A stretch of DNA of 62,048 nucleotides, the filler included, from Dugesia japonica (Eukaryota): NCBI GenBank assembly GCA_001938525.1. It is 5 parts of 5 records of this genome, joined end to end, with 100 filler letters (N's around TTAATTAATTAA, not from the genome) between each part and the next. Parts side by side here need not be neighbours in the genome. Positions count along the whole stretch, not along the records: positions 43,600 to 62,048 come from MQRL01568987.1; 4 more parts are not named here. One strand, 5' to 3'. Below are positions 1-62,048 of this stretch, piece after piece. Positions within the stretch are counted from its first letter, which is position 1. Every line of letters starts with the position of its first letter. The translations under genes and the position numbers were made by a program. Under the pieces are notes generated by a model. It was not told where the DNA came from. It saw only the letters and a program-made list of their open reading frames with translations, and ran no database searches.

Positions 1-990
1 GGGTAATTATCAAAAATCATTTAATAAATAATTCAGGAAAAATATAAAATTAACATTAAATCAATTTGACAAGAAAAATTATGTTGTATTAGGAAGCACA
101 CTAGATGTATATTTATACCTAGGAATGAAAATAAAAAAAATTCATTCCAAATATAAATTGAAAACAAACCCATGGTTTAAAGAATATGTTCACAAACTCA
201 TACAATTAAGAAAAGAAGCAAAAAGCAACGATGTTTTCGGGAACTACATTTATAAATTAATACTTAATGCATTTTATGGAAAGACCTTGGAAAGCATTAG
301 AAATAGGTGTAATGTTGAAATAGTTGACAATGATAGCGATTACCAGAAATATGCTAGTAAAAAAAATTTTAGATCGAGTAAAATATTTACATTAAAAGAT
401 TCTGGAGAAGCTGAATCTGCAGCAATGCATATGAGGAAAAGCAATTTAAAATACAAAAAATTTCCATACATTGGTTTTACTATTTTAGAGTATGCAAAGA
501 AAACAATGTATGATTTTATTTATGAATTACAACAAAAAATAGGACAAGAAAATTTCAAAATACATTACATTTCCATCTTTGTAGAAATAATTGGAAGAAA
601 TAATTTAACACAAGTTAAAAGTTTATTAGGAAATGAATTATTTCTGATGAAAGATGAAAAGCCCGATTCTGAAATAATAAAATGTAACTTTATAAAAGCA
701 AAAAGTTATATAATTGAAGACCACAAGAGAAATATAGAAACAAAACACAAGGCATATAGAAAATTAATAAAATTGAAATGGAACATTTTGATAAGGCTCT
801 AAAAGATCAAACAGAAATAATTTATGGAACCAATTATTTTCTAAAATCTCATAAACACGAGATTGAACTAGTTGAGTAAAACAAAATAGCTCTAACAGGA
901 TATGATGATAAGAGAATAATTGAGGATAATGGTATAAGGACATGACTACAGGGCAATAAGTTTTATTGTGATGAATGGCATTTAAAATAA
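1..990 (+). pseudogene. Protein-primed family B DNA polymerase (pPolB), C-terminal half
   Basis: Motif B KLILNAFYGK, PYIGFTILEYAK and, after a frameshift near 750, KIALTGYDDKRII. Motif C reads IHYISIF, so the catalytic DTD is missing. Confidence 0.9.
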
Positions 991-1084
991 TAATAATTTA
1001 ATTGGGTGCTTACAAAACCCAAGCAGTGGGTTGTAAAACATTTTAGGATAAAAGGGCATTTTCTTCGCAAACACAAATCTATAA

Positions 1085-1674
1085 ATTAAATTTACTTTTT
1101 AAATCATTAATAATTTTATTTTGATTATTTAAAATTTCCATAATATCATCTTTAGGTTTCTTTTGGACTTTAGTTTTTAAAATTATTTCATGAACTTGTT
1201 TAACCATATTTTTACTGATAGCAATTTCTTTATCTGTTAAAATTTCATCCTTTACAGCTTTTTGTTGAAATAAAATAATTTATTTTTTCAGCTTCCAAAT
1301 CTTTTATTAATTTTTCATCTCTTTTTTCTAGATTTCACGAAAGATGAATTTAAAGCTCCAACAAATGGTATAATTGAAATTAATCCTGTAGCTAAAGGAA
1401 TTCCAATTACACCCAAAGTTATTCCAACTGGTGTAATCAAAATTATTCCACCAACTCCAATACAACTTCCGATAAATATTTGTGAAAATTTTAATCCATT
1501 ATCTACTTTTGACCATCTTTTATAAATCTTGCTATGTTTTATTTCGTCTTTGATGTAATACAAATCATTTTCAAAATCTCTAATTCTACAAGTTGACAAT
1601 TTATTTTTCAAATCCAAAATTGTAAATTCTTGCATGGAATCTAAATTTGGATACAAACGTTTTTCATCATCCAT
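1085..1674 (-). pseudogene. Maverick membrane protein resembling the adintovirus 'GasderminX' type
   Basis: MDDEKRLYPNL, then HSKIYKRW, a Gly-rich hydrophobic hairpin and, past stops, KAVKDEILTDKEI. Assignment is from remembered family pattern only. Confidence 0.45.
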
Positions 1675-2581
1675 TTTAGTTAATGGAAAAATGGAATATA
1701 ATTCTCGAGCTAGTTTTTCATATTTTAAAATAATAATTTTATCAAGGTAAATTTTTTCGGATATAATCATCTTGATATTATTTATAAAATTTGGTTTCTT
1801 GATAACTTGTAGTGGTGAGATGGGTTTTATAATTTCTTTACTTGTTATAAAAATTTTAAATATTTTTTTCTAGTAAAATCATTTTTAAATACTGTAGTAA
1901 AATTATCAAGTGTAATACTAATTTCAAAATGTGGTACATCATAATAACCTTGAAATACAAAATTAAAAGGTTCAAAAATTTGACCTGTAAATCTAATTGC
2001 TAAAGGTATTTCTAAAAACCATAATAAAACATTAGCAATAGTTACAAATTTACCATTTCTTTTAAATTCAACTGTAAATATAGGATTAGAAAATGAATAA
2101 AATACAAAATCTTTATTATTATATTTTTTACAAACAATAGTAAAAATAACATCATCTTTATATTTTTTTATGAAAAAAAATTTACAATTCCATAAATGGT
2201 AAATAATTATCATTCATTTCTTTTAAATTACTTAGTGCATCTTTATTATAAGGTTTTCCAAGAGATTTTTGATTTTTGAATTCTCTAATAGAATTATTAA
2301 TTTTTCCAAGATGATATTTATGAAGATGTTGCTTTATTTTTTCAAATTCTACAATTAAAATATTTAAAGTATTCTTTTTTTCTTCTCTTTTTTTATTCTT
2401 TCTTCTTCTTGTATTTCAAAATTATAATAGATCTCAAAATTTTCGATTTTAAGTAAAATATCATCATAAGTTTTAAAATCAAGAGGATCAACATAAAGTT
2501 TCATTTCTTCTTGTTATTTAATAATTTCATTAAAATAATCTTTTGGTGTTGGTATCCGCTATAATAATGTGTTTTATTTAT

Positions 2582-2881
2582 CTAGTAATATTTTTTTTGA
2601 TAAATCATAGGTTGCCCTTCTTTTTTTTGAACTGGTTTATTTAAATTAATTTTCTTTACAAGTTCATCTACACGTTTTTGTAATTTGTTAAAATGTTGTA
2701 AATTAACTGCATCTAATAAATTTTTTGGATCATTTTTAATTTGTAAACTTACGATTGAATCTCCAATTTCGTTGACAAATTTATTTTCATTTTCTACATT
2801 TGATAATTTTATTTTTGCATCAACATGTTTCATTACTTGAAAAGTATTTACACTAAATAAACTTTCTCCAAATTTATTCAT
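2582..2881 (-). CDS. Small Maverick ORF, possible fiber/spike-like remnant
   Basis: MNKFG start and GDSI...NDPKNLLDAVN neck-like motif, downstream of the protease. Confidence 0.35.
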   Translation of the reverse strand: MNKFGESLFSVNTFQVMKHVDAKIKLSNVENENKFVNEIGDSIVSLQIKNDPKNLLDAVNLQHFNKLQKRVDELVKKINLNKPVQKKEGQPMIYQKKYY

Positions 2882-2958
2882 CTCCTTTTTATTTTATTAA
2901 ATTATTATACATTTCTTCCATTTCTTGAATTATATTTTCAAAACTTTCTGTTGGGATT

Positions 2959-3357
2959 TTATACAAAAAGTAAAATACAAAGAATTCCACAAATTTTCAC
3001 ATCAAAAGGTTGAACTTGAATTTTATTATATTTTTTCATCAAAGGTTCAATTTCATCAAATGGTTTTAATCCAAAAGAATCAAAATAAATACCGTTGGTA
3101 AATTCAACCCAATGATTTCCTTTTTGATTTGAATTTTGATAATTAATAATGTATGGTTTATTTATAAACCGATTTACATCTTTTAAGGTTCCATTATTTA
3201 TAGATGCCAAAGGCACTTCATCTTTCATCAAAATTTCCAATTTTAAATGTAAAAATTCTGCAATAGAAAACAAATCAAAATTTGATGTTGTATTTATTCC
3301 AAAGGTTTTTAAAAAATCAATCAAGTTATAGGACGAAGTTAAGCATCGCTCGGGCAT
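2959..3357 (-). CDS. Adenain-like cysteine protease (Maverick PRO)
   Basis: YIINYQ..GNHWV (His), YFDSFG (Asp), VQP (Gln) and ICGILC (Cys) occur in canonical order. Confidence 0.88.
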   Translation of the reverse strand: MPERCLTSSYNLIDFLKTFGINTTSNFDLFSIAEFLHLKLEILMKDEVPLASINNGTLKDVNRFINKPYIINYQNSNQKGNHWVEFTNGIYFDSFGLKPFDEIEPLMKKYNKIQVQPFDVKICGILCILLFV

Positions 3358-4016
3358 TTTCTTAAATGAACAAATAAAGAAATTGTTTCTTGGTTAAAAT
3401 CTATAGTATTGAAATTTTCATCCACAATATTAAAAATTAAAGAATCAATATATTTGGTATTTATTTTTGAATAAATTGTAGTAGAATGTCTTTCAACAAT
3501 TTTAAAACCAAAAGGAACAGTATTTACAGGAAAAGAGTACAAAAGATTTATTTGATTGGTTTCTCCAGGTGGTGATTTTATATAATTTCCTTTTACCAAG
3601 TTACAAGTAATATTTACCATGTTTACATTACAAATGTCAATTTTTTTATCTGAATAATAATCTCCTGGTTTATATTCCTTTACTGAAAAACCCAACATTT
3701 TATGAAAAAATGATGCTTCATCAAATTTTATTGTTGCTTTTGTTTTCAGAGTACATTTTGTTGTAGAAGTATCTGCAATAATTTCTATTCCATGTTTTTC
3801 CAATCGATTTGAAATTTCTTTAATTTCATATTCTCCAGGTTCAACTTTAACAATTTCGTTATATTTTGTAAAATGGTTATTTTTACTTGTGACATTAAAA
3901 ATTATATTGTAACATGTAACAAGTTCATGTTCTGAATTTAAATCCAGATCTAAAGAAATTTTTAAATCTAGTTTTAAATCTTGTTCATGTCCAACTACTA
4001 AAAATTGGTGAGACAT
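3339..4016 (-). CDS. Minor capsid protein (penton, single jelly-roll)
   Basis: NVTSKNNHF, PGEYEIKEI, MLGF, ITCNLVKGNY, LYSFP..VPFGFKIVE and IVDENFNTIDF motifs typical of Maverick/adintovirus penton. Overlaps the PRO start. Confidence 0.85.
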   Translation of the reverse strand: MSHQFLVVGHEQDLKLDLKISLDLDLNSEHELVTCYNIIFNVTSKNNHFTKYNEIVKVEPGEYEIKEISNRLEKHGIEIIADTSTTKCTLKTKATIKFDEASFFHKMLGFSVKEYKPGDYYSDKKIDICNVNMVNITCNLVKGNYIKSPPGETNQINLLYSFPVNTVPFGFKIVERHSTTIYSKINTKYIDSLIFNIVDENFNTIDFNQETISLFVHLRKCPSDA

Positions 4017-4022
4017 TTATTA

Positions 4023-5010
4023 CTACCTTTTTATTGCATCCTTGTATTTATTATAAACATCTCGTGAAATTAATCCCATTATTTTTAAATTTTTACAAAT
4101 TGATTTTATTTCAACATCTAAATTATTGTGTCCCGCTTTTACTGCTGAAATTAATAAAGTTAATTTTTCAAATAAATTTACTGGTGATAATCCATCACGT
4201 ACAGTTTCTGATGATGTTTTATAATCTGATGAAGTTTGTTTTAGACTCCTTGGGATTGGATGTTTTAAAATAGATCTATCTGACATTGGAGTTGGGATTT
4301 TTTCTTTTTTAGTTTTTGGTTTTTTAAAAGTAGATTTCGGAACCAAGTTTTCAGATTCACCTTCATCTTCCGTTTTTATTGATTCCTTTTTTAGTGTAAC
4401 ATCAAACCTCGTAAGTTTTTTCTTTAATAGATTACAATATTTACTACCAGGTAAAGTGGGAAAAATTATTTTATTTAAATAAATATCAATGGCTTCTTTT
4501 GTTTCAGCTCCATCAATATTACCTAGAATTAAATTAAATAGATTATCAGAATACGGAATAATTTCCATGTTAAATGAAAAATATTGTTTTGGAGTTACTT
4601 CGGTGACATCCTCGAATAAATATATTTTATTTTTGTTACAAGTTATTTCCATAATTTTTTTTCAACCCCATCAGAAGATGTAATAATTGATTCGCTAAAT
4701 CTAGGGTGAGTTACTCTAGTTTTAAAATTAGTATTAAGATTATTAATTGAAATTTCTGGTGTAAATGGTGTTATGTTTTCTTTTGATAAAAGCTTTGTTA
4801 TATAGGATTTTATTAAATCTTCTGGAAATAAATCCTCATGGGCTTTTTGACTTGAATCCTTTGTGTTTAGGCTGGATCCATTTTAATTTTTTTCAATTGC
4901 TTTAATAGTTAGTAATTGTTGAATTTTTAAATCATGTAAAATTTTAGATTCGATAATTTGACCTGTAAAACAATTATTATAATTTTTTTGAGTTTTAATA
5001 AAATCTTTCA
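4023..5010 (-). pseudogene. Conserved Maverick ORF upstream of penton, frameshifted
   Basis: C-terminal PVNLFEKLTLLISAVKAGHNN..EIKSI motif. ILGNIDGAETKEAI is homologous to ILGNQDGLETREDI near 58470. Confidence 0.7.
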
Positions 5011-5015
5011 ATTGT

Positions 5016-5556
5016 TTAATTCTGGTTTTCACTTCCATTTTGATAAGGATTTAAATGTAAACCATTTCTATTGTGATAATATTTAAAATATAAACCATCA
5101 CCTTGGATTTCTATTTCAATTCCCTTTATAAAACCTTGAGTAATTTTTTTAAAAGAGGGATCTGTGATCCCATTTTTTAAATATTTGTGAATCACAGAAC
5201 CTTGGTAAGGATTTAAAAATATACCACTTCCAACAGTGCCGTCACCAGACGCTTGCTTTTTTAATTGATTATCTAAAAGTTCAATTTCTTTTTGTTTTTT
5301 AATTGAATCCCGGGAATTACTTACGGTGCCTGCTATGGCTCCGGCTGGGCCAGCTGCAGTTCCAATTCTTGCAATTATTCCCGGATACAAAGCCAACAAT
5401 GGAAGTATTCCATCTTCAGTTTTATTAGTTTGTTTTTTTTATTTTTTGTTTAACTTGTTTACTAATCCAATAATTTTTTCCATTTATCTTTATAGATTTA
5501 CATTTGTTTGAATTTATTATTTTTTGTAATTCTTGTTCTGTCGTTTCTTTCATCAT
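5016..5556 (-). pseudogene. Putative virion core protein
   Basis: Basic N-terminus, GILPLLA, Ala/Gly-rich stretch and repeated G(S)GIFLNPY/GLHLNPY motifs. Homologous to 57561-58010. Confidence 0.6.
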
Positions 5557-5640
5557 TTTATATAGTAAAATTTTAACAAGGTATAATTTTTACATTTAGA
5601 GTCTTTTGTGTCTTTAGTCTTTTGGTCGTTTTATTTTGTT

Positions 5641-5701
5641 CTTGTAAGACCTAAAAATATGGGGTCTTGTAAGACCTAAAAATATGGGATCTTGTAAGAC
5701 C
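5641..5701. repeat. 25-bp tandem repeat (about 2.4 units) in a divergent intergenic region
   Basis: cttgtaagacctaaaaatatggg(g/a)t repeated; a unit junction forms the palindrome GGTCTT-gt-AAGACC. Confidence 0.9.
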
Positions 5702-5761
5702 AGGTGGGTATCTTTGGATCTTTATAAAAAAAGTCATACGATTAAAAAATATCTATATAAA

Positions 5762-6727
5762 ATGGAAGACTATTTAAAACAAGCAAATGAAATGATTGAA
5801 GAAGTTTTGAATTTTCAAAAACTGTTCTCTTGTGAAACATGTAAAAATAACTTTGAAAAATATATTCAAAATAATTTGGATGAAAGAATTATAAAAGCCT
5901 GTAAAGATCAGACGGACTCCAAACACCAAAAAACTTTGATGAAGATTTTTTGATGAAATAACTCGTGAGGATTTTATTGAAAAACCGATAAAACCGACTG
6001 AAGAACAAGAATTTAGTGAAGAGTTTATGGAAGAATTATATAAAAAATATTTGGGATTAACTAAATACTCTACAACTCAAGAATTAACATCTTATAAAAG
6101 CTCGTTAGTATATTTAGATAAAGAAAATAAAAAGTAGGAACTTGAAACCGAAGGCTAAGAAGGATTCCAAGAATCACAATCTGAAAGTGATGAACATTTT
6201 GACCCAAAACCACTTATTCCTGAAATTGCCACAAGTTTTAATCGACTTTTAGGTGCAAAAAGGAATAAATTTGATGTACAAACATTTAAAAGCGAATTTA
6301 GTAAATCAGTTAACTTTGTGATTGAAAAATATAATTTGAGTGAATATAATAAAGATGAATATAAAAATCTTTGTAAATCTTACATTTCACACACTTCAGA
6401 AAATTTGTTGAAAAATATTAAAGAATAGCATAAATTTTAACTATAGGAAAAAAAATTACTTTAACTAGTTATGCTCAATTAAGTGCATTACTATTTGCAT
6501 TTAAAAGTAAAGTTAAATCTGATAAAATGTTAGAACAATATTTAAAATCTAGGGGTATCAACTATAAAATTAATTATGTAAATAAATTTATTAGATTTAG
6601 TAAGTTGGTAGAAAAATTTCCACAAGTAGTTGAAACTAATTTTACATTTTCAAATATCATAGATAATTTTAAAGTTGTACAAGAAATTTCATATACTGTT
6701 GAAAGACAAAAAAGTAGTATTTATTAA
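5762..6727 (+). pseudogene. Maverick ORF of unknown function (CxxC, acidic middle), disrupted
   Basis: SCETCK near the N-terminus and MLEQYLKSRGINYK near the end. Homologous to 56690-57385 (LCDDCK; MEMYLQSIGINYK). Confidence 0.65.
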
Positions 6728-6769
6728 GGCTCAAACGAGTCTTCCATAATTTCATCAGTTTCTCTGTTT

Positions 6770-7200
6770 AAATAATAATAATTATATTTAGTTTTCCAAT
6801 GTAGGTTTACTTGATAATCATATTCTTGTTTAGTTTAAAAAATATTACTATATAAATCATGATAAATAATATCCTTGTCAGTTTTGTTTAATTTAAAAAA
6901 TATTTAACAATCACTATTATTTCTTATCGAATTTTTATCAAGGTTAAAATAAGTTTCTGAAATATAAATTACATTATAATTGGAATAACGACCTCGAGTA
7001 AAATAATTTTTTTGTATTTCTTTATTTTTTATGATTTACCACATCATCGAAAATTATTAAGTTTTATTTATCCTTTCTGAGTTTATCACAAGGAATAATT
7101 TTATTTGGTTTATTGCTTAAAGTTACATTTATAGATTGTGGTTTTACTGTTGTCATTTTCTTGTCGATGAAAAATTTCAAAATTTGTGTTGGTGTTTCCC
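6770..7200 (-). pseudogene. A32/FtsK-like packaging ATPase, C-terminal half only
   Basis: Reverse strand gives NLIIFDDVV (Walker B) and FTRGRYSNYNVIYISETY. The Walker A half is deleted. Confidence 0.85.
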
Positions 7201-8440
7201 AAGAATTTGTTTACCTTGTAAATCACTAATTCCAAAAGTCCAAGGATTTGTTTTGTAAATTTTTGTTATTACAAATATTTCTTCTGTCCATTCAAAAGTA
7301 TAACCTTTTTCAAATGTATTTTTGTAAGCCATTAATCTTAGTCGATCTCCAATTTTGAATTTTTGATTTAAATTTTCATTTTCATTATTATGTTTTTCAA
7401 TTTGTTGTTTTATCATTTCTGGATTTAATGTTGCTTCTAAAGGTGTAACTTGGATTAATGAATGAATTGTATTAATATAATTATTTACAATTTCTTGTAA
7501 CAATTGATCATGAACATTTTGATTCCCAACAGTAGTAAAATGTTTAAACAATTTATTTTTAAGTCTTCTATTAAATATTTCTATTACAACTGCTTTACCT
7601 TCATTTTGAGTTGAATACAAATTAATATTATTCTTGGTACAAAACGATTGAAATATTTTGTTGTAAAATTCTTTTCCATTATCAGTCCATAAATCTATTA
7701 TTATCATCAATAATCTTTTCAAAAGCATCTTTTACAGAAGTTCCAGTTTTACTATTACAAATTTCTATAAAAGCAAATCTTGTATACAAATCAATTACTG
7801 TCAAAATTACCATTTTATTTTTTCGTCCTTGTCCATGAAAAATTAAATCTGCTGACAAATTTTCATGTTTTCCTTTTATGATTACTTTTAGAAAATGTTT
7901 TGGTTTTCTATATTCATGATGTAATTCGCTTGATAATATGAAGCGAATGGAATGAGCTCCTTGTTTAGTTTTAAATTTAGAAAATGTCATTCCAGAACCC
8001 TGGTTTGAAATAATGGCCCCTGGGCCATGTTTATTTTCATTTTTATAGGTTTCAGGATTAAAGGTGGATCTCACTACGCTCGATCCGATTATTTTACCTT
8101 TCATTGCTAATTTTACAAGAGTTCTTTGCATTTTTTCAATCAAAGTTGGATTTTCAATATTGTTCAAATCATGAATTAAATTTACATCTGCAATAAGGCG
8201 ATCTCTAATATCAGTAGAAATATAAGCAAGATCATGTTTTAATGCAGCTTCATCAACTTTATTAATTGGTTCTTCTCCAGGTTTAGGATTACTTTTGGAA
8301 TCTAATCTTAAATCTAATCTAGTTCCTGGTCCAGTGTAATTATGTTTAAATAAATGTTGCTCTCTAGTATATTTTTCAAAAGTAAAAGGTTTTAATAAGT
8401 TTGATGTAATTTTAGAAGATTGATGGTCACCACCATTATT
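7195..8440 (-). pseudogene. PLA2-domain / rve integrase fusion protein (frameshift near 7700)
   Basis: HNYTGPGT..DEAALKHDLAY..RLIAD (parvovirus-type PLA2) is in frame with ELHHEY..SADL..VIDLYTRFAF. The frame continues as WTDNGKEFYN..VIEIFNR..FKIGDRLR. Confidence 0.9.
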
Positions 8441-9300
8441 TAACGTAAGTTTTCTTACTTTATTACCTGGAATGCTTTGATGTTCTGCCACTACAGGTAA
8501 ATCATTGAGATAATCTTGTATTTCTGGTTGGATTATCATGTTTACCTCTAAAGTATATCCTTAGTATAATCGTCTTAGATTCTATTAATACTGATTCTAA
8601 ACCAGTATGTACCCATTTGAAATATTTAAATGGCCGTTTCAGGCTAAAATCTCATCTATATAGATTAGACTTTCACTAGTGGTGACATGGTGTTAATTAA
8701 TAAATGTCAATCCTCCTCTTACTATAATTTCTAAAAAGGTGTACATACAATTGTCGGTCTACAGTTGCATGGATTCATTCAATGACATGAAGGTTGATAA
8801 TTAACTCATATCTGATATGCTAAAGAAATTCAATGGCTCTAAGTTATTATGTAATAACGATTTAAACTTAAACTGTTATAAATAATCTGCCAATAAATAC
8901 ACATTCAGCTTTAAATAAATCATTATATAGCCCAGAAAATATTTGCAATTTGTTATTATCCATATTTTTAGTGTTTTCTCTTACGTTTTATTGATTTTAT
9001 CCAATCTAGGTAGAATTTATTTTGTTTCAACTGGACTTTGCAAACTGGTTGTATAATTATATGAGAATATTCCCGTAGATGCTGTTATTATTCTATCTTT
9101 AAATTCGTTTAACGAAAAAGGTGTCTTGTTTAAGGACTTTACCACTAAAGCAAGGGATGAGTTTATAAATTGATATGAAACTAAAAACTTTATTATAACC
9201 AATTTGATTTCATTTATTATCTACATACATGACTGAATTTTGTTTTATATTGATTTTCGTTATTTAAAGCACTCCATCAATTACTATTAAAATTCTTGAT
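8441..9300 (-). pseudogene. Second, heavily decayed pPolB (middle part) from another Polinton
   Basis: Fragments IKFLVSYQFINSSL, GIFSYNY, YLKLNVYLLAD, MYTFLEIIVRGG, LIYID and GYTLEVNMIIQPEIQDYLNDLP occur in the expected order. Confidence 0.75.
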
Positions 9301-9329
9301 AAATGTTGCAGGTGATATTTTCGAAATTC

Positions 9330-10000
9330 TTACATGATCAGAAACTTTATATTTTTGGTTTTAATTGACTTTGGTTGTTTTCGTGATAACCATAATTTTA
9401 ATTGATTTTTTCTACTTACATCAATCTATCTTGCTCCATTCAATCCTTTATGAGATGAATGATTATAACTATGAATAAGTTTTAACAACAAATGCATCCA
9501 GGTTTTATTACTAGAATGCACAAAGTATTTCTTTGATGCATCTCTCAATGTACGATTAAAGTCCTCTACATGTATAACTTTATACTGTGAGGATACATTA
9601 TAATGTTTCATTTTTATATGAATAATACAATATATCACTTTTAACTTGTAAAATTAGTTACCAACATCCTTTTTAAATTATTTGGTGGCCATTTTCAAAC
9701 ATTGCCTTGATTGTTGGTTCTATATCATTAGATAATTTTTATTTGACTACAATAGCTCTAGCAACTCTACTAAATCATCAATACATGTCCAAGTACAACA
9801 TCAGACTTTACTTACAAGTCTTTTACAGTCTTGTCAACAACTTTTACTTGAGCATACATCATAGTATCATTTAAATACAAATAATCAGTTTGCAACCCAT
9901 TTAAAAAAAACTATATATCATTTGTACTTTCGAAAATTGTATTCATTGGAAACACATCTTTAAATACTCTGTATTCAATAACACCTTGAAGAGATGGATG
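9330..10000 (-). pseudogene. Second, decayed Polinton-type rve integrase
   Basis: VEDFNRTLRDASKKYF..WMHLLLKLIHSYNHSSHKGL. Confidence 0.75.
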
Positions 10001-11146
10001 GTCAAAAATGCAAAATTCAGATTTTCCACAAATCATTAGGAAATATGATTTTACATATTTTCAATTTTATGTTTATACCCACCAAGATAGAATTCTTACG
10101 TTTTATTCCAGTTTTTTAGGATTTCCTTCATCCCTTGGTCTGGACATTATTTTTAATAGTTCACCCAAATCCATAAAGTTCTTGAATTCATTCATTACAA
10201 TTGTTTTTAGTGATGGTGAAAGTTTTGCTTTATTATTTATTATATACTGTGCTTTTTCATTCTAATTGTACCAATATGTCTAATGCAAATTGGCCAGTTA
10301 TTTGCAACCATCCAAATACATATTGTTGTCCTTCAAAGTGTGGTAATTCAACACCAGATTGTCCAGTACTATTTAATGCTAAAATGTTAGGATTAGACAT
10401 TTATTTTTCTAAAATGTAATGTTAAATGAGTTTTTGCATCATGAACAAAGTTCATTAAATATCCACTGTCATCAAGTATATTGATTTATATTGGTTTATA
10501 CATGATGTTGAAATTGGTAATTATATTAAATTCTTGACTATTATTTCAATTAGTTGATCATTTCCATAACTCTCCAACCATACAAATTTCAACAAAGGAA
10601 CATTTACATCACCAACAATTATAGGTTCAACAGTTTGAGGATTGGTGATTATATTTGGATATTTGGTCTTTATGAGGTATACTTACATTACTTTGAATAT
10701 ATTTTTGTTTATCTAATCCCAAAGTCTTTGTCAGGATTCGGTCAAAGAATATTCTTTTAACATGTGTTTGCAGCATAAAAAATTAAATAGTTTATTTTAT
10801 TTTGTAGATTGTTTAAAGTCTTAACCATTTATCAGTTGACTGAGTCCTTACCTTTTTTTACTCTTTGTTGGTTTTTTCTTTGTCTTCGTCTTGCTCACAA
10901 TCTTTGAATGTCCGTTTGAATAAAGAAAATCAAGAAAGATGGTATTAGTGGTAAGCAACTAATGAAACGGTAAATGAAAATCAAGTACAATACACGAGAA
11001 GACGATTTCAATAACGTGAACTGACTTCGAAATAAAGCTGAAGTGTTGTATAAGAGTTCTGGAACCCAATCAAATTATCAAAAAGATACACAATATAGAG
11101 TATGTCCTGTATGTGAGGATACTTTAACTTAAAAAGGAATAACTTA

Positions 11147-11406
11147 GTGGAAAACAACAGAAACCGATATTCGAATTCCAGAAGATATGTTAATTCAAAT
11201 GCATCGATTAATCGTTTTGACGGAAGAGGATTTAAGAGAACGGAAAAGAATTTTCCACAAAGATCTAAACGATGCATGGCATGCAAAGAAGAAGGACATG
11301 TCAGAGTTAATTGTCCAAATGTAAAATGTTTGCAGTGTAACAGACCTGGACATTTTAAACATCAATGCTATGAGATTCGGGATATGAAAAGAAATTATCG
11401 TCAATA
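11147..11406 (+). mobile_element. LTR retrotransposon gag fragment (two zinc knuckles)
   Basis: CMACKEEGHVRVNC and CLQCNRPGHFKHQC (CX2CX4HX4C). Confidence 0.85.
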
Positions 11407-11506
11407 NNNNNNNNNNNNNNNNNNNNNNNNNNNNNNNNNNNNNNNNNNNNTTAATTAATTAANNNNNNNNNNNNNNNNNNNNNNNNNNNNNNNNNNNNNN
11501 NNNNNN
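11407..11506. other. Artificial scaffold spacer
   Basis: N44-TTAATTAATTAA-N44, with stops in all six frames. Confidence 0.97.
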
Positions 11507-11509
11507 AAT

Positions 11510-12022
11510 GAAACAAAGGCATGATCATCATGTGCCATTCCAAAAATAGGCACCAATAAATTGCCTAAAATATGAGAAAATTTCTAAAAATTGGTACCAA
11601 AACCAATAAGAAGCCAAAAGCTGAAAATAAAAATAACTGGCCAATGCCAAATAAGTCGGGGTGTCTGGTAAAATGGTATTTAAACCCCCTTGATTTTGAA
11701 CAAAAAGCAACAAAACGTCGATTATTTAGTTGTACCTTAGTGTATCAAATTTGTTAAATCAATAATTGAAGCTTTAATAGCGGAACTACTGTCAGAATAA
11801 ACTCTCTAAAATTCATAATCAGTTATCGCGCATCACGAAGGACTCGATCATATCGGAACATAATAGAGTAAATAGTCGTTAAATAAGTCACGATTAAACT
11901 TAATTTAAAAGAAAAGAAAAATGAGCCACAGAAGAAATCCGCTGTTCCTATCAGAATAATTCGAATATTGATAACAAGAAAATTAACGAGAACCGTTGCA
12001 GAAATTCCCGAGTTTAATACTG
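11510..12022 (-). pseudogene. Hydrophobic ORF remnant antisense to and upstream of the unknown cassette (copy A)
   Basis: YWFWYQFLEIF and, after a frameshift, WCLFLEWHM match YWFSCHFLQIF..WQLFLSGHM at 47570-47790. SATV is also shared. Both lie about 1.9 kb upstream of cassette ORF1. Confidence 0.55.
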
Positions 12023-12104
12023 AAAATTAAATCTTTTTGTTGTATATTAATGCATTGGAAAATGTTGAATATCGGAATAAAAAATTTGTTTACTATAATA
12101 AATT

Positions 12105-12238
12105 ATTCTATATTAATATCCTTTACTTTTATTCAGATTAAGTAATAATAAAAACATTGGATGATTTTTGTTCTATATTAATATCCTTTATTTTTATTAA
12201 GATTAGATAATAATAATTAAAACCTCGGATGATTTTTG
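12105..12238. repeat. About 65-bp tandem duplication
   Basis: ttctatattaatatccttta...ggatgatttttg occurs twice. Confidence 0.8.
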
Positions 12239-13439
12239 AATTTTGCATAATGAAAAAAATGATGACTCAATAAAATAAATCGAATAGAATAACAAAGTCA
12301 AAGCAGGAAAACTTTTATTTATTGAATAAAACAAGAAGCATTACCGTTTATGAGTAGCCGATAATATTGTAGCATTCAAGATAGCTGTTCTAATGTGAAA
12401 TTCCACTGGATAAATTTCACTAATGATTAGAAAGGAATATATCAATATATAAACTTGAATGGTAACTAATGGCCGTTTTGCTTTGGTACTCAGAAATGAA
12501 GTAAATAAGATCAATATCCAAATGATTTTGATTTAAATGCGAAAACTATGCAGCCTTGTTGATACTAAATCATGTAACTGGAGATTTAGAATTATTTATA
12601 TCTATGCTGTCAATTTACTCTCATACTGCAATGCGTGTGTAAAATTTCATTAGAATTGACCATGAATTTCACTACGTTCTACAGCGATGACTCAGACATT
12701 CACACACTTACTTATGCAGGTCTACAACATTTCGTGTGTANTGACAAAATTCGATATAGATACTACTTACTGTAAGTCTGCCATCAAGAAAAATAATTCC
12801 TAGTGACTGTAGTGATGTGGACTCATTATGCGAGCGATCAAGTTAAACCACATATCATGTCAAATATCCACATCTTGTGCCAAAGTAGTTTAGAAAAAAT
12901 CGTTAATACTATTTTGTTTATTATTATTCAGATAGTATTTCGTCACATCCTATGCAGTATCCTTACGAATGTTATAATGAAGAAAGTATCTAATCTTATA
13001 GTCGCAAACTATTATTCTTGATACGAATCTTCTGTTTGAATTACTAGTAGTAATCGCATTCATCATTCATAACTAAACATTCCCCAGAATTAGAATGCTT
13101 GTTATTATAATGTTCGCTAGTAGTGTTTTTATTCTCATTAACCGTATTATTATTATTTTTCCTTACTGTACTATTGTTGTCATTACTATTATTTTCACTA
13201 TCATTATTATCGTCATTATATTTATTGTTCCTATTAGTATTATTATTCTTACTACTAAGGTCACATTTTATTAAAATCACCAAAATTAATCCTGGCAATG
13301 ACCGTGTCCCGAAAGGAATTTTATCGCGTCATATAAATATTTTTTTTGTTTTTATTAATTTTATTTTTACGCTCCGGGTGAAGTTGAGTAGCAACTAGCA
13401 TTTCGATGAAATATTGACCTTTATTATTAATTGTAGAAA

Positions 13440-13625
13440 ATGACCCCAGAGTTACAGAGAGTTCTCCACACTATCAAAAAACAGTGACGCACAGCTCGTC
13501 TAAAACAGTTAATTGATCACTTGCTGTTCCATCGGATTGTCGAGAACCCCGAAGAGACGTACCTGAGCTGTCTTGCCGAGATGTTCCCGTTGGAACCAGC
13601 TACCGGCGGGGGGCCCAAGGAGTAA
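13440..13625 (+). pseudogene. Unknown cassette ORF1, copy A (61 codons, internal TGA at codon 16)
   Basis: MTPELQRVLHTIKKQ*RTARLKQLIDHLLFHRIVENPEETYLSCLAEMFPL aligns without gaps to 49443-49625. Preceded by the acceptor ttgtag. Confidence 0.8.
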
Positions 13626-13842
13626 TCCAGAACCGGTTATCATGGGCCAGTATAAGTGTTCTATAATAAAGCACACTACTGAGTCATTGTTTTATCAATT
13701 AAACCTTATAAACTTTGTTCATTTGTTGAATTCGCCCCAAAGTAAAATTTCGTCATTCCTTTAATTACTCAGTGATCTCAGGGTTGCCTCCTGTTACATT
13801 GGTAGATTATTCACTAATTTAACTTTCCCGTAGACAGCTACT

Positions 13843-14178
13843 GTGGGTGTGATGCGAGATCATTCAAACCTGCAAGCCATAGACGTTGACAATGAGCGGG
13901 AATGGGATGCCGTAGAAAGAAACGCAAATTATGCTTGGCGTGGACCTAATCGAACCCAAGAGGTCCTACAGGTTGACTTGGTTGTAGACCCTATAACCGG
14001 AGAATTCACTAGAGTATGGCGAGACGGACCCACTTTTCTACCCGTATCGGCCTCACACTTGTCTCCTGATACTCGCATTCATATTGATATGGGCGATACT
14101 CTATGGGATTTACGAAATAGAGCTAGTGGCGGGTTGGCCGAAAATGATGTTCCGTTCACACCGAATATCTCTTCGTAA
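13843..14178 (+). pseudogene. Unknown cassette ORF2, copy A (5' end unclear)
   Basis: Shares DNEREW, GP.RTQEVL, GP..LPVS..HL and G.TLWDLRNRASGG with 49803-50213. Confidence 0.8.
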
Positions 14179-14499
14179 AACCAACATTTTCTCTTTGTTT
14201 AATTGATGTTCTCAATAATAAATTTTGTACCCTTTATTCCAGTTATCTTAAAAAAAATTTTTTAAACGAAATTTCAGTAAGAAGATTTTTTTTTGTGTCT
14301 GTTTTCGAGTTACTTTCTCTATGAAATTCATTTCACTTTTAGATATATGTTAATGAGTAATGTTGTATTGTAATGTTGTAATGTTGTAATGCGAAGATAA
14401 ACGAGTAGATAATTACAATGATGTAAAAGAAAAGGTTTACAAGTTCGTAAAAAAAGAATTGACTAGAAGCCAATCGGAGATTATCAATGATATAAATGA

Positions 14500-17290
14500 A
14501 GAAGATGATTGTAAAATTCTGACGATAGAAGAGATAAAGCGACAAGAAATAAGTTATGACAAGATGCAAGGTAGACCANGTATAACGGTTGAAATAAAAA
14601 AAAGTAAAAGTTGATTGCTTGTTAGACACTGGAGCAAGAGTTAATTTTATGAGTTTGAGAATATTGGAAAGATTGAAAGAAGTCAATATATTAAAAAGTA
14701 AAGACAATTTAACATGTGCCAATAATAGTCCACTTGAAATCGTCGATACGATAATGGTCGAAGTAAAATTCGAGAATAAAAGCGAAACAGTTAAATTCAT
14801 TGTGGTGAAACAGATACACCCAGATCTAATTGGAGGAATAGAATTACAGAAACAGTTTGGATTCCAACTACTGAGAGAGACTAAATGTGAGGATACTAAA
14901 ATGTATCTTTGTAATATAGAAGCAAAGTATAAACGCAGTACAACAGATGAATAGAGAGTACATAGAGCAATAAAAACATTGATTAACAAGCCAAATGAGA
15001 ATTTAGAGGATGTTATAAGGATTTATAAAGGGATATTCATGGCAGACAACTGGGATATCGGCAGAACAACAATGGCAGAACATCAAATAATCACAAATGG
15101 AGAACCAATAAAAACAAAACCATGGAGACAACCAATGTATTTAAAAAATAAGATCGAAGAAGCTATCAAAAATTTGTTTGATAATGGCATTATTAGGAAG
15201 TGCAATTCGCAATGGAACACTCCGTTAATATGAGTTTGGAAAAAAGAAAGGAAAGACGTTAGATTGTGTCTTGATTTTAGAAAACTGAATGCAATAACAG
15301 AAAGGCAAGCATTTCTGATGCCCAATGTAGAGGAAATACTAGACAATTTGAGTGGTGCAAGATATTTTAGTACTATTGATTTGGGNNNNNNNNNNNNNNN
15401 NNNNNNNNNNNNNNNNNNNNNNNNNNNNNNNNNNNNNNNNNNNNNNNNNNNNNNNNNNNNNNNNNNNNNNNNNNNNNNNNNNNNNNNNNNNNNNNNNNNN
15501 NNNNNNNNNNNNNNNNNNNNNNNNNNNNNNNNNNNNNNNNNNNNNNNNNNNNNNNNNNNNNNNNNNNNNNNNNNNNNNNNNNNNNNNNNNNNNNNNNNNN
15601 NNNNNNNNNNNNNNNNNNNNNNTTTTAAAAGAATTCAAGAATCAGGATTGAGAATTAATCCGGAAAAATGTCATTTATTGCGAGCAGAAGCCAAATGTTT
15701 AGGATATATCATATACAAGAATAGAGTTTGAACTGATCCAACAAAAATTGAAGCGATAAAAAATTTCGGAAGACCTAAATAAGTAAAGAGCTTCAGAAGC
15801 TTTTTGGGAATATGCAATCACTATAGACGGTTTATCAATAACTATTCAAAGAAAGCTAGAAGCTTGGATGAGCTGTGTGGAAGTAATAATACAAAACTTG
15901 TGTGGTTGGAAAGTTGTGATAAAGCTTTTAATGAGATGAAAGAGGCATTNNNNNNNNNNNNNNNNNNNNNNNNNNNNNNNNNNNNNNNNNNNNNNNNNNN
16001 NNNNNNNNNNNNNNNNNNNNNNNNNNNNNNNNNNNNNNNNNNNNNNNNNNNNNNNNNNNNNNNNNNNNNNNNNNNNNNNNNNNNNNNNNNNNNNNNNNAG
16101 CTCATGAAAAGGGATATTGTATAACAAGAAAAGAATTATTGGCCATTTACTATTTTTGTAACCATTTTAAACTTTATCTGTATGGAAAAATATTTTGGTG
16201 AGAACAGATCACAAGGCGATCGCATTTATGAAAAAGACAAACAAGCCAATTACTCCACAGTTTCAGACTTGGATGAATTTTCTTAGTAGCCTAGATATGG
16301 TATTGGAATTAAGACAAGGTTCGAAACACACGAATGCAGATATGCTNNNNNNNNNNNNNNNNNNNNNNNNNNNNNAATGCTTAACAGATCATGAGAATCC
16401 AAAGGAAGGAAAAATAAAGACAAGAACAATTAATGGTATATCAGGTTCAGATACAGATAAATGGAAAAGTAATGTAGAAGAAATTGAACAGATAAAGAAT
16501 GATATAAAAAATGGAACATGTAAAAGTTTCGATTAATAGAAGATATAATAAAAACAAAAGATGGCAAAATATGGATCCCATCAGAAAAGAAAATTCAAAT
16601 GGTAAAAGAAATCCATAAATTATTGGTGCTTGCATGCACGAAAAAATTCATAAATTATTTGAAAAATGAATATGATATGGAAGAGTTAAGAGAAACTGTG
16701 TCAAAAGTAATTAAANNNNNNNNNNNNNNNNNNNNNNNNNNNNNNNNNNNNNNNNNNNNNNNNNNTTAGAACAAAGGAGGAAACTATAAAATTAAAGGCT
16801 TATGAACCATTTGAGAGTATTTATATTGATATCTGTGGGTCTTTCCAAGAAACTGTAGGAAGATAAAGATAAATATGTGCCATAATAGATAAATTTAGCA
16901 GATACATTTGCTTAACAGCCCTAGTTAAACAAGATGAGGAATCAATAAAGAAAACAATTATGGATAAATGGATACTAAGATTTGGTGCCACAAAGGAGAT
17001 ACATGTAGATTATGGAAAGATCTTTGAATCAAAAGCCTTCAAGGAAATGACAGATTCAATGAATATAACGATTTGCTTCTCAAGTCAATATCATCATAAT
17101 ACAAACAGAATAGTAGAACGTCAATTCAGAACGATCAGAGATTACATCAATACAACATTAAAAAATAAAAAGAATAGAAATTGTGCAGAGTTAATACCAG
17201 AAATCGAATATACTCTAAATGCAACAAGCCAGAAGACTTTGGGCATAAGTCCAGCAGAAGTATAGGAATTGGTCAGAGGTATACAATAAA
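14500..17290 (+). mobile_element. Ty3/Gypsy pol (protease-RT-RNase H-integrase), pseudogenised and gapped
   Basis: LLDTGA, CLDFRKLN, YFSTIDL, GLRINPEKC, RTDHKA, IDICG, HVDYG and VERQFRT occur in PR-RT-RH-INT order. Confidence 0.93.
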
Positions 17291-17429
17291 CAAAATAATG
17301 TTTCATTATCTTCAGAAGGCCAAGAAGTAGAATGAAATGAGTAAATTGCCAGAAACGATTTATAGATTCATGAAAAAGGAAAGTTTCAATGAGGCAGAAG
17401 TTAACAAAGCAGAAGGGATAAGAACAATT

Positions 17430-17570
17430 CAACCAATTACTTATCGTATGATAAGATGCAAAGGAGACCTAGCATTTCAGTGATAATCAAAGATGAATAT
17501 TTTGATTGTATGTTAGATACGGGAGCACGAATAAATGTAATGATCATAAAAGGAATTAATAGACTCGGTT
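17430..17570 (+). mobile_element. Second Gypsy protease fragment from a related copy
   Basis: YFDCMLDTGARINVM resembles VDCLLDTGARVNFM near 14610. Confidence 0.75.
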
Positions 17571-18334
17571 AAAGATGTTAAAGAAAAGCAAGGAACTGTT
17601 TAAACTATGGGTAACGGTGATCGGATAGCAGGTATTGATCATCGTATTTTATGAAATTAGTACTAATAATATGAACGCAATATTTACTTTTCTCGAAAAC
17701 TTCAGATTATCTAACCATTTTCCAAGCGTTTTATCCTTGCAGAATAACTTCCAATAGACTAAAGTCGACCAAACGATGCTGACCAAAGCTATTACTGATG
17801 TAACTCCACTCGCGGTCAGTATCATTTGACTGGTTTACTATAATGACTGGTTTATTAATGTAGAAAATATTTTAAATTAATTCATTGTAAACAAGTTTTT
17901 AAATTACATAAAAAATTTTTATTTAATAATTACTAAATTAGGATTACAAATACAAAGAAGAAATAAGAAATAATCACAAAATAAAATTATAAACACATAA
18001 TAAATTAGCAAATATAATTTTAAAATCAAAATAATAATAATTATTATCAATTCAAAATAAATAAATTTTACCCTGTTAATTTTATTCTATTGATTTTGGA
18101 GGGTATATTTGTTACAATATTACCTATTTCAGATAGTATTTTATTAGTTATACTTATTGGTAATACTTTTGCAACTTTTGGTGACATATTAATTACTCCA
18201 CCAGGTAGATATAAGTACTTTGGGACACCCTCCTTACGGGTAACTTTTTTATAATTTCTTATTTAATTTTTATATTTTTTAATTTTAAATTTTAAAAATT
18301 AGAAATATAAAAATAATTTAAAAATTTTTAAAAT

Positions 18335-18495
18335 AAATTCTGCCGACGGTGGAGAGAAGTGTCCCAGAGTGCTCACGTATACCAAAAGACTAAGTTGGAT
18401 ACTAACGGTCTTGAGTGTTTAAGACTTGAGACTAGAGGTGAAAGGTCGGAATAACTGCTCAATTTTACATGTCGGAAGAGGTAATGGTATGTAAT
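18335..18495 (-). pseudogene. Unknown GC-rich coding fragment, homologous to 61660-61800
   Basis: LPLPTCKIEQLFRPFTSSLKS*TLKTVSIQLS versus LPHPVSTVEQLFRLFTSSLKLLTLNNVSFQLS. Confidence 0.65.
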
Positions 18496-18777
18496 GAAAA
18501 CAAAATTGTTATTAAAACAATGTATAAAAATAATTTTAAATGATATTATTGATAATAATTTTACTTAGAATACAAATAATATACTGAATAATTCTGAATA
18601 ATATAATGAATAATACTACGACACAGAATAATTTAATTACTTAATAATTAAATATTAATAATTATTTTCATCCGGAGGTCAACCGTTTCCACGGGTGAGC
18701 AGCTAATAGTAATAAGTCAGAGATCATCTGATGTCGGTACATATAATATTATGAGTCAGGAAGCATCTAATGTTAAT

Positions 18778-18858
18778 ATTAATATTGCCCGTTGTGATTA
18801 ATAGTGATGTTAATATTGCCTGGTGTGATTAATATTGGTGTTCATATTGCCCTGGCGT
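18778..18858. repeat. About 31-bp minisatellite
   Basis: aatattgcc..tgtgattaata..g.tgtt repeated about 2.5 times. Confidence 0.7.
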
Positions 18859-19279
18859 AACAATATTTAATAATGCTCAGTGAAACTTAGCTAAAAAATC
18901 AAAAATTTGGTTAAATTAAACAACAATAAGGTTTTCCATTGATTTTCCATAGAAAATTTATAAAACCAATTTATTTATTTGTAATTTATTGTATAATTAA
19001 TTTATATTTTTAATATTTTTATGAACCAACCGATTCGTTGTGGCGAATTTGAGTTATCGCTACAACTTTGCTGTAGTAATTTCACTGTTAATTACAGCAT
19101 TGAAGTTCTCATTCTGACTAGTCAAATGGGTATCATTTTAATTGAAATAAAATGATGCAGATACTTCTAAGATAAGTTGAAAGAACTTATACGGATCGAC
19201 TTACATACCCAAAAATCTAGATACTTAGTGATGGACTCTTTCTGGAACTGAAAAATGTATAAAGTTATTTCTAACCAAA

Positions 19280-19393
19280 CAAGAGCTATGTTCAGTCGAC
19301 ACTGCTCACGTTATAAAAACTAATGAGGCACAGGTCTGCTTAACTTTAAAGATAAAACGAGATTTAGAGTAATTAACCTCGTATGTGCGTCGA
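19280..19393 (-). pseudogene. Degenerate 5S rRNA-derived sequence
   Basis: actaatgaggcacaggtctgcttaactttaaagataaaacgagat...gtatgtgcgt aligns without gaps to the reverse complement of the 5' two-thirds of animal 5S rRNA (ACTAA..AGG..CTGCTTA.CTT..AGAT..ACGAGAT..GTATG). Confidence 0.5.
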
Positions 19394-20899
19394 TATCTAA
19401 TATTAATTCCGAAATGAAAGTTTTTTACAAATGTAACAGTAATTGTAAAGCAAACTATAAATGCATGTATATATTGTATAATTACTTTTTGTTGTGATAA
19501 AGATTTTATACTTAATTTTTGTATTTTTCACATTAAAACTATATTGAACATGAATTTATTAAAAAACGAATTAAAGAGATTTATCCCCTGGAATTTTTAC
19601 CTGTTGCACCACTGGAATGTTTACTTGTTGATTTAAAATGATATCGAATTTAATCAATACACGCAAAACAAATCTAACCAGTGAGTACAGGATTACTATT
19701 TATATTTATCCAAATATTAATCGATCATTTGATAGATATGGATACTGAGAAGTACCGGTATGTCTTCACAAGATTGGACCATATATATCTAAATAGTTGT
19801 TTAATCCGTTAAATTATCATTGAATATATTCGCCCTTCATTATTTATTCATTCTATGCATGTATGCTTAGGTTTAGTAAGAGCATTTTGAAAAGTTTGAA
19901 ATTGTAAGATAATAACCAGTAAAATTTTTCAAATATTAATTTATATAATTAACAGATAATTAACAGACCTGTCAAATATGTCATTGATAGCAGAAATGTG
20001 ACAAATAAAAATTATTTTTTTATTATTTTTTTAATAGTGAATATTGTAATTATTATTATTTATTAATTTTTATTACTAATAACAGTAACAGCGGTATAAT
20101 TAATATTGTTCATAAATATTGTTCATTGTAATATATTATTTCACTGATTTCTTGGACGAATATATCAAATCTGAATCAACTTCTAATAAATATGTAAACT
20201 ATTTATTGTAATTAAGATATTTTTGTAAATTTTCTATTAAGAGGTTAACTGTAACAGTCACTACCAAAAATACCGAAAATATTAAGCACTAGAAATTCCT
20301 AGATTAATTCATTTCAATAAATAATATTAATAATAATAATACTGTTGAGGCATGGGCTTGATTTTATTTACTCAAATCTAGGGATTAGCCATACCCGCCA
20401 ATAATTTATTCGGTCGTCCTGAAACCAGTCTTCTCGTCGGTGACATTTATCGAAATGTGCAGGCGTGTACCAATTCTGCTTAGTTTTTTTTCTGTGAGTA
20501 ATAGAAACTCTAAAATGATCAAAATCAAACGTGATCCTGTATTTTTCTGCCTTTCAAAAAGAAGGAAAGAAATAACGATATAATGTTTTATTACATTTAC
20601 TATGACACAGAATACATTAAATAAGTTTCAGTTCTAGTGATGAGAATTGACTTCATTTATCTATTTCTATCGTACTGCATAAGGTTTTCTGTGATTTCGG
20701 CTGAGAGCATAATATCATTATAGATTTAGTTGAAAGCATTAGATTGTTTTAAACTTTTCTGAGTACATTATACCAAATACTTCCTGAAAAAATGTTTGTC
20801 AGTTTTCATTTATCGTTTGGAGAGCTTAACATGTGTTCATATCATTTACTATCTTGGAGAGTAACTTACATATACTTTATTTCATTGAAAGAAAATTAA

Positions 20900-21400
20900 G
20901 ATGAAGAAACGTGTTTAAAAACGATTAAACATAATTGAGCGTATATAAGCATATCTGAGAATCTTGGAATACATCTGCATCCACTGAGTGTATTAAAAAT
21001 TCTTGAGTATATGTAACCATAATAAATATAGTAGGGACAATAAACACATTCAATGAGATCTGATTATGTTAGAATATCTTTGATAATACCTAGTCTATCG
21101 AAGACTATGATAAGAGCATATGATAACTGAGTCTATTGAACATGTCCTAGTAGGTTTGATTAGATCTGAGTTTAACTGGCTTAATTAGCAAGTATAATCA
21201 AATCTGAACATTTTGGAAGATATCAGAGCATATTAACCTTGTTTGAGCACATCGGAGCGCATTTGAGTTGATTTGATTAGATCTGAGTTCAGATGAGCGA
21301 AATGAGCATTTTCAATCATATCTGAAACTAAAGGAATATATTTAAGAATATTAGGCCTGTCTTATCATCTTGGACCTTATCAAAGTTGGTTTATGTTTAT
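20900..21400. repeat. Degenerate repeat of about 10 bp period (atctgagcat-like)
   Basis: Recurrent atctga/gagca/gagcat words at roughly 10-bp spacing; judged by eye. Confidence 0.45.
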
Positions 21401-23442
21401 GCTTATACGAGCTAACAATCCGCATTGTTGTTTGCATCTACTTCAAATATTTACCGCCCGATAAATGTCTTTACCCTCCGTATCGGGATTGACCGCCGAT
21501 CAATCGTTTATTTACGTAATAAACTACGTTTTTCAATCCCATTTCAACGCAGCAGTAATACTACTCTTACCAGCTTACTACCAACTTAACTACGTTTACT
21601 TGTCCGTTACACCAAGGAAATCAGTACTATTCTTACGCGCTTACTACCAACTTAATAGCTACGAGGGCGGTAATATTTCAGAAAATAACTGATTTATTGA
21701 TGAAAAATCATTATATATGATTTTAAAACATAAAGATCAGATTTTCAAAAGATAATCCAAACTAAATAGTCTCACTACTTTTGTTGATGATAAAAATTAA
21801 ATGATTCCACTCAAAAATGCTCAGTCAAAATCATATACACACAGCTTCCTTTTAGAGCTATATTTTTAAAGCGAAATACACATAAAATCCATAATTTTAA
21901 TTTCATTTTTCAATGAACATACATCTACAGATTGTTTAATTGTGAAGTGTGCTTGGGTAATTTTAAATCTTTACTCTTGGAGTGATTTCTTTATCGATTG
22001 TGTAAGAACTGTCTATCCCAATTTACTGACTAGTATTTAATATTTTTTACTTTCTCGAAACTTCTGGTTTTACGGGTTTTAGGATAACATTTTCCTTTTA
22101 TCCTATATATTAACTAATATTGAAAATACTCAATTTTTGATTAAGTTGCCTGGCATTAGTTTGATTGAGAAGTAAAAGTTACGATTGTGTATTCTGCTTC
22201 GAATTCTCTAAAGTTAGATTTTAACAATGACTGTTCTCTCGTTGCACGATTACTGAGAGTATTTGATTGATAATTTTTGTCTTTTGCCAAAAATTGTTCT
22301 CTTATTGCCTACTTATGTTCTGAATATTTATTAATTTTTTTGCGAAGATTTATACTCCTTTTGATTATCTCATTTTAATTTGTTTACTTAATTTCACAGC
22401 CAATTCTATTTTCTTTTACAAATTGATTTAATTTATCACAAATTCCGTGAATTTCTTCCGTTATTAATGAAACCATCTAATAATTTGTTTATTATTTGCT
22501 TTCTCATAATTCATCAGTTTTTTTGGAATATGAAGTCGGATACATTTTAAATGTTTTTTTTCCGATATCAGGTTGTCTTTTTAATACAATCTGTTTATTT
22601 TTATTATTATTATTGTTTTTCAAATTGTTTTCTTTCTATTTTTTTTAATATAGTAGCTTATTCTCAGTCTCAATGATTTCGTTTGGTAATTAAAGCTATT
22701 GGTCTATATTGTAAATTAATTTGTTGGGTTTTGTCCCAACAATTCTATTATTAATAATATTAATAATTAAAAAAAAAGTATTAATTAATAATTTTAGCCA
22801 AGAGAAAGCGATTAAATTGTATATTAATATTTTATTGGTTCTATTAACATATGATAATCTAATTGAGATATATCTTTTTAATAGTTAAATAAATTAAGAA
22901 GGTATATCCTAGAGCATGTAAACATCCCTATCCCCGGAGGAGAAATTTTTTCAAAAGTGGCTACTTATTCTGTGATTTAAATTGATCGAAATTTACAAGT
23001 GGCTACGTATACTCGATTTTGATTGGTTGAAATTTGTATATATAAATACATGAGCGGTAATTCAAATTTTCGTATTGACTCTCTCGCGCAATACTTCAAC
23101 GCACATGTATCGCCATTGTATTGCTAGATGCGCAATGACGCGTCGGATCTCATGGTGCAATACCCGAGTCAATCGTGATGATGAGTTATTAAGAATCAAA
23201 GAATGAAAACTTGCTCAGCCTCAATTTTTTGTTGAATCAAGTCAATCATGGTATCATTCGGTAGAAAATTAAATACTACTTATACATTACCTAAAGTACC
23301 TTGATCATTAAATGCTTTGTTTTCGAGATATAGAATTTGACGAGATATAGGATATATTCTCATTGCAATTATGAAACCACTAGGGGACATAATGTTTTTT
23401 ATTTTTGCTACCTCGGGCCACGGCGAATAAGTAACTTTTAAT

Positions 23443-23790
23443 CCTGCTACCTTCCGTAATTGTGGTAGCCGTTTCTCAGGCTACCTCTCCGGAATCGAAC
23501 ACTGATTCCCCGTTACCCATTACAACTACGGTAAGCTTTGATATTATCATCAAAAGTTGATAGGTCAGCCATTTCAAGAGATTCTTCATCAACTTAATGT
23601 CGTACGATCAATAACGTTATCCAGAGTCATAAAGTTCTGTCTTGCCACAGGTTTATTTTGATCTAATAAATCCACCGCATCGTTAGTCACGGCATTCTAT
23701 AAAATATTAGCTCTAGAATTACCACAGTTATCTTGTGGCAAATATATTATATCTAATAAATTATGGCTGCTATAATGAGCCATCCGCGGT
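23443..23790 (-). pseudogene. Isolated 18S rRNA 5'-region fragment (about 350 nt)
   Basis: Reverse complement contains GGCTCATTAT, GATAACTGTGGTAATTCTAGAGCTAAT and TTCGATTCCGGAGAGGTAGCCTGAGAAACGGCTACCAC. Flanks are not rDNA. Confidence 0.92.
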
Positions 23791-23974
23791 CAGTTTATAA
23801 AATTTTTTGATTTTTTTAAACTTTTAATCCATTGCAAATCATTTAATTTGTGAGATAACCTAAATCCTTTTCAAAGAAGTCTCAATATCACTGTAAGAAT
23901 TCTTAATGTAGAAACATTTTTTATCCCAGAATAGTTTTAATTGAATAAAATCTCAAATTTTCTATTAGCTATTT

Positions 23975-24023
23975 TCATGGAACCCCTAAATCTTTTTTGC
24001 GGAACCCAAGTTGAAGAACACTG
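23975..24023. mobile_element. Possible hAT-type transposon terminus
   Basis: Reverse complement begins CAGTGTTCTTCAACTTGGGTTCCGC, similar to hAT/Charlie-type termini. Confidence 0.4.
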
Positions 24024-24412
24024 ACTTAGACCAACATAGGGACAAGTAAGTAAGTAATATCTATACAATTATTTATTCTTATTCAAACTAGGTTTTGCTT
24101 CATTCTCAGCAAGTTTGTTTGATTTAAGTTAGAAAATGATAAGTAAGAACAAAAGTGAGAATGATCAAGTGAGTATTATCAAACGTACTTATTATTAATT
24201 ATACTTATTATAATGTTTAACGTGAAAGTAACAATTGGTCCAAGCACTATCTTTATGTGATTAACCATAAAAAGCACAACTATTTTACTAACGTTAGCGA
24301 ACAACAGTGCCTCTGAGTCCTTATGAAATATTGTTTTAAAAAAACCATATTTTAATAGTAATTGAAGACAATTAATTTATTATTAGTTTTTAAATAATTG
24401 AGGAATTCATTT

Positions 24413-24512
24413 NNNNNNNNNNNNNNNNNNNNNNNNNNNNNNNNNNNNNNNNNNNNTTAATTAATTAANNNNNNNNNNNNNNNNNNNNNNNNNNNNNNNN
24501 NNNNNNNNNNNN
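24413..24512. other. Artificial scaffold spacer
   Basis: N44-TTAATTAATTAA-N44. Confidence 0.97.
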
Positions 24513-24619
24513 ATGTATATGCACATATAGCTTAGATATGGTGTCAGTCTTAAAACTTTATTTTCAGACTGTCTATATTTCATTAATGGTGAGTTGTATA
24601 TTAAAATTATTTCACAAAT

Positions 24620-25310
24620 AACAGGCGGTGAGATTTCTTTATAAAAATAAAAACAAATTCTCTTCATTTTTTCATTAAGCTTCACATGTAAATTTACTTT
24701 CTCCACAATTTTTAAAGAATTATTTTTCACACATTTAACATTTATAACAGAATTAATTATTGAAAAATTTCCTATTCTTTTTAATAATTCATATTTAATA
24801 ATACTACTTTTAGCTCCAAAAAATATCATTATCACTATAATTATTATTACAAAGTTACTTTTATTATCAACAATTTATCAAGCATAACACCATAATACAT
24901 AAATACATCATTACAAAAATTATTTTCAAGCCATTCAATATTACACATACATTTATAAGCATTATTAATCATTCCCTTATTGCTCAAATAAAATCTTTTT
25001 AATGAATCTCCCCGACATCTTCCGCTTTTGGAAATTGATCTGTCATTATGTCATCAAATCATTTAAATGTTCGTCGTACACAGCGACATTGAATTGACGA
25101 TAATCTCTTTTAATATCCCGAATCTCATACTATTGATTTTGGAAGAGTCCTGGTCTTTAACACTGGAAACATTTTACATTTGGACGATTATCTCAGGCAC
25201 GTCCTTCTTTAAATGTCCAAAATGGCTTGGATTTTTGTGTAAAATTATTGTCCATTCTCTTTAATCATCTTCCATTGAATATATATTATGGATACATTGG
25301 AATTAGCATT
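24620..25310 (-). mobile_element. Decayed Gypsy gag-protease fragment
   Basis: 25070-25210 is a diverged reverse-complement copy of the zinc-knuckle DNA at 11290-11405. Downstream FFGAKSSII..VKCVKNNSLKIV looks like a decayed aspartic protease. Confidence 0.7.
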
Positions 25311-25757
25311 GTGAGGTGTGATTATTTTTGAATGATTTAAGTTTTTATTTAACTTTGATTGTTCTTTTTATTGTAAATTAATTATTAAAAATTTTGAGTT
25401 GTTTAAATATTGTTGATTTGAGTTATTCAGAAATCGTGAATTTGAAATTATTTTAATTGAATATTTGAAATTAGTTTTTATTCGATTATTAATTTTCGTC
25501 TTTGGACATAAAATATTTTGCATTGGAAAAACTAATTTGGTTATCGTAAGTACGTAAGATTCTTGCATTTTATATCTGTATAATTTTTATCATTTTAATT
25601 GACTTAACGTTTGTAATTTGTTATCCATCGTATTTTGTAAATAAATGTGTTTGACATGCTATATATTTGAACTCAGTCAAATATTAATTATGCAACATAT
25701 AATTTTAATTATAAGTGTAAAATATCCTTACAGTTATAATTATCATTGTTAACACAA

Positions 25758-26940
25758 GATTTAATTTGTTAATCGAAATTAAAAATTGTTATTGTTCGAA
25801 ATCTAATACTCAAGGTTATTATTAAAAAGTTGGATCACTAATTTTTATTTGGTTTTCCAATTTTTCTTATCTATTTATTAGTGATAATTACTATTTTCGA
25901 ACGCTATTTTCTCCGTTGCAACTAATACATATGATATAATCCTTTACTTTTTCTACAATAATTACATATTATTTTCCCGATTATTGGTTTTTAATTGAAT
26001 TTTCCCTTTGAAGCTCTTGTATTTTCTGTGATGATTATGGTTTTAATTTTTGTATTTTTTAAAATTTTCCTGTTTTTATTTTTAATTTGATGTTTTTATT
26101 ACATTTTTGTATTATAACTTTTATTGTTTTTTCAGTGGAACAACACAGAATATGAACATTTTTCAAAAATGATAATGATCGAATTAAATGAAGCAATGTC
26201 AGAATTTGAAGCTGAAAAAAATTCTGTTAATTGAATATATACTTTATATACTGTATGAACTTCATTTTACATTTTGGACTGAATATATTATTTGAAAACA
26301 GTGTTCCGTTAAATTTTGTGGCTATCATTTTTTATGATGAATGGTTTTTGAAGTTATTTTCATTTATTTTTAAATCCACAAGTGATTTGGCTTTATTATT
26401 TTTCAAGCATTCCATTTTAACGACTCCTGTATTTTGAAGTTTTCTGAAATTGTTGTGATTATTATTATTGTAAGCCGAAATGATAAATAAAATTGTGAGT
26501 TTAGTGTCATAAAATCTGATTTTTATAATTTATCTGTTAATATTTTTTTCCTTTGCAATTTCATGAACTTAGTTTGTTAATAATAAATATCGATGACAAT
26601 ATTACGATTTTAATACTATTATGTTATTGTCGCGATGTTTAGTAAAATTTATTTTTATTAATATCATGTAATAAATTTGAAAAATATTTTCGAAAATATA
26701 NTTGAGTACCGATAATTACGTTTTAATTAAGAATTATTATTAAATAATTATCCAGCTAGATTTTATTTGTTAATCGAAATTAAAAATTGTTATTGTTTGA
26801 AATCCAATACTTAAACTTGCTACTAAAAGTGGGATAACTAACTTTATTTGGTTTTCCAATTTTTCTTATCTGTTTCTTAATGGTAGTTACTATTTTCTCC
26901 TTTGCAACATTTGATAAAATTCTCTACTTTTTCTACGATA
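25758..26940. repeat. Pair of about 190-bp diverged direct repeats (25758-25960 and 26758-26940)
   Basis: Both contain tttgttaatcgaaattaaaaattgttattgtt.gaaatc and tttatttggttttccaatttttcttatct. Confidence 0.85.
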
Positions 26941-27229
26941 ATTCCATGAAATAAATTGGTAAGTATGAATAGTTGTTAAAATCCTAAATATAATAGTTAA
27001 CAGGTCAATCACATTTGTAAAATACTTAGAATTAATTTCTGTGTTTTCAACCTTTGATCAAGAAGAAGTCCAAATCAAATTTCTAAAATTTATTTTATGG
27101 GAACATCTATGATATCATAATTTGAGAATTACAACTAAATCAACATAATTTGTCATGCACACATTCAATTAGGCATAATTTATTTACACTGGTAATGAGA
27201 GACGATTTTGTAATCATATCACGTTCCCC

Positions 27230-27530
27230 TCGTTTTAAATGGATATAACATACCTTCATTAATGGATACAGGAGCAGCATACTCAGTAATTAAAGAGACA
27301 TTCCTTAATAAAAAAACAAAAAGAAAATCTGGATACTAGACTATTAAAAGAATTAAAACCATTCACGGGTCATAAAGTACCTATAAAAGGGATAATAAAT
27401 TGTAATATTACCTTAGAAAACTAAAATATACAGCACCCATTCCGAGTTGTAGATCAAGGGGTACAAGACTGTATTTTTGGATGGACTTCCTTTCGAAATT
27501 AACAATGTATGTTATAGATCTGCAAAATAA
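27230..27530 (+). mobile_element. Retrotransposon aspartic protease remnant
   Basis: SLMDTGAAYSVIKE, followed by a frameshifted CIFGMDFL-like segment. Confidence 0.6.
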
Positions 27531-27614
27531 TAAACTTTCGAAATCAACACCCATAAATAATGAACAAATAAATAACGATTTATACTAAATGGTTACTAAA
27601 ATAGTAAATAGCTA

Positions 27615-28420
27615 ATCATTTCTTTCTTGTTATACAATATCCTTTTTCATGAAATGACATTTTATGTGACCTATATGCAATGACTTTTTCTTAACCTCTT
27701 TCATCTATTTGCGATAGAACCGCTCCGATGTCATTGAAACTCTCATATGTATCTTTTTGAAATCTGGAAAGCTCAATATCGGTGCTTTTGTTAATGACTC
27801 TTTCATTTCATTAAAAGATTTATCACAATTTTAAGGCCACATAAGTTTTTTATTATTACTTCCACATAGTTCTTTCAAGCTTTTAGCTTTCTTTAAAGAG
27901 TTATTGATAAACCGTTTATAATTGCATATTCCCAAAAAGTTTCTTAAGTTCTTGACACATTTAGGTTTCCGAAATTTTGTATCGCTTCAATTTTTGTTGG
28001 ATCAGTTCGAACCCCATTCTTGTCTATGACATGTCCTAAAATTTGACTTCTTTTCGCAATAAATGACTTTTTTCCAGATTAATTCTCAATCTTGATTCTT
28101 GAATTCTTTTAAAAACTTGGTCAAAAATTCTTTATTGCTGCTATAAATTTTCTGAAAATATCAATATATCATCCATGTATACCTTTGTTCCTCTCAATTT
28201 TCCTAATACTTTTGTCATTAATTCTTGAAAAGTTCCAGGCAAAAGGCATTCTTGTGAAAAAATCCTGTCAATTTTTCGTAGAAAATACTGTTTTCTTTTG
28301 TGAATCTTTATGTAACGGAACTTGATAATAGGCATTACCCAAATCAATAGTACTAAAATATTTTGCACCACTCAAATTTTCTAGTATTTCCTCTACATAG
28401 GGCATAGGAAATGCTCGCTT
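27615..28420 (-). mobile_element. Gypsy RT-RNase H fragment, same family as 14500-17290
   Basis: Reverse complement matches DNA at 15310-15385 and 15620-16130. Contains PGTFQELM..VYMDDILIFS. Confidence 0.9.
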
Positions 28421-28599
28421 TACAATTTTAGATATTAGGTTCAGTTTATAATTTAGAAATTCCCTTTATATTTTAAATGATAATCTAAGAAAAAAGAGAA
28501 CCACTAATACAAAAGAATTCTTAGTAATGATAAGCAATCATATACTAGCTGGTTAACAAATAAAGAAATCTCGACTGTTTTTTTCTGTTTGTACTATTC

Positions 28600-28990
28600 G
28601 CCAAAAAAGAAAGAGAATAACTGCAGGCGAAGATGAAAAAACTATTATAAAAAAAGGAAAGGAAAACTAATTCAGAAAATGTTTTCCTTTCCCAGCTCAT
28701 TGGGATCATTTCGAATAATAATGTTTTGACAATAATAATAATGACTGAGGAATTAGAGGATTCCGGTATCCAGAGATCAAAAGCATCAATCTCCAAATAT
28801 TTAGCTAAAGCTAAAATTACAAGGAATAGGGTTTTTAGGGATCCAGATTCGCGTAATTATTCTCGTGTAATCGCTTTACGACAGCAATTTGCACAAGAGT
28901 AGCAACATTTTTCGATATTCCAACTAGTATATTTAGATGAAACCGGATTAAAATTGTATACAACTCAAAATTTCGGTTATTTCGTCAAGA
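28600..28990 (+). mobile_element. IS630/Tc1-like transposase remnant
   Basis: EELEDSGIQRSKASISKYLAKAKITR (HTH-like), followed by LVYLDETG (first catalytic Asp). Confidence 0.6.
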
Positions 28991-29409
28991 ACATGTAAGT
29001 CTAACATTTTTTCTTGCAATAATAGTATTTGTAAAAAACTAAATAGTAAAATATTACAAAATAAAAATATTAAAAATAAATCAGAAATCCCCTCAGAAAA
29101 GAAAATAAAGAAGTTTTGTAATTCATGATAAAATTTGAAATGAAATTATAATAAAGAAGTTGTTTATTATATTTTTAATTAAAATGCATTGGTTTATTAA
29201 TAGTTTAATTTATTATATAGAATTATTTATTTCAAATTCTGTCAAAGTGAGTTTAAATGATCTCTTGTTTAAATAACAGTTGTTTTTATTAAATTATAAA
29301 TATTTAAATCATTCGATAATTATTATTTTATATTATATTTTTATAGTACATTTTATATAAAAATTTTTAAAATTTAATAAGTAACTTTTTAATTTTTATT
29401 ACTTAAGCA

Positions 29410-31687
29410 ATGCTTGCAAAATGCGGTTTAGTTCGATTTAAGAACATTGGGTTACAATGTATTTTAATTAACAAAATTGAATTACTTTTAATGTAAAATA
29501 ATTCTTAGTTTTGAGGAAAGAAGTGACTAGTGCTTTAATAAATCCGAATAAAATTGAAGTATTTGTTGATGATATTCCTGTTCAATGTGATCCGGGGATG
29601 ACTGTATTACAAGCTTGTTCCATTGCAGGTGTAGAAATACCTAGGTTTTATTTAAAAATTTTTTAATTTAAAAAATATTTTAAATCTCCAATGAAAAGGT
29701 TCTGTTATCATGAGCGTCTATCAATTGCCGGAAATTGTAGAATGTGTTTAGTCGAAGTTGAAAAAAGTTTGAAACCTGTAGCGAGTTGTGCCGCTCCAGT
29801 TAATAAAGGCATGAGAATAAAAACGAATTCTCCAATGACTAAAAAAGCTCGAGAAGGTGTAATGGAATTTCTACTTGTAAATCATCCTTTAGATTGTCCA
29901 ATATGTGATCAAGGTGGTGAATGTGATTTACAAGTAATTTATAAATATATGCCTGTCTTAAATTATTTTAAAATTGTTATTTTATTAGGACCAATCAATG
30001 ATTTTTGGGAGTGATCGATCAAGATTTGTCGATAATTCGTATTTAGGAAAAAGGTATTTTTTAATATTAATTATTTTCATTATTATTATTACTAGAGCTG
30101 TCGAAGATAAAAACATAGGACCATTAGTGAAAACTATTATGACGAGGTGTATCCATTGTACGAGATGTATAAGGTTTATTAGTAATTTTATGTTTTCGTT
30201 ATTATAGTTTATAAATTAAGATTTGCTAGTGAAGTTGCCGGTGTGAATGATTTAGGAACAACTGGTAGAGGCAGTGACATGCAGGTAAATGATTATTTGT
30301 AAATTCACTTTTAAAAAACATTAAATTGCAGAAAGTTTACTGATTTAATTAAATTCTTTCACCAAAAACTTAAACAATTAACACAACTAATCACAACCGC
30401 TCAAATAGTCTTATTTTATTTATGTTTCATTAATCAAATTGACAAATTTATATTGTTCTAATAGCTTTAATTATTTGCCATAAAATCATTTTTATTGCTG
30501 ATATTATTTCCATATTGTTGAATTTAAAATAATTAAAATTAAATTAAATTATTAAAACTATTAAATTTGTTTATTTCTTTTTTATTTTTTGTGTGAAAAA
30601 AGATTTTTGATATAACGTTTTGATCATAAAAGTTATTACAAATAGCAAGTAAAAGTGGTAAACGTAATTTCAATAAAAAAATTATGTATTAATAAATATT
30701 AAAAATAACCTGTCATTTCCTCATATAAAAATTAAAATTTAGCTACTGTTTTCGCAGCTAAAAATATTTCCATTATTAAATAATTAAATTAATTTATTTA
30801 CAATATTGTGACCCTGTAATTTTTATTTGGCCCCAAAGTGATTTGAATTTGATAATCTTAATGAATAAAATCTTATATATTTCTTGATTTTCTAAAAAAC
30901 TGTTATATATATTAAAATGTTTTATAACAGCCACGACCCTGATAAAGCCAGTCGGGTAGTTTTTGTAAATCGTGAAATATAAATGTTTTATTGAGTTACG
31001 ACTGAGCTGCAATTTTATAGCAATTTTAAACATTACATAATTTATATAATTGAATAATGAAAGATTTTTTGGAATGTTTTATTTTTGATAGTTTTCGATG
31101 TGATATTTTGAATTTCTTTGTAAATACTCCTCAATTATTAACAATTATTGTCAAATATTTTTATACAAAATTTTAGGTAAATATAGAAATAGATTTAAAC
31201 TTATTAATAAACTTATGATAAACTTCAATATTAAAAACCAATTATTTATCAAGGTATTTTACATCCTTGTAATTAAGTTTCTGTTATTTCTTCAGGTTGG
31301 AACATATATTGAAAAGCTGTTTCGAAGTGAGCTATCTGGAAATGTTATCGATCTTTGTCCTGTTGGTGCTTTAACATCTAAACCTTATGCTTTTACGGCT
31401 AGACCATGGGAAACTAAAACAGTTAATAGTATTGATGTCATGGACGCTGTTGGTTCCAATATTGTAATTTCTATGCGAACTAATGAAGTTATGAGAATTA
31501 TTCCAAGACTCAATGAAGTAAAATAGATTTTTATTTCCTGTTATAACGCTAATAATATATTTAAATAATTAAGGAGATTAACGAAGAGTGGATAAATGAT
31601 AAATCTCGATTTTCTTATGATGGTCTTAAAAGGCAACGATTGTTAAATCCTATGGCAAAAGATCCAAGTACTAATATTTTGACTCCT
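29410..31687 (+). CDS. NDUFS1: NADH:ubiquinone oxidoreductase 75 kDa Fe-S subunit, 5' part. Exons: 29410-29458, 29509-29644, 29699-29933, 29989-30053, 30096-30173, 30221-30284, 31296-31517, 31574-31687. No further exon was found before the scaffold end.
   Basis: The spliced frame gives [72 protein letters not shown] and [12 protein letters not shown]. All introns are GT-AG with consistent phase. Confidence 0.97.
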
Positions 31688-32499
31688 GTAAGTCAATGTA
31701 AATTTCAAAACAAATTTTATTTTGAATCTTATAAAAGGGAAAACTGAAAAATTAAAAATTTATATTGGTTTTAAATAATTGAATTAATCCAATTTTGATG
31801 GATCAATTGATAAATTCGTTGATAAGAATTTTAGCTAAGAATTTGAGATTGCAGTAGTGGACCAAAAACAACAGAAATATATTTTGGAGATGGTAATTTA
31901 GCAAAATGATTGGAAAATATTCAGCTACTCTAGTTAAAAAAAAATATAAAATCAAAAGCATATCGAAAAAGGTCAAAAGGAAACTCAACTAAAACAGTAT
32001 AACTAAAAGTTGATTTGCACAACAATTTTGAATAAAAATTAAAATAAAGAAAAAAAAACAATGGCAAAATTTTTAAGTGTCATTTGTTTGATTTTTGTAT
32101 TAAATTTTGAGAGGTTTTTTCAACTTCGGTTTTTATTTTAAAAAGATTTTTGAAAATTTTGACAAAATATTTTTTTAACCATTTTATTTAAATAGCCATC
32201 TTGTATTATGTATAATTGCTTGAATCTTTGTATATAGATTAAATCATAACACACTTTAAATTTTGTCTGGGTGACTTATTTATTTACGTGATATAAAAAT
32301 TTTACTTGTTTATTGGCCAAAAATTCGCGCGGAATTTCAAATTTTGGTTTTCAATTTGGTTGGTTTAAATTTGTCGTATGCTTTCAAAGTTGGTGCCATT
32401 CAACTCAGCATTTAATAATGCCTAAACATTGCCATTATAGAAATATTACTTGTTTTTTTATTTTGGTTTCATTTTACTCACCACAGTTTTTACATAAAG

Positions 32500-32800
32500 G
32501 AATTTTTTTTAAAAGTACATTTTCTACAAAGATGTTTTCTACAGCCAGCACAGATATTCGTGGTTTTATTTTCATTACATAAACCTATTTTGATAAGTAC
32601 TTCCTGGGTTCGTCAAGAAGTCTTTTTAGTTCTGATGGATTTTCATATTCTGTTAAAAGTTCTGCTAATTGAAACAGTAAAAATTTTCTGGATATATTTT
32701 CTCCAGTTGTTTCGTTGTATAAAACCCATACATTTATTGCACCTAAGTCGAGTATATTGAAAACTATTTGAAGTGGCCATTTGATCCGTCATATCTTGAA
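32500..32800 (-). mobile_element. piggyBac transposase C-terminal remnant
   Basis: WPLQIVFNILDLGAINVWVLYNETTGENISRKFLLFQLAE, then Cys-rich LCNENKTTNICAGCRKHLCRKC. Confidence 0.8.
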
Positions 32801-32917
32801 TTTAATTTTATTACAAAATATGTAATATGTTTCGGGCGGTTTTTTCTTGTTTTTTTCAATGCTGACAGAATTATGTTTCGTACTGAGTACTAAAGTACGT
32901 TTTGGTTGGTTTACTTT

Positions 32918-34482
32918 TATTAATTTTATTTGTTTAATCAACTTCAATCAACTAAAATAAGACTTTTGATTCAATACTTTATTTAAAATACAAATAATTG
33001 CTTCTTTCAAAACTTGCCTTTCCGAATTTATATTTTTAAATAATAATAAACTTAAACAAATTTATTATATTTATTCAAAAATATATTTTACAAATATAAA
33101 ACTTTCGAATTAAAAATAATTTAAAAATAAAACAATAAAATCTAATTATAAAACTTTTGTAAATAAATATTTTTATAAAGCTTTACAATTAAATTTCAAA
33201 TTTACATTAAAACATTTAAACTAATAAACATCGATTTAATAAAAAACCTTATATAATTAAATTTTAAAAATATTTACGAATTTTTAAAATAACCTAACAT
33301 CCCCCGTTTTTAGAAATTTTTTAATTTTTTCAACGTTTAGTTCTAACATCTTCAATATTTCGACTATTTGGTTTTTGTTCAAAGCTTCATCTTCTTGTTC
33401 TTCATAAAACTGGGTCGTCTTCTCATCGAAATAGTATATTTTATCAACTTTGCATAGATCATCTTTTTCATCATATACTTTATTAACTTATCTTGAATTT
33501 TGTTGCCTTTTGTCATCTCGATCGTTTGTACAATGATTCTGTTTTCACTTTTTCGTCTTTCAGGCTCTCGAACATTCTGGTAACTTGTTTGTTTATTTAT
33601 ATTTGTATAACAATCTTCAGTACGGTGTCCTTTTCTCATACACCTTAAACAACTGACTTTATTACAGTCCCGTCTTAATTGCTGTTCTGATCCGCATGCA
33701 TAACATTTCTTTACTGGGCAATTCCTGCTAACGTGACCTATATTGTTACAGGTCCAACACGTAATTTCTCGTCTTATTGTATTCATAATCTCATCTGTTT
33801 TCTCCTTGTGCTCAATATCTTTTTATACTTATTCTGGTAATTTCTCTTTTGCATCTTTATCGATCTGTACTATATTGACATTTTTCATTTTCATTTCTTC
33901 TTTTAAGTTGTCACAGTCTTTTATTGTCTGAAATATCTCTGCTTTATCTTTTTTTCCAGACCTGATTTTAAGCTTTATCTTATTATCATCGCAACTGTTT
34001 ATTATTAATTCCTTTGTTAAAGATTCTTTGTTCCATTTGTAAGACATTATTCTATCTACCATTTTCTCAATCCTTTTTTTATATATACTGACATAATCTC
34101 CATTCCTTCGGTAACTTAGAGCTTCTTCTATGTCCTTAATCATTGATGATGGCTTTAAGAAAGCCTTTCTCTATTTTTATTCATATCCTAGAGCTTCATT
34201 TTCGTTTTCACAAATTCCCTGTAGTTCTTTATCAAGCGAAGCTACTACCAATTCGCTTCTACAACTTGTCAATATTCCGGTCACATCATAATATTTTGTA
34301 ATCTTTTTAATAAACATTTCAACATTTTTGTTGAACCTTTCTTGAAGATTCCAGGAAATATTGCCTCGTTAAGCAGATCCATTGATACCTTGGTCGCCAT
34401 GTTAGTTTTATTTGTTTTCTTCACATTAATCGACTAACACAAGACTTTTGATTCAATACTTTATTTAAAATACAAATAATTC
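32918..34482 (-). mobile_element. Gag-only non-autonomous LTR retrotransposon
   Basis: The 5' LTR end (..CTAACA, 34400-34482, cut by the spacer) is followed by PBS TGGCGACC (34392-34399). Then come gag with three zinc-knuckle-like motifs, PPT AAAAACGGGGGA (33300-33311) and a 3' LTR (33299-32918) starting TGTTAG. Both LTRs share aagacttttgattcaatactttatttaaaatacaaataatt. Confidence 0.85.
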
Positions 34483-34582
34483 NNNNNNNNNNNNNNNNNN
34501 NNNNNNNNNNNNNNNNNNNNNNNNNNTTAATTAATTAANNNNNNNNNNNNNNNNNNNNNNNNNNNNNNNNNNNNNNNNNNNN
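34483..34582. other. Artificial scaffold spacer
   Basis: N44-TTAATTAATTAA-N44. Confidence 0.97.
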
Positions 34583-35584
34583 AAAAAGTCTAATTTATTT
34601 TTGAAATAAAATAATTCATTGATAATATACTTATTTAATTAGTAATATAATTAATTAGTTCATTAATTAATTATTTTCGATTAGAAGTTGAAAATATTTA
34701 TTCAGTTATCTCTACTTAACAAACAAAGCATGAATTAAATTAATAATTTTATAATTATTCAGAATCCGAAATAAACAAGATACTTAATTAAAAACTTTTC
34801 TCTCATAAAATAATTTCATTTTTCGCATTATTTTCATTAATAGTAAATGCAATTGTTGTTCTGTGAATAAAGAATAAAATGAAATTATATTCAGTGTATA
34901 ATGTATTTGAAAAGTAAAAATAAACTTACTGAATAATTTTTCAATTATTAATCATGAGAAATTATTTGTAAATGTTGCACGTTTTCAATAGAATTAATTC
35001 GTTNNNNNNNNNNNNNNNNNNNNNNNNNNNNNNNNNNNNNNNNNNNNNNNNNNNNNNNNNNNNNNNNNNNNNNNNNNNNNNNNNNNNNNNNNNNNNNNNN
35101 NNNNNNNNNNNNNNNNNNNNNNNNNNNNNNNNNNNNNNNNNNNNNNNNNNNNNNNNNNNNNNNNNNNNNNNNNNNNNNNNNNNNNNNNNNNNNNNNNNNN
35201 NNNNNNNNNNNNNNNNNNNNNAAAAAATTAATTAGTAAAATAAAATCTTTTAAATTTAAAAAATTATTTTTTTACAAAAAAACTCATTAATTAATTATTA
35301 AATATAATATATAGAATTTTGAGATTTCATTAAGTTAAAAGCTTCTATCAAAATGTTGTATTTTTATATTGTTTATAATTTTTTTTTCAAAAAACCAAAA
35401 AAACCAATTTTGATTGAAGCTTTTATTTTAAATGAATTCTAAAAAACGCGAAATGGTAATCCAACAATTATTCTCGTATTAATTGCAATTGTAAAATAAT
35501 TATTTTAGTTGTTAATATTTCAATTTTTTTACTTTTGACTTCTTCAGGATTTAACCAATATTAGAAAATATTTCAAAATTGTTT

Positions 35585-36458
35585 GCCTTTTAATGAAATC
35601 TTTGATTTAGTTTTTAATTTTTTTTCTTTCTTGAAGGTTACACTCCTTATTTGGTTGGACAACAAGTGGTTAAAGTAAAAGTCACATAGTGCCAGATAAG
35701 AAAAGTTTAACGGATGCTGAAGAACCTTCTATTTGAGCTTTTAGAGAGCTATTTCTTCAAATTTTATTGTGTGTAGTCGTGCTTTATTGTAAACTAAAAT
35801 GACTTGGCTAATAAAACTACAAAGAATTTTTAAGTTTTTTAAGTGTTTTAAACTACAAAGAGTTTCTTGTTAAATTTCTTATTTTTCTCAAGAATTTCTC
35901 AGTAAAACTCACAGTTCTATCAGACGCATATTATTGCCTTCTTTTAACTTTCCTTATGACATGACTATTTCAGCAATCCCCTATTTCTACTGCTTCATAT
36001 TAACTTAGAAGCCCTGCTTTTGTCTCTCGTCAATATTGTGTACATAAATCGTTTCTTATGACCTCATGTTACTTGGTACCGGGCAAAATGCTTTGCTGTA
36101 ATTTGGAGACTATTTTCAATGTTTTGCTCGCTAAGTTTTTGAGGCACTCGATCTTTAAAGTTTTTCTCCAAACCCATCAAATATAAGTTTCTTGAGATNG
36201 CTGGATAAATACAGTTTATTGCACGTNNAGATGTTCTTCGTCAAATTAGGATGGTCGACTAAAGCAGAACATTTCAGTGAAATCAATATTACAATTTTTG
36301 AAATTATTATATCGATCTTTAGCAGTCTTTGCAAATATGGCATTATTTCCATACACGGCACAAATATCTCATACAACTTACGTAGCTTTTTGATCACGAT
36401 AAAAGGCAAAGTAAAATAAATGTCGAAAGTGAACATTTTTACCACTTGGAATTTCCAT
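35585..36458 (-). mobile_element. mariner transposase pseudogene
   Basis: HFRHLFYFAF..DICAVYG..SRP, VPQKLSEQN, VILVYNKARLH and LQHPLNFSYLALCDFYF are decayed versions of the WVPHEL, HDNARPH and HPPYSPDLAPSD motifs. Confidence 0.85.
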
Positions 36459-37504
36459 TTATAAAGCCAAAAATATAGGTACAATCAAGTTATTGAGAAA
36501 AAAAATAATTGTAAAAAGAAATTGTAATAGATCAGACCTGTAGTAGAAAATCAAATGGTAATCATAACTTTCTGTTCTTGCATCATTGTCTTATTGTCGG
36601 GTATTTAAACTCAACAAAGATTTTATGGTTCTGATTTTACTAAGATCGAAACAAAATCTTAATTTTAAGTGAGTTGAATTTACCCTTGTGTGTATGTCAA
36701 TACAAAATAATATATAACGATATTTTAATCAAAATTATAAATATAGTGATATATGTATTCCTTTATTAAATAACAAATAAAAACACACTTGTATAAATAA
36801 TATTTTAGGGTATAAAAATGTCTTATACAACTTATATAGAGAGATTTTATTTAAAAGAAAGAAGCCACCCAAAGAGAGAGGTTCTTTCAGTTAAAATGTC
36901 TCTAAATTTTAACAAAAGCGATCAGTATTTATACTGATTTTACCTGCCTATACTTTGTACATAATAAAATAAATATTTACAAAAATTTTCAGATTTAGAA
37001 ATAAAATTACATGTAATCAAAATAAAATCGTTAATTATTTATAAAATTAAACATAATTAAAAATAGAGACATAAAAATAAAATAAATAATCACCTTATTT
37101 CATATAATTAACATAGAAATATAAAATAAAATAAATAATTTGTAAATTCACTTCAATAATAAACAACAATTCGCATGAACGATAAACGATAAACAATTAG
37201 TAAATTTTAAGTCAGCTGAATTTACNTCAAAATAATCAATAAATTTCATCGATAATTAATGTCTGATACTGAATCGATTTGAATTGATTTATCTGTTATT
37301 GGACTGATTATAGTTTGGTTTGAGGATTTATTTGGACGGATTTGAATTTGAATCTTGGTTGTATATCTGTTATGTATATATTTTTGTATGCTTTGTGTGC
37401 ATGCTTTATATGTTTGACTCTCTACTTCAAATCTCAACATTAGAAAGATTTGTATGAGTTTCGTCTCAATTTAAAAATTGACAAAACGATTATGGTAGTT
37501 TTAA

Positions 37505-37900
37505 ATTACACACTTCTCGTCGTACGCAGCAATTCGATCAAGAATGGGTTCATTTTTGTTGCACAAAAGAAGTGCTGACTATAACGACGAATTTTTTGAA
37601 TTTCTATATATTTATCAAGCTTCCTTGATTTCTCAATTTCTTTAAAATGACTGAAAAATGTTATGAGTGACAAAAGCAAATGCCCGAACAGTTGTATACT
37701 GATTAGTTTGGATTAACTCTGTCAATTCATTATTGTCATTTGCAGAGTTCTGTCGACTGTCTTCTTCATCTTTTGGAGCTTTATCTCCTGTTTTAAATTT
37801 CCGAAACTAATTTTCAACGGTAGGTTTGCTTTTGGTCTTTTTTACTAACTATGTGATTGATATCTCGAACGGTTTTCGCAGTTTCATTAGGTCTTTTGAA
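37505..37900 (-). mobile_element. Second mariner transposase remnant
   Basis: DNNELTELIQTNQYTTVR..KSRKLDK..LLLCNKNEPILDRIAAYDEK (compare LLRNKNDPFLDRIVTCDEKW). Confidence 0.7.
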
Positions 37901-38400
37901 CACAACAAACTTATCTTAATCTATTTATTGTTTATCTGTTTTTAAATTCCAGGTAAAGTTTTTAATGATTAATTTAAATAAAATACTTTAATCAGAAAAC
38001 GCGCTTTAAATAATAAAATAATTTTTTTTNNNNNNNNNNNNNNNNNNNNNNNNNNNNNNNNNNNNNNNNNNNNNNNNNNNNNNNNNNNNNNGACTTTGTA
38101 ATCCATTCGTAAATCGGCTATCCCGAAATATCTCACTTAACTACTCACGAATCTTAAAAATTCTTTCATTCATTTACGGGATGGCGCTTATGTTCACGTA
38201 TAATGTATTTTATAGTGATTAATCTTGTTTAAATTTTTACTTTTTATTAAACTACGAAGTTTAACGATCAGCTGTAGTTTAAAATTAGCAAATGTTTGTC
38301 TGGATTTCGCTCAAAATACGAGACAATAGCCCATTTTAAACGTTAATTATGGTTAATTTTAGTTAATTTAAATATTAAATTTTAAAAGGGTAACTTTAAT

Positions 38401-39832
38401 GGTTTTCCTTTAAAATTTTTCAATTAATTTTCTTTTACTGATAGGTTTTGATTGGTCGCAATCTATGGAGTAATAAACGAGGGGGGATTATAAATTACTG
38501 CTAATTTAAACGCGGTAGAAATATTATGGATTTTTTAAATTTTAAAACGATTTTTATTAATTAAATAACATAGAAATTACATTGCCATGAAAAAATTTTA
38601 AGACCGACACGCAAGAAATCCTAAAAAAGTTTGAGAATATCATATAATAGTACAACTGTGTGTGATAGCATCAATATGGTATTACATAATGAAGTGAAAT
38701 TCGGCACCCGTGGGCTACTAAAAATAATGCGTCACTCTTCGTAAGAAAATTCACAAAATAGCAAATGGAAGCGGGGTGTCCGGCAAAGTTATACAAAAGT
38801 GTCAGAACTAGAAAAAATCAATTTATTACCGATATACAAAACAAAAACACAAAATTGAATTAAATAAAATTANNNNNNNNNNNNNNNNNNNNNNNNNNNN
38901 NNNNNNNNNNNNNNNNNNNNNNNNNNNNNNNNNNNNNNNNNCCTAGCTTTTTCTTTTGCAAACTGATCAATAATACCCCTCGTATTTACGTTTTCAAATA
39001 AATCTCTGTCAATTAATAAAATTCTTAAATCATTGAATTTGCTCTGTCCCAAAGAAGATCGTAAATAATTTTTTATTCTTTTTGTTGCTGAAAACTAATA
39101 AAATGAAAAAGGAATTTTTATAAAACTAATAACTAAATGACAAATAATAACAAATATATATATATAGACAATTTAGTCCTGTGATTAGGGCGGCCCTGGA
39201 TATTTTGTAATATTTTCATTTTTGTTCATTGAATACAATTGAAATTATTAAATTATTTTAAAAAANTCAATATGAAAAAATTAAACTGATAATAGAGAGT
39301 CTAAGTTGTTTTATAAAACAAATAAAATGAAAAAAACTAATTGAAAAAAAAGAAACTATTCATCTAAATTCTTTTATCAAATTTTTTCAAAATTTCAAAC
39401 TTTAAATTGTAAAAAAAGAAATTTCTTGTTTACAACAATGAAAACTCTTCAAAAGCCAGTATTGAGAATCAAACACTGTCGTAGTATTTTATGGACAAAT
39501 AAACAAATGAAAGATTTTACAGGAAATCGATATTTTAAGAAAAAAACTTTTCCAAACGAAAGAAAATGTGAAATTCAATAAGAACATCAAACATTTTATA
39601 TTTGACATTGAAAAAAAAATTTGAGAAAAAATATTGTTGTAAATTTAATAGTTTCCCTTTAAAATTTTAGTCAATTAATTCTCTTTTGCTGATAGGTTTT
39701 GTTTGGTAGCAATCTATGGAGTAATAAACGAGAGGGGGAGTTATAATTTAAACACGATAGAAATATGACGGATTGTTTAAATATTAAAATGATTTTTATT
39801 TAGAAAATTTATTTAATTAAATTACATAGAAA
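38401..39832. repeat. Two diverged copies of an about 180-bp dispersed repeat (38401-38580 and 39651-39832)
   Basis: Shared ctgataggttttg.ttggt.gcaatctatggagtaataaacgag.ggg core. Confidence 0.85.
38942..39198 (-). mobile_element. Internally deleted hAT element (dimerisation domain plus likely terminus)
   Basis: SFSATKRIKNYLRSSLGQSKFNDLRILLIDRD..IIDQFAKEKAR, with CAGGGCCGCCC on the minus strand at 39198. Confidence 0.75.
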
Positions 39833-41658
39833 TAAATAAATTATCTTTTTCCAGTTTATCTTATTAATCTAAGATTCTGATAAGTCTAATAAATGTTTGG
39901 GATTGTATTAATATTTGTTCAGTTTAATTGTTTAGTGATAAAAGCACGACCTACAAACATGTCGTGCAAATTTAAGACAGACATTAATTATAAATTTGGA
40001 TTTTATCTTTTCAGAAAAAAAAATAAATAAATAATAAAAAAAAATAAAGAAAATGAAAATTTAAATTGCGAATACCTTTTAATTTAAATGGAATTTCTTT
40101 AAAATTTAATTTATTTTATTTTAATTAAAAAGCTTTATTAAATTTCTCAACAGCTGGATTTGATATTGGATTTGGAATGAATNNNNNNNNNNNNNNNNNN
40201 NNNNNNNNNNNNNNNNNNNNTTTTTTTTTCAATAATATTATTTTTGATTTTGATTGATTTTAAAATCAATAATTATTTCTTTGAGGCAGATGGAAATTTC
40301 TTAATGTCTCCGAATATATTCTATATTTAATATTATTAATGATGATTATTATAATTATAATAAGGAGAATAAAAGTCTATTCCTGACGAAGAGAAGGTCG
40401 AAAATTCGAAATACTAACAAGAACTAAAAGAAATAGAAAAACAATAATTTTGATCTTAATTTAATGAAATCTCAAATACAATCAATGGTTAAGTTACACA
40501 TAAAGTGAAAATAACATGAAACATTGTTTCCACTATCAAATTTTTACTAGTTATTATTACTTAAAATGTTTTTGAGTAAAATTTATTGTAAAAAATTTTA
40601 TTAACAAAATAAAACTTTCTATTACAAAGTATTTAACTCTTTTATAACATATCAAAAATTGTAAAAGTTTTCAAAAACAAAAACAATTAATTATCAATTA
40701 AGACTGTTATAATCAAACTCACAAAACAAGATGAAATTACGATTGATGTAATAAATATGTCCGATGAATCCAAAAAATTGGCTTTTATCCGTGTGGGCAT
40801 TTATAAATGTGGGTTATTTGTGTGAGCTTATATCATTTGGGCTTTTGTTATAGAACTTTTCTTAGTGGTAGGTTTTACACTGTTTGGAGTTATCCGTTAG
40901 TTTATATTGAAGTAATTGTTTTTACATGTTTATAATGATTGAAAGTTATATTTTTTTCTTATTTATTCAAAAGAAGTCTTGTTTTTACTAGNNNNNNNNN
41001 NNNNNNNNNNNNNNNNNNNNNNNNNNNNNNNNNNNNNNNNNNNNNNNNNNNNNNNNNNNNNNNNNNNNNNNNNNNNNNNNNNNNNNNNNNNNNNNNNNNN
41101 NNNNNNNNNNNNNNTATTAGAAACTTTAGAAATTTCTTTATCTGTAGACATAAAGATTTATTATTTTATTAAAATTGAAAATGTATATATCTGTGTGTAT
41201 ATGTGTGTTAAAGAGAATTAAAAATATTTTTTCAAAGTTTAATGGGATAGGTTTATTAGAATTTTCAATCTAGAATTATGTGAAATANTACTTGAATATA
41301 TTTATAAATACAATTTTTTATTATTTTATTAGTCATTTTAAGATAAATCTTATTAGAACATTTCATATTTATCCAGTGTAGCAAAGCCATGGCACTTGAA
41401 ACAAATTTGCTGATTCATGGAGAACGTTAAGTTAAAATACTATGATTTTCAAATTTTTTTAATGGTCAATGTTAGATGAACCTATAACATTTATCTTTGC
41501 ATTAAAAAAAGGAGCACTTTTCATTCTAAGATTTATTCACAACCAAAACAAAACACAAACCATCAATTTGTTTTTTAAACAAACTTTTAAAACTAGCTAA
41601 CTTTTTTATTTAATTCTGACCGAAATTATTTTAAAATATTTAAAAAATTATAAATTTA

Positions 41659-41770
41659 AAAAATTAATCATTTTACAAAATTAAATATTTAACAAAATAT
41701 TTTCGATTAAATTTCAAAAATTAATCATTTTATAAAATTTCATATTTAACAAAATAATTTCAATTAAATC
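41659..41770. repeat. About 57-bp tandem duplication
   Basis: aaaaattaatcatttta.aaaatt..atatttaacaaaata.ttt occurs twice. Confidence 0.75.
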
Positions 41771-43499
41771 TTTCAACTTTATTACATGAAGTTAATTTCT
41801 TTATTTATCAAACTNNNNNNNNNNNNNNNNNNNNNNNNNNNNNNNNNNNNNNNAACTGTCTAAAACAATATGAGCTGAGATTAATTAAATTAAGTATGAT
41901 TAAATATTGTATATTATGTAATTGCATGTTTGCATGTATATCTGAATAAATTGATATGTTTGATGATATTGGGTAATTGCTATACCTGATCCCACTATAT
42001 AATACATACGATTGTTGTATAATATACATGTTGATATCAGTTTTTATTTAATTCTCATTTATACTTAACAGTCAATATTTTCGGAACATATAACAANATA
42101 CAAACTTAATTAATTAGTTTTGAAGTTCGATATATTGAAAATAATTGAACGAAACATTAAAAATATCATTAATAAAGTATTTAATAAAGAAAAAGTTTTA
42201 TTTTTAATTTAAATTCCAAGTCAAATTTCATTATCTTCCTTAATATACCAATAGCAATTTGTTCAATTATTTAAATTTGTTATTTATAATAATTTAATAT
42301 TTATAAAAACACATTCATTTTTGATGTTTTGACTGATTGACTTATAACTAGAAACAAGTGTTTAATCTCTGAATATAAGGAACATTTAATACATTTCTCA
42401 TTGCATTGTTATTTGATAATTTAATTAAACATTTCAAATTAATTTAGAACATTCGATAAAAATTAAGAGAAAAAAAAGTGAACATCATTTTTTGTCTAAT
42501 TGATCTAGTAATTAACCTTTAATTAAACTTTACAAAAATTTTAAAAATTGCTGCATATGAAGAATAATTTAAATTAAAAAATGATATTTTTAGATTGTAG
42601 GTAGATTGGGCAGCATGACACCACTAATGTGATTGGTCAATTTTTTCAAACCACATTTTTGATTGATCCGTTGAAAATATTTTTTAACCTCCCATTACCG
42701 AAAATAGGTAAGTGGTGTTATCTAACTCTGCATGGGTTATCGTGGATTTATTGATTTTATGATTTTTATCGGATCAAATTCAAAATTTGTTTTATTTTAA
42801 TTAATGGGGGAATTTCCTGTAAATTTGAAATTTTATTTTAATTTGTTTTGAATTTTTTTNAAAAAGAATTTTGTGCACCTGGGTATTGGGGTTGGGTGGT
42901 ATTGTGTGTGGAAAGTGCAGGTGGAAATTTGGGTGCACTTTTATGGTGCTGGTGTGTGTAAGGTTATAATGAAAAAGGAAATTTGAGTCAAAAGGTGTGT
43001 GTTTGGTTTTATTGATTTTTGAGTATTGTGGATGGATATCAAATTAAGTCTTTACATGGCCTAAATGACTTATGGTGTAAAATGAATCAATAATTTCCTT
43101 TAGGCATCATTTTGGCATATTTGTCAGTTACTACTACATTATATGGTAGTTCCCAACGATATACGTAATCAGGTCATCAAAATTTATATAGAAAGCGATA
43201 GTCGCATTCTACCAATAATTGTGCTTTCAATTTTCTGAGACTAAGATATCCTTAAGAATAACTAAAAACATCAATAAAATAATATCAATAATAAAATAAA
43301 TGAAAATAACTTTTTCCATTCCCCATTACATAAATCTTCATGAATTAATTTTATCACTTTATCAGCTATGCTTGTCGGAACCACCAACAAAAATTAATTT
43401 TCTCTTTTACTACTAACAAATCATTTACTATTTTCAATTCTTGCTTCAGTTTATTCCAGTAACTTCCTTGTTCACTATGCTTAGTTTCTAAACCTTCTT

Positions 43500-43599
43500 N
43501 NNNNNNNNNNNNNNNNNNNNNNNNNNNNNNNNNNNNNNNNNNNTTAATTAATTAANNNNNNNNNNNNNNNNNNNNNNNNNNNNNNNNNNNNNNNNNNNN
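43500..43599. other. Artificial scaffold spacer
   Basis: N44-TTAATTAATTAA-N44. Confidence 0.97.
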
Positions 43600-43899
43600 T
43601 AACGCACACAAATGTGTGCTGCCGCCTATTTACATTAGAAAAATTGAAAAACAGTTATGTAATAATCCGATTAAGTCAGGGGGGGAGTTTGCTGAATGTT
43701 TGCTGTTCTTTACTCCCACTATCTATCTACTTTAGTCATAAATAATTTCATTACAATCACTACATCTAGTAATATTTCGTTCAAAAGGTTGGATAGAGGC
43801 ATCTGGATCAGTTCCAACATATTTTAAATATTTATTTGTTGCTTTATGTATTATATCAGTTAATTTATTATTGAAAGAAATGTATTATATTTATCTATT

Positions 43900-45615
43900 A
43901 CATTATTCCCATGGATTGGAATTTCGTCCTGATAAATGCGTTTATCTACACCTACCTCAAACCAACTTCACCAGCAAAATCTCTATAAATGATAAGAAAA
44001 TTAAAAAATTAGCTATAAAAGAATTNNNNNNNNNNNNNNNNNNNNNNNNNNNNNNNNNNNNNNNNNNNNNNNNNNGTCGGAGATAGAAATGACCAAAGTC
44101 CTTATGAAACGATACAACAAGTCATTGATGATTTAACAAAAATTGCTGAATCAGACCTACTAGGATGGCAGAAGCTAAAGGCATACAAAGTATTCCTACA
44201 TTCTAGACTCGCATTTGCATTCTGAACGCGCGAAATCAAAATTAGCGCCCTTAGCAATCCTCAGAATAATCCAAATGTCAGTAACAACAATATCAGTAAA
44301 GCTCGTTTCCAACTTAGACGTATATTAAATCTTCCGAAACGATCTGAAATTCTATACTTCTACAATTCAACCGAAAATGGAGGAGCTGCTTGCGTCGATC
44401 AGTTGGATGAATATCAAACTCAATGTGTTGTGCAATATTTTAAATTCCTTACCTCAAGATGCATGTATACAAACAAAATAAATATAGAATCCTTGTGTCT
44501 CGCAGCAAGTCAAAGAATAAACAAACTAAACCCATCTCTAAATGAATGCCTCGAATGGATAAATGGGAAAATACATTGAGAAACTCAAATGCAAAGAAAA
44601 CGCACTTTCAGCGAATAAGAACTGCAATACAGTTTTTCAAAAGAATTTATGATACAGATATATAGTTCAATGTACTTAATAAAGAAATAGTCCTTTAAAT
44701 GACAAATAAGACAAGGCAAACCTATGTTATTAATCGTACCTCTCGTAAAGAAATTTCAAATATCATTCACAACGTACTATTTGATTCATACGCTGAAAAT
44801 GGAAAAAAGCAAAGTAAGCAACTTGATATTCACAGCTATTCAAATGAGCCCTATTATAAATAAAATGATTTTCAAAAGTGACCTCAATGAATTTCGGTGG
44901 AATTTCATTCACAGTGCCCGAACAAACTCTCTATCAATACGTGAAAGATCCTTTTATGAAATATAAACTATCGGCGCTGTTTTACTGAAAATGAATCTTT
45001 ATCACATGTTCTTCAAAAATGCAAAATGAATCAGCCAATAGCAACTGAAAGGCATAATGCTTGCCTTGATATTATTGTCAGCAAACTTAAGACCTCAAAT
45101 GCTATTGTTGAGGTTAATAGAATAAATAAATATATTTCGGATTCTTTGGAAAAAGTGGATATTACAGTAACTAATATTGAAAAAAAACAATATATTTAAT
45201 AGATGTCATATGCCCAATAGACTCCAAAAAGAATTTTGAAGAGTGTAACAAAAGAAATTGAGAAAAATATGATCTACTAAAAAATAAAGTAAAAATAGCG
45301 AAGCCTGACTTTGAAGTAGAATTACATACTTGCATAGTTGAATAACTTGGCTCAATTCCAGCCGCAACCATCCGAATTCTGGAAAAAATTATCGAAAACA
45401 AAAATATAATTAAAAGAATATTAAAAGATTGCTCCAGATCAAATATAGTCTATTCAACAGAAGTATGGAAGTTCCGCAAAGCTGGTGTTAGAAACAACAA
45501 AATAACTTCTAATATTGAAGAATAGTATTTAAAGAATTGAAGAAACGTGTGTGGGTTCCATGTAGAACCAAAAACAAGACTATTTGTTTATTCAAACTTG
45601 TTATTTTAATAAATT
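43900..45615 (+). mobile_element. 3' part of a non-LTR retrotransposon with restriction-like endonuclease (NeSL/R5/Utopia/R2-type), decayed
   Basis: GLEFRPDKC (end of RT), FYNSTENGG, RRC..ENESLSHVLQKC..RHN (CCHC knuckle), KVDI..YLIDVICP.D (PD-D/ExK-like), LGS, and AATAAA near 45608. Confidence 0.8.
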
Positions 45616-45624
45616 TTATTATTA

Positions 45625-46106
45625 ATATATTTACTTCAAAATTATTTAATTTTTCAAAGATTTTAACATCTCAATTCTTACTGGAAATTGCATTTATTTA
45701 GTATCAAAATAATTATTCCTCTGATATTTTAAATAATTACTTATCCTTGTTGGATGATCACATCTAAATTTATGTACTAAAATACTATATATAAAACAAT
45801 AATTATCATTATTTTGAATATTAATTACACCTGCAATAAGATTGATATTCACATATTCTATTTTATATTCGAATATTTTGTCTATTGTTCATCCAAATTC
45901 ATTTATTTCTGATTCTTCAATTGCATTAATTGATCTGATATAATTCTTTCAATATTTCCAGATATATTAACCTTTCCATTATTTGAATAATAATTATATG
46001 TTGTTTCTTTTTCATCATCACCACCTTCTTTAATGTACTAAACTTTAATATTTAATCTTGTATTAATTTTTTTAGTCATATTAGTTGAATTATTCTCATT
46101 AGACAT
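45625..46106 (-). pseudogene. N-terminal region of a Maverick pPolB
   Basis: EESEINEFG*TIDKI, VINIQNNDNYCF, HPTRISNY and FPVRI.VKIFEKLNN, in order and separated by frameshifts. Confidence 0.75.
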
Positions 46107-47542
46107 TTTTTAAAAGTAATAAAATAAGAAATTTATGTTTCATTAGAAATACTTCGTGGTATGAATTTAGTTAATAATTCCTCTGCAGTAATTAAATAAT
46201 TTAACATAGTGATATTATAAATATAAATTTTTTCAAGTAGAATTAATGAAATACATTCTACTTGTTTCAGAGGAATATTACTCTAAAATGTAATTTCATC
46301 ACTTGATATAATTATTGAAAACTTTTTTTTCAGTAAAATTATATATTCAAAATTTTTATAAATACAATTAATCATTATAAATAGATGGATAGAAGCGCAT
46401 GGGGCCACCACCCCCAGGGAAATTTTTTTTTATTTTGGCCGATTTTATTTAGGGAGAGAGGGGATGTTTTGTTTTAATGAATTGAATTTTTTTGCGGATT
46501 TTCTATAGTATAAGAAATAAAAATTGAATTTCTTGTTTCAATGAATTGGAGAGGGGTGTACTGCCCCAGTAATAGTTATCGAGTTGTATTTCTTGTTTTA
46601 ATTAATGGAATATTTTGTTTGAATTCATGAAATTTTTGTTTTTATTATTGGAACTTTTTGTTTTAATTAATAAAATTTTTTGTTTTATTTAATCATGGAA
46701 TTTTGAATAATTTTTTTTAATTAATAGCGAAATTTTGTATTTAGCGTGTAATGGGGCTATCTTGATATTTTGCATGGTATGCGGCAGTCTTGATATTTTG
46801 CATATAATTCATATTATACATGAATAAATATTCAAATTAAAACGTTACTTTACAAAATGATAAAAAACAGAACTTTTTTCAAAAAAACATATTAGTTAGG
46901 AAATTTTCTATAAAAAGACACATTTTAAACAATACTATTGGCAATTTTCTATAAAAAATCTCATTAGTGATATAAAGACGTATTTGAGCCAGTTCGACAA
47001 CCAAACCTTTAGACGTTTAAGACTACCTTTAAAAATGTGGCCTGTAAATTTTGCAATTTCCGATTTCAGATTTTAAATTTTGTTGGGGTTAAACAACCGC
47101 TAAACAAGTTAAGGTTGAAAAATAAATTAACAAAAAAAATGGCAGGACCTTTATAGTCAACAATAATGAAAAATAAAGCATGAAAGCAGCAGTAGAAGGA
47201 AACGAAATAAAATCAAAGGTGAATATGAAGAACCGAGTAAAATAAAAGTAACTTACGTCTGGAAATTAAGAAAATTATTAAATTAATAATAAATAACAAG
47301 GGAAAGTGGTATGGAAAATAATTAATTAACAAAAGAAAATTAATTCATTTTAAAATAAAAAAGAAGCGAAATTAGTTAAAAATCTGTTTTATCCAGATAA
47401 TTTCGTTCAAGGAAGTCGGAAAGAACCCGGATAAGAAAAAATGAAGAGAGAACATCAAGATGCAATTAAAATTACGAAGAAGAAAAACATACCACCCTCC
47501 TGAAGGGTACTGCAAGGTTCCAAGATCCAGCTAATAGAAAAC

Positions 47543-48050
47543 CTACAAATAAAAATATAACAAAGACACAAATGTCATGTGTCCTGATAAAAATAGCTGC
47601 CAATCATGGCACCAAAATTCGAAAAAAATTTGTAGAAAATGGCATGAGAACCAATAACAGCAGAAAAACGTTGATCTAAAAATAATCAACAAATCCTGAC
47701 AAAGTTGGGGTGTTAAGAAAATACTATAAAAGGAACCCCCGAATTTTAGAAAAGACACAACAAAAAAATCCATTTTAAATCTCAAACCCTTAATATGACT
47801 TGTTTGATAAAAGACATCACAAACAGAACTTATATTCCATCAGGATCAATTATCAACTTTAATAAAGTTAAACTGGTAAGGTTGAAAAACCCTGTTAAAT
47901 TGTCTAATCGAATTTGTTAATAGAATTAGAAAAAACTAGTCCTGCTGCCCGAAGAAATTAATCATCAATAAGAATCAGCAGATTGTACCAGGAATTTGCC
48001 CTTACAATTGAAACTACCGTTGCAGAATCTATCGGATTAAATTTTGAGTA
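47543..48050 (-). pseudogene. Hydrophobic ORF remnant antisense to and upstream of the unknown cassette (copy B)
   Basis: Homologous to 11510-12022. Synonymous differences (cta/tta, ttt/ttc) in FL(Q/E)IF favour minus-strand coding. Confidence 0.55.
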
Positions 48051-49442
48051 AGGATATGTTTATTCTCTATGTGTGTTATTTTATTAAAAGTTGTGTATAA
48101 TGATTTTAATAAATTCCATTCGTAAAAATTGGTAGTTCAAATTAATATGCATATTATTTTTTATAAAAGATATTGAACATAATTATCATAAAACAAGCTC
48201 CCCTAAAATTTTAGAAAATTAATTTATTAATTTAAATTAATTTACCCACTCTAATAAACGTTATTACAAATCACGAATGAATTATCCCTGTGTTATTGTT
48301 AAGAAACGTCGACATTAACGTAATTTCAATGAGAAATGTTCCTATTAATAGATAAAATATTATCAACGCTAATTGAACCAAAATATGTTATTTTAAATTA
48401 ACTTTGTCTGTGTGCCTTGCTACTAATGATTTTTGGTAAACAGATATTCACCCTTTTCACTAGCCAAGCATACAGCCACTTTAAATCCTACAGCGAAAAT
48501 GTCAACCAATCAAATTGCCAGTCTGATTTAAATTAAACATCATATGTAATCAATTCATATCTATCGATATTACATCAACTCACTCTGTTCACTAACTCGC
48601 TAATACGCATTGCACACACGGCATTCAGTTCTCACCTAACACAACAACAAGAGTGAATTGAGTTGAATTTTCATAACCTTGAGTCGTAACCAAAGACGAC
48701 GTAAATCATTATAATTTAAATCACCTCAATTTTCACTACACTGAGACTAAACTTTAATTACCATTTCTGCGAAAAAACTCAAGATAATCGCATTTAAATT
48801 AAGCCTGTGTTCACAAAATTAAAATAAATTCTAGTTGAACTGCAAAAAAATGGATAATTTCTATCCTAAACAAGTTACATTACAGCAAATGTCTGCTATA
48901 CCAAATTTTTCGTTTGCTGATATTTTTATCTATAACCAAGCAAAGCATGAAACGCAATTTTTTTGCTTTTGTTATAAAATAAATTCAATGAGTATAATAA
49001 ACTATGGGAAAATTATGATTATTATAAAATTGTTTAGTATGATTGTTTCACAAAGTATGACCAAATAACGAGTAAACCTACACCATGTCATTTCCTGTGA
49101 TTTTCGCAATTATTAGTCATAAAAATAAGAATGGATTAGTTTAATACGATATTAGGAGGATGAGAGTTAGGTTTCCAACAAAAGCACGACAATATCAGTA
49201 ATTTACAAAGATATTGTTAATGCAATTATCAGTAAAAATGACCGGTCTGACTTACAGGTATCAGGTAGATTAGAGGATTCAATTTTATTTGAATTTTTAC
49301 AATGAGTGCGGTATGTAGACCAACTCCCAGAGAGATCTAACTTTAACGGGAAAAACATTATAGAAATTACACCTCCCGATTCTTCCAATTGTTATGGTCG
49401 AATAAAAATTAAATAATTTCATTTGTTAGATAATTCAGAATC

Positions 49443-49625
49443 ATGGCCGATCAGTTAACAAGAATGTTGGCATTAGTTCAGTTTGAAAGAGGGAAATCCC
49501 GAAATAGGCAGCTGTTAATTCATATAGTTTCACACGGTGTAACCGAACATCCCGACGAAACCGATCTCCAGTGTTTCGCCGAGATGTTCCCGCTCCAGAA
49601 CCACGTTGATCTCGATGAGGAGTGA
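49443..49625 (+). CDS. Unknown cassette ORF1, copy B (60 aa, intact)
   Basis: Aligns without gaps to copies A and C. Conserved E.P.ET.L.C..EMF motif and acidic tail. Acceptor ttcag upstream. Confidence 0.8.
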   Translation: MADQLTRMLALVQFERGKSRNRQLLIHIVSHGVTEHPDETDLQCFAEMFPLQNHVDLDEE

Positions 49626-49802
49626 TCCTCCTAGACTAAAAACCGCTGCTGGCTAGATTTTTGATTGAATAAAATTTAATTAACCTCACTTCTTATCTGT
49701 TGTTTTAAAAAATTGGCTCGTAGGGATTAACGATTATTAAAATTATTCTTTTATTTTAATTTTTATGTGTTTAAAAGTACTCTTTATTGTAGAACTGACA
49801 AA

Positions 49803-50213
49803 ATAGACTACGTTTGGGAACTGCTATGGGACCGTCGCACGGGGCGCACCATATTTAAAAGATATAGAAACCCGCATGATCGCAATGCAGGTATTTTAAT
49901 GGATTATTCTAATCTGTCCAGCGAAGATGCAGATAACGAAAGAGAATGGGCCGCCGCAGAGCACCAAGCTTTTTATCAATGGTTTGGTCCCGATCGCACT
50001 CAAGAAGTGTTACATCGGGCTACCCCCCTCGCTCCAATAGCTAACCAAACAATTAGTCAATGGCAGGGTGGTCCGTCGTTATTGCCTGTGTCGATCGCCC
50101 ACCTTCCCAGAAATACTAGATTCTCTCTAGACCTTGGGAATACTTTGTGGGATCTACGCAATCGAGCTAGTGGCGGTGCTCTAGAAAATACAGAACCCTC
50201 CTCAGGATCATAA
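49803..50213 (+). CDS. Unknown cassette ORF2, copy B (start codon appears decayed to ATA)
   Basis: IDYVWE aligns to MESVWE of copy C. Acceptor ttgtag at 49787-49792. Confidence 0.8.
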   Translation: MDYVWELLWDRRTGRTIFKRYRNPHDRNAGILMDYSNLSSEDADNEREWAAAEHQAFYQWFGPDRTQEVLHRATPLAPIANQTISQWQGGPSLLPVSIAHLPRNTRFSLDLGNTLWDLRNRASGGALENTEPSSGS

Positions 50214-50439
50214 AAGTTACCAATATGTCAGTATCGTGATTTTCAAATCTAGAATACATGTTTGTGTGTCTATTCGATATTTTCCTTTGTTGTGGGTTCT
50301 TCAGTTGTTACAAAAATTTTTCTCTTTTATAGGTATAAACCAATTATTAATAATCTGATAAACCATGTTGTAAAATAAAATGTTTGCCTTAGGATACATA
50401 AAATTCTAACTCTTGCTCTCATTAATGTGTATCTTTTAG

Positions 50440-50799
50440 TGCATTCTTCATTGAATCGCGTATCGGCTCCTACAAAAAAGATGCGAGATGATAGTGAGAA
50501 CCGCGAGATGACATGAGACCTGTATTGACTCGCTAAGCGTAAGTGGGAGGTGAATACATCTAACGCTAATAGTAAGGTAAGCCGATACCGAAAAAAATGT
50601 GTAGCTTTCCGAAAAGAAAGTTGAGGCTTCCCATGCATAAGAAAGGGTGTGGAATGGGCAAGTGGAGTCACTGGTTGACATGATCCGGTCTTACCAAGAC
50701 CGCGAAAATAAACTGGTGAGTGATGTAATGAAATTGAAGGTTTCCATGCCCCTTGAACCTTTGATGGTCGAGAAAGGCACTCAGACCCCTAAGAGTTAA
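50440..50799 (+). pseudogene. Unknown cassette ORF3, copy B (ends in KGTQT motif)
   Basis: Begins ttttag|TG CAT. Reads HSSLNR..APTK..SKVSRYRKKCV..DRENKLV..PLEPLMVEKGTQT with stops and one frameshift. Homologous to 58987-59345. Confidence 0.8.
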
Positions 50800-50936
50800 T
50801 GCATATACAATTTTTGTTAATAAACCTTTTGTGTGAACCTTCTTATGGCTTTTCTTTTCATTGTTTTACATTATGTGAGTAATCAGTTTAGTCTTTATGA
50901 AAATTTTATTTGAGAATTAACTTTAAATTATTTTAG

Positions 50937-51319
50937 TGCCTCGTACCCGTTTCCCGAACAATCTTCGTCGGTGCCATCACATTATGCGCTGACTCCTTAT
51001 CGAAAGGCATTTGAAGCGTAAGATAGACCGAACACTTCTTAAACAATTATCACAGAAGGACAGATTGATTAAAAAATTAGATATAATCGTAAAAAAGCAG
51101 AACGACCTTGTTATGCAAACGAAGGCCTTAGAAGCCGAAAATAAACAGTTATTGCAGAGGAAGATCGAGTTCTTAAAGCAATTTATTGACGATATATCCC
51201 GACAAATAGGCAACCCAACTGTAACACAATGGGATGACGATAATGACATCGAAGCCTTCAACTTTTTGGTGACAGAACCAAACCAGTGGTTTGATCCAGG
51301 GGCGCTGGATTTGCTTTAA
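50937..51319 (+). pseudogene. Unknown cassette ORF4, copy B (basic region, coiled coil, acidic tail)
   Basis: Begins ttttag|TG CCT. Reads PRTRFPNNLRRCHHIMR*LLIERHLKRK..LIKKLD..TKALEAENKQLLQRKIEFLK..SRQIGNP. Homologous to 58545-58866. Confidence 0.8.
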
Positions 51320-51711
51320 ATATTTTCGTAAAATAAAATATCAAAAATCAAAATTGTAATCTTTTTCTTTTGATGATAACAATAAGGGAAAAATCATAGA
51401 ACCCAAAAATAAAGGTTTATCGACGTGTACCTTCCATTAAGAGTAAGGTCAACCACCATAAACTGAAAACCTACCACAGGGACGGTAAGGTAAATTCTTG
51501 AAAGGGTTCCCTTGAGGGCTATTTTTTCCCCAGCCACCTTTTCGTGTCACTCGACTCAGGTGGGACCCCAACAATTGTAAGCCAGGTCGTTTTCGAAGCC
51601 AGCTCGTTTTACAACCTTTAAAAATGTGGCCCGTAAATTTTGTGAGGAGTGAGGAAAAAATCTTCTCCTTCATCGTTGGACATGTGGCACGTTAATTTTT
51701 TACTTAATAAA

Positions 51712-52053
51712 ATGGCTTTAGAATTTGAAGATTAACATGTGAAAATATTGAGGAAAATTTAAAATTCGCAAGTAATTTTGATTCTCAATTATTTTTAAAA
51801 TCACAAAAGCTTTGTACACTAGCAAAATTTAAAAGAAATAAAATCAAGAAATCCTAATAAAAAAGATTTTTTAATTGCGGCCGAAATTGGAATAACAACT
51901 ATGTCTTTAAATAAAATTTTGCGAGAATTAAATGTAAAACCAGAAAGAAAAAAATATCATAGATTAAAATATTATTATAATGCAAAAACTCGGGAATATG
52001 AAAAAGATCAATATGGTAATTATTTTTTTAATGTAAAAACAAAAATTCATTAA
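51712..52053 (+). pseudogene. Small helix-turn-helix-like ORF, frameshifted
   Basis: EIKSRNPNKKDFLIAAEIGITTMSLNKILRELNV fits an HTH pattern. Confidence 0.5.
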
Positions 52054-52604
52054 AATAAAAGCTTTGATCAAAATGTTGGATTTTTTTTATTGAAATTTGA
52101 TAACAATTCGATATTTCGACCTTGTCTTCGTCAGGAATTGACTTTTTAATTTATNNNNNNNNNNNNNNNNNNNNNNNNNNNNNNNNNNNNNNNNNNNNNN
52201 NNNNGAAATAATTTATTTTTATTAAATTTTAATTGGTTAATTTTAATTCTTATTTTATATTTAATTATTTAATTTTTATTATTGCAAATTATATTTATTT
52301 TAGGATTGTTTTCTTTGATTAGTATTTCTTCATGTTTTTTCTGTGTAGTGTAGAAATGTAGCTTGTTCCAAGTGTTTTCCATGAAATGTGATGTTGTTCT
52401 GGTGAAATTTTATGTTTGTGTTGAAAGTGTTTGAATACTTCACTTTCTTTTTGTTTCAAATGTTCCTTAAAAACAAAAAGTTTGAATTAATTCCTCCAGC
52501 TAAAATAAAAATAACTTTAACTGAAAAAAGAAATGAAATAGCAAATCAAGAATAGCCAATTGAAAAGCCTAAAAATATTTCCAAGAAAAAAAATACTCGT
52601 GTAG

Positions 52605-53204
52605 GTGGCGCAGTTGAAGAGGAAATTGAAAAATCTTTCGAGTCGCATAAATAGTGCTATCAAGTTGCTTAAATTTATTAATTATAAAAATGATGATTTA
52701 ATGGAAATAATTAAACAAGATCCAACATTTAAAAGTAAATTAATTGAAGATTATTCTACCGTTGTAAAATCATCATTAAAAGAAAAAGAAGTTTTGATAA
52801 AAACAATATTTCCACAATATAAATTACTAGGTGAATCATTAGCTTTAGCAGGAGAAACTATTTATGATTTATCAAAAGAGAATGATGTTTTAAAAACCGA
52901 GTTGGAAAAAGCAGAGGAATTTGATCAAGAAAAGATTGAGAAATTAATTACAAAGAAAAAAACTCAAGAAGATGAAAATAAAAATAAAATAATATTAAAT
53001 GATTTAAGAAGAACAAACATGAAAACCAAACAATTGCTTTAGAAAATGGCGCGAGAAATAGAAACAAAAGAGTTGAATAATTTTATAAACAATACAACTA
53101 AATTAAATAAAAAAGTCGAACACCAGAAAAGTATAATTTTATTTTTATCAGTGATAATTTTCATGGGATTACTTTTTATGTTAATAAAATGGATACTAAA
53201 TTAA
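52605..53204 (+). pseudogene. Coiled-coil protein with C-terminal transmembrane helix (one internal TAG)
   Basis: Reading through the TAG at 53040 the frame continues to SIILFLSVIIFMGLLFMLIKWILN*, overlapping the capsid start. Confidence 0.55.
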
Positions 53205-54513
53205 ATTTAGATAATAATATTGACTTTTCACATGTTTCAATAAAAAATGATGTTTTAAAAATTTTACCTTCATCCGGTTCAATTAATAATCTAATGGCGT
53301 CGGGAGATATCGTTTTTCAATCTTTACAATCAACAAACCCATTAGACATTTGCAATGCGATGCTGTATTTTAAAATTGAAATCACAATTCCAGATAAAGA
53401 AAAGAAAAAGATAAATAACTTTAGAAAATAATTTCTTTCCAAGTATACTTAAATCCATGAGATTAACCTTGAGTTCAACAGATGTAGAAACAATAAATGA
53501 TCCGGGAGTAATATCAACAATGTTAAATTTAATTACAACTACAGAAACTTGAAAAAAAGAATATGGACAAATGTCAGGATGGATGCCAGATACAAATAAA
53601 GAAGATACAGAAGTAAAATATTAGAATTCTAATACTGGATATTATAAGAGAAGGAAATTATACCTCAACAAGAAATTTGAAGGTTATTTTTTATTGAGAA
53701 ATTTATTTGGTTTTATGCAAAATTATAATAGACTTTTATACAACACAATGATTCAATTTACTTGTAATACACAAATGAATGATAATTTATTATTTTATGG
53801 AGAAAAAGATGCAACAGCGGCTTTAAAATCAATAACCATTGAATTACGCATACCAGAATTTAGATAATTACCAAAATCAGAATTATTTTTATTAGAAAGA
53901 ATTGCTACAAATAAACCAATAAAAGTTTCATACTTAAATCGAATAACTGCAAAAACAAATTTAGATTCTGGAGGATATTGTTCAATAAAAATAAGTAGCT
54001 TAGCATACAAACCAAGATATATTTTTATTGGAATAAAAGATAATGAAATTTCATTTCAAAAGAATAATAATTTATTTATACAAAAATTATCCAAGAAAGT
54101 TAAACAAGGAAATCCAGAAGCGGATGTAATAAAAGATTATTACATAAAAAGCATACAGACACAATTAAACAATACTTTTTATCCGATTAATGAATGTAAG
54201 TTTAATATGGAAAATAATGAAATGATTTTTCCTTATTTAAATTATACAAAATGTTGTCACGATTTTTTTTAACAGAATCACAGGTATCACTTTTAGATTT
54301 TGGAAACCTAAACCCAATATTTAGTTTTGATGTAAGTGCGCAAGATGATAAATTAAATATTAGCAATGTTGATGTAAGACTTTACACATTACAAAAGATT
54401 AAGATTTTAGAGGAACTGTTTATTGGTGTATCCTTGAAGAAAAACATGTAGAAATGAAATTACCAAATAGTAAAATTGTTATGGTGGAAAATGTGAGGGG
54501 ACTTAACCTTTAA
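53189..54513 (+). pseudogene. Major capsid protein (double jelly-roll, hexon-like), frameshifted
   Basis: ILPSSGSINNL..GDIVF, LENNFFPSIL.SMRL..VETINDPGVISTMLNLIT, GWMPDT, LFGFMQNY, KPRYIFIG and PIFSFDVSAQ are motifs of Maverick/adintovirus MCP. Confidence 0.82.
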
Positions 54514-54543
54514 TGTTAAAATTTTAAAATTTATAAATAAAAA

Positions 54544-55790
54544 ATGGCAAGTCTAATATTTAAATGTGAAAACTGTAATAAAATTTTATCAAGGAACAAT
54601 AAATCGAGACATTATAAAAATTGTAAGCAAACCGGAGGAGATCTCCAATCTTCTAATATTACATCAGCGTTATTAAAACCTTTTACTTTGGAAAAATATC
54701 CTGGTGAGAGACATTTGTTTAAACATAATTACACCGGACCGGGAACTAGATTAGATTTAAGATTAGATGAAAATAATAATTCTTCACCCGGAGAAGAACC
54801 AGTTAATAAAGTTGATGAAGTCGCATTAAAACATGACATTGCTTATCATTCAACCGATATTAGAGATTGTTATCTTGCAGATGTAAATTTAATTCACGAT
54901 TTAAATAATATTGAAAATCCAACTATTGGAGAAAAATTACAAAGAGCTTTAGTTAAATTAGTTATGAAGGGAAAGATAATGTTAGGACAAGGCGTTTTAG
55001 CACATGAGCTTCACTACGAATAGAGAAAACCAAAACATTTTCTAAAAGTAACAGTACATGATAAAGATGAAACATGGTCGGCAGATTTAATTTTTCATGG
55101 AATAGAAAGAAGAGGTAAAATGGTAATTTTAACAGTAATCGATCTCTATACTCGTTTTGCATTTTTAGAAATTTCAGGAGATAAAACAGGACCACAAGTT
55201 AGAAATACTTTTGAAAAAATTATTGGAAAAATAATAGAATGCCGAATAACTTGTGGGTGGATAAAGGAAAAGAATTTTATAATAAATCATTTCAAAATTT
55301 TTGCATTAAAAATAAAATTAATTTATACTCTACTGAAAATGAAGGTAAGGCAGTTGTTATAGAAAGATTTAACCGAACATTTAAAAATAAGTTGTTTAAA
55401 CATTTTACTACTGTTGGGAATCAAGATATTACGGATTCTTTATTACAAGAAATTGTAAACACTTACAACAACACAGTTCATTCATCAATAAAAACCACAC
55501 CACAACTTGCGAAAATAAATCCAGAAAATATTAAAGATGAAATTGAAAAACATAATACTGAATATGATAATCTAAATGAAAAGTGTAAATTTAAAATCGG
55601 TGATCGAGTAAGAATGTTTAAGGTAAATAAAACATTAGCAAAAAGTTATACAGTTAAATTGTCAAAGAAAATTTATTTAGTAACAAGAATTTACAATACA
55701 AGACAATGAACTTTTCAAATTAGTAATTTAAATGGTGAAAAAATTCCTGGGAGATTTAATACTAATGAATTACAGAAAACAGCATTTTAA
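54544..55790 (+). pseudogene. Zinc finger / PLA2 / rve integrase fusion (TAG at 55021, frameshift near 55235)
   Basis: CENCNK..SRHYKNC, HNYTGPGT, DEVALKHDIAY, then the same frame gives HELHYE*RKPK..WSADL..VIDLYTRFAF, followed by WVDKGKEFYN..IERFNRT. Confidence 0.9.
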
Positions 55791-55908
55791 CCAGCGCTCA
55801 TAAATTACTTTCATTAAAAATCTTAAAATGTAAAGTCCTAAAATGTTAAAGTGTAAAAATATAACACTTAATAGGTTGCTGCGCAACCTTAAATTAATTT
55901 TATAGAAA

Positions 55909-56648
55909 ATGAATGAATTAATATGGAGAAAAAATACAACACTATTTAATAATAAAGTTTTACCAAATAATTTTAGATTATTAATGATTGGATCTTCAGG
56001 TTGTGTGGAAAATGTTATATTAATGAAAATGTTACTAACACCAGATTTTTTAGATTACAATGTTTTAATTTTTTTATTCAACAACAATCAATCAATTTGA
56101 AATACAATTGGTTTATATAGGTTTTGAAAATGGATTAACTAAACAAGAAATAATTTCAATGTTTGAAAATCAAAATATGGTTCCTGATTCTTACAGTACA
56201 CCACATCAGGTTTTTCAATTTTATTTAGATAAAAAATTAGTTAAAAAACCAAGATCAATAAATGTTACACTAAGTAATATTTCTTGTGATAAACTTTTGA
56301 GGGATAAAAAAAATTTAATTATTTTTGATGATGTTGTTAATGATAAAAATCAAGAGATACAGAAAAGTTATTTTACTCACGGTCGTCATTCAAATTGTAA
56401 TGTAATTTACATTTCCCAAACTTATTGCCATTTAGATAAAAATTCTATAAAGGAATTATTCAAATTGTTATATTTTTTTCAAACTAAATAAAACAGATAG
56501 AGATAATGTTTATCATGAATTATTTTCAAATATTTTTAGTAATAAGATGGAATATGATTATGAAACTAATTTACACTGGAAAACTAAATATAACTATTTT
56601 TATTTAAATAAAGAAACTGAAGAAATGTTGGATGATTTATTTACATAA
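55909..56648 (+). pseudogene. A32/FtsK-like packaging ATPase
   Basis: RLLMIGSSGC (damaged Walker A), LIIFDDVV (Walker B) and HGRHSNCNVIYISQ. Confidence 0.88.
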
Positions 56649-56689
56649 AAATTTTTAAATAGTATCTACGATAGTTTTATAATTATCCA

Positions 56690-57385
56690 TAATTTTACAA
56701 AATGAAATTTTACAAAATACCACTAAATCTTATTATATTTTTATTTATATAACTTTTTTTTATAATTTATTCCAATTGATTGTAAATACATTTCCATGTT
56801 TATTTTATCTTTTAATTTATTTTTCATTGCTTTAAATATTGAACCTAAATATGCAGAACTAATTAATGTCATTTTTTCATGATCACCATGCCACCGTTGA
56901 GTGCTTTCAGTTAAAACCTCTAAACTTTGAAAAGTAAAATTATAACGAGCCTTTTTAAAGGCTTGAATATTAAATTCAGTTTGTGGTTGTGAATTATATT
57001 CCAATTTAAATTTTTCTAAATCAAATTTATTTTTGATAACATTTTTATGTTTTTCTTCAAACTCTGTAACAATATCTCTTTCAGGAATATTTACATCAAC
57101 TATATCACTCTCGTCAATAGCATAAAACACCTCTTCATCTTCAGAATCCTCTTCCTCTGCTTTTATTATTTCCTCTACATTTAGTGGGGTATATCTCGAC
57201 TTGAATAATTTTTTATAACTTTTATCTATATAATCTTCAGTAGTTAATTCATCAAGAAATTTTTCATCACTAATTAATTTTTTATCATCTTTTTCTGCAA
57301 AACGTAGTTTACAATCATCACATAATATTTTTCTAAATTAATAACGTCGTTTAATATTTTTTTTACTTGACTAAAAACACTCCAT
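56690..57385 (-). pseudogene. Maverick ORF of unknown function, homologue of 5762-6727
   Basis: Same position and orientation as in copy 1. Shares CxxC and YL.S.GINYK. Confidence 0.65.
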
Positions 57386-57437
57386 TTTTACTAGTATTTT
57401 TTTAATCATAATATTATTTTTTTGACCCACCCCGAGG

Positions 57438-57495
57438 GACCCGACTCATAAAAGATTCGACTCATAAAGGACCCGACTCATAGGGACCCGGCTCG
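57438..57495. repeat. About 16-bp tandem repeat (gacccgactcataaa) in the divergent intergenic region
   Basis: Three full units and one partial. Same position as the 25-bp repeat of copy 1. Confidence 0.85.
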
Positions 57496-57560
57496 TTTTA
57501 TGATCCTCTTTAAACTTTTGTTCCCCAAAATTTTTTTGCCTCAAATTTTTCCTTTAAAAA

Positions 57561-58010
57561 ATGGAAAAGCCTACAGAGGATAAATTGAAAAAAATAATAA
57601 ATTCAAACAAGTGTAAATCAGTAAAAATTTATGACAAAAATTCTTGGATTAGTAAAAAAGTAAAAGAGGAAACAAAGAAAGCCCACGAAGGTGGTTTTGC
57701 ATTTTTAGCAGCAATCCCCGCAGTTATTGCAGGCCTGGCATCTGCACCGGCGTAGCCAGTGGCATTGCCAGTACCGTAATAAATTCACGGGCCGCTCAAG
57801 TTCAGGGTCTTGAAAAATGAAAAAAGAAAAAGAAATTCAAATTCTAAACTTGGGCTCTGGACTTTATTTATATCCTTATCAAGGTTCTGCAATTCATAAA
57901 TATTGAAAAATTACTAGGAACCTAGGTTTAAAAAATATTACACGAGGTTTTAAAAATGGGGTAGAAATAAAAGTAAAACGTAATGGATTATATCTAAGGC
58001 CTTATAAATA
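57561..58010 (+). pseudogene. Putative virion core protein, homologue of 5016-5556
   Basis: MEKPTEDKLKK..HEGGFAFLAAIP, LGSGLYLYPYQGS and GLYLRPY. Confidence 0.6.
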
Positions 58011-58021
58011 TCCTTTGGAAA

Positions 58022-58545
58022 ATGACGACGAGAACGGAGAAGAGGATCGAGGAACTGAAACAATTGATTAAAGCTCGAGGAAATTATAATATTTTTTACT
58101 GGGAAAATTGTTGAATCGAGAAAATTAAAAGCGAAGTTAACAACTCTACAGTGGCCAACTATTAGAGCTATTGAAAAAATTACAATTAAATCCAACTCAA
58201 TAGATGTAAGAGATTTAACAAATTTTTTTTCAAGTGAAAAAAAAATTCCATTTACTCCTGAATACTCTATTAATAATGTAAATGCTAGTGGAATGTTAAC
58301 TGAAACAATTATTCCTCGATATTCTGGATTAAATGTTATTGGTTTAGCTGGTGCGAAAATGTTTATGAAAATAACTTTGAAGGAAAATAAAATTCATTTA
58401 TTTGAAGAATATGGGGAAATAAATTATTATTAAAATCAGAAATTATTCCATTCACTGATTATTTAGAATAATTTTGGGGAATCAAGATGGCTTGGAAACA
58501 CGTGAAGATATTAGGACTTATTTATATAAATTAATTTCTCCTCTC
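58022..58545 (+). pseudogene. Conserved Maverick ORF, homologue of 4023-5010, truncated
   Basis: FTGKIVESRKL..LQWPTIRAIEKI and ILGNQDGLETREDI. Homology stops abruptly near 58545. Confidence 0.7.
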
Positions 58546-58866
58546 ACAACCAACAGCCGTCATCATCGTTCGAATGGATCCAAGCTGGGTTCCCAATCTG
58601 TCGGGAAAGATCAGCGATATACAGTTTTAAGAAATCTATTTTTCTCAACAGTTACTTCTTATTCTCTACCTCTAGGGCTTTGGTTTATATTGCTAAGTTG
58701 TTTTGCTTACAAACTACCAAATCCAATTTTTTTATGAGTTGATTCCTCTGGGCAAGGTGCTTAAGAAGAGCTTGTTCTGTTTTACGCTTTAAGTGACGCT
58801 CTAATAATAGACGGCGCAGGATACGGTGGAACCTCCTCAAACTAGTCGGAAACACGATTCGAGGCA
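58545..58866 (-). pseudogene. Unknown cassette ORF4, copy C
   Basis: Begins ctttag|TG CCT. Reads PRIVFPTSLRRFHRILRRLLLERHLKRK..LIKKLD..TKALEVENKK*LLRKIDFLK..SRQIGNP. Confidence 0.8.
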
Positions 58867-58986
58867 CTAAAGAAAAAGTACAATTAAATTAATGAATACC
58901 CAATCAACGACTCAGGAAAAACAAGTAACAGAAGAACTTCATACAAATAAATAATTTATTAACTCAAACAATAATGAAATAACAAG

Positions 58987-59345
58987 TTAGGAGCGGCTCG
59001 TCTGAGTACCTTTGTCGATCATTAGCGGCTCGAGTGGGATTTTCTCCCGGAGAATGAAGATATCGTTAACTAGTTTATTTTCTCGGTCATGGCTGGACCA
59101 ATTAATCTTTGAAAAAGATTCCACTTGTTTTTTCCAAGTGCGCTCCTGTAAATGGGAGGCCTCGGCTTCCTTTTTAAAGTGAACACACTTTTTCTTATAA
59201 CGGAGGACTTTACTATGGGCCGCGGCTACCTCAGCTTCTCATCGGCGTTTTGCTTACCGGTATAAATCCCAGGTGAGTTCGAGGTCCTCAATGGTATCAC
59301 GGATTTGTTTAGTAGGAGCTGGGGGGCGATTTAAGGAGGAATGCA
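58987..59345 (-). pseudogene. Unknown cassette ORF3, copy C
   Basis: Begins ttttcag|TG CAT. Reads HSSLNRPPAPTK..SKVLRYKKKCV..DRENKLV..PLEPLMIDKGTQTSRS*. Confidence 0.8.
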
Positions 59346-59572
59346 CTGAAAAGAGAAAACTTATATATATTTTATCGAAAATAGATAAAGTTATGTTCCA
59401 AAACGACACAGTAGTCATAAATTCGATTACTAAGTTCTATATAACCTAAATCTACTTATACACCTATGAAAAAATCTGAGAACAAAACACACAAAAATCT
59501 ATTATATTTTATAATATATTTCTACATATATTTTAGCCGAGCCAATTTTATTATAGGTCACCCTACAATTCA

Positions 59573-59926
59573 CTAAGGAGGAATTGATACATCCGGTACG
59601 GGTGCAGTATTTTCGGAGTCTTCACTGCCCGTGGGCTCTCTTATCCCCCAGAGTAGGTTAGTAATAAAAGCCTGTACCGCGGGAGCTGGAGTTAGAGTGA
59701 GAGACTGGTAACGAAAAGAAGTCACCAGGGTACGATCAGGGCCTGACTAAGCCTGGTAACATTGTCGCTCACCAAAATCTCTGATGCGCTCGACGATTGA
59801 CTCGACGGGAGGCAAATTTGACCTGTCAACTAAGATCCCGGCGTCGCGGTTGTGTCGATTATGGTGCCGCCGGAAAATGACTCGACGACTTCTTCAGTCT
59901 ATGACCCTTTCCCATACGGATTCCAT
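59573..59926 (-). pseudogene. Unknown cassette ORF2, copy C
   Basis: Begins ttttag|aaATG. Reads MESVWERVID*RSRRVIFRRHHNRHNRDAGILVDRSNL..GPDRT. Confidence 0.75.
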
Positions 59927-60060
59927 TTCTAAAATATAAAAAAAAATTTAACACACATAACATAGCAGCAAAATGTAATGGATAATTTATTTAAAATAGC
60001 TAATATACATAAGGAAAGGTTTTTATTCAGTGTCAGGCGAAGTCTCAATAAAACCAAAAG

Positions 60061-60243
60061 TCATTCCTCATCCAGGTCTACTTTCGTGTTCAAAAGAAAC
60101 ATCTCAGTGAAACAGCAAAGATCGGTCTCATCCGGATGTTCGATCTCTCCTTTTGTCAGCAAATGAGCCAACAACTGCTTGGATCGGCTAATTTGTCACC
60201 GCCTCTTTATCCATTGCAGGACACGATATAATTCTGTCGGTAT
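60061..60243 (-). pseudogene. Unknown cassette ORF1, copy C (ATA start, TGA at codon 16)
   Basis: IPTELYRVLQWIKRR*QISRSKQLLAHLLTKGEIEHPDETDLCCFTEMFLLNTKVDLDEE*. Confidence 0.8.
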
Positions 60244-60699
60244 AGTTAAAAGGTGAAATTATTAATCGTGATATTTATTCCAGGACGTGGTTTCCAAACA
60301 CAAAAGTTGACCCTGGACTGCCAATGATATCCTGAGGCTTCTAATTAAGGATAAGGGTAATAAAGAGGATATTATCAAGGTAGATTATAACATATTAGCA
60401 TAATAATAATAGTATTAAAAAATACATCACGTCATGTTAATAACTGCAACAAATTATCTTAAATCTTTTTACTAGTAATACTTATATATTCCTTATATAT
60501 AAGATGACATATAGTAATACTATCGACTTTGAATGACGATCATTGTAGTCTGAACGTTAATCTGCTGGATAAAATTAGATATACTTGTCTATACTGTGAT
60601 ACTCCTTGAGTAGAGGGATAGTAGCGCACATAGCTAGCACACATTCAGTGACCCCCCGTGAATGTAATAAAATTTAATCTTAATGCATTTAGTTGGGAA

Positions 60700-61200
60700 G
60701 TTTTGGTCAGTGAATTGGTCGAAGTTTTCTTCGGGAATGGAAAATTTGGGTAATTTTCGGACAATTTGGTCAATTTTTGGTTAATTCAGGTAAATTTGGC
60801 TCATTATTGGACGATGCAGTCAATTATTTACTCGGTTTGGGTAATGTTAGTCACTTTTTTTACTCAGTATGGATAAACTTGGTTAATTATTTGCTCACAA
60901 AAGTAATTTTTAGGTGAATTCGGTCCAATATTTCTTCGGGTTTAGTCAATTTTGAATTTTTGGAAAATTGGTAAATTATTTAATAGGGTATGGTTTAGTT
61001 GGTTAATTTGTGAACCATTCGGTCAATTATTTACTCATAGAGGTCAGATTTTGGTTGACAGTTCTCAGAGTTTGGTTGATAGTGGACAGAGATTGAATGA
61101 TTATGATCAATTATTTATTCATAAGGGTAATTTTTCGATTATTTGGGGTAATAATTTTATTGGTAAGGGTAATTTGGTCAATTATTTCATTTAAATTAGT
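60700..61200. repeat. Degenerate minisatellite of ggtcaatt/ggtaattt words
   Basis: Many (t)tgg(t/g)(c/t)aatt-like words at roughly 10-11 bp spacing. Confidence 0.65.
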
Positions 61201-61659
61201 TAATCTCATATGATAAAAAATACAAATCATTCCCGGTACATTACAAATTAGTTAACCTTAATTAATAAAATGTTAATAAATTTTATCTTTTAGAAAAAAC
61301 TTTAATTTCGATTAAAAATGTCATCAAAGAAATTGATTATAGTTAATTAGAGGCAATTATTGCTTTTTTTAATATATTCAACCAAATTTCAATAATTTTA
61401 GTTAAATAATTTACTCAATGCGATCAAATCGGATTAATTTTCAGTCAATTGCAGTTTTTTGTTAAGGAATTTCCTAGTAATAATTCATTTGCAAAGGAAT
61501 TTCATTGGAAATGGCCAAATTTAAATTTAAACATTAGTCAGTTCCTATAGATTTTTAAGATTTATAGTTTATAGGATGATAAATAAATTATAAATTAATT
61601 AATAAATGATAAATTATTCTCATACATTGAATTTCAATAATAGTTTATTTTCTTTCCAT

Positions 61660-61800
61660 ATCATTACATTACCTCATCCGGTTAGTACAGTCGAGCAATT
61701 ATTCCGACTGTTCACATCCAGTCTCAAACTGTTAACGCTCAATAACGTTAGCTTCCAATTGAGTCCGTTCATATATGAACTTGTCGGCCAACTAGCGTAG
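61660..61800 (+). pseudogene. Unknown GC-rich coding fragment, homologous to 18335-18495
   Basis: Shared EQLFR.FTSSLK..TL..VS.QLS. Lies antisense to and upstream of cassette C. Confidence 0.6.
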
Positions 61801-62048
61801 TTTTAACTATGCTAAGCTCGATTACGATATGTGCATCTCCGGTAGCAGTGATTCAAACCGTTCACATCCGGTCATGAATGTACACCACTACAATTGTTTA
61901 AAAACAATCAGTCATCATCGTTAATACTTGACTAGACACGGATCCGCAAAATGACATAGAATTCCAACTCACAATTATCAAATCCATTGTATGTATTTAA
62001 TTTAATTAAAATATTAAATAAGGACAATAATAATAATCAAATAATAAT

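Follow-up and report, generated by a model that had tools for sequence, protein, structure and literature searches.

A cassette of four orphan proteins, plausibly an accessory unit of a Maverick, in decayed copies in the genome of the planarian Dugesia japonica

Background

Mavericks are relatives of adenoviruses, in which the major late, E3 and E4 units combine a common leader with alternative acceptors and alternative poly(A) sites. Accessory and cargo regions of Mavericks have already been described. According to the available part of one preprint, nematode Mavericks carry a high-GC, poorly conserved, intron-bearing region of 2-5 kb between the TIR and the integrase, with wasp/wosp proteases and krma kinases as cargo (bioRxiv 10.1101/2022.07.12.499685). 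In adintoviruses, accessory genes are usually found upstream of PolB, and the motifs LxCxE, CR1 and CxxC define the Oncoids, as far as the accessible text describes them (PMC8502044). That same text contains no mention of splicing. Our literature search on Mavericks or Polintons and splicing turned up no paper describing a spliced Maverick unit, and a nematode Polinton preprint held nothing relevant in its accessible part. Knockdown of piwi derepresses Polintons in planarians (PMC8532177). Here we describe a cassette of four short coding blocks from Dugesia japonica and compare it with these systems.

Results

The analysed stretch of 62,048 nt (the window) consists of five small scaffolds joined by N44-12 nt-N44 spacers and comes from an AT-rich animal genome (27% GC). 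It contains an NDUFS1 gene and an 18S fragment, along with Gypsy pieces and two stretches of Maverick. The NDUFS1 host exons (29500-32800, +) are separated by short introns, one of which uses an AAG acceptor. The 18S rRNA fragment (23405-23831, -) is degraded, and a weak 5S-like match lies at 19294-19394 (-). One Gypsy family is present in two copies (14380-17600 and 27587-28421, 87-92% identity), and the protease region of the former occurs twice, at 14555 and 17447. An AT-rich open frame without a Pfam match (18025-18250, -) sits between a Gypsy fragment and a GC-rich island, which we call segment S. Positions 44080-45560 (+) hold the decayed 3' part of an apparent site-specific non-LTR retrotransposon, again without a Pfam match; we take it to be of this class and to encode a restriction-like endonuclease. 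A MITE-like short dispersed repeat with inverted ends was found at 52044-52150, 35317-35445 and 40371-40468.

The cassette comprises four blocks, ORF1 to ORF4. With copy B (49443-51319, +) as the tBLASTn query, all four blocks were recovered in the same order in copy C (60243-58550, -; E 2e-8 to 1e-20) and the first two in copy A (13440-14178, +; E 9e-8 and 1e-30), which confirms the fixed order and the three copies reported in the initial annotation. A profile search in all six frames found no fourth copy in the window. The seven block comparisons are of equal length and align without gaps in every case, and mismatches peak at third codon positions in all seven. Values of pS range from 0.79 to 0.91, above the 0.75 beyond which a dS correction is impossible, and pN from 0.21 to 0.39; pN/pS is 0.24-0.45, with bootstrap upper bounds all at or below 0.65. 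DNA identity among the copies is 50-64% in the ORFs and at shuffle level in the spacers. The third-position mismatches, the values of pN against pS and the shuffle-level spacers thus mark the copies as long-separated lineages with past purifying selection, as had been proposed from proteins that are alike and DNA that is much diverged. The earlier description as four short GC-rich ORFs holds for composition (GC 0.41-0.51 vs 0.20-0.34 in spacers) but not for intact ORFs, given the stops, a frameshift and absent ATGs. Whole frames are limited to B ORF1 and A ORF2, and copy C has seven stops in total plus a truncated ORF4. These data support the conclusion that purifying selection once acted on the cassette and that all three copies later decayed.

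In copy B (all +), ORF1 (49443-49625) is intact and 60 aa long, with AATAAA 42 nt past its stop. A possible short fifth unit lies 5' of it (49351-49416); this is weak and was chosen post hoc, its B-C score being reached in 17/5000 shuffles. ORF2 (49803-50213) is an open frame of a long type, with no ATG at the aligned start and an acceptor-like AG about 10 nt before it. ORF3 (50439-50799; three stops and one frameshift) and ORF4 (50936-51319; one stop) have the form of phase-1 exons starting at AG/TGC. In copy C (all -), ORF1 (60061-60243; one stop) has neither an ATG nor an acceptor AG at the aligned start. C ORF2 (59573-59926; two stops) is of a short type, with an ATG 2 nt past an acceptor-like AG; ORF3 (58987-59346; two stops) is a single frame ending in DKGTQT; and ORF4 (58550-58867; two stops), cut at a junction with a Maverick gene, is left without its C-terminal tail and poly(A) signal. 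Copy A (both blocks +) has ORF1 (13440-13625; one stop), with an ATG 3 nt past an acceptor-like AG and AATAAA 39 nt past the stop, and ORF2 (13834-14178), of the long type with a shorter N-terminus (ATG at 13852). A Gypsy pol fragment follows from about 14380.

Copies A and B have in common a segment about 1.9 kb 5' of ORF1 (66% over 215 nt; score 131 vs a shuffle maximum of 86), so the cassette unit extends beyond the four ORFs. In B this segment (47554-47765, +) is A-rich and has no clear reading frame; in A (11507-11715, +) it is cut by the scaffold start. The upstream region of copy C differs from that of A and B. A 32-bp direct repeat (94%; 47022-47053 and 51611-51642, both +), whose similarity runs over about 70 bp, encloses a 4.6-kb segment containing copy B. 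Its second copy lies in a GC-rich non-coding stretch (51400-51700), and the repeat may represent either a Maverick promoter present twice or the border of a unit that was inserted.

Segment S lies upstream of C (61548-61775, -) and on scaffold 2 (18378-18605, +), with 70% identity over 236 nt. It contains degenerate repeats and shows weak signs of coding (mismatches 11/9/17), no cassette follows it on scaffold 2, and its membership of the cassette element is uncertain. Degenerate strand-biased repeats also occur upstream of B (46466-46720) and of C (60700-61200), the latter holding several donor-like GA/GTAAA sites.

The acceptor and poly(A) architecture of the blocks was overlooked in the initial annotation. 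An acceptor-like pyrimidine tract and AG precede 9 of 10 cassette starts vs none of 15 Maverick starts (background 13%) under a rule that was relaxed after the data had been seen; the strict rule gives 6 of 9 starts against a background of 5%. AATAAA occurs within 50 nt past the stop in eight of nine cases (background 20%, P 2e-5), and the same-strand spacers all measure 119-226 nt (7/7). Four of the six ORF1 and ORF2 copies have an ATG shortly past the AG. Neither ORF3 nor ORF4 has an ATG in B or C; their homology begins exactly at AG/TGC (4/4), one base into a codon, and a phase-0 join would meet a stop after 4, 4, 25 and 9 codons. The TG conserved at these starts, despite saturated synonymous sites, suggests that the splice junction completes a Met codon, or else that the leader is coding and very short. 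Among the copies, no conserved leader exon or donor was found. Taken as they stand, the blocks look like alternative last exons.

The proteins are orphans, as had been thought, with no family, structure or fold match. Pfam and PHROG returned nothing at the cut-off for the cassette proteins, the phage genomes had no match to any of them, and a PDB sequence search gave designed armadillo repeats and generic coiled coils only. Searches of the large protein collection covered ORF2 and ORF4. An HMMER scan of 1.84 billion representatives yielded three matches, two of which (P0002 and P0003) were discarded as repeat artefacts. The third, P0001 (94 aa, E 3e-18), is the one real outside homolog recovered, and it matches ORF2. 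It comes from one ENA record of 512 nt, close to what a processed unit would measure (a match in length only). It starts at the Met of C ORF2, and its C-terminal half is short as in that block, so ORF2 exists in a long (A, B) and a short (C, P0001) type. A search seeded with P0001 returned only P0001 itself (1/599), and word searches found nothing among 8 candidates for B ORF2 or among 57 for the ORF4 alignment, leaving ORF4 with no homolog in that search. ORF2 had no match in the Atlas, and the predicted folds of ORF2 (pLDDT 35) and ORF1 (65, no viral match) were uninformative.

ORF1 is modelled as a helix-loop-helix. It carries LxCxxE, not LxCxE, in all three copies, an acidic tail in B and C, and a CK2 site downstream of the Cys motif in one of the three. 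A likeness to HPV E7 and SV40 T motifs failed the motif test, with LxCxE, CR1 and CxxC each found in none of the 12 sequences tested. Weak winged-helix matches (E 0.05-0.2) received no support from the model, and condensation-domain look-alikes (Atlas, 0.90) were rejected for having few features in common with ORF1. ORF4 combines a basic N-terminal part with a heptad helix, and its B copy also has an acidic-aromatic tail; a bZIP identity was rejected, as ORF4 has neither the N-x7-R/K-x9-L basic region nor a Pfam bZIP match. Both available copies of ORF3 (B, C), a helical protein, terminate in KGTQT, and a [KR]-x-T-Q-T motif of the LC8 type arose by chance in 183/100000 shuffles. K-x-T-Q-T is an LC8 motif according to the accessible text of PMC3078936, and ORF3 is thus a predicted LC8 ligand through this terminus. 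Protein size, the absence of enzyme signatures and the LC8 motif, and only these, suggest a host-binding role for the cassette proteins.

Copy B is contiguous, without any gap, with Maverick-like ORFs on both sides. To its left lies a decayed, putative pPolB 5' piece pointing away from it (45625-46106, -; seen in translation), and to its right a decayed HTH-like ORF with Maverick-like codon usage (51712-52053, +; GC3 0.05). The contiguity noted earlier stands, but the identities given to these neighbours found no match in Pfam or PHROG, and we presume both to be Maverick from their motifs and low GC3. The end of an unrelated repeat and a 50-N gap (together 52044-52204) then separate B from the capsid block; the MITE-like copy at 52044-52150 adjoins the gap 3' of the HTH-like ORF.

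Past the gap, Pfam bears out the expected capsid-integrase block in a Maverick core (52605-56650, +) with an unknown ORF, a double jelly-roll capsid (E 3e-8), a PLA2-domain ORF (6e-9), an integrase (4.5e-4, below cut-off) and a packaging ATPase (6e-7). Beyond it, a Maverick gene (57950-58548, +), whose homolog continues in scaffold 1, is truncated against copy C, just as first described. C ORF4 and this gene are cut at one junction near 58550, as would be expected if a deletion had brought the core together with an end module pointing inward. Copy B lies upstream of the capsid-integrase block across the gap. It faces away from pPolB whereas C is on the pPolB side of the core, which speaks against Maverick ownership. 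Since B and C flank one Maverick piece, they are not independent.

Scaffold 1 (1-8560) holds the second Maverick piece, with long open frames and 75-84% identity to the scaffold-5 core. There the 3' end of pPolB runs towards genes in the opposite orientation, namely protease-like and minor-capsid-like genes and those for ATPase, integrase and PLA2. Provided that this gene order is a common one, pPolB to the left of B comes from another element end, and the two flanks of B therefore do not belong to one element. The part of this Maverick that is present contains no cassette, and both element ends are missing. Another of its ORFs (5648-5953, +) has a weak match to Erv1/Alr sulfhydryl oxidase (Pfam E 5e-4, below cut-off), an enzyme known from large DNA viruses.

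Several results count against a Maverick origin. GC3 is 0.445 (429/963) in the cassette vs 0.13 (166/1262) in the adjacent core, without overlap between 11 cassette and 19 Maverick ORFs, and the cassette copies are 50-64% identical vs 75-84% for the two cores. Pfam detected no Maverick gene on the 12.9-kb scaffold of copy A. No inverted repeat above shuffles was found in 46107-52154, so there is no TIR between pPolB and the gap, and there is none among the longest inverted repeats of scaffold 5; these scaffolds are short and decayed. A likeness between 51400-51720 and Maverick-internal 57340-57570 was set aside, its score of 36 vs 33 for shuffles being marginal for one of 182 comparisons.

Discussion

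The proposal that the cassette is a Maverick accessory region is partly supported, by the contiguity of B, the fusion of C and the cargo-like GC content and splice signals, and weakened by the unlinked copy A, the missing TIR and the gap. Maverick ownership of the cassette is plausible. On balance we lean towards an accessory or cargo transcription unit, cis-spliced and now dead, located in the variable terminal region of an alpha-adintovirus-like Maverick family that carries PLA2.

It is possible, if unlikely, that the carrier was instead an independent, unrecognised DNA element or virus of at least 4 kb, including the upstream part common to A and B, next to which Maverick pieces came to lie in repeat graveyards. 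The codon composition unlike that of the Maverick core, a divergence deeper than that of the cores and the lack of a Maverick link for copy A would all fit such an element, and Maverick DNA fills about a quarter of the window anyway; the 32-bp direct repeats that flank the 4.6-kb segment with B point the same way. However, the flanks hold no transposase, Rep, polymerase or recombinase, no termini were found, two of the three copies touch Maverick genes, and Maverick cargo, too, is typically high-GC. A Gypsy-type LTR retrotransposon with the cassette as accessory cargo is very improbable, even though copy A sits directly upstream of a Gypsy pol on the same strand, segment S occurs both upstream of C and downstream of the A-side Gypsy, and accessory ORFs are known in planarian Burro elements from the accessible text of PMC6431247. 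The four sense-strand poly(A) signals would probably cut the genomic RNA of such an element. The A-side Gypsy has relatives of 87-92% identity without the cassette, the A junction shows no LTR and no gag, the repeats include no LTR pair, and no retroelement genes lie near B or C. A polypurine-tract or LTR idea for C was unsupported, and a Terminon/Penelope reading was dropped because the Rfam scan found no ribozyme.

Two further explanations concern the nature of the blocks themselves. We give the least credence to an origin from a host gene family confined to this lineage, of which the blocks would be exons in decayed copies. The splice signals are real, and cargo of nematode Mavericks is thought to be host-derived in the available part of the preprint (bioRxiv 10.1101/2022.07.12.499685), but each block ends in a stop and a poly(A) signal, three dead and deeply diverged copies lie within 62 kb, the cassette GC3 exceeds the value of 0.32 for the window's one host gene, and a single homolog was found among the 1.84 billion representatives. 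The four genes might also form an operon resolved by spliced-leader trans-splicing, which would leave the question of the carrier unchanged. A poly(A) signal followed by an acceptor, the typical operon pattern, is present here, as is an ATG just past the AG in the ORF1 and ORF2 copies mentioned above. The spacers, moreover, fall below the 300-bp flatworm operon threshold in the accessible text of PMC12582326. The flatworm spliced leaders reported there end in ATG (PMC12582326); scored against these leaders, the AUG is out of frame with ORF3 and ORF4 in all four cases. This favours a shared cis-spliced leader, and we regard an operon as quite improbable.

Under the cis-spliced Maverick unit that we prefer, one upstream promoter would make a short leader exon, and cis-splicing would join this leader to one or another of the four alternative last exons, with poly(A)-site use setting the choice as in the adenovirus late unit. 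ORF1 and ORF2 would start at their own ATG, and the start of ORF3 and ORF4 would be supplied by the splice junction. The products would be small, non-enzymatic, host-binding proteins. ORF3 may form a helical dimer clamped by the dynein light chain LC8 via KGTQT, serving transport or dimer stabilisation. ORF4 may be a coiled-coil regulator with an acidic tail, and ORF1 a short helical peptide whose Cys motif is near but not identical to the Rb-binding motif. Rabies P and Ebola VP35 are LC8-binding, coiled-coil viral proteins, and ORF3 would resemble them as a helical protein that terminates in K-x-T-Q-T, a likeness of motif only and not of homology.

This arrangement is reminiscent of the adenovirus major late, E3 and E4 units in its presumed common leader, alternative acceptors and alternative poly(A) sites. 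It differs from them in lacking sequence similarity, in comprising just four short ORFs, all non-structural, and in having no identified leader; in addition, the structural genes here lack such acceptors (0/15). The analogy with E1/E4 made in the initial annotation survives loosely, in position and in the probable spliced unit, but not in motifs, since those of the E1A type are absent.

A high GC content, little conservation at the nucleotide level and splice signals are traits of Maverick cargo that the cassette displays. Like the cargo in the accessible part of the nematode study, it consists of a few kb of high-GC, poorly conserved and here presumably spliced coding DNA beside a low-GC, intronless core (bioRxiv 10.1101/2022.07.12.499685). 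Unlike that cargo, as far as it is described there, the cassette has, in place of one intron-bearing enzyme gene, a tandem array of four orphan units that each carry their own poly(A) signal, and it shows no host homolog, no TIR and no sign of recent transfer. Similarly, adintovirus Oncoid and Adintoc genes are, in the accessible text, short family-less ORFs upstream of PolB in a PLA2-bearing element, and ORF1 has a Leu-x-Cys; unlike Oncoids, however, none of the 12 cassette sequences contains the three defining motifs (PMC8502044).

Accessory and cargo regions being familiar features of Mavericks, our comparison suggests that the orphan proteins and the last-exon architecture are new. Both are absent from the literature searched; Repbase and supplements may hold an earlier record. 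A bolder reading, which we consider tentative and rather doubtful, is that of a Maverick lineage with an adenovirus-style, leader-spliced and alternatively polyadenylated unit of four orphan genes for host interaction, in two ancient types (long ORF2 in A and B, short ORF2 in C and P0001) that face each other from the two ends of the genome as E1 and E4 do, or else of a new class of mobile DNA element.

Conclusions

Maverick gene expression and the handling of the host cell by these elements are largely unknown. The cassette adds four orphan protein families, one of them with a concrete predicted host partner (LC8), and the presence of three deeply diverged copies in 62 kb suggests an abundant, old and overlooked repeat component. 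If the unit is leader-spliced, it would represent a regulatory trait common to Mavericks and adenoviruses, for which exact junctions and poly(A) sites are predicted.

Follow-up and report, generated by a model that had tools for sequence, protein, structure and literature searches.

How would a protein be made from a reading frame that begins with TG, directly behind a splice-acceptor motif, and has no ATG of its own? The question is raised by a cassette of four small open reading frames (ORFs) in the genome of Dugesia japonica (assembly GCA_001938525.1), in which ORF3 and ORF4 begin in this way. We analysed the whole stretch of DNA in which the cassette lies (the window, 62,048 nt), which is AT-rich repeat DNA holding Polinton remnants, Gypsy fragments and the host gene NDUFS1. 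The answer that we favour, and regard as probable, is that the four ORFs are alternative terminal exons of a shared cis-spliced leader, the last base of which would complete the start codon of ORF3 and ORF4.

Three decayed copies of a four-gene cassette

The window holds three decayed copies of the cassette, each with at most four small genes (Table 1). Copy A (13.4-14.2 kb, plus strand) has ORF1 and ORF2 only; copy B lies at 49.4-51.3 kb (plus strand) and copy C at 60.2-58.6 kb (minus strand). ORF1 and ORF2 of copy B and ORF2 of copy A are the only open frames, all other ORF copies having internal stops or a frameshift. In run X13, possibly a DNA run, the contigs mark the cassette as multi-copy (6 at 50019, 17 at 51242, 7 at 59307 and 58881).

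Copy A stops near 14342 against Gypsy pol remnants. Immediately before this end, 125 nt beyond the AATAAA of ORF2 and where the position of ORF3 is expected, stands an acceptor-like cacttttag. Copy A also contains a short ORF at 12687-12803 (plus strand) whose ATG is preceded, at 2 nt, by tacag; it could be an additional exon of the cassette, and no counterpart was found in copy B. Fixed-size gaps at 11407-11506, 24413-24512, 34483-34582 and 43500-43599, with TTAATTAATTAA in mid-gap, are an assembly artefact, and their flanks may not be contiguous.

Table 1. Positions of cassette features and of neighbouring elements in the window.
Feature	Position	Strand	Details
A-ORF1	13440-13625	+	one internal stop; ATG 3 nt past ttgtag; AATAAA 13665
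A-ORF2	13834-14178	+	open; preceded by CTAAT/TTAAC..cccgtag; begins ACA directly after cccgtag, in-frame ATG at +19; AATAAA 14217
B-ORF1	49443-49625	+	open frame of 60 aa; an ATG of its own lies 4 nt past ttcag (AG 49437-49438); AATAAA 49668
B-ORF2	49803-50213	+	open frame without ATG at aligned start; acceptor-like ttgtag ends 49792
B-ORF2 poly(A) motif	50374	+	AATAAA, 161 nt past stop
B-ORF3 acceptor	50434-50439	+	ttttag; branch-like CTAAC at -34, TTAAT at -18
B-ORF3	50440-50799	+	starts TG CAT, no ATG; broken by a stop at codon 26, another at codon 30, a frameshift (near 50620) and one later stop; AATAAA 50819
B-ORF4 acceptor	50931-50936	+	ttttag; branch-like TTAAC at -20
B-ORF4	50937-51319	+	starts TG CCT, no ATG; stop at codon 19; AATAAA 51332
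C-ORF1	60061-60243	-	one internal stop; neither AG nor ATG at aligned start; AATAAA 60027
C-ORF2	59573-59926	-	two internal stops; ATG 2 nt past ttttag (AG ends 59929); AATAAA 59552
C-ORF3 with acceptor	58987-59351	-	tttcag; TG at 59345; two internal stops; AATAAA 58960
C-ORF4 with acceptor	58560-58872	-	ctttag; TG at 58866; in-frame ATG absent; 3' end lost to Polinton DNA
Block shared by copies A and B	47554-47765 = 11507-11715	+	64%, E 2e-16; 1.7-1.9 kb 5' of ORF1
Direct repeat	47022-47053 and 51611-51642	+	30/32 nt identical (94%); flanks copy B and upstream block
Polinton core remnants	53111-56645	+	3' of copy B, same strand; capsid, PLA2-integrase, A32 ATPase
Double-jelly-roll capsid	53.1-54.4 kb		Polinton remnant
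PLA2-integrase	7.2-8.6 kb and 54.5-55.7 kb		Polinton remnants
A32 ATPase	56.1-56.6 kb		Polinton remnant

The four ORFs evolved under coding constraint

In all seven pairwise comparisons pN was 0.21-0.42 against a pS of 0.81-0.96, and third codon positions were the least conserved. Purifying selection acted on all four frames, and the ORFs evolved as protein-coding genes carried by a mobile element present in many copies. Synonymous sites are saturated, so the copies represent old, independent families in which neutral sites have been randomised; across these families the order of the four orphan ORFs is kept. Coding constraint is present from the junction on: the first six codons of ORF3 after the TG specify the same amino acid in six of six cases, with three synonymous changes.

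None of the four ORFs matched a Pfam family at cut-off or a PHROG. ORF4, ORF3 and the ORF1 alignment found no relatives among the near-length proteins of a 5.8-billion protein set. ORF2, compared with 1.84 billion representatives, gave three matches, of which one is real: an unnamed 94-aa protein with its own Met on a 512-nt contig (P0005; 49%, E 3e-15). The other two are bacterial-type repeat proteins and were treated as chance, as were the condensation-domain clusters that a protein-feature atlas returned for ORF1 (0.90; just 75-84 shared features); the atlas held nothing usable for ORF2. No match to the cassette came from phage records or from locus scans of viral_contigs and metagenome_contigs, and a 38-residue match in genome_contigs (L001) was dropped as coiled-coil similarity. 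PDB sequences gave a best E of 0.31, and ORF3 and ORF4 had weak coiled-coil-type matches only. The predicted folds of ORF2 (mean pLDDT 44.9) and ORF1 (62.8, two helices) were both too poor for a fold search. ORF1 carries the motif [DY]LxC[FL][AT]EMF in all three copies and an acidic tail in copies B and C. The four ORFs most likely encode accessory, host-modulating proteins of the element.

Acceptor motifs are kept despite unalignable spacers

An earlier, sequence-only reading of this DNA placed the starts of ORF3 and ORF4 directly behind splice acceptors, and the junctions stand as it quoted them (a slash marks the proposed junction): ttttag/TGCAT at 50440 and tttcag/TGCAT at 59345 (minus strand) for ORF3, ttttag/TGCCT at 50937 and ctttag/TGCCT at 58866 (minus strand) for ORF4. 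Its observation that homology starts at the acceptor was borne out as well. When copies B and C are anchored on the AG, ungapped identity at the two sites is low before the motif (6/24 and 8/24 from -30 to -7) and high from it onwards (5/6 and 5/6 from -6 to -1; 22/30 and 18/30 downstream). The whole spacers of the two copies align no better than shuffled ones, the same score being reached in 105 of 300 and 32 of 300 shuffles. Even so, YTTYAG/TG is kept at all four ORF3 and ORF4 sites of copies B and C. Throughout the window YTTYA precedes 11 of 835 GTGs, these four included. At the composition of the spacers (45% T) its probability is 0.019 per site, 4e-4 for two independent sites and 1e-7 for four, values that are post hoc because the motif was derived from these same sites.

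Among 5229 AGs, all four sites are in the top 1-8% by a simple pyrimidine/generic acceptor score and equal the best host introns; branch-like words lie 18-34 nt 5' of the acceptor at three of them. A YAG had also been reported before the start of ORF1 and ORF2 in most copies, and is found there (ttgtag/aaaATG at 13440, ttcag/aatcATG at 49443, ttttag/aaATG at 59926), as is the exception made for ORF1 of copy C, whose aligned start lacks an AG and likewise an ATG. The ranks of the ORF1 and ORF2 acceptors are mixed (top 1%, 3%, 15%, 15% and 48%), that of B-ORF1 being merely average (top 48%). Judged by these patterns, the acceptor-motif feature is real and under selection.

In the host gene NDUFS1 (29411-31690, plus strand) seven introns were inferred. 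Six measure 42-58 nt, a size in keeping with a flatworm host, and the seventh is 1011 nt long; the exon-final base at their donors is A in two cases and G in five. The donors are weak (GTTACA, GTTTTA, GTAAAA). A strong pyrimidine-rich TAG followed by GTATAA (AG/GT) occurs at 50316-50338, in the ORF2-ORF3 spacer of copy B and 107 nt before the ORF3 acceptor, and resembles a recursive splice point.

Separate polyadenylation motifs follow the ORFs

Each ORF was also said to end in its own stop, usually with AATAAA downstream. This is largely correct: AATAAA starts at most 50 nt past eight of nine stops (49668, 50819 and 51332 among them), against a window base rate of 17% (P about 5e-6), the exception being B-ORF2, where the motif lies farther off (Table 1). 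Polinton DNA cuts C-ORF4 at about 58545-58560, which places its stop and AATAAA outside the check. The next acceptor AG follows 65-206 nt past the AATAAA, and the stop-to-acceptor spacers measure 120-227 nt in eight of eight cases. Three AATAAA also occur within ORF3 and ORF4, in a Glu-Asn-Lys codon run. At the level of sequence, the proposed 3' exons have separate poly(A) signals.

ORF3 and ORF4 share an invariant TG and no conserved ATG

No ATG is conserved in ORF3 or ORF4, and to that extent the claim that they lack one holds. In C-ORF4 an in-frame ATG is missing altogether and the first ATG in any frame is at +301; the first internal in-frame ATG of C-ORF3 is codon 109; and the internal ATGs of copy B (ORF3 codons 15 and 24, ORF4 codons 17 and 60) are not common to copy C. 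Upstream in frame, a stop is reached at three of the four sites, 21, 4 and 8 codons up, the first of these being B-ORF3, where no ATG intervenes. At C-ORF3 an in-frame ATG stands 24 codons upstream with no stop in between. An in-frame upstream ATG, which the sequence-only reading had named as evidence against itself, is thus found once, unconserved, in copy C and not in copy B; it is one count against the leader model. The base rate at which an ATG precedes a stop is 3194/15054 (21%), so at least one upstream ATG among four sites has a chance of about 60%.

NTG accounts for 73 of 1013 cassette codons and GTG for 12 of 57 Val codons, and by simple arithmetic on these rates an in-phase TG would open two unrelated ORFs by chance, with its G kept through saturation, with a probability of about 0.005. 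ORF1 and ORF2 copies with an ATG of their own start 3, 4 or 2 nt past the AG, that is in any phase, whereas the TG of ORF3 and ORF4 is invariant and in phase. The free offsets of ORF1 and ORF2 are compatible with a non-coding leader. If the leader already supplied the Met codon, this would constrain the phase and leave the letters free. A leader ending in a complete AUG would not serve, since it would be out of frame at ORF3 and ORF4 and open 4, 4, 25 and 9 codons, as had been argued before; the flatworm spliced leaders (SLs) reported in PMC12582326 all end in ATG. As the last base of the leader we prefer A because the canonical ATG results, A/TG and G/TG being indistinguishable at the DNA level.

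A proposed shared leader and its candidate promoter

We propose a single non-coding leader, lying upstream, that would be joined in cis to one or another of the four acceptors, each ORF being an alternative terminal exon polyadenylated after its own stop. At ORF3 and ORF4 the last base of the leader, likely A, would complete the start codon A/TG, and neither ORF would be translatable from RNA that is unspliced or reads through. Which single-gene mRNA is made would depend on how an early poly(A) site competes with an acceptor farther on. The idea of one leader joined to four terminal exons had been put forward before, and its selected acceptors, separate 3' ends and split start are supported by the sequence statistics. 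The conserved donor expected upstream of ORF1 was not found across the upstream regions of copies A, B and C, where shared words and local alignment gave nothing above shuffles except a block common to copies A and B (Table 1). This block carries GGGGTGT and a TATA-like word (47725; 11677) and is a candidate promoter. A/GTTA candidates lie at 11821 and 47866, 144 and 141 nt past the TATA-like word, in a local alignment that is not significant (26/500 shuffles). An upstream 'ORF0' (47139-48048 and 11509-12027) was rejected: it has no consistent frame, its extension is not significant and it matches no Pfam family or PHROG.

Three RNA runs and one contig set were placed on 46300-62048 (4 of 24 listed runs, the RNA runs being mapped with 6%, 25% and 25% of each read). 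Cassette depth was only 0-2.3 reads. At this depth no spliced read, joint or loose end fell at any acceptor in the rows listed, which comprised 15 joints out of 121 and 24 loose ends out of 2265 and were filled by unrelated high-copy repeats. RNA reads of run X2 covered two very high-copy repeats well, 52075-52599 and 60475-62048, the mean depth reaching about 240.

Other explanations for the TG starts

An invariant TG, and a single phase common to all four ORF3 and ORF4 sites, would likewise be expected if the shared cis-spliced leader ended in G, yielding a near-cognate G/TG start or, from a phase-1 coding leader, Val as first codon. G is moreover the commoner exon-final base at host donors (five of seven NDUFS1 introns). 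GUG, however, is a weak start codon, whereas ORF1 and ORF2 use ATG; and a coding leader would not require TG twice (the chance of about 0.005 given above) and would fix the phase of ORF1 and ORF2, yet their offsets vary. We consider a leader ending in G unlikely, though not negligible. Splicing might also be dispensed with, ORF3 and ORF4 starting at a genomic GTG, in frame in every one of the four cases, or farther upstream at an ATG such as that of C-ORF3, while the T-rich AG would be a by-product of AT-rich DNA, in spacers as T-rich as these. But YTTYA, so rare before GTG, is kept at four of four sites across saturated divergence; the base at -3 is T, a poor start context; and the upstream ATG, expected at 21% per site, is missing in copy B. 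Unspliced starts are in our view very improbable.

The dimensions of the spacers would suit an operon-like unit, with a poly(A) tail added after every ORF and the host SL trans-spliced to the acceptor that follows. As in flatworm and nematode SL operons, the genes are less than 300 nt apart and a poly(A) signal is followed by an acceptor without a donor, and the distances given above fit the flatworm operon spacing of at most 300 nt described in PMC12582326. Intercistronic distance and acceptor thus agree with an SL operon, but translatability of the downstream genes after SL addition does not: the terminal AUG of flatworm SLs (PMC12582326) is out of frame at all four ORF3 and ORF4 sites, opening the few codons counted above, and translation of both would then depend on the overlapping GUG. 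This makes an SL operon quite improbable. A slightly slimmer chance attaches to four independent genes whose promoters would lie in the spacers and whose short introns of host type (42-58 nt) would build the start codons locally. There is indeed a tgA/GT 58 nt (copy B) and 45 nt (copy C) before the ORF4 acceptor, in the size range of six of the seven host introns. Such an A/GT, however, occurs by chance in about one in three spacers after shuffling. At 40-60 nt it is missing before ORF3 in both copies, and B-ORF3 has no donor with exon-final A at 40-120 nt. The spacers also lack the conservation expected of promoters. Alternative terminal exons behind a shared leader ending in A are the reading we retain.

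The cassette probably belongs to a Polinton

Between copies B and C lie the capsid, PLA2-integrase and A32 ATPase remnants of a Polinton core. Its Pfam matches are above cut-off for PF08398 (E 6e-9) and PF04665 (E 6e-7) and below it for PF21738 (E 3.6e-4) and PF00665 (E 4.5e-4); motifs elsewhere in the window that we take to be pPolB and protease have no Pfam match. Copy B is separated from the core by an N gap (52155-52204), which contigs of run X13 bridge by joining 51989 to 52467 and 52041 to 52475 (two contigs each). The segment 51551-51593 is weakly like a Polinton internal repeat at 57457-57499 (E 0.2-0.6). Copy C stands head-on against Polinton DNA, with homology to the first Polinton up to 58541 and ORF4 homology to near 58560. 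Copy A is set between a Gypsy zinc knuckle (across the gap) and a Gypsy protease, with no adjoining Polinton core.

GC3 of the cassette is 0.39-0.61, compared with 0.07-0.23 in 13 Polinton ORFs, 0.27-0.28 in Gypsy and 0.17-0.18 in NDUFS1. Identity between copies B and C in ORF3 and ORF4 is 61-66%, against 67-84% for the core segments of two Polinton remnants. Cargo of nematode Mavericks (wasp, krma) is described as 2-5 kb long, high in GC, poorly conserved and intron-bearing, located from the left terminal inverted repeat (TIR) to the integrase, in elements with intronless core genes (bioRxiv 10.1101/2022.07.12.499685). Copy B fits such a cargo region well, its GC being higher and its conservation lower than those of the core. 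Maverick cargo, in contrast, is a single host-like multi-exon gene, while the cassette has four ORFs, all orphans, and an acceptor and a poly(A) motif for each of them (the acceptor of C-ORF1 being absent). From the position of copy B and the GC3 contrast, the parent of the cassette is probably a Polinton, and its cargo region the likeliest place; we do not put this more strongly because no TIR was found. The settings of copy A, among Gypsy remnants, and of copy C, which faces the Polinton genes, count against it. Polintons have a 6-bp target-site duplication. No inverted copy of 46350-47100 or 51380-51720 is present in the window, where the copies are truncated and gapped.

Other parents or arrangements were considered and dropped. 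That copies B and C might be the paired TIRs of a single element is ruled out by synonymous saturation, and a giant Gypsy of the Burro type, as described in PMC6431247, shares no domain. The direct repeat at 47022 and 51611 is no LTR pair, its alignment spanning just 32-70 nt; it may instead represent a promoter word or mark a boundary of cargo exchange.

Several neighbouring features were noted. Two diverged Polinton remnants (1-8560 and 52605-58541) have opposite orientation and the same gene order, and both have a PLA2-like domain in the frame stretch of the integrase or just before it. At the same place between divergent genes they carry short tandem repeats (5640-5701 and 57438-57482, with units of 25 and 16 nt), probably a bidirectional promoter; GCTCGTTTTA, noted with these repeats, recurs at 51602 and 57491. 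Heavily decayed fragments on the minus strand (8560-10900), between the first Polinton remnant and copy A, look polymerase-like and integrase-like by motifs without a Pfam match, and presumably come from a third Polinton. Right of copy B, a decayed ORF (51712-52053, plus strand) with a helix-turn-helix-like look and high X13 contig depth has no Pfam or PHROG match. Decayed frames at 43742-45500 (plus strand), also without a Pfam match, we take to be like a non-LTR retroelement.

Comparison with known systems

One of the closest parallels comes from adenovirus, to which Polintons are related (PMC6431247). In its major late unit a tripartite leader is spliced to alternative 3' exons L1-L5, each ORF keeping its AUG (PMC7070027). 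The proposed unit would share with it a non-coding leader, alternative 3' exons with their own poly(A) signals, single-ORF mRNAs and one promoter, here inferred. It differs in that each adenovirus ORF has an AUG just past the leader, which two of the cassette ORFs lack, and in having one poly(A) motif per ORF; its ORFs are small and non-structural, and it is known from DNA alone.

A start codon split by splicing has been described for env of springer-subclade errantiviruses, where an AU dinucleotide is joined to env, giving AU/G (bioRxiv 10.1101/2023.08.03.551782). There, as proposed here, the start codon of a mobile element is finished at the junction with an upstream leader. In errantiviruses the split is AU/G, with one acceptor and one F-type env behind gag-pol in an LTR element; in the cassette it would be A/TG, with two split-start ORFs among four exons. 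Unlike errantivirus env, the cassette is linked to no env, RT or LTR: ORF1 to ORF4 have no Pfam family at cut-off and no LTR pair surrounds copy B.

ORF1 recalls the Oncoids of adintoviruses, small accessory genes with an Rb-binding LxCxE and paired CxxC (PMC8502044), through its L-x-C with EM behind it and, in two copies (B and C), the acidic tail. Yet none of the three ORF1 copies matches L.C.E, the ORF1 alignment has no paired CxxC, and a structure model of low confidence places the motif within a helix. The main text of the adintovirus paper (PMC8502044) makes no mention of splicing.

In the main texts searched, with Repbase and most subscription papers outside this scope, we found neither a split start with alternative terminal exons nor leader-type splicing in Polintons. 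Each part has a precedent, and the combination was not found described for Polintons. More tentatively, and with somewhat less than even confidence, we suggest a Polinton family with an adenovirus-style accessory unit, in which one promoter and leader would serve four mutually exclusive polyadenylated exons and the final A of the leader would start two orphan proteins.

Implications for Polinton biology

ATG-based ORF calling misses or truncates ORF3 and ORF4, which may partly explain why they have no database relatives. Hidden accessory genes of other Polintons could be searched for by the pattern of a stop, AATAAA and YTTYAG/TG. Polinton gene expression is little described in the literature searched, and if the proposal is true, junction reads would be a direct readout of whether and where a Polinton is active. 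In planarians, knockdown of PIWI de-represses Polintons (PMC8532177). Splice choice alone would then switch on ORF3 and ORF4, a splicing-gated programme in a class of elements with core genes reported to lack introns, kept across families old enough for synonymous saturation. A leader with alternative terminal exons would give Polintons the RNA-processing logic of their adenovirus relatives.

Follow-up and report, generated by a model that had tools for sequence, protein, structure and literature searches.

Does a small open reading frame (ORF) in the genome of Dugesia japonica (GCA_001938525.1) end in a binding site for the dynein light chain LC8, and what would LC8 have done there? Recruitment of LC8 is familiar from RNA viruses and from some large DNA viruses. 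The window analyzed here is a gapped stretch of 62,048 nucleotides with 27.5% GC. It contains a multi-copy cassette of four GC-rich ORFs, and ORF3 is the third of these. In copy B, on the plus strand, ORF3 ends EPLMVEKGTQTPKS-stop, with KGTQT at 50773–50787 and the stop codon ending at 50799; in copy C, on the minus strand, it ends EPLMIDKGTQTSRS-stop, with KGTQT at 59013–58999. Both KGTQT sites end three residues ahead of the stop codon, and both copies carry the TQT anchor. An earlier, sequence-only reading had placed KGTQT at the C-terminus of ORF3 in both copies, and its coordinates were correct. The full LC8-type site, positions −5 to +2, is VEKGTQTP in copy B (50767–50790, +; translation and model interface residues) and IDKGTQTS in copy C (58996–59019, −; translation and B/C comparison).

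The cassette extends over 49.4–51.3 kb in copy B (+) and 60.2–58.55 kb in copy C (−), with a partial copy A at 13.4–14.2 kb. In copy B, ORF1 (49443–49625, +) encodes 60 aa with an LxCxxE motif and then an acidic end, and matches no family; ORF2 (49793–50213, +) matches no family and yielded no confident fold (predicted pLDDT 34); ORF3 (50440–50799, +) begins right after a T-rich AG; and ORF4 (50937–51319, +) is helical and coiled-coil-like, with one in-frame stop. In copy C, ORF1 (60061–60243, −) contains one stop, ORF2 (59573–59928, −) two stops and an internal gap relative to B, and ORF4 (58550–58866, −) two stops, its likeness to B ending near 58560; ORF3 lies at 58987–59345 (−). Copy A (13440–14178, +) contains only ORF1 together with a 3′ portion of ORF2 and is followed by a Ty3/gypsy-like pol region; ORF3 is absent from it. 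Residue identities were 30/56 for ORF1 (B/C), 53/100 for ORF2 (B/A) and 59/91 for ORF4 (B/C), with a coding pattern like that of ORF3. ORF1 retains E-x-P-x-ET-x-L-x-C-x-x-EMF-x-L in all three copies (49443–49625, 60061–60243 and 13440–13625); its LxCxxE recalls the Rb-binding LxCxE without matching it, and its contig depth was the highest in the cassette.

In a DNA run containing this sequence, 4163 contigs aligned on 48.8–52.1 kb, with depth high over the ORFs and low over the spacers, and the cassette is therefore a multi-copy family. In the 3′-most third of ORF3 the summed depth was 8177, compared with 1397–1886 further 5′ in the ORF and 372 in the spacer that follows it; the 3′ bin cannot single out the motif, because a conserved DRENKLV block shares the bin and summed depth is not copy number.

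A T-rich tract ending in AG precedes nine of the ten cassette ORF starts in the three copies (49429, 49792, 50439 and 50936; 59929, 59346 and 58867; 13436 and 13833), the exception being ORF1 of copy C. ORF3 and ORF4 both start AG-TGC in copies B and C, which would fit a hypothesis in which 3′ exons are used alternatively and spliced to a single common upstream exon. We keep splicing at that level since the tracts are only modestly above background in this AT-rich window and no splice joint was seen in RNA. No RNA run was listed as containing cassette sequence, and in three runs with the same species label 14, 287 and 30 reads aligned, nearly all as partial fits and none across a splice joint, which gives no evidence either way on expression.

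Comparison of copies B and C demonstrated that ORF3 is a genuine coding gene that was under past selection and is now a pseudogene in both. The two translations share 64 of 107 residues, with pS at 0.88, where synonymous sites are near saturation, and pN at 0.27 (computed over two separate segments); in the 3′ segment, the two shifted frames gave pN/pS of 1.15 and 1.25. No ATG is common to the ORF3 starts, and the likeness between the copies begins abruptly at the T-rich AG. Copy B carries in-frame stops at 50514, 50526 and 50638 and a frameshift between about 50601 and 50619, and copy C carries in-frame stops at 59256 and 59241; the lesions look independent because the stops fall at different codons. 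No intact ORF3 copy was found, and the protein cannot be made from copy B or copy C. With copies B and C both reduced to pseudogenes, any LC8 claim can concern only the once-active element.

The sequence-only reading had further called the motif conserved. KGTQT is indeed present in both copies, but there are only two of them, they are 60% identical throughout, and the motif block is unremarkable against that background. Across the 11 codons EPLMxxKGTQT, nine residues are shared and the remaining two differ only within their residue class (V/I and E/D); pN/pS is 0.09 across the 11 codons ending in TQT against 0.31 overall, over very few sites. The best 12-residue window of ORF3 has 10 of 12 residues identical, as expected at 60% identity (permutation p = 0.92, two copies), and five given ORF3 residues would all be identical by chance with a probability of 0.08. 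The motif block is thus not better conserved than the remainder of ORF3 in these two copies. In six-frame translation, the window contains ten TQT tripeptides, and KxTQT occurs in two of the ten, those of copies B and C, which are homologous and count as one event, not two. In 100,000 shuffles of the 431 residues of cassette B, KxTQT arose anywhere in one cassette copy in 0.4%, [DES][KR]xTQT in 0.2% and bare TQT in 5.8%, percentages that apply to the LC8-type motif alone, a motif picked after the fact.

The region upstream of the motif had been described as helical-looking, and structure prediction supports this. When the 83-residue stop-free portion of copy C was modeled, residues 2–66 were predicted to form a helix (about 59235–59041) and residues 67–83, which carry the motif, to have no regular structure; tail pLDDT was 56–59 in the last blocks, and a model built on two sequences deserves modest weight. 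The motif would sit in a predicted disordered tail, as expected of an LC8 client, with 13 residues between the predicted helix end and the motif Gln. In the best heptad register, 53–57% of a/d positions in the helix are hydrophobic. The published rules for LC8 sites ask for a polar residue at −4, a large basic one at −3, a non-aromatic one at −2 and no internal proline, with P, D or E preferred at +2 (PMC6607443). Applied by eye, VEKGTQTP of copy B agrees with every position rule, and IDKGTQTS of copy C with all except +2, where Ser is neither preferred nor hydrophobic. TQT peptides nevertheless often fail to bind LC8, and the published predictor is reported as 78% accurate (PMC6607443). In Swallow and in rabies P, the LC8 site is preceded, at a distance of about 15 residues, by a dimer domain, and nearby self-association domains are described as common among LC8 clients (PMC12017986).

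We then modeled a 2:2 complex of two copies of the stop-free 52 residues of copy B and two LC8 chains, using a stand-in LC8 from a metagenome locus that is identical over 89 residues to PDB 1rhw. The complex scored 0.79 against 0.25 for the best of three controls, none of which was an anchor mutant. The model runs shared at least 96% of contacts, with partner pLDDT of at least 77, and LC8 was touched only by partner residues 40–49 (PLMVEKGTQT), the contacted LC8 residues including 59–70 and 34–40 among others; the motif is predicted to occupy the canonical LC8 groove. In a microbial calibration, 51 of 78 solved pairs and 2 of 108 mismatched pairs attained the score mark, as did 39 of 65 and 2 of 126, respectively, among eukaryotic pairs; the calibration does not extend to peptides or host-pathogen pairs. 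For an AlphaFold protocol, false-positive rates of 5.5–28%, mostly from motif-like sequences, have been reported (PMC12057147). Because many LC8–peptide complexes are already solved, a model pass indicates likeness to LC8 complexes and not binding, and the pass could be memory of those structures. Modeling with LC8, suggested as a check by the sequence-only reading, turned out in its favor to that extent.

ORF3 and its neighbors yielded no relatives in the searches made. Word-index searches for ORF3 homologs confirmed 0 of 3 candidates near its length and 0 of 786 at longer length with a three-row alignment. A full HMMER scan gave a single match at E = 1.7e-4, to an unrelated tandem-repeat protein. 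In metagenome contigs, 0 of 598 ORF3 pattern matches were confirmed; the ESM Atlas gave no match at 0.9 or above, and the ORF3 LC8 pattern was absent from the viral contigs searched. For ORF2, 0 of 8 candidate homologs were confirmed, and none appeared in viral contigs or the Atlas. Pfam searches on seven cassette pieces gave no match at E 0.01 (0/7) and, at E 1, sub-threshold matches only, several to coiled-coil families; PHROGs returned nothing significant for the cassette pieces.

Two degraded gene sets of the Maverick/adintovirus type, at about 0–8.6 kb and 52.6–58.6 kb, align together in the window. Beside copy C lies a degraded virion-integrase module (53111–58563, +) with double-jelly-roll capsid pieces, a PLA2-like gene, an rve integrase and an A32-type ATPase. 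Pfam Pox_A32 was above the cut-off (E = 6e-7), and the broken rve (E = 3e-4 to 5e-4) and double-jelly-roll-like (E = 4e-4) pieces were below it. The PLA2-like domain PF08398 was found in both elements (E = 6e-9 and 3e-8), and searches with this ORF turned up neither a viral contig nor a phage record related to it; a PLA2X gene is described as typical of Alpha adintovirus virion modules (PMC8502044). In the left element (32–8560), the PLA2-like, integrase and ATPase genes are about 60% identical in protein sequence to those on the right, and a weak Erv1/Alr match lies at 5648–5950. The ORFs at 32–799 and 2962–3393 look like PolB and adenain by motif alone; neither had a Pfam, PHROGs or PDB match. 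The penton-like, adenain-like and PolB-like genes of the left element are missing beside copy C, where no PolB-like or adenain-like gene was found. At 58459–58563, a Maverick ORF homologous to 4026–4661 and, on the other strand, ORF4 of cassette C both break off near 58560, a breakpoint that looks like a deletion junction. Very high-copy repeats (51353–51574 and 52019–52100; summed depth 83,000–208,000) lie between cassette B and the Maverick genes, and between these repeats is a 76-residue open frame (51823–52050) that appears helix-turn-helix-like by eye.

Other remnants are scattered through the window. An integrase fragment at 9429–9653 (−) is only 27–28% identical to both Maverick integrases; the stretches 14340–17500, 27587–28421 and 33382–34170 contain pieces of Ty3/gypsy-like protease and integrase, an inverted fragment related to these and an ORF with a gag-like zinc knuckle. 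Host exons for the mitochondrial complex I 75 kDa subunit (NDUFS1), whose closest PDB entries are animal, lie amid repeats at 29667–31523. Pieces at 44226–45196 resemble the zinc-finger/endonuclease C-terminus of a non-LTR retrotransposon and had no Pfam match.

Taken together, the position rules, the helix-then-tail layout and the complex model argue that LC8 truly bound ORF3 in the active element, with a probability of about 0.7; the absence of excess motif conservation and of an intact copy weighs against the proposed LC8 site. The main competing explanation is that the motif is incidental, having originated by chance and being shared because the whole of ORF3 was under selection, with no meaningful LC8 binding. 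Such an origin agrees with the unremarkable conservation of the block, with the single event behind the two homologous copies, with the frequent failure of anchor-bearing peptides to bind (PMC6607443) and with the motif having been chosen after inspection; it sits poorly with the rarity of a strict-type site in the shuffles (0.2%), the location of the site in a flexible tail directly behind a predicted helix, the preferred residue class retained by both substitutions upstream of K, and the passing LC8 model, and we regard it as unlikely. It is about as unlikely that the cassette is a separate repeated unit among Maverick remnants, a case in which the LC8 reading would be unchanged. The GC contrast between cassette ORFs (41–51%) and Maverick core genes (25–26%) speaks for a separate unit, as do the cut-off Maverick ORF that copy C abuts, the connection of copies A and B to core genes only across N gaps, and the lack of a terminal inverted repeat around 49–60 kb; the comparison of 45–52 kb with 57–62 kb, in degraded copies and gapped sequence, returned only the cassette likeness itself. 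Against it, each of the three cassette copies is at most about 5 kb away from Maverick core genes, copy C joins them without a gap on the strand and side of the PolB-like gene of the other element, accessory ORFs are typically upstream of PolB (PMC8502044), and the cassette has no transposase-like ORF. We infer that the cassette likely belongs to the Maverick/adintovirus element, a likely but not proven assignment because of the GC contrast and because copy B, set apart from the core genes by a 50-N gap and high-copy repeats, is linked to them only across that gap.

With binding as the preferred reading, ORF3 would be a small accessory protein encoded by a mobile cassette, most likely of an animal Maverick/adintovirus, in which a long amphipathic helix is followed by a short linker and, at the very end, a single LC8 site. 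A host LC8 dimer would bind two ORF3 tails, each as an added beta-strand, and the bound LC8 would stabilize a parallel ORF3 coiled-coil dimer, as for Swallow. Basic patches in the helix would be compatible with a nuclear role of that dimer. We infer the coiled coil and this clamp role from the layout and from analogy, and consider the clamp somewhat more probable than its absence. The sequence-only reading had offered dimerization or transport, and dimerization is the half that fits better, because in solved LC8 complexes a single client is present twice, an arrangement that argues against a cargo-adaptor role (PMC12017986). ORF3–LC8 could instead have linked the DNA–protein complex of the element, or its virion, to dynein for nuclear transport. 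LC8 sites in viruses have been interpreted in this way, and a rabies P peptide raised microtubule-dependent nuclear accumulation of GFP (PMC5643739); an integrating DNA virus must presumably reach the nucleus. Beyond the paired clients, however, the motor is reported to hold only 12% of LC8 (PMC5643739), and nothing places ORF3, which lies outside the virion module, in the virion, so that we consider transport improbable. Still more improbable is a decoy role, in which ORF3 competed with host LC8 clients, for example those for mobile-element silencing. In Drosophila, LC8 dimerizes Panoramix via TQT/V sites and is required for piRNA-guided silencing (PMC7919418), and ORF3 is barely more than a helix and an LC8-type site; yet the Panoramix–LC8 complex is specific to Diptera (PMC7919418), one site on a small protein would probably be a weak sink for an abundant hub, and the RNA runs gave no evidence of expression. 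The same low rating applies to the more specific proposal that the cassette is an alternatively spliced accessory cassette of animal Mavericks, in which ORF3 would be a counter-silencing gene interfering with LC8 clients including LC8-dependent piRNA silencing.

The ORF3 site resembles those of known viral KxTQT clients and would be a further example of a known viral strategy. It has the same [D/E]K-x-TQT site as rabies and Mokola P, HSV-1 UL9 and Ebola VP35 (PMC5643739), and in rabies P the dimer domain likewise lies about 15 residues upstream of the site (PMC12017986). Unlike these clients, ORF3 has no detectable sequence homology to them, carries the site as its very last C-terminal element, not followed by any domain, and resides in an endogenous DNA element, with LC8 binding predicted only. 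Drosophila Swallow similarly has a helix or coiled coil with one LC8 site close behind (PMC12017986), but Swallow is a host protein with measured affinities, whereas ORF3 is a mobile-element pseudogene of 120 residues with a putative coiled coil. The neighboring genes have Pfam matches to a PLA2-like domain, A32 ATPase, rve integrase and double jelly roll, as in Alpha-type adintoviruses and Mavericks (PMC8502044), although both elements in the window are degraded and the cassette ORFs match no family. Like the cassette, adintovirus Oncoid genes are small motif-bearing ORFs on the PolB side. Oncoid genes are defined by LxCxE, CR1 or paired CxxC motifs (PMC8502044); none of the 11 cassette pieces has an LxCxE, a CR1 or a CxxC motif, and ORF1 has LxCxxE in all three copies, so the cassette was rejected as Oncoid.

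The main text of PMC8502044 makes no mention of LC8 or dynein, and no report of LC8 or dynein recruitment was found in the Maverick/Polinton/adintovirus literature, in a search made largely outside subscription papers. In one Polinton paper that mentions LC8, the term appears as a strain name. An LC8-type site in a Maverick-associated gene is thus apparently not yet described for Mavericks or adintoviruses, and the genome maps of PMC8502044 and bioRxiv 2024.03.25.586562 may already list the cassette ORFs under neutral names. The importance of the site is limited by the commonness of the TQT motif and by the dead state of the cassette copies. Maverick/adintovirus accessory genes are largely without assigned function; if LC8 binding is confirmed, one of them would gain a defined partner in the host and an inexpensive assay.

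Follow-up and report, generated by a model that had tools for sequence, protein, structure and literature searches.

RESULTS

Two degraded Maverick copies join a PLA2 domain to an integrase

The window (the whole 62,048-nt stretch of Dugesia japonica DNA analyzed here) contains two copies of a gene in which a parvovirus-type PLA2 domain precedes an rve (DDE) integrase (Table 1). In copy 2, Pfam family PF08398 matched within positions 54544 to 55020 (E = 6e-9), with an NYTGPG Ca loop at 54727-54744, the catalytic DxxAxxHDxxY motif at 54814-54846, and a downstream Asp within 54874-54885. The integrase starts in the same frame as PLA2, past a TAG codon (55021-55023) at a column where each of the 17 remaining rows of alignment A1 has a sense residue. 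The original prediction noted this TAG, where copy 1 has Tyr, as the one interruption of the frame running into the integrase N terminus of copy 2; the codon was confirmed. A frameshift near 55230 and a second stop at 55707-55709 also break the gene. Its integrase residues lie near 55078-55089 (first Asp), 55254 (second Asp), and 55359 (Glu), and the gene ends at 55790, directly past the integrase C-terminal part, with no chromodomain.

At residues 67-140, the stop-free frame of copy 1 (read from 8560 to 7682) scored above the PF08398 cut-off (E = 3e-8), and its residues 235-286 matched the start of rve (E = 3e-4, a match that is cut short). The Ca loop (NYTGPG, 8341-8324) and the catalytic motif (DxxAxxHDxxY, 8254-8222) thus run in one frame into the integrase N terminus, as had been predicted for this copy. 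PF08398 scored 34.2 and 36.5 bits in the two copies, versus a curated cut-off of 23.9; the start of rve was matched in both, and profile matches continue across the pieces. Neither copy is intact: both are frameshifted inside the integrase (copy 1 near 7690), and copy 2 has stops in addition. From motif positions, the linker of copy 1 is 46 residues longer than that of copy 2, close to the 45 or so first estimated. The zinc-finger-like motif had been read as an addition in copy 2. It is present there, but cannot safely be called an addition: the two copies share solid DNA homology only from 8435/54633 onward (286/347 nt), and a homology search found no capsid gene upstream of copy 1, so the missing finger may reflect loss of the 5′ end. 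The corresponding C2H2 finger of relatives gave weak zf-U1 and zf-DBF matches, below the cut-off.

Table 1. Features of the two element copies, numbered along the whole window
Feature	Position	Strand	Basis or remark
Copy 1, stop-free frame of 292 aa: PLA2 (8395-8090), long linker, integrase start (7930-7694)	7682..8560	-	
Copy 1, integrase catalytic core and C terminus, in a different frame	7177..7731	-	Homology, profile matches
Copy 1, NQGSG in the linker, a GxG motif	7991..8005	-	Fits the wider (M/I/L/N/Q)xGx-G rule (available text of PMC6048507)
Copy 1, packaging ATPase, in pieces	6733..7207	-	Homology
Copy 1, separate gene for a pX-like core protein in which GxG motifs recur	5016..5438	-	Homology
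Copy 1, candidate adenain/Ulp1-type maturation protease	2959..3393	-	His…YFDSFG…Gln…Cys order
Copy 1, C-terminal part of putative DNA polymerase gene, cut by window start	32..802	+	tblastn
Copy 2, fragmented double jelly-roll major capsid gene immediately upstream of the fusion	53111..54451	+	Homology
Copy 2, zinc finger-PLA2-integrase gene, broken	54544..55790	+	Pfam, profile matches, homology
Copy 2, N-terminal C-x2-C…H-x3-C zinc-finger-like motif	54565..54624	+	Motif reading
Copy 2, Gly-Gly motif ahead of PLA2	54628..54639	+	Candidate processing site
Copy 2, parvovirus-type PLA2 domain	54673..54987	+	Ca loop, HDxxY, downstream Asp
Copy 2, MLGQG (hydrophobic-G-x-G) at the close of the last PLA2 helix	54979..54993	+	Candidate cleavage site
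Copy 2, rve (DDE) integrase part, in pieces	55003..55790	+	Pfam, profile matches
Copy 2, A32-type packaging ATPase, in pieces, directly downstream of the fusion	55909..56642	+	Homology
Copy 2, pX-like remnant	57826-58029	+	

The surrounding genes are those of a Maverick/Polinton (Polintoviricetes), with an rve integrase, a double jelly-roll capsid protein, and an A32/FtsK-type ATPase. Copy 2 has the order capsid gene, fusion, packaging ATPase, and then pX-like remnants; copy 1 reads fusion, ATPase, pX-like gene, penton-like gene (a tentative label from homology and position), candidate protease, and polymerase fragment. A homolog of the copy 2 capsid gene at locus L019 matched PF21738 (E = 4.5e-28), and the packaging ATPase, located in both copies, gave a Pox_A32 match above the cut-off (E = 6e-7). 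The gene at 5016-5438 is tentatively labeled pX-like; the matching module at locus L017 hit Adeno_PX below the cut-off (E = 0.002). The candidate protease has no Pfam match of its own and matches domains in L012 and L017; we presume it to be a protease from its motifs and this homology. The putative polymerase fragment, likewise without a Pfam match, aligned with an 857-aa open reading frame (ORF) of L012 (tblastn E = 9e-20).

Around copy 2, neither a polymerase nor a protease nor a penton-like gene was recovered from 48-62 kb at E = 0.05. The copy is flanked by decayed inverted arms (50.4-51.2 kb and 58.6-59.4 kb; 66-74% identity), at which exact element ends were not found. Copy 2 thus seems to be an element of about 9 kb (50400-59400) lacking these three genes, and each of its long arms carries the same small ORF (50993-51319 and 58559-58783). 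Four of 24 listed runs were compared with 53100-56700. Two contig sets of the best-matching organism gave 12,062 and 11,233 matching pieces there, as for a highly repeated family. Over the same interval there was no sign of transcription in two RNA runs, of which about 6% and 25% were read, with four partly fitting reads in each. Elsewhere in the window lie other decayed integrase fragments at 9414-9716 (-) and 15234-17286 (+), the latter accompanied by part of a reverse transcriptase, as in an LTR retrotransposon, and a host exon resembling NDUFS1 (NADH dehydrogenase 75-kDa subunit) at 31296-31526 (+), between the two elements. This nuclear exon shows that the host is a eukaryote whose genes have introns.

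The fusion is a widespread family trait

A search for longer relatives returned six proteins, one of them an intact 530-aa PLA2-rve protein. Its junction region, used as query, retrieved 23 proteins, 16 of which carry both PF08398 and PF00665. We then used an integrase-only query with a length range that admits stand-alone integrases. Of the 714 matches, the best 120 were classified with a PLA2 profile: 72 have a full in-frame PLA2 domain, 6 a partial one, and 42 none. The integrase of intact relatives scored above the Pfam rve cut-off. With copy 1 as query, 150 representatives were obtained, of which 44 run into integrase, 52 have another tail, 45 fall short of the domain end, and 9 stop there. 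Named carriers include a gene model of the coral Oculina patagonica, and in gene models of the limpet Lottia gigantea PLA2 runs into the first 20-25 integrase residues.

Metagenome contigs were scanned with one pattern per domain, so that unfused genes could be caught too. Six of the 36 loci recovered do not span the junction, and 25 of the remaining 30 read through it (a tally taken from frames). In L026 and L043 the linker is frameshifted and the integrase has no start codon; in L039, L041, and L046 an integrase of a different type has a start of its own, immediately downstream of the PLA2 gene. Linkers are in frame and stop-free in 25/27 fused-type loci despite very different lengths. The fusion was absent from all 12 viral_contigs loci (0/12). 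Single-protein scans of viral and metagenome contigs with P0002 returned nothing, but the alignment-based scan did recover loci. Eight of the viral_contigs loci (L001-L007 and L009, about 3.3 kb each) carry a stand-alone PLA2-like ORF of 131-137 aa with a Gly-rich and then basic end. The PLA2 gene and separate integrase of L041 (292-5136) face a 1162-aa ORF on the opposite strand, in which we presume polymerase-like and helicase-like motifs; L039 and L046 are its close relatives. In P0002, a seven-residue unit that ends in Gly-Gly occurs six times within residues 30-80, between zinc finger and PLA2.

A consistent stop between the two domains in intact relatives had been named beforehand as telling against the fusion; instead, relatives read through the junction. 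Chance stop loss peculiar to the window was rejected, as relatives carry PLA2 together with rve, and so was an intron in place of the linker, as linkers remain in frame and stop-free. Judged by this comparison, the fusion is a native gene of a Maverick/Polinton lineage rather than a product of decay, and it is widespread and under selection. Between the two copies, dN/dS was 0.30 for PLA2 (116 codons) and 0.33 and 0.32 for the integrase (75 and 149 codons). Among core clusters with a full PLA2 domain, HDxxY is kept in 55/55, the Ca-loop pattern in 53/55, and the downstream Asp in 54/55; the DDE pattern is present in 53/64 core clusters. Both enzymes thus look selected, from kept motifs and dN/dS. 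Some PLA2 domains of fusions outside the core clade have diverged (Ca loop in 25/38, Asp pattern in 15/38).

The window copies nest among fused integrases

In a quick, unrooted IQ-TREE analysis of 157 integrase rows, for which the query favored the fused neighborhood, the two window fragments form a sister pair (SH-aLRT 99), closest to P0010 and nested among fused proteins. The window side of a branch with support 100 holds 78 rows: 67 fused proteins, 3 PLA2-tail proteins, L026, the 2 window fragments, and 5 rows without PLA2. Among these five, P0030 is a short member of the P0010 cluster, P0215 lies on a 1.2-kb contig, L041 and L046 form long branches, and P0270 appears, by our own reading, to be frameshifted; none of the stand-alone integrases in the clade of the window copies is convincing. 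This clade has no chromodomain, and a C-terminal extension of more than 30 residues occurs in 1/64 core clusters. On the branch's opposite side, fused, stand-alone, and protease-fused integrases are mixed. With five fragments dropped, the remaining 152 rows require 13 state changes, in which gains are not separable from losses because the tree is unrooted and the query favored this neighborhood. P0188, whose PLA2 is linked by a longer N-terminal part to an integrase that is very distant, suggests that the fusion arose more than once. In the P0228-P0265 clade, gene calls split near-identical chromodomain integrases into fused and stand-alone forms; the latter start where the fused forms have their linker, either a polymorphic stop loss or a gene-calling effect.

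An AlphaFold model of P0010 (14-row alignment; pLDDT 74, pTM 0.41) has confident PLA2 and integrase parts and low-confidence joints. Its integrase has the fold of retroviral integrases and matched the PFV intasome in Foldseek (E = 1.7e-13), with a MELD virus integrase as the best viral match. Foldseek lists for the whole model contained integrases and no PLA2 structure, and a PDB sequence search gave only insignificant parvovirus capsid matches (E of about 0.5).

Glycine motifs mark the joints between modules

In 62/64 core clusters the last PLA2 helix ends at a boundary Gly, always behind a hydrophobic residue. The motif is GxG in 47 clusters, GG in 8, and GxA or GxS in 7, so that GG or GxG occurs in 55/64. 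In the P0010 model, this Gly follows a predicted helix (residues 132-151), and confidence drops directly past the motif. Linkers range from 2 to 51 residues across the core, and many are only 2-4 residues long. In copy 1 the usual boundary motif is degenerate. The original prediction took MLGQG of copy 2 as an adenain site. It does fit (M/I/L)xGx-G literally (hyphen, cut), but P4 is not a family rule: the strict consensus, (M/I/L)xGG-X or (M/I/L)xGx-G, occurs in 10/64 core clusters, and P4, two places before the boundary Gly, is Lys in 37/62. The looser specificity of the mavirus protease, which is described as cutting GG-X and GX-G (available text of PMC6048507), fits 55/64 core clusters in terms of motif presence only. 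The same available text reports two GXG sites left uncut by that enzyme, and a GxG also lies inside the PLA2 Ca loop; GxG alone is therefore insufficient for cleavage.

The motif is older than the fusion. It was found in 37/41 PLA2 proteins with other tails, versus 39/41 fused ones, and it also ends PLA2 in PLA2X-type proteins, where a basic peptide and pX follow, as in L010 and L012 with their basic peptide and pX-like segment. Because it ends a predicted helix and is present in so many PLA2 proteins with other tails, it may be structural. Further Gly pairs lie outside that helix: GG or GxG occurs within 28 residues upstream of PLA2 in 39/53 core clusters. Inside integrase bodies, GG/GxG occurred 6 times versus 40 in shuffles of these related rows (range, 23 to 55); eight other residues lacked a comparable drop (that of Pro and Thr was smaller). 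The scarcity extends to stand-alone integrases (3 versus 21), and as the sequences are related this lends weak support.

The same motifs appear where other modules meet. Among the best 120 of the 714 integrase matches, five proteins (P0241, P0251, P0278, P0291, and P0296) have PLA2 replaced by a domain resembling a cysteine protease. Their integrase bears a chromodomain, and at least two protease subtypes occur: three proteins matched Peptidase_C5 below the cut-off (E = 4e-4 to 3e-3), and the remaining two match the window's candidate protease. GG or GxG lies within 22 residues before the integrase start in 5/5; these Gly pairs cannot be a PLA2 helix cap. A scan for the DNA of P0278 did not find it, and the five fusions are known as called proteins only. 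At one locus each, L012:471-1535 (-) has PLA2, a basic peptide, a pX-like segment, and a protease in a single frame, and L017:2182-3513 (-) has a protease and a pX-like module in a single frame, both connected through the same GG/GxG motifs. Together, these joins suggest modular shuffling of the core proteins behind Gly sites.

DISCUSSION

A packaged precursor as the favored reading

The two copies in the window are decayed endogenous members of a Maverick/Polinton lineage. In this lineage the integrase gene natively encodes a multipart precursor: an optional zinc finger, a Gly site, parvovirus-type PLA2, a second Gly site, a variable linker, and an rve integrase lacking a chromodomain. With a single frame, one translation yields lipase and integrase at 1:1. 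The precursor would most likely be packaged into the capsid, and the cysteine protease of the element family would cut the GG/GxG joints at maturation; the freed PLA2 could then serve endosome escape and the freed integrase insert the incoming genome. The integrase appears to have moved into the cargo slot after a Gly site that already existed, with pX on a separate gene. A packaged precursor that is cut by the maturation protease and codelivers both enzymes is the reading we favor, with a probability somewhat above even.

Packaging and cleavage had already been part of the original prediction. The Gly motif at this joint and at others, and the mavirus precedent, lend them circumstantial support, but the adenain-consensus argument is weaker than first stated. 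For cutting by the element's own protease, copy 2, with none found in 48-62 kb, would need the enzyme in trans. Further points against a cut precursor are the adenain P4 in just 10/64 clusters, the motif in unfused PLA2, the 7/62 boundary Gly residues without a second Gly, the near-identical integrases of one clade called fused and unfused, and the single-locus status of the L012 and L017 arrangements.

Several of these points would suit a packaged fusion that works uncut. The Gly would then cap the PLA2 helix or form a hinge, and an integrase bound to the genome ends would carry a tethered lipase, or the reverse. Its position after the modeled helix, its occurrence in unfused PLA2, the mostly Lys P4, the GxA/GxS variants in 7/62 clusters, and the many linkers of just 2-4 residues agree with such a cap. 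However, a helix cap needs one Gly, yet 55/62 clusters carry a second, and Gly pairs also lie ahead of PLA2 and at the protease-integrase joints. We consider an uncut fusion unlikely, though worth keeping in view.

Gene compaction without shared function, in which neighboring PLA2 and integrase genes lost the intervening stop and integrase is still made alone from an internal start, by splicing, or from a separate transcript, would account for the separate start of the integrase behind PLA2 in L039, L041, and L046, for the mixture of fused and stand-alone calls among near-identical chromodomain-clade sequences, and for the 13 state changes. In 48/64 clusters a Met does occur, either among the final 12 residues of PLA2 or within the linker; however, 42/64 have none between boundary and integrase start, and none sits at a fixed place. 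The linkers of 25/27 fused-type loci, unlike introns, are in frame and stop-free, the two exceptions being frameshifts without a start codon, and a convincing stand-alone integrase is missing from the window's clade. We judge compaction improbable. Slightly less probable still is a PLA2 that acts later, with the integrase-genome complex at the nuclear envelope, or is a mere membrane anchor: physical linkage to integrase and the catalytic motifs kept in the core clade agree with this, and a Ca loop in just 25/38 fusions outside that clade suits a binding-only role there, but for the parvovirus domain the described site of action is the membrane of the endosome, during entry (available text of PMC4642659).

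Novelty and implications

Maverick PLA2 genes, PLA2X, possible Hexon-adenain fusions, and replicase fusions are described in the available text of earlier work (PMC8502044, PMC5803895, PMC3671162, PMC11296320, PMC4642659, PMC4061559, PMC6048507, PMC11161782, PMC11071296, bioRxiv 10.64898/2026.10.13.758929 and 10.64898/2026.06.19.733378). A full-text search, with most subscription papers and Repbase outside its scope, found neither a PLA2-integrase nor a protease-integrase fusion. The PLA2-integrase architecture is visible in automatic Pfam annotation and is thus unremarked in the text covered rather than proven unseen; the protease-integrase, protease-pX, and PLA2-pX-protease joins and the Gly motifs at the joints are new here.

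That animal Maverick particles carry their own integrase has so far been inferred mostly from gene content. A virion-entry lipase that dozens of divergent clusters keep in frame with integrase provides genetic evidence for integrase as virion cargo. It also supplies concrete candidate substrates and sites for the protease, whose specificity we found described only for adenovirus and mavirus. The fusion proteins are now annotated as "transposase," as "hypothetical," or as PLA2-like host genes. More broadly, Mavericks may load non-capsid cargo by a retrovirus-like polyprotein, with PLA2, pX-like, protease, and integrase modules interchangeable through GG/GxG and arranged in varying orders, and fusion to a virion protein gained repeatedly, and this may be how many of them package integrase. 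To this generalization we give a little less than an even chance.

Comparison with known systems

In retroviral Pol, integrase enters the particle within a precursor, from which the viral protease frees it. The Maverick protease and capsid are unrelated to those of retroviruses, the virus has a DNA genome, and integrase is partnered with a lipase (a cysteine protease in five relatives).

Among Mavericks, the closest parallel is adintovirus PLA2X (Starrett et al. 2021, PMC8502044, available text), which likewise places a parvovirus-type PLA2 in a virion module followed by a second module; that adintoviruses have PLA2 genes had been noted correctly at the outset. The PLA2X-type ORFs of L010 and L012 have the same K-x-K-x-hydrophobic-G-x-G end as the fusion family. 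Unlike in PLA2X, the C-terminal partner in the fusion is integrase, and the pX-like protein is on a separate gene. In the searchable parts of that paper, "fused" and "fusion" are absent from the main text, and these words and five protein motifs gave 0 matches in the supplement, whose sequence files probably lay outside the search and may hold such proteins. Adintovirus integrase has a C-terminal chromodomain (Buck et al. 2024, PMC11071296, available text). It shares the DDE integrase, with its retroviral-integrase fold, and a neighborhood of capsid, ATPase, and putative protease genes with the fusion, which differs in its in-frame N-terminal PLA2 and, in the window's clade, in having no chromodomain.

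The CAP protein of a Spodoptera Maverick has a PLA2 domain that retains its catalytic and Ca-binding residues, as here, but its ORF is separate from INT (PMC5803895, available text). In the mavirus virophage, the virion contains an rve integrase and a predicted hydrolase cut by the protease into two fragments (Born et al. 2018, PMC6048507, available text). There, integrase and hydrolase are encoded by separate genes, and the latter is an alpha/beta hydrolase rather than a PLA2.
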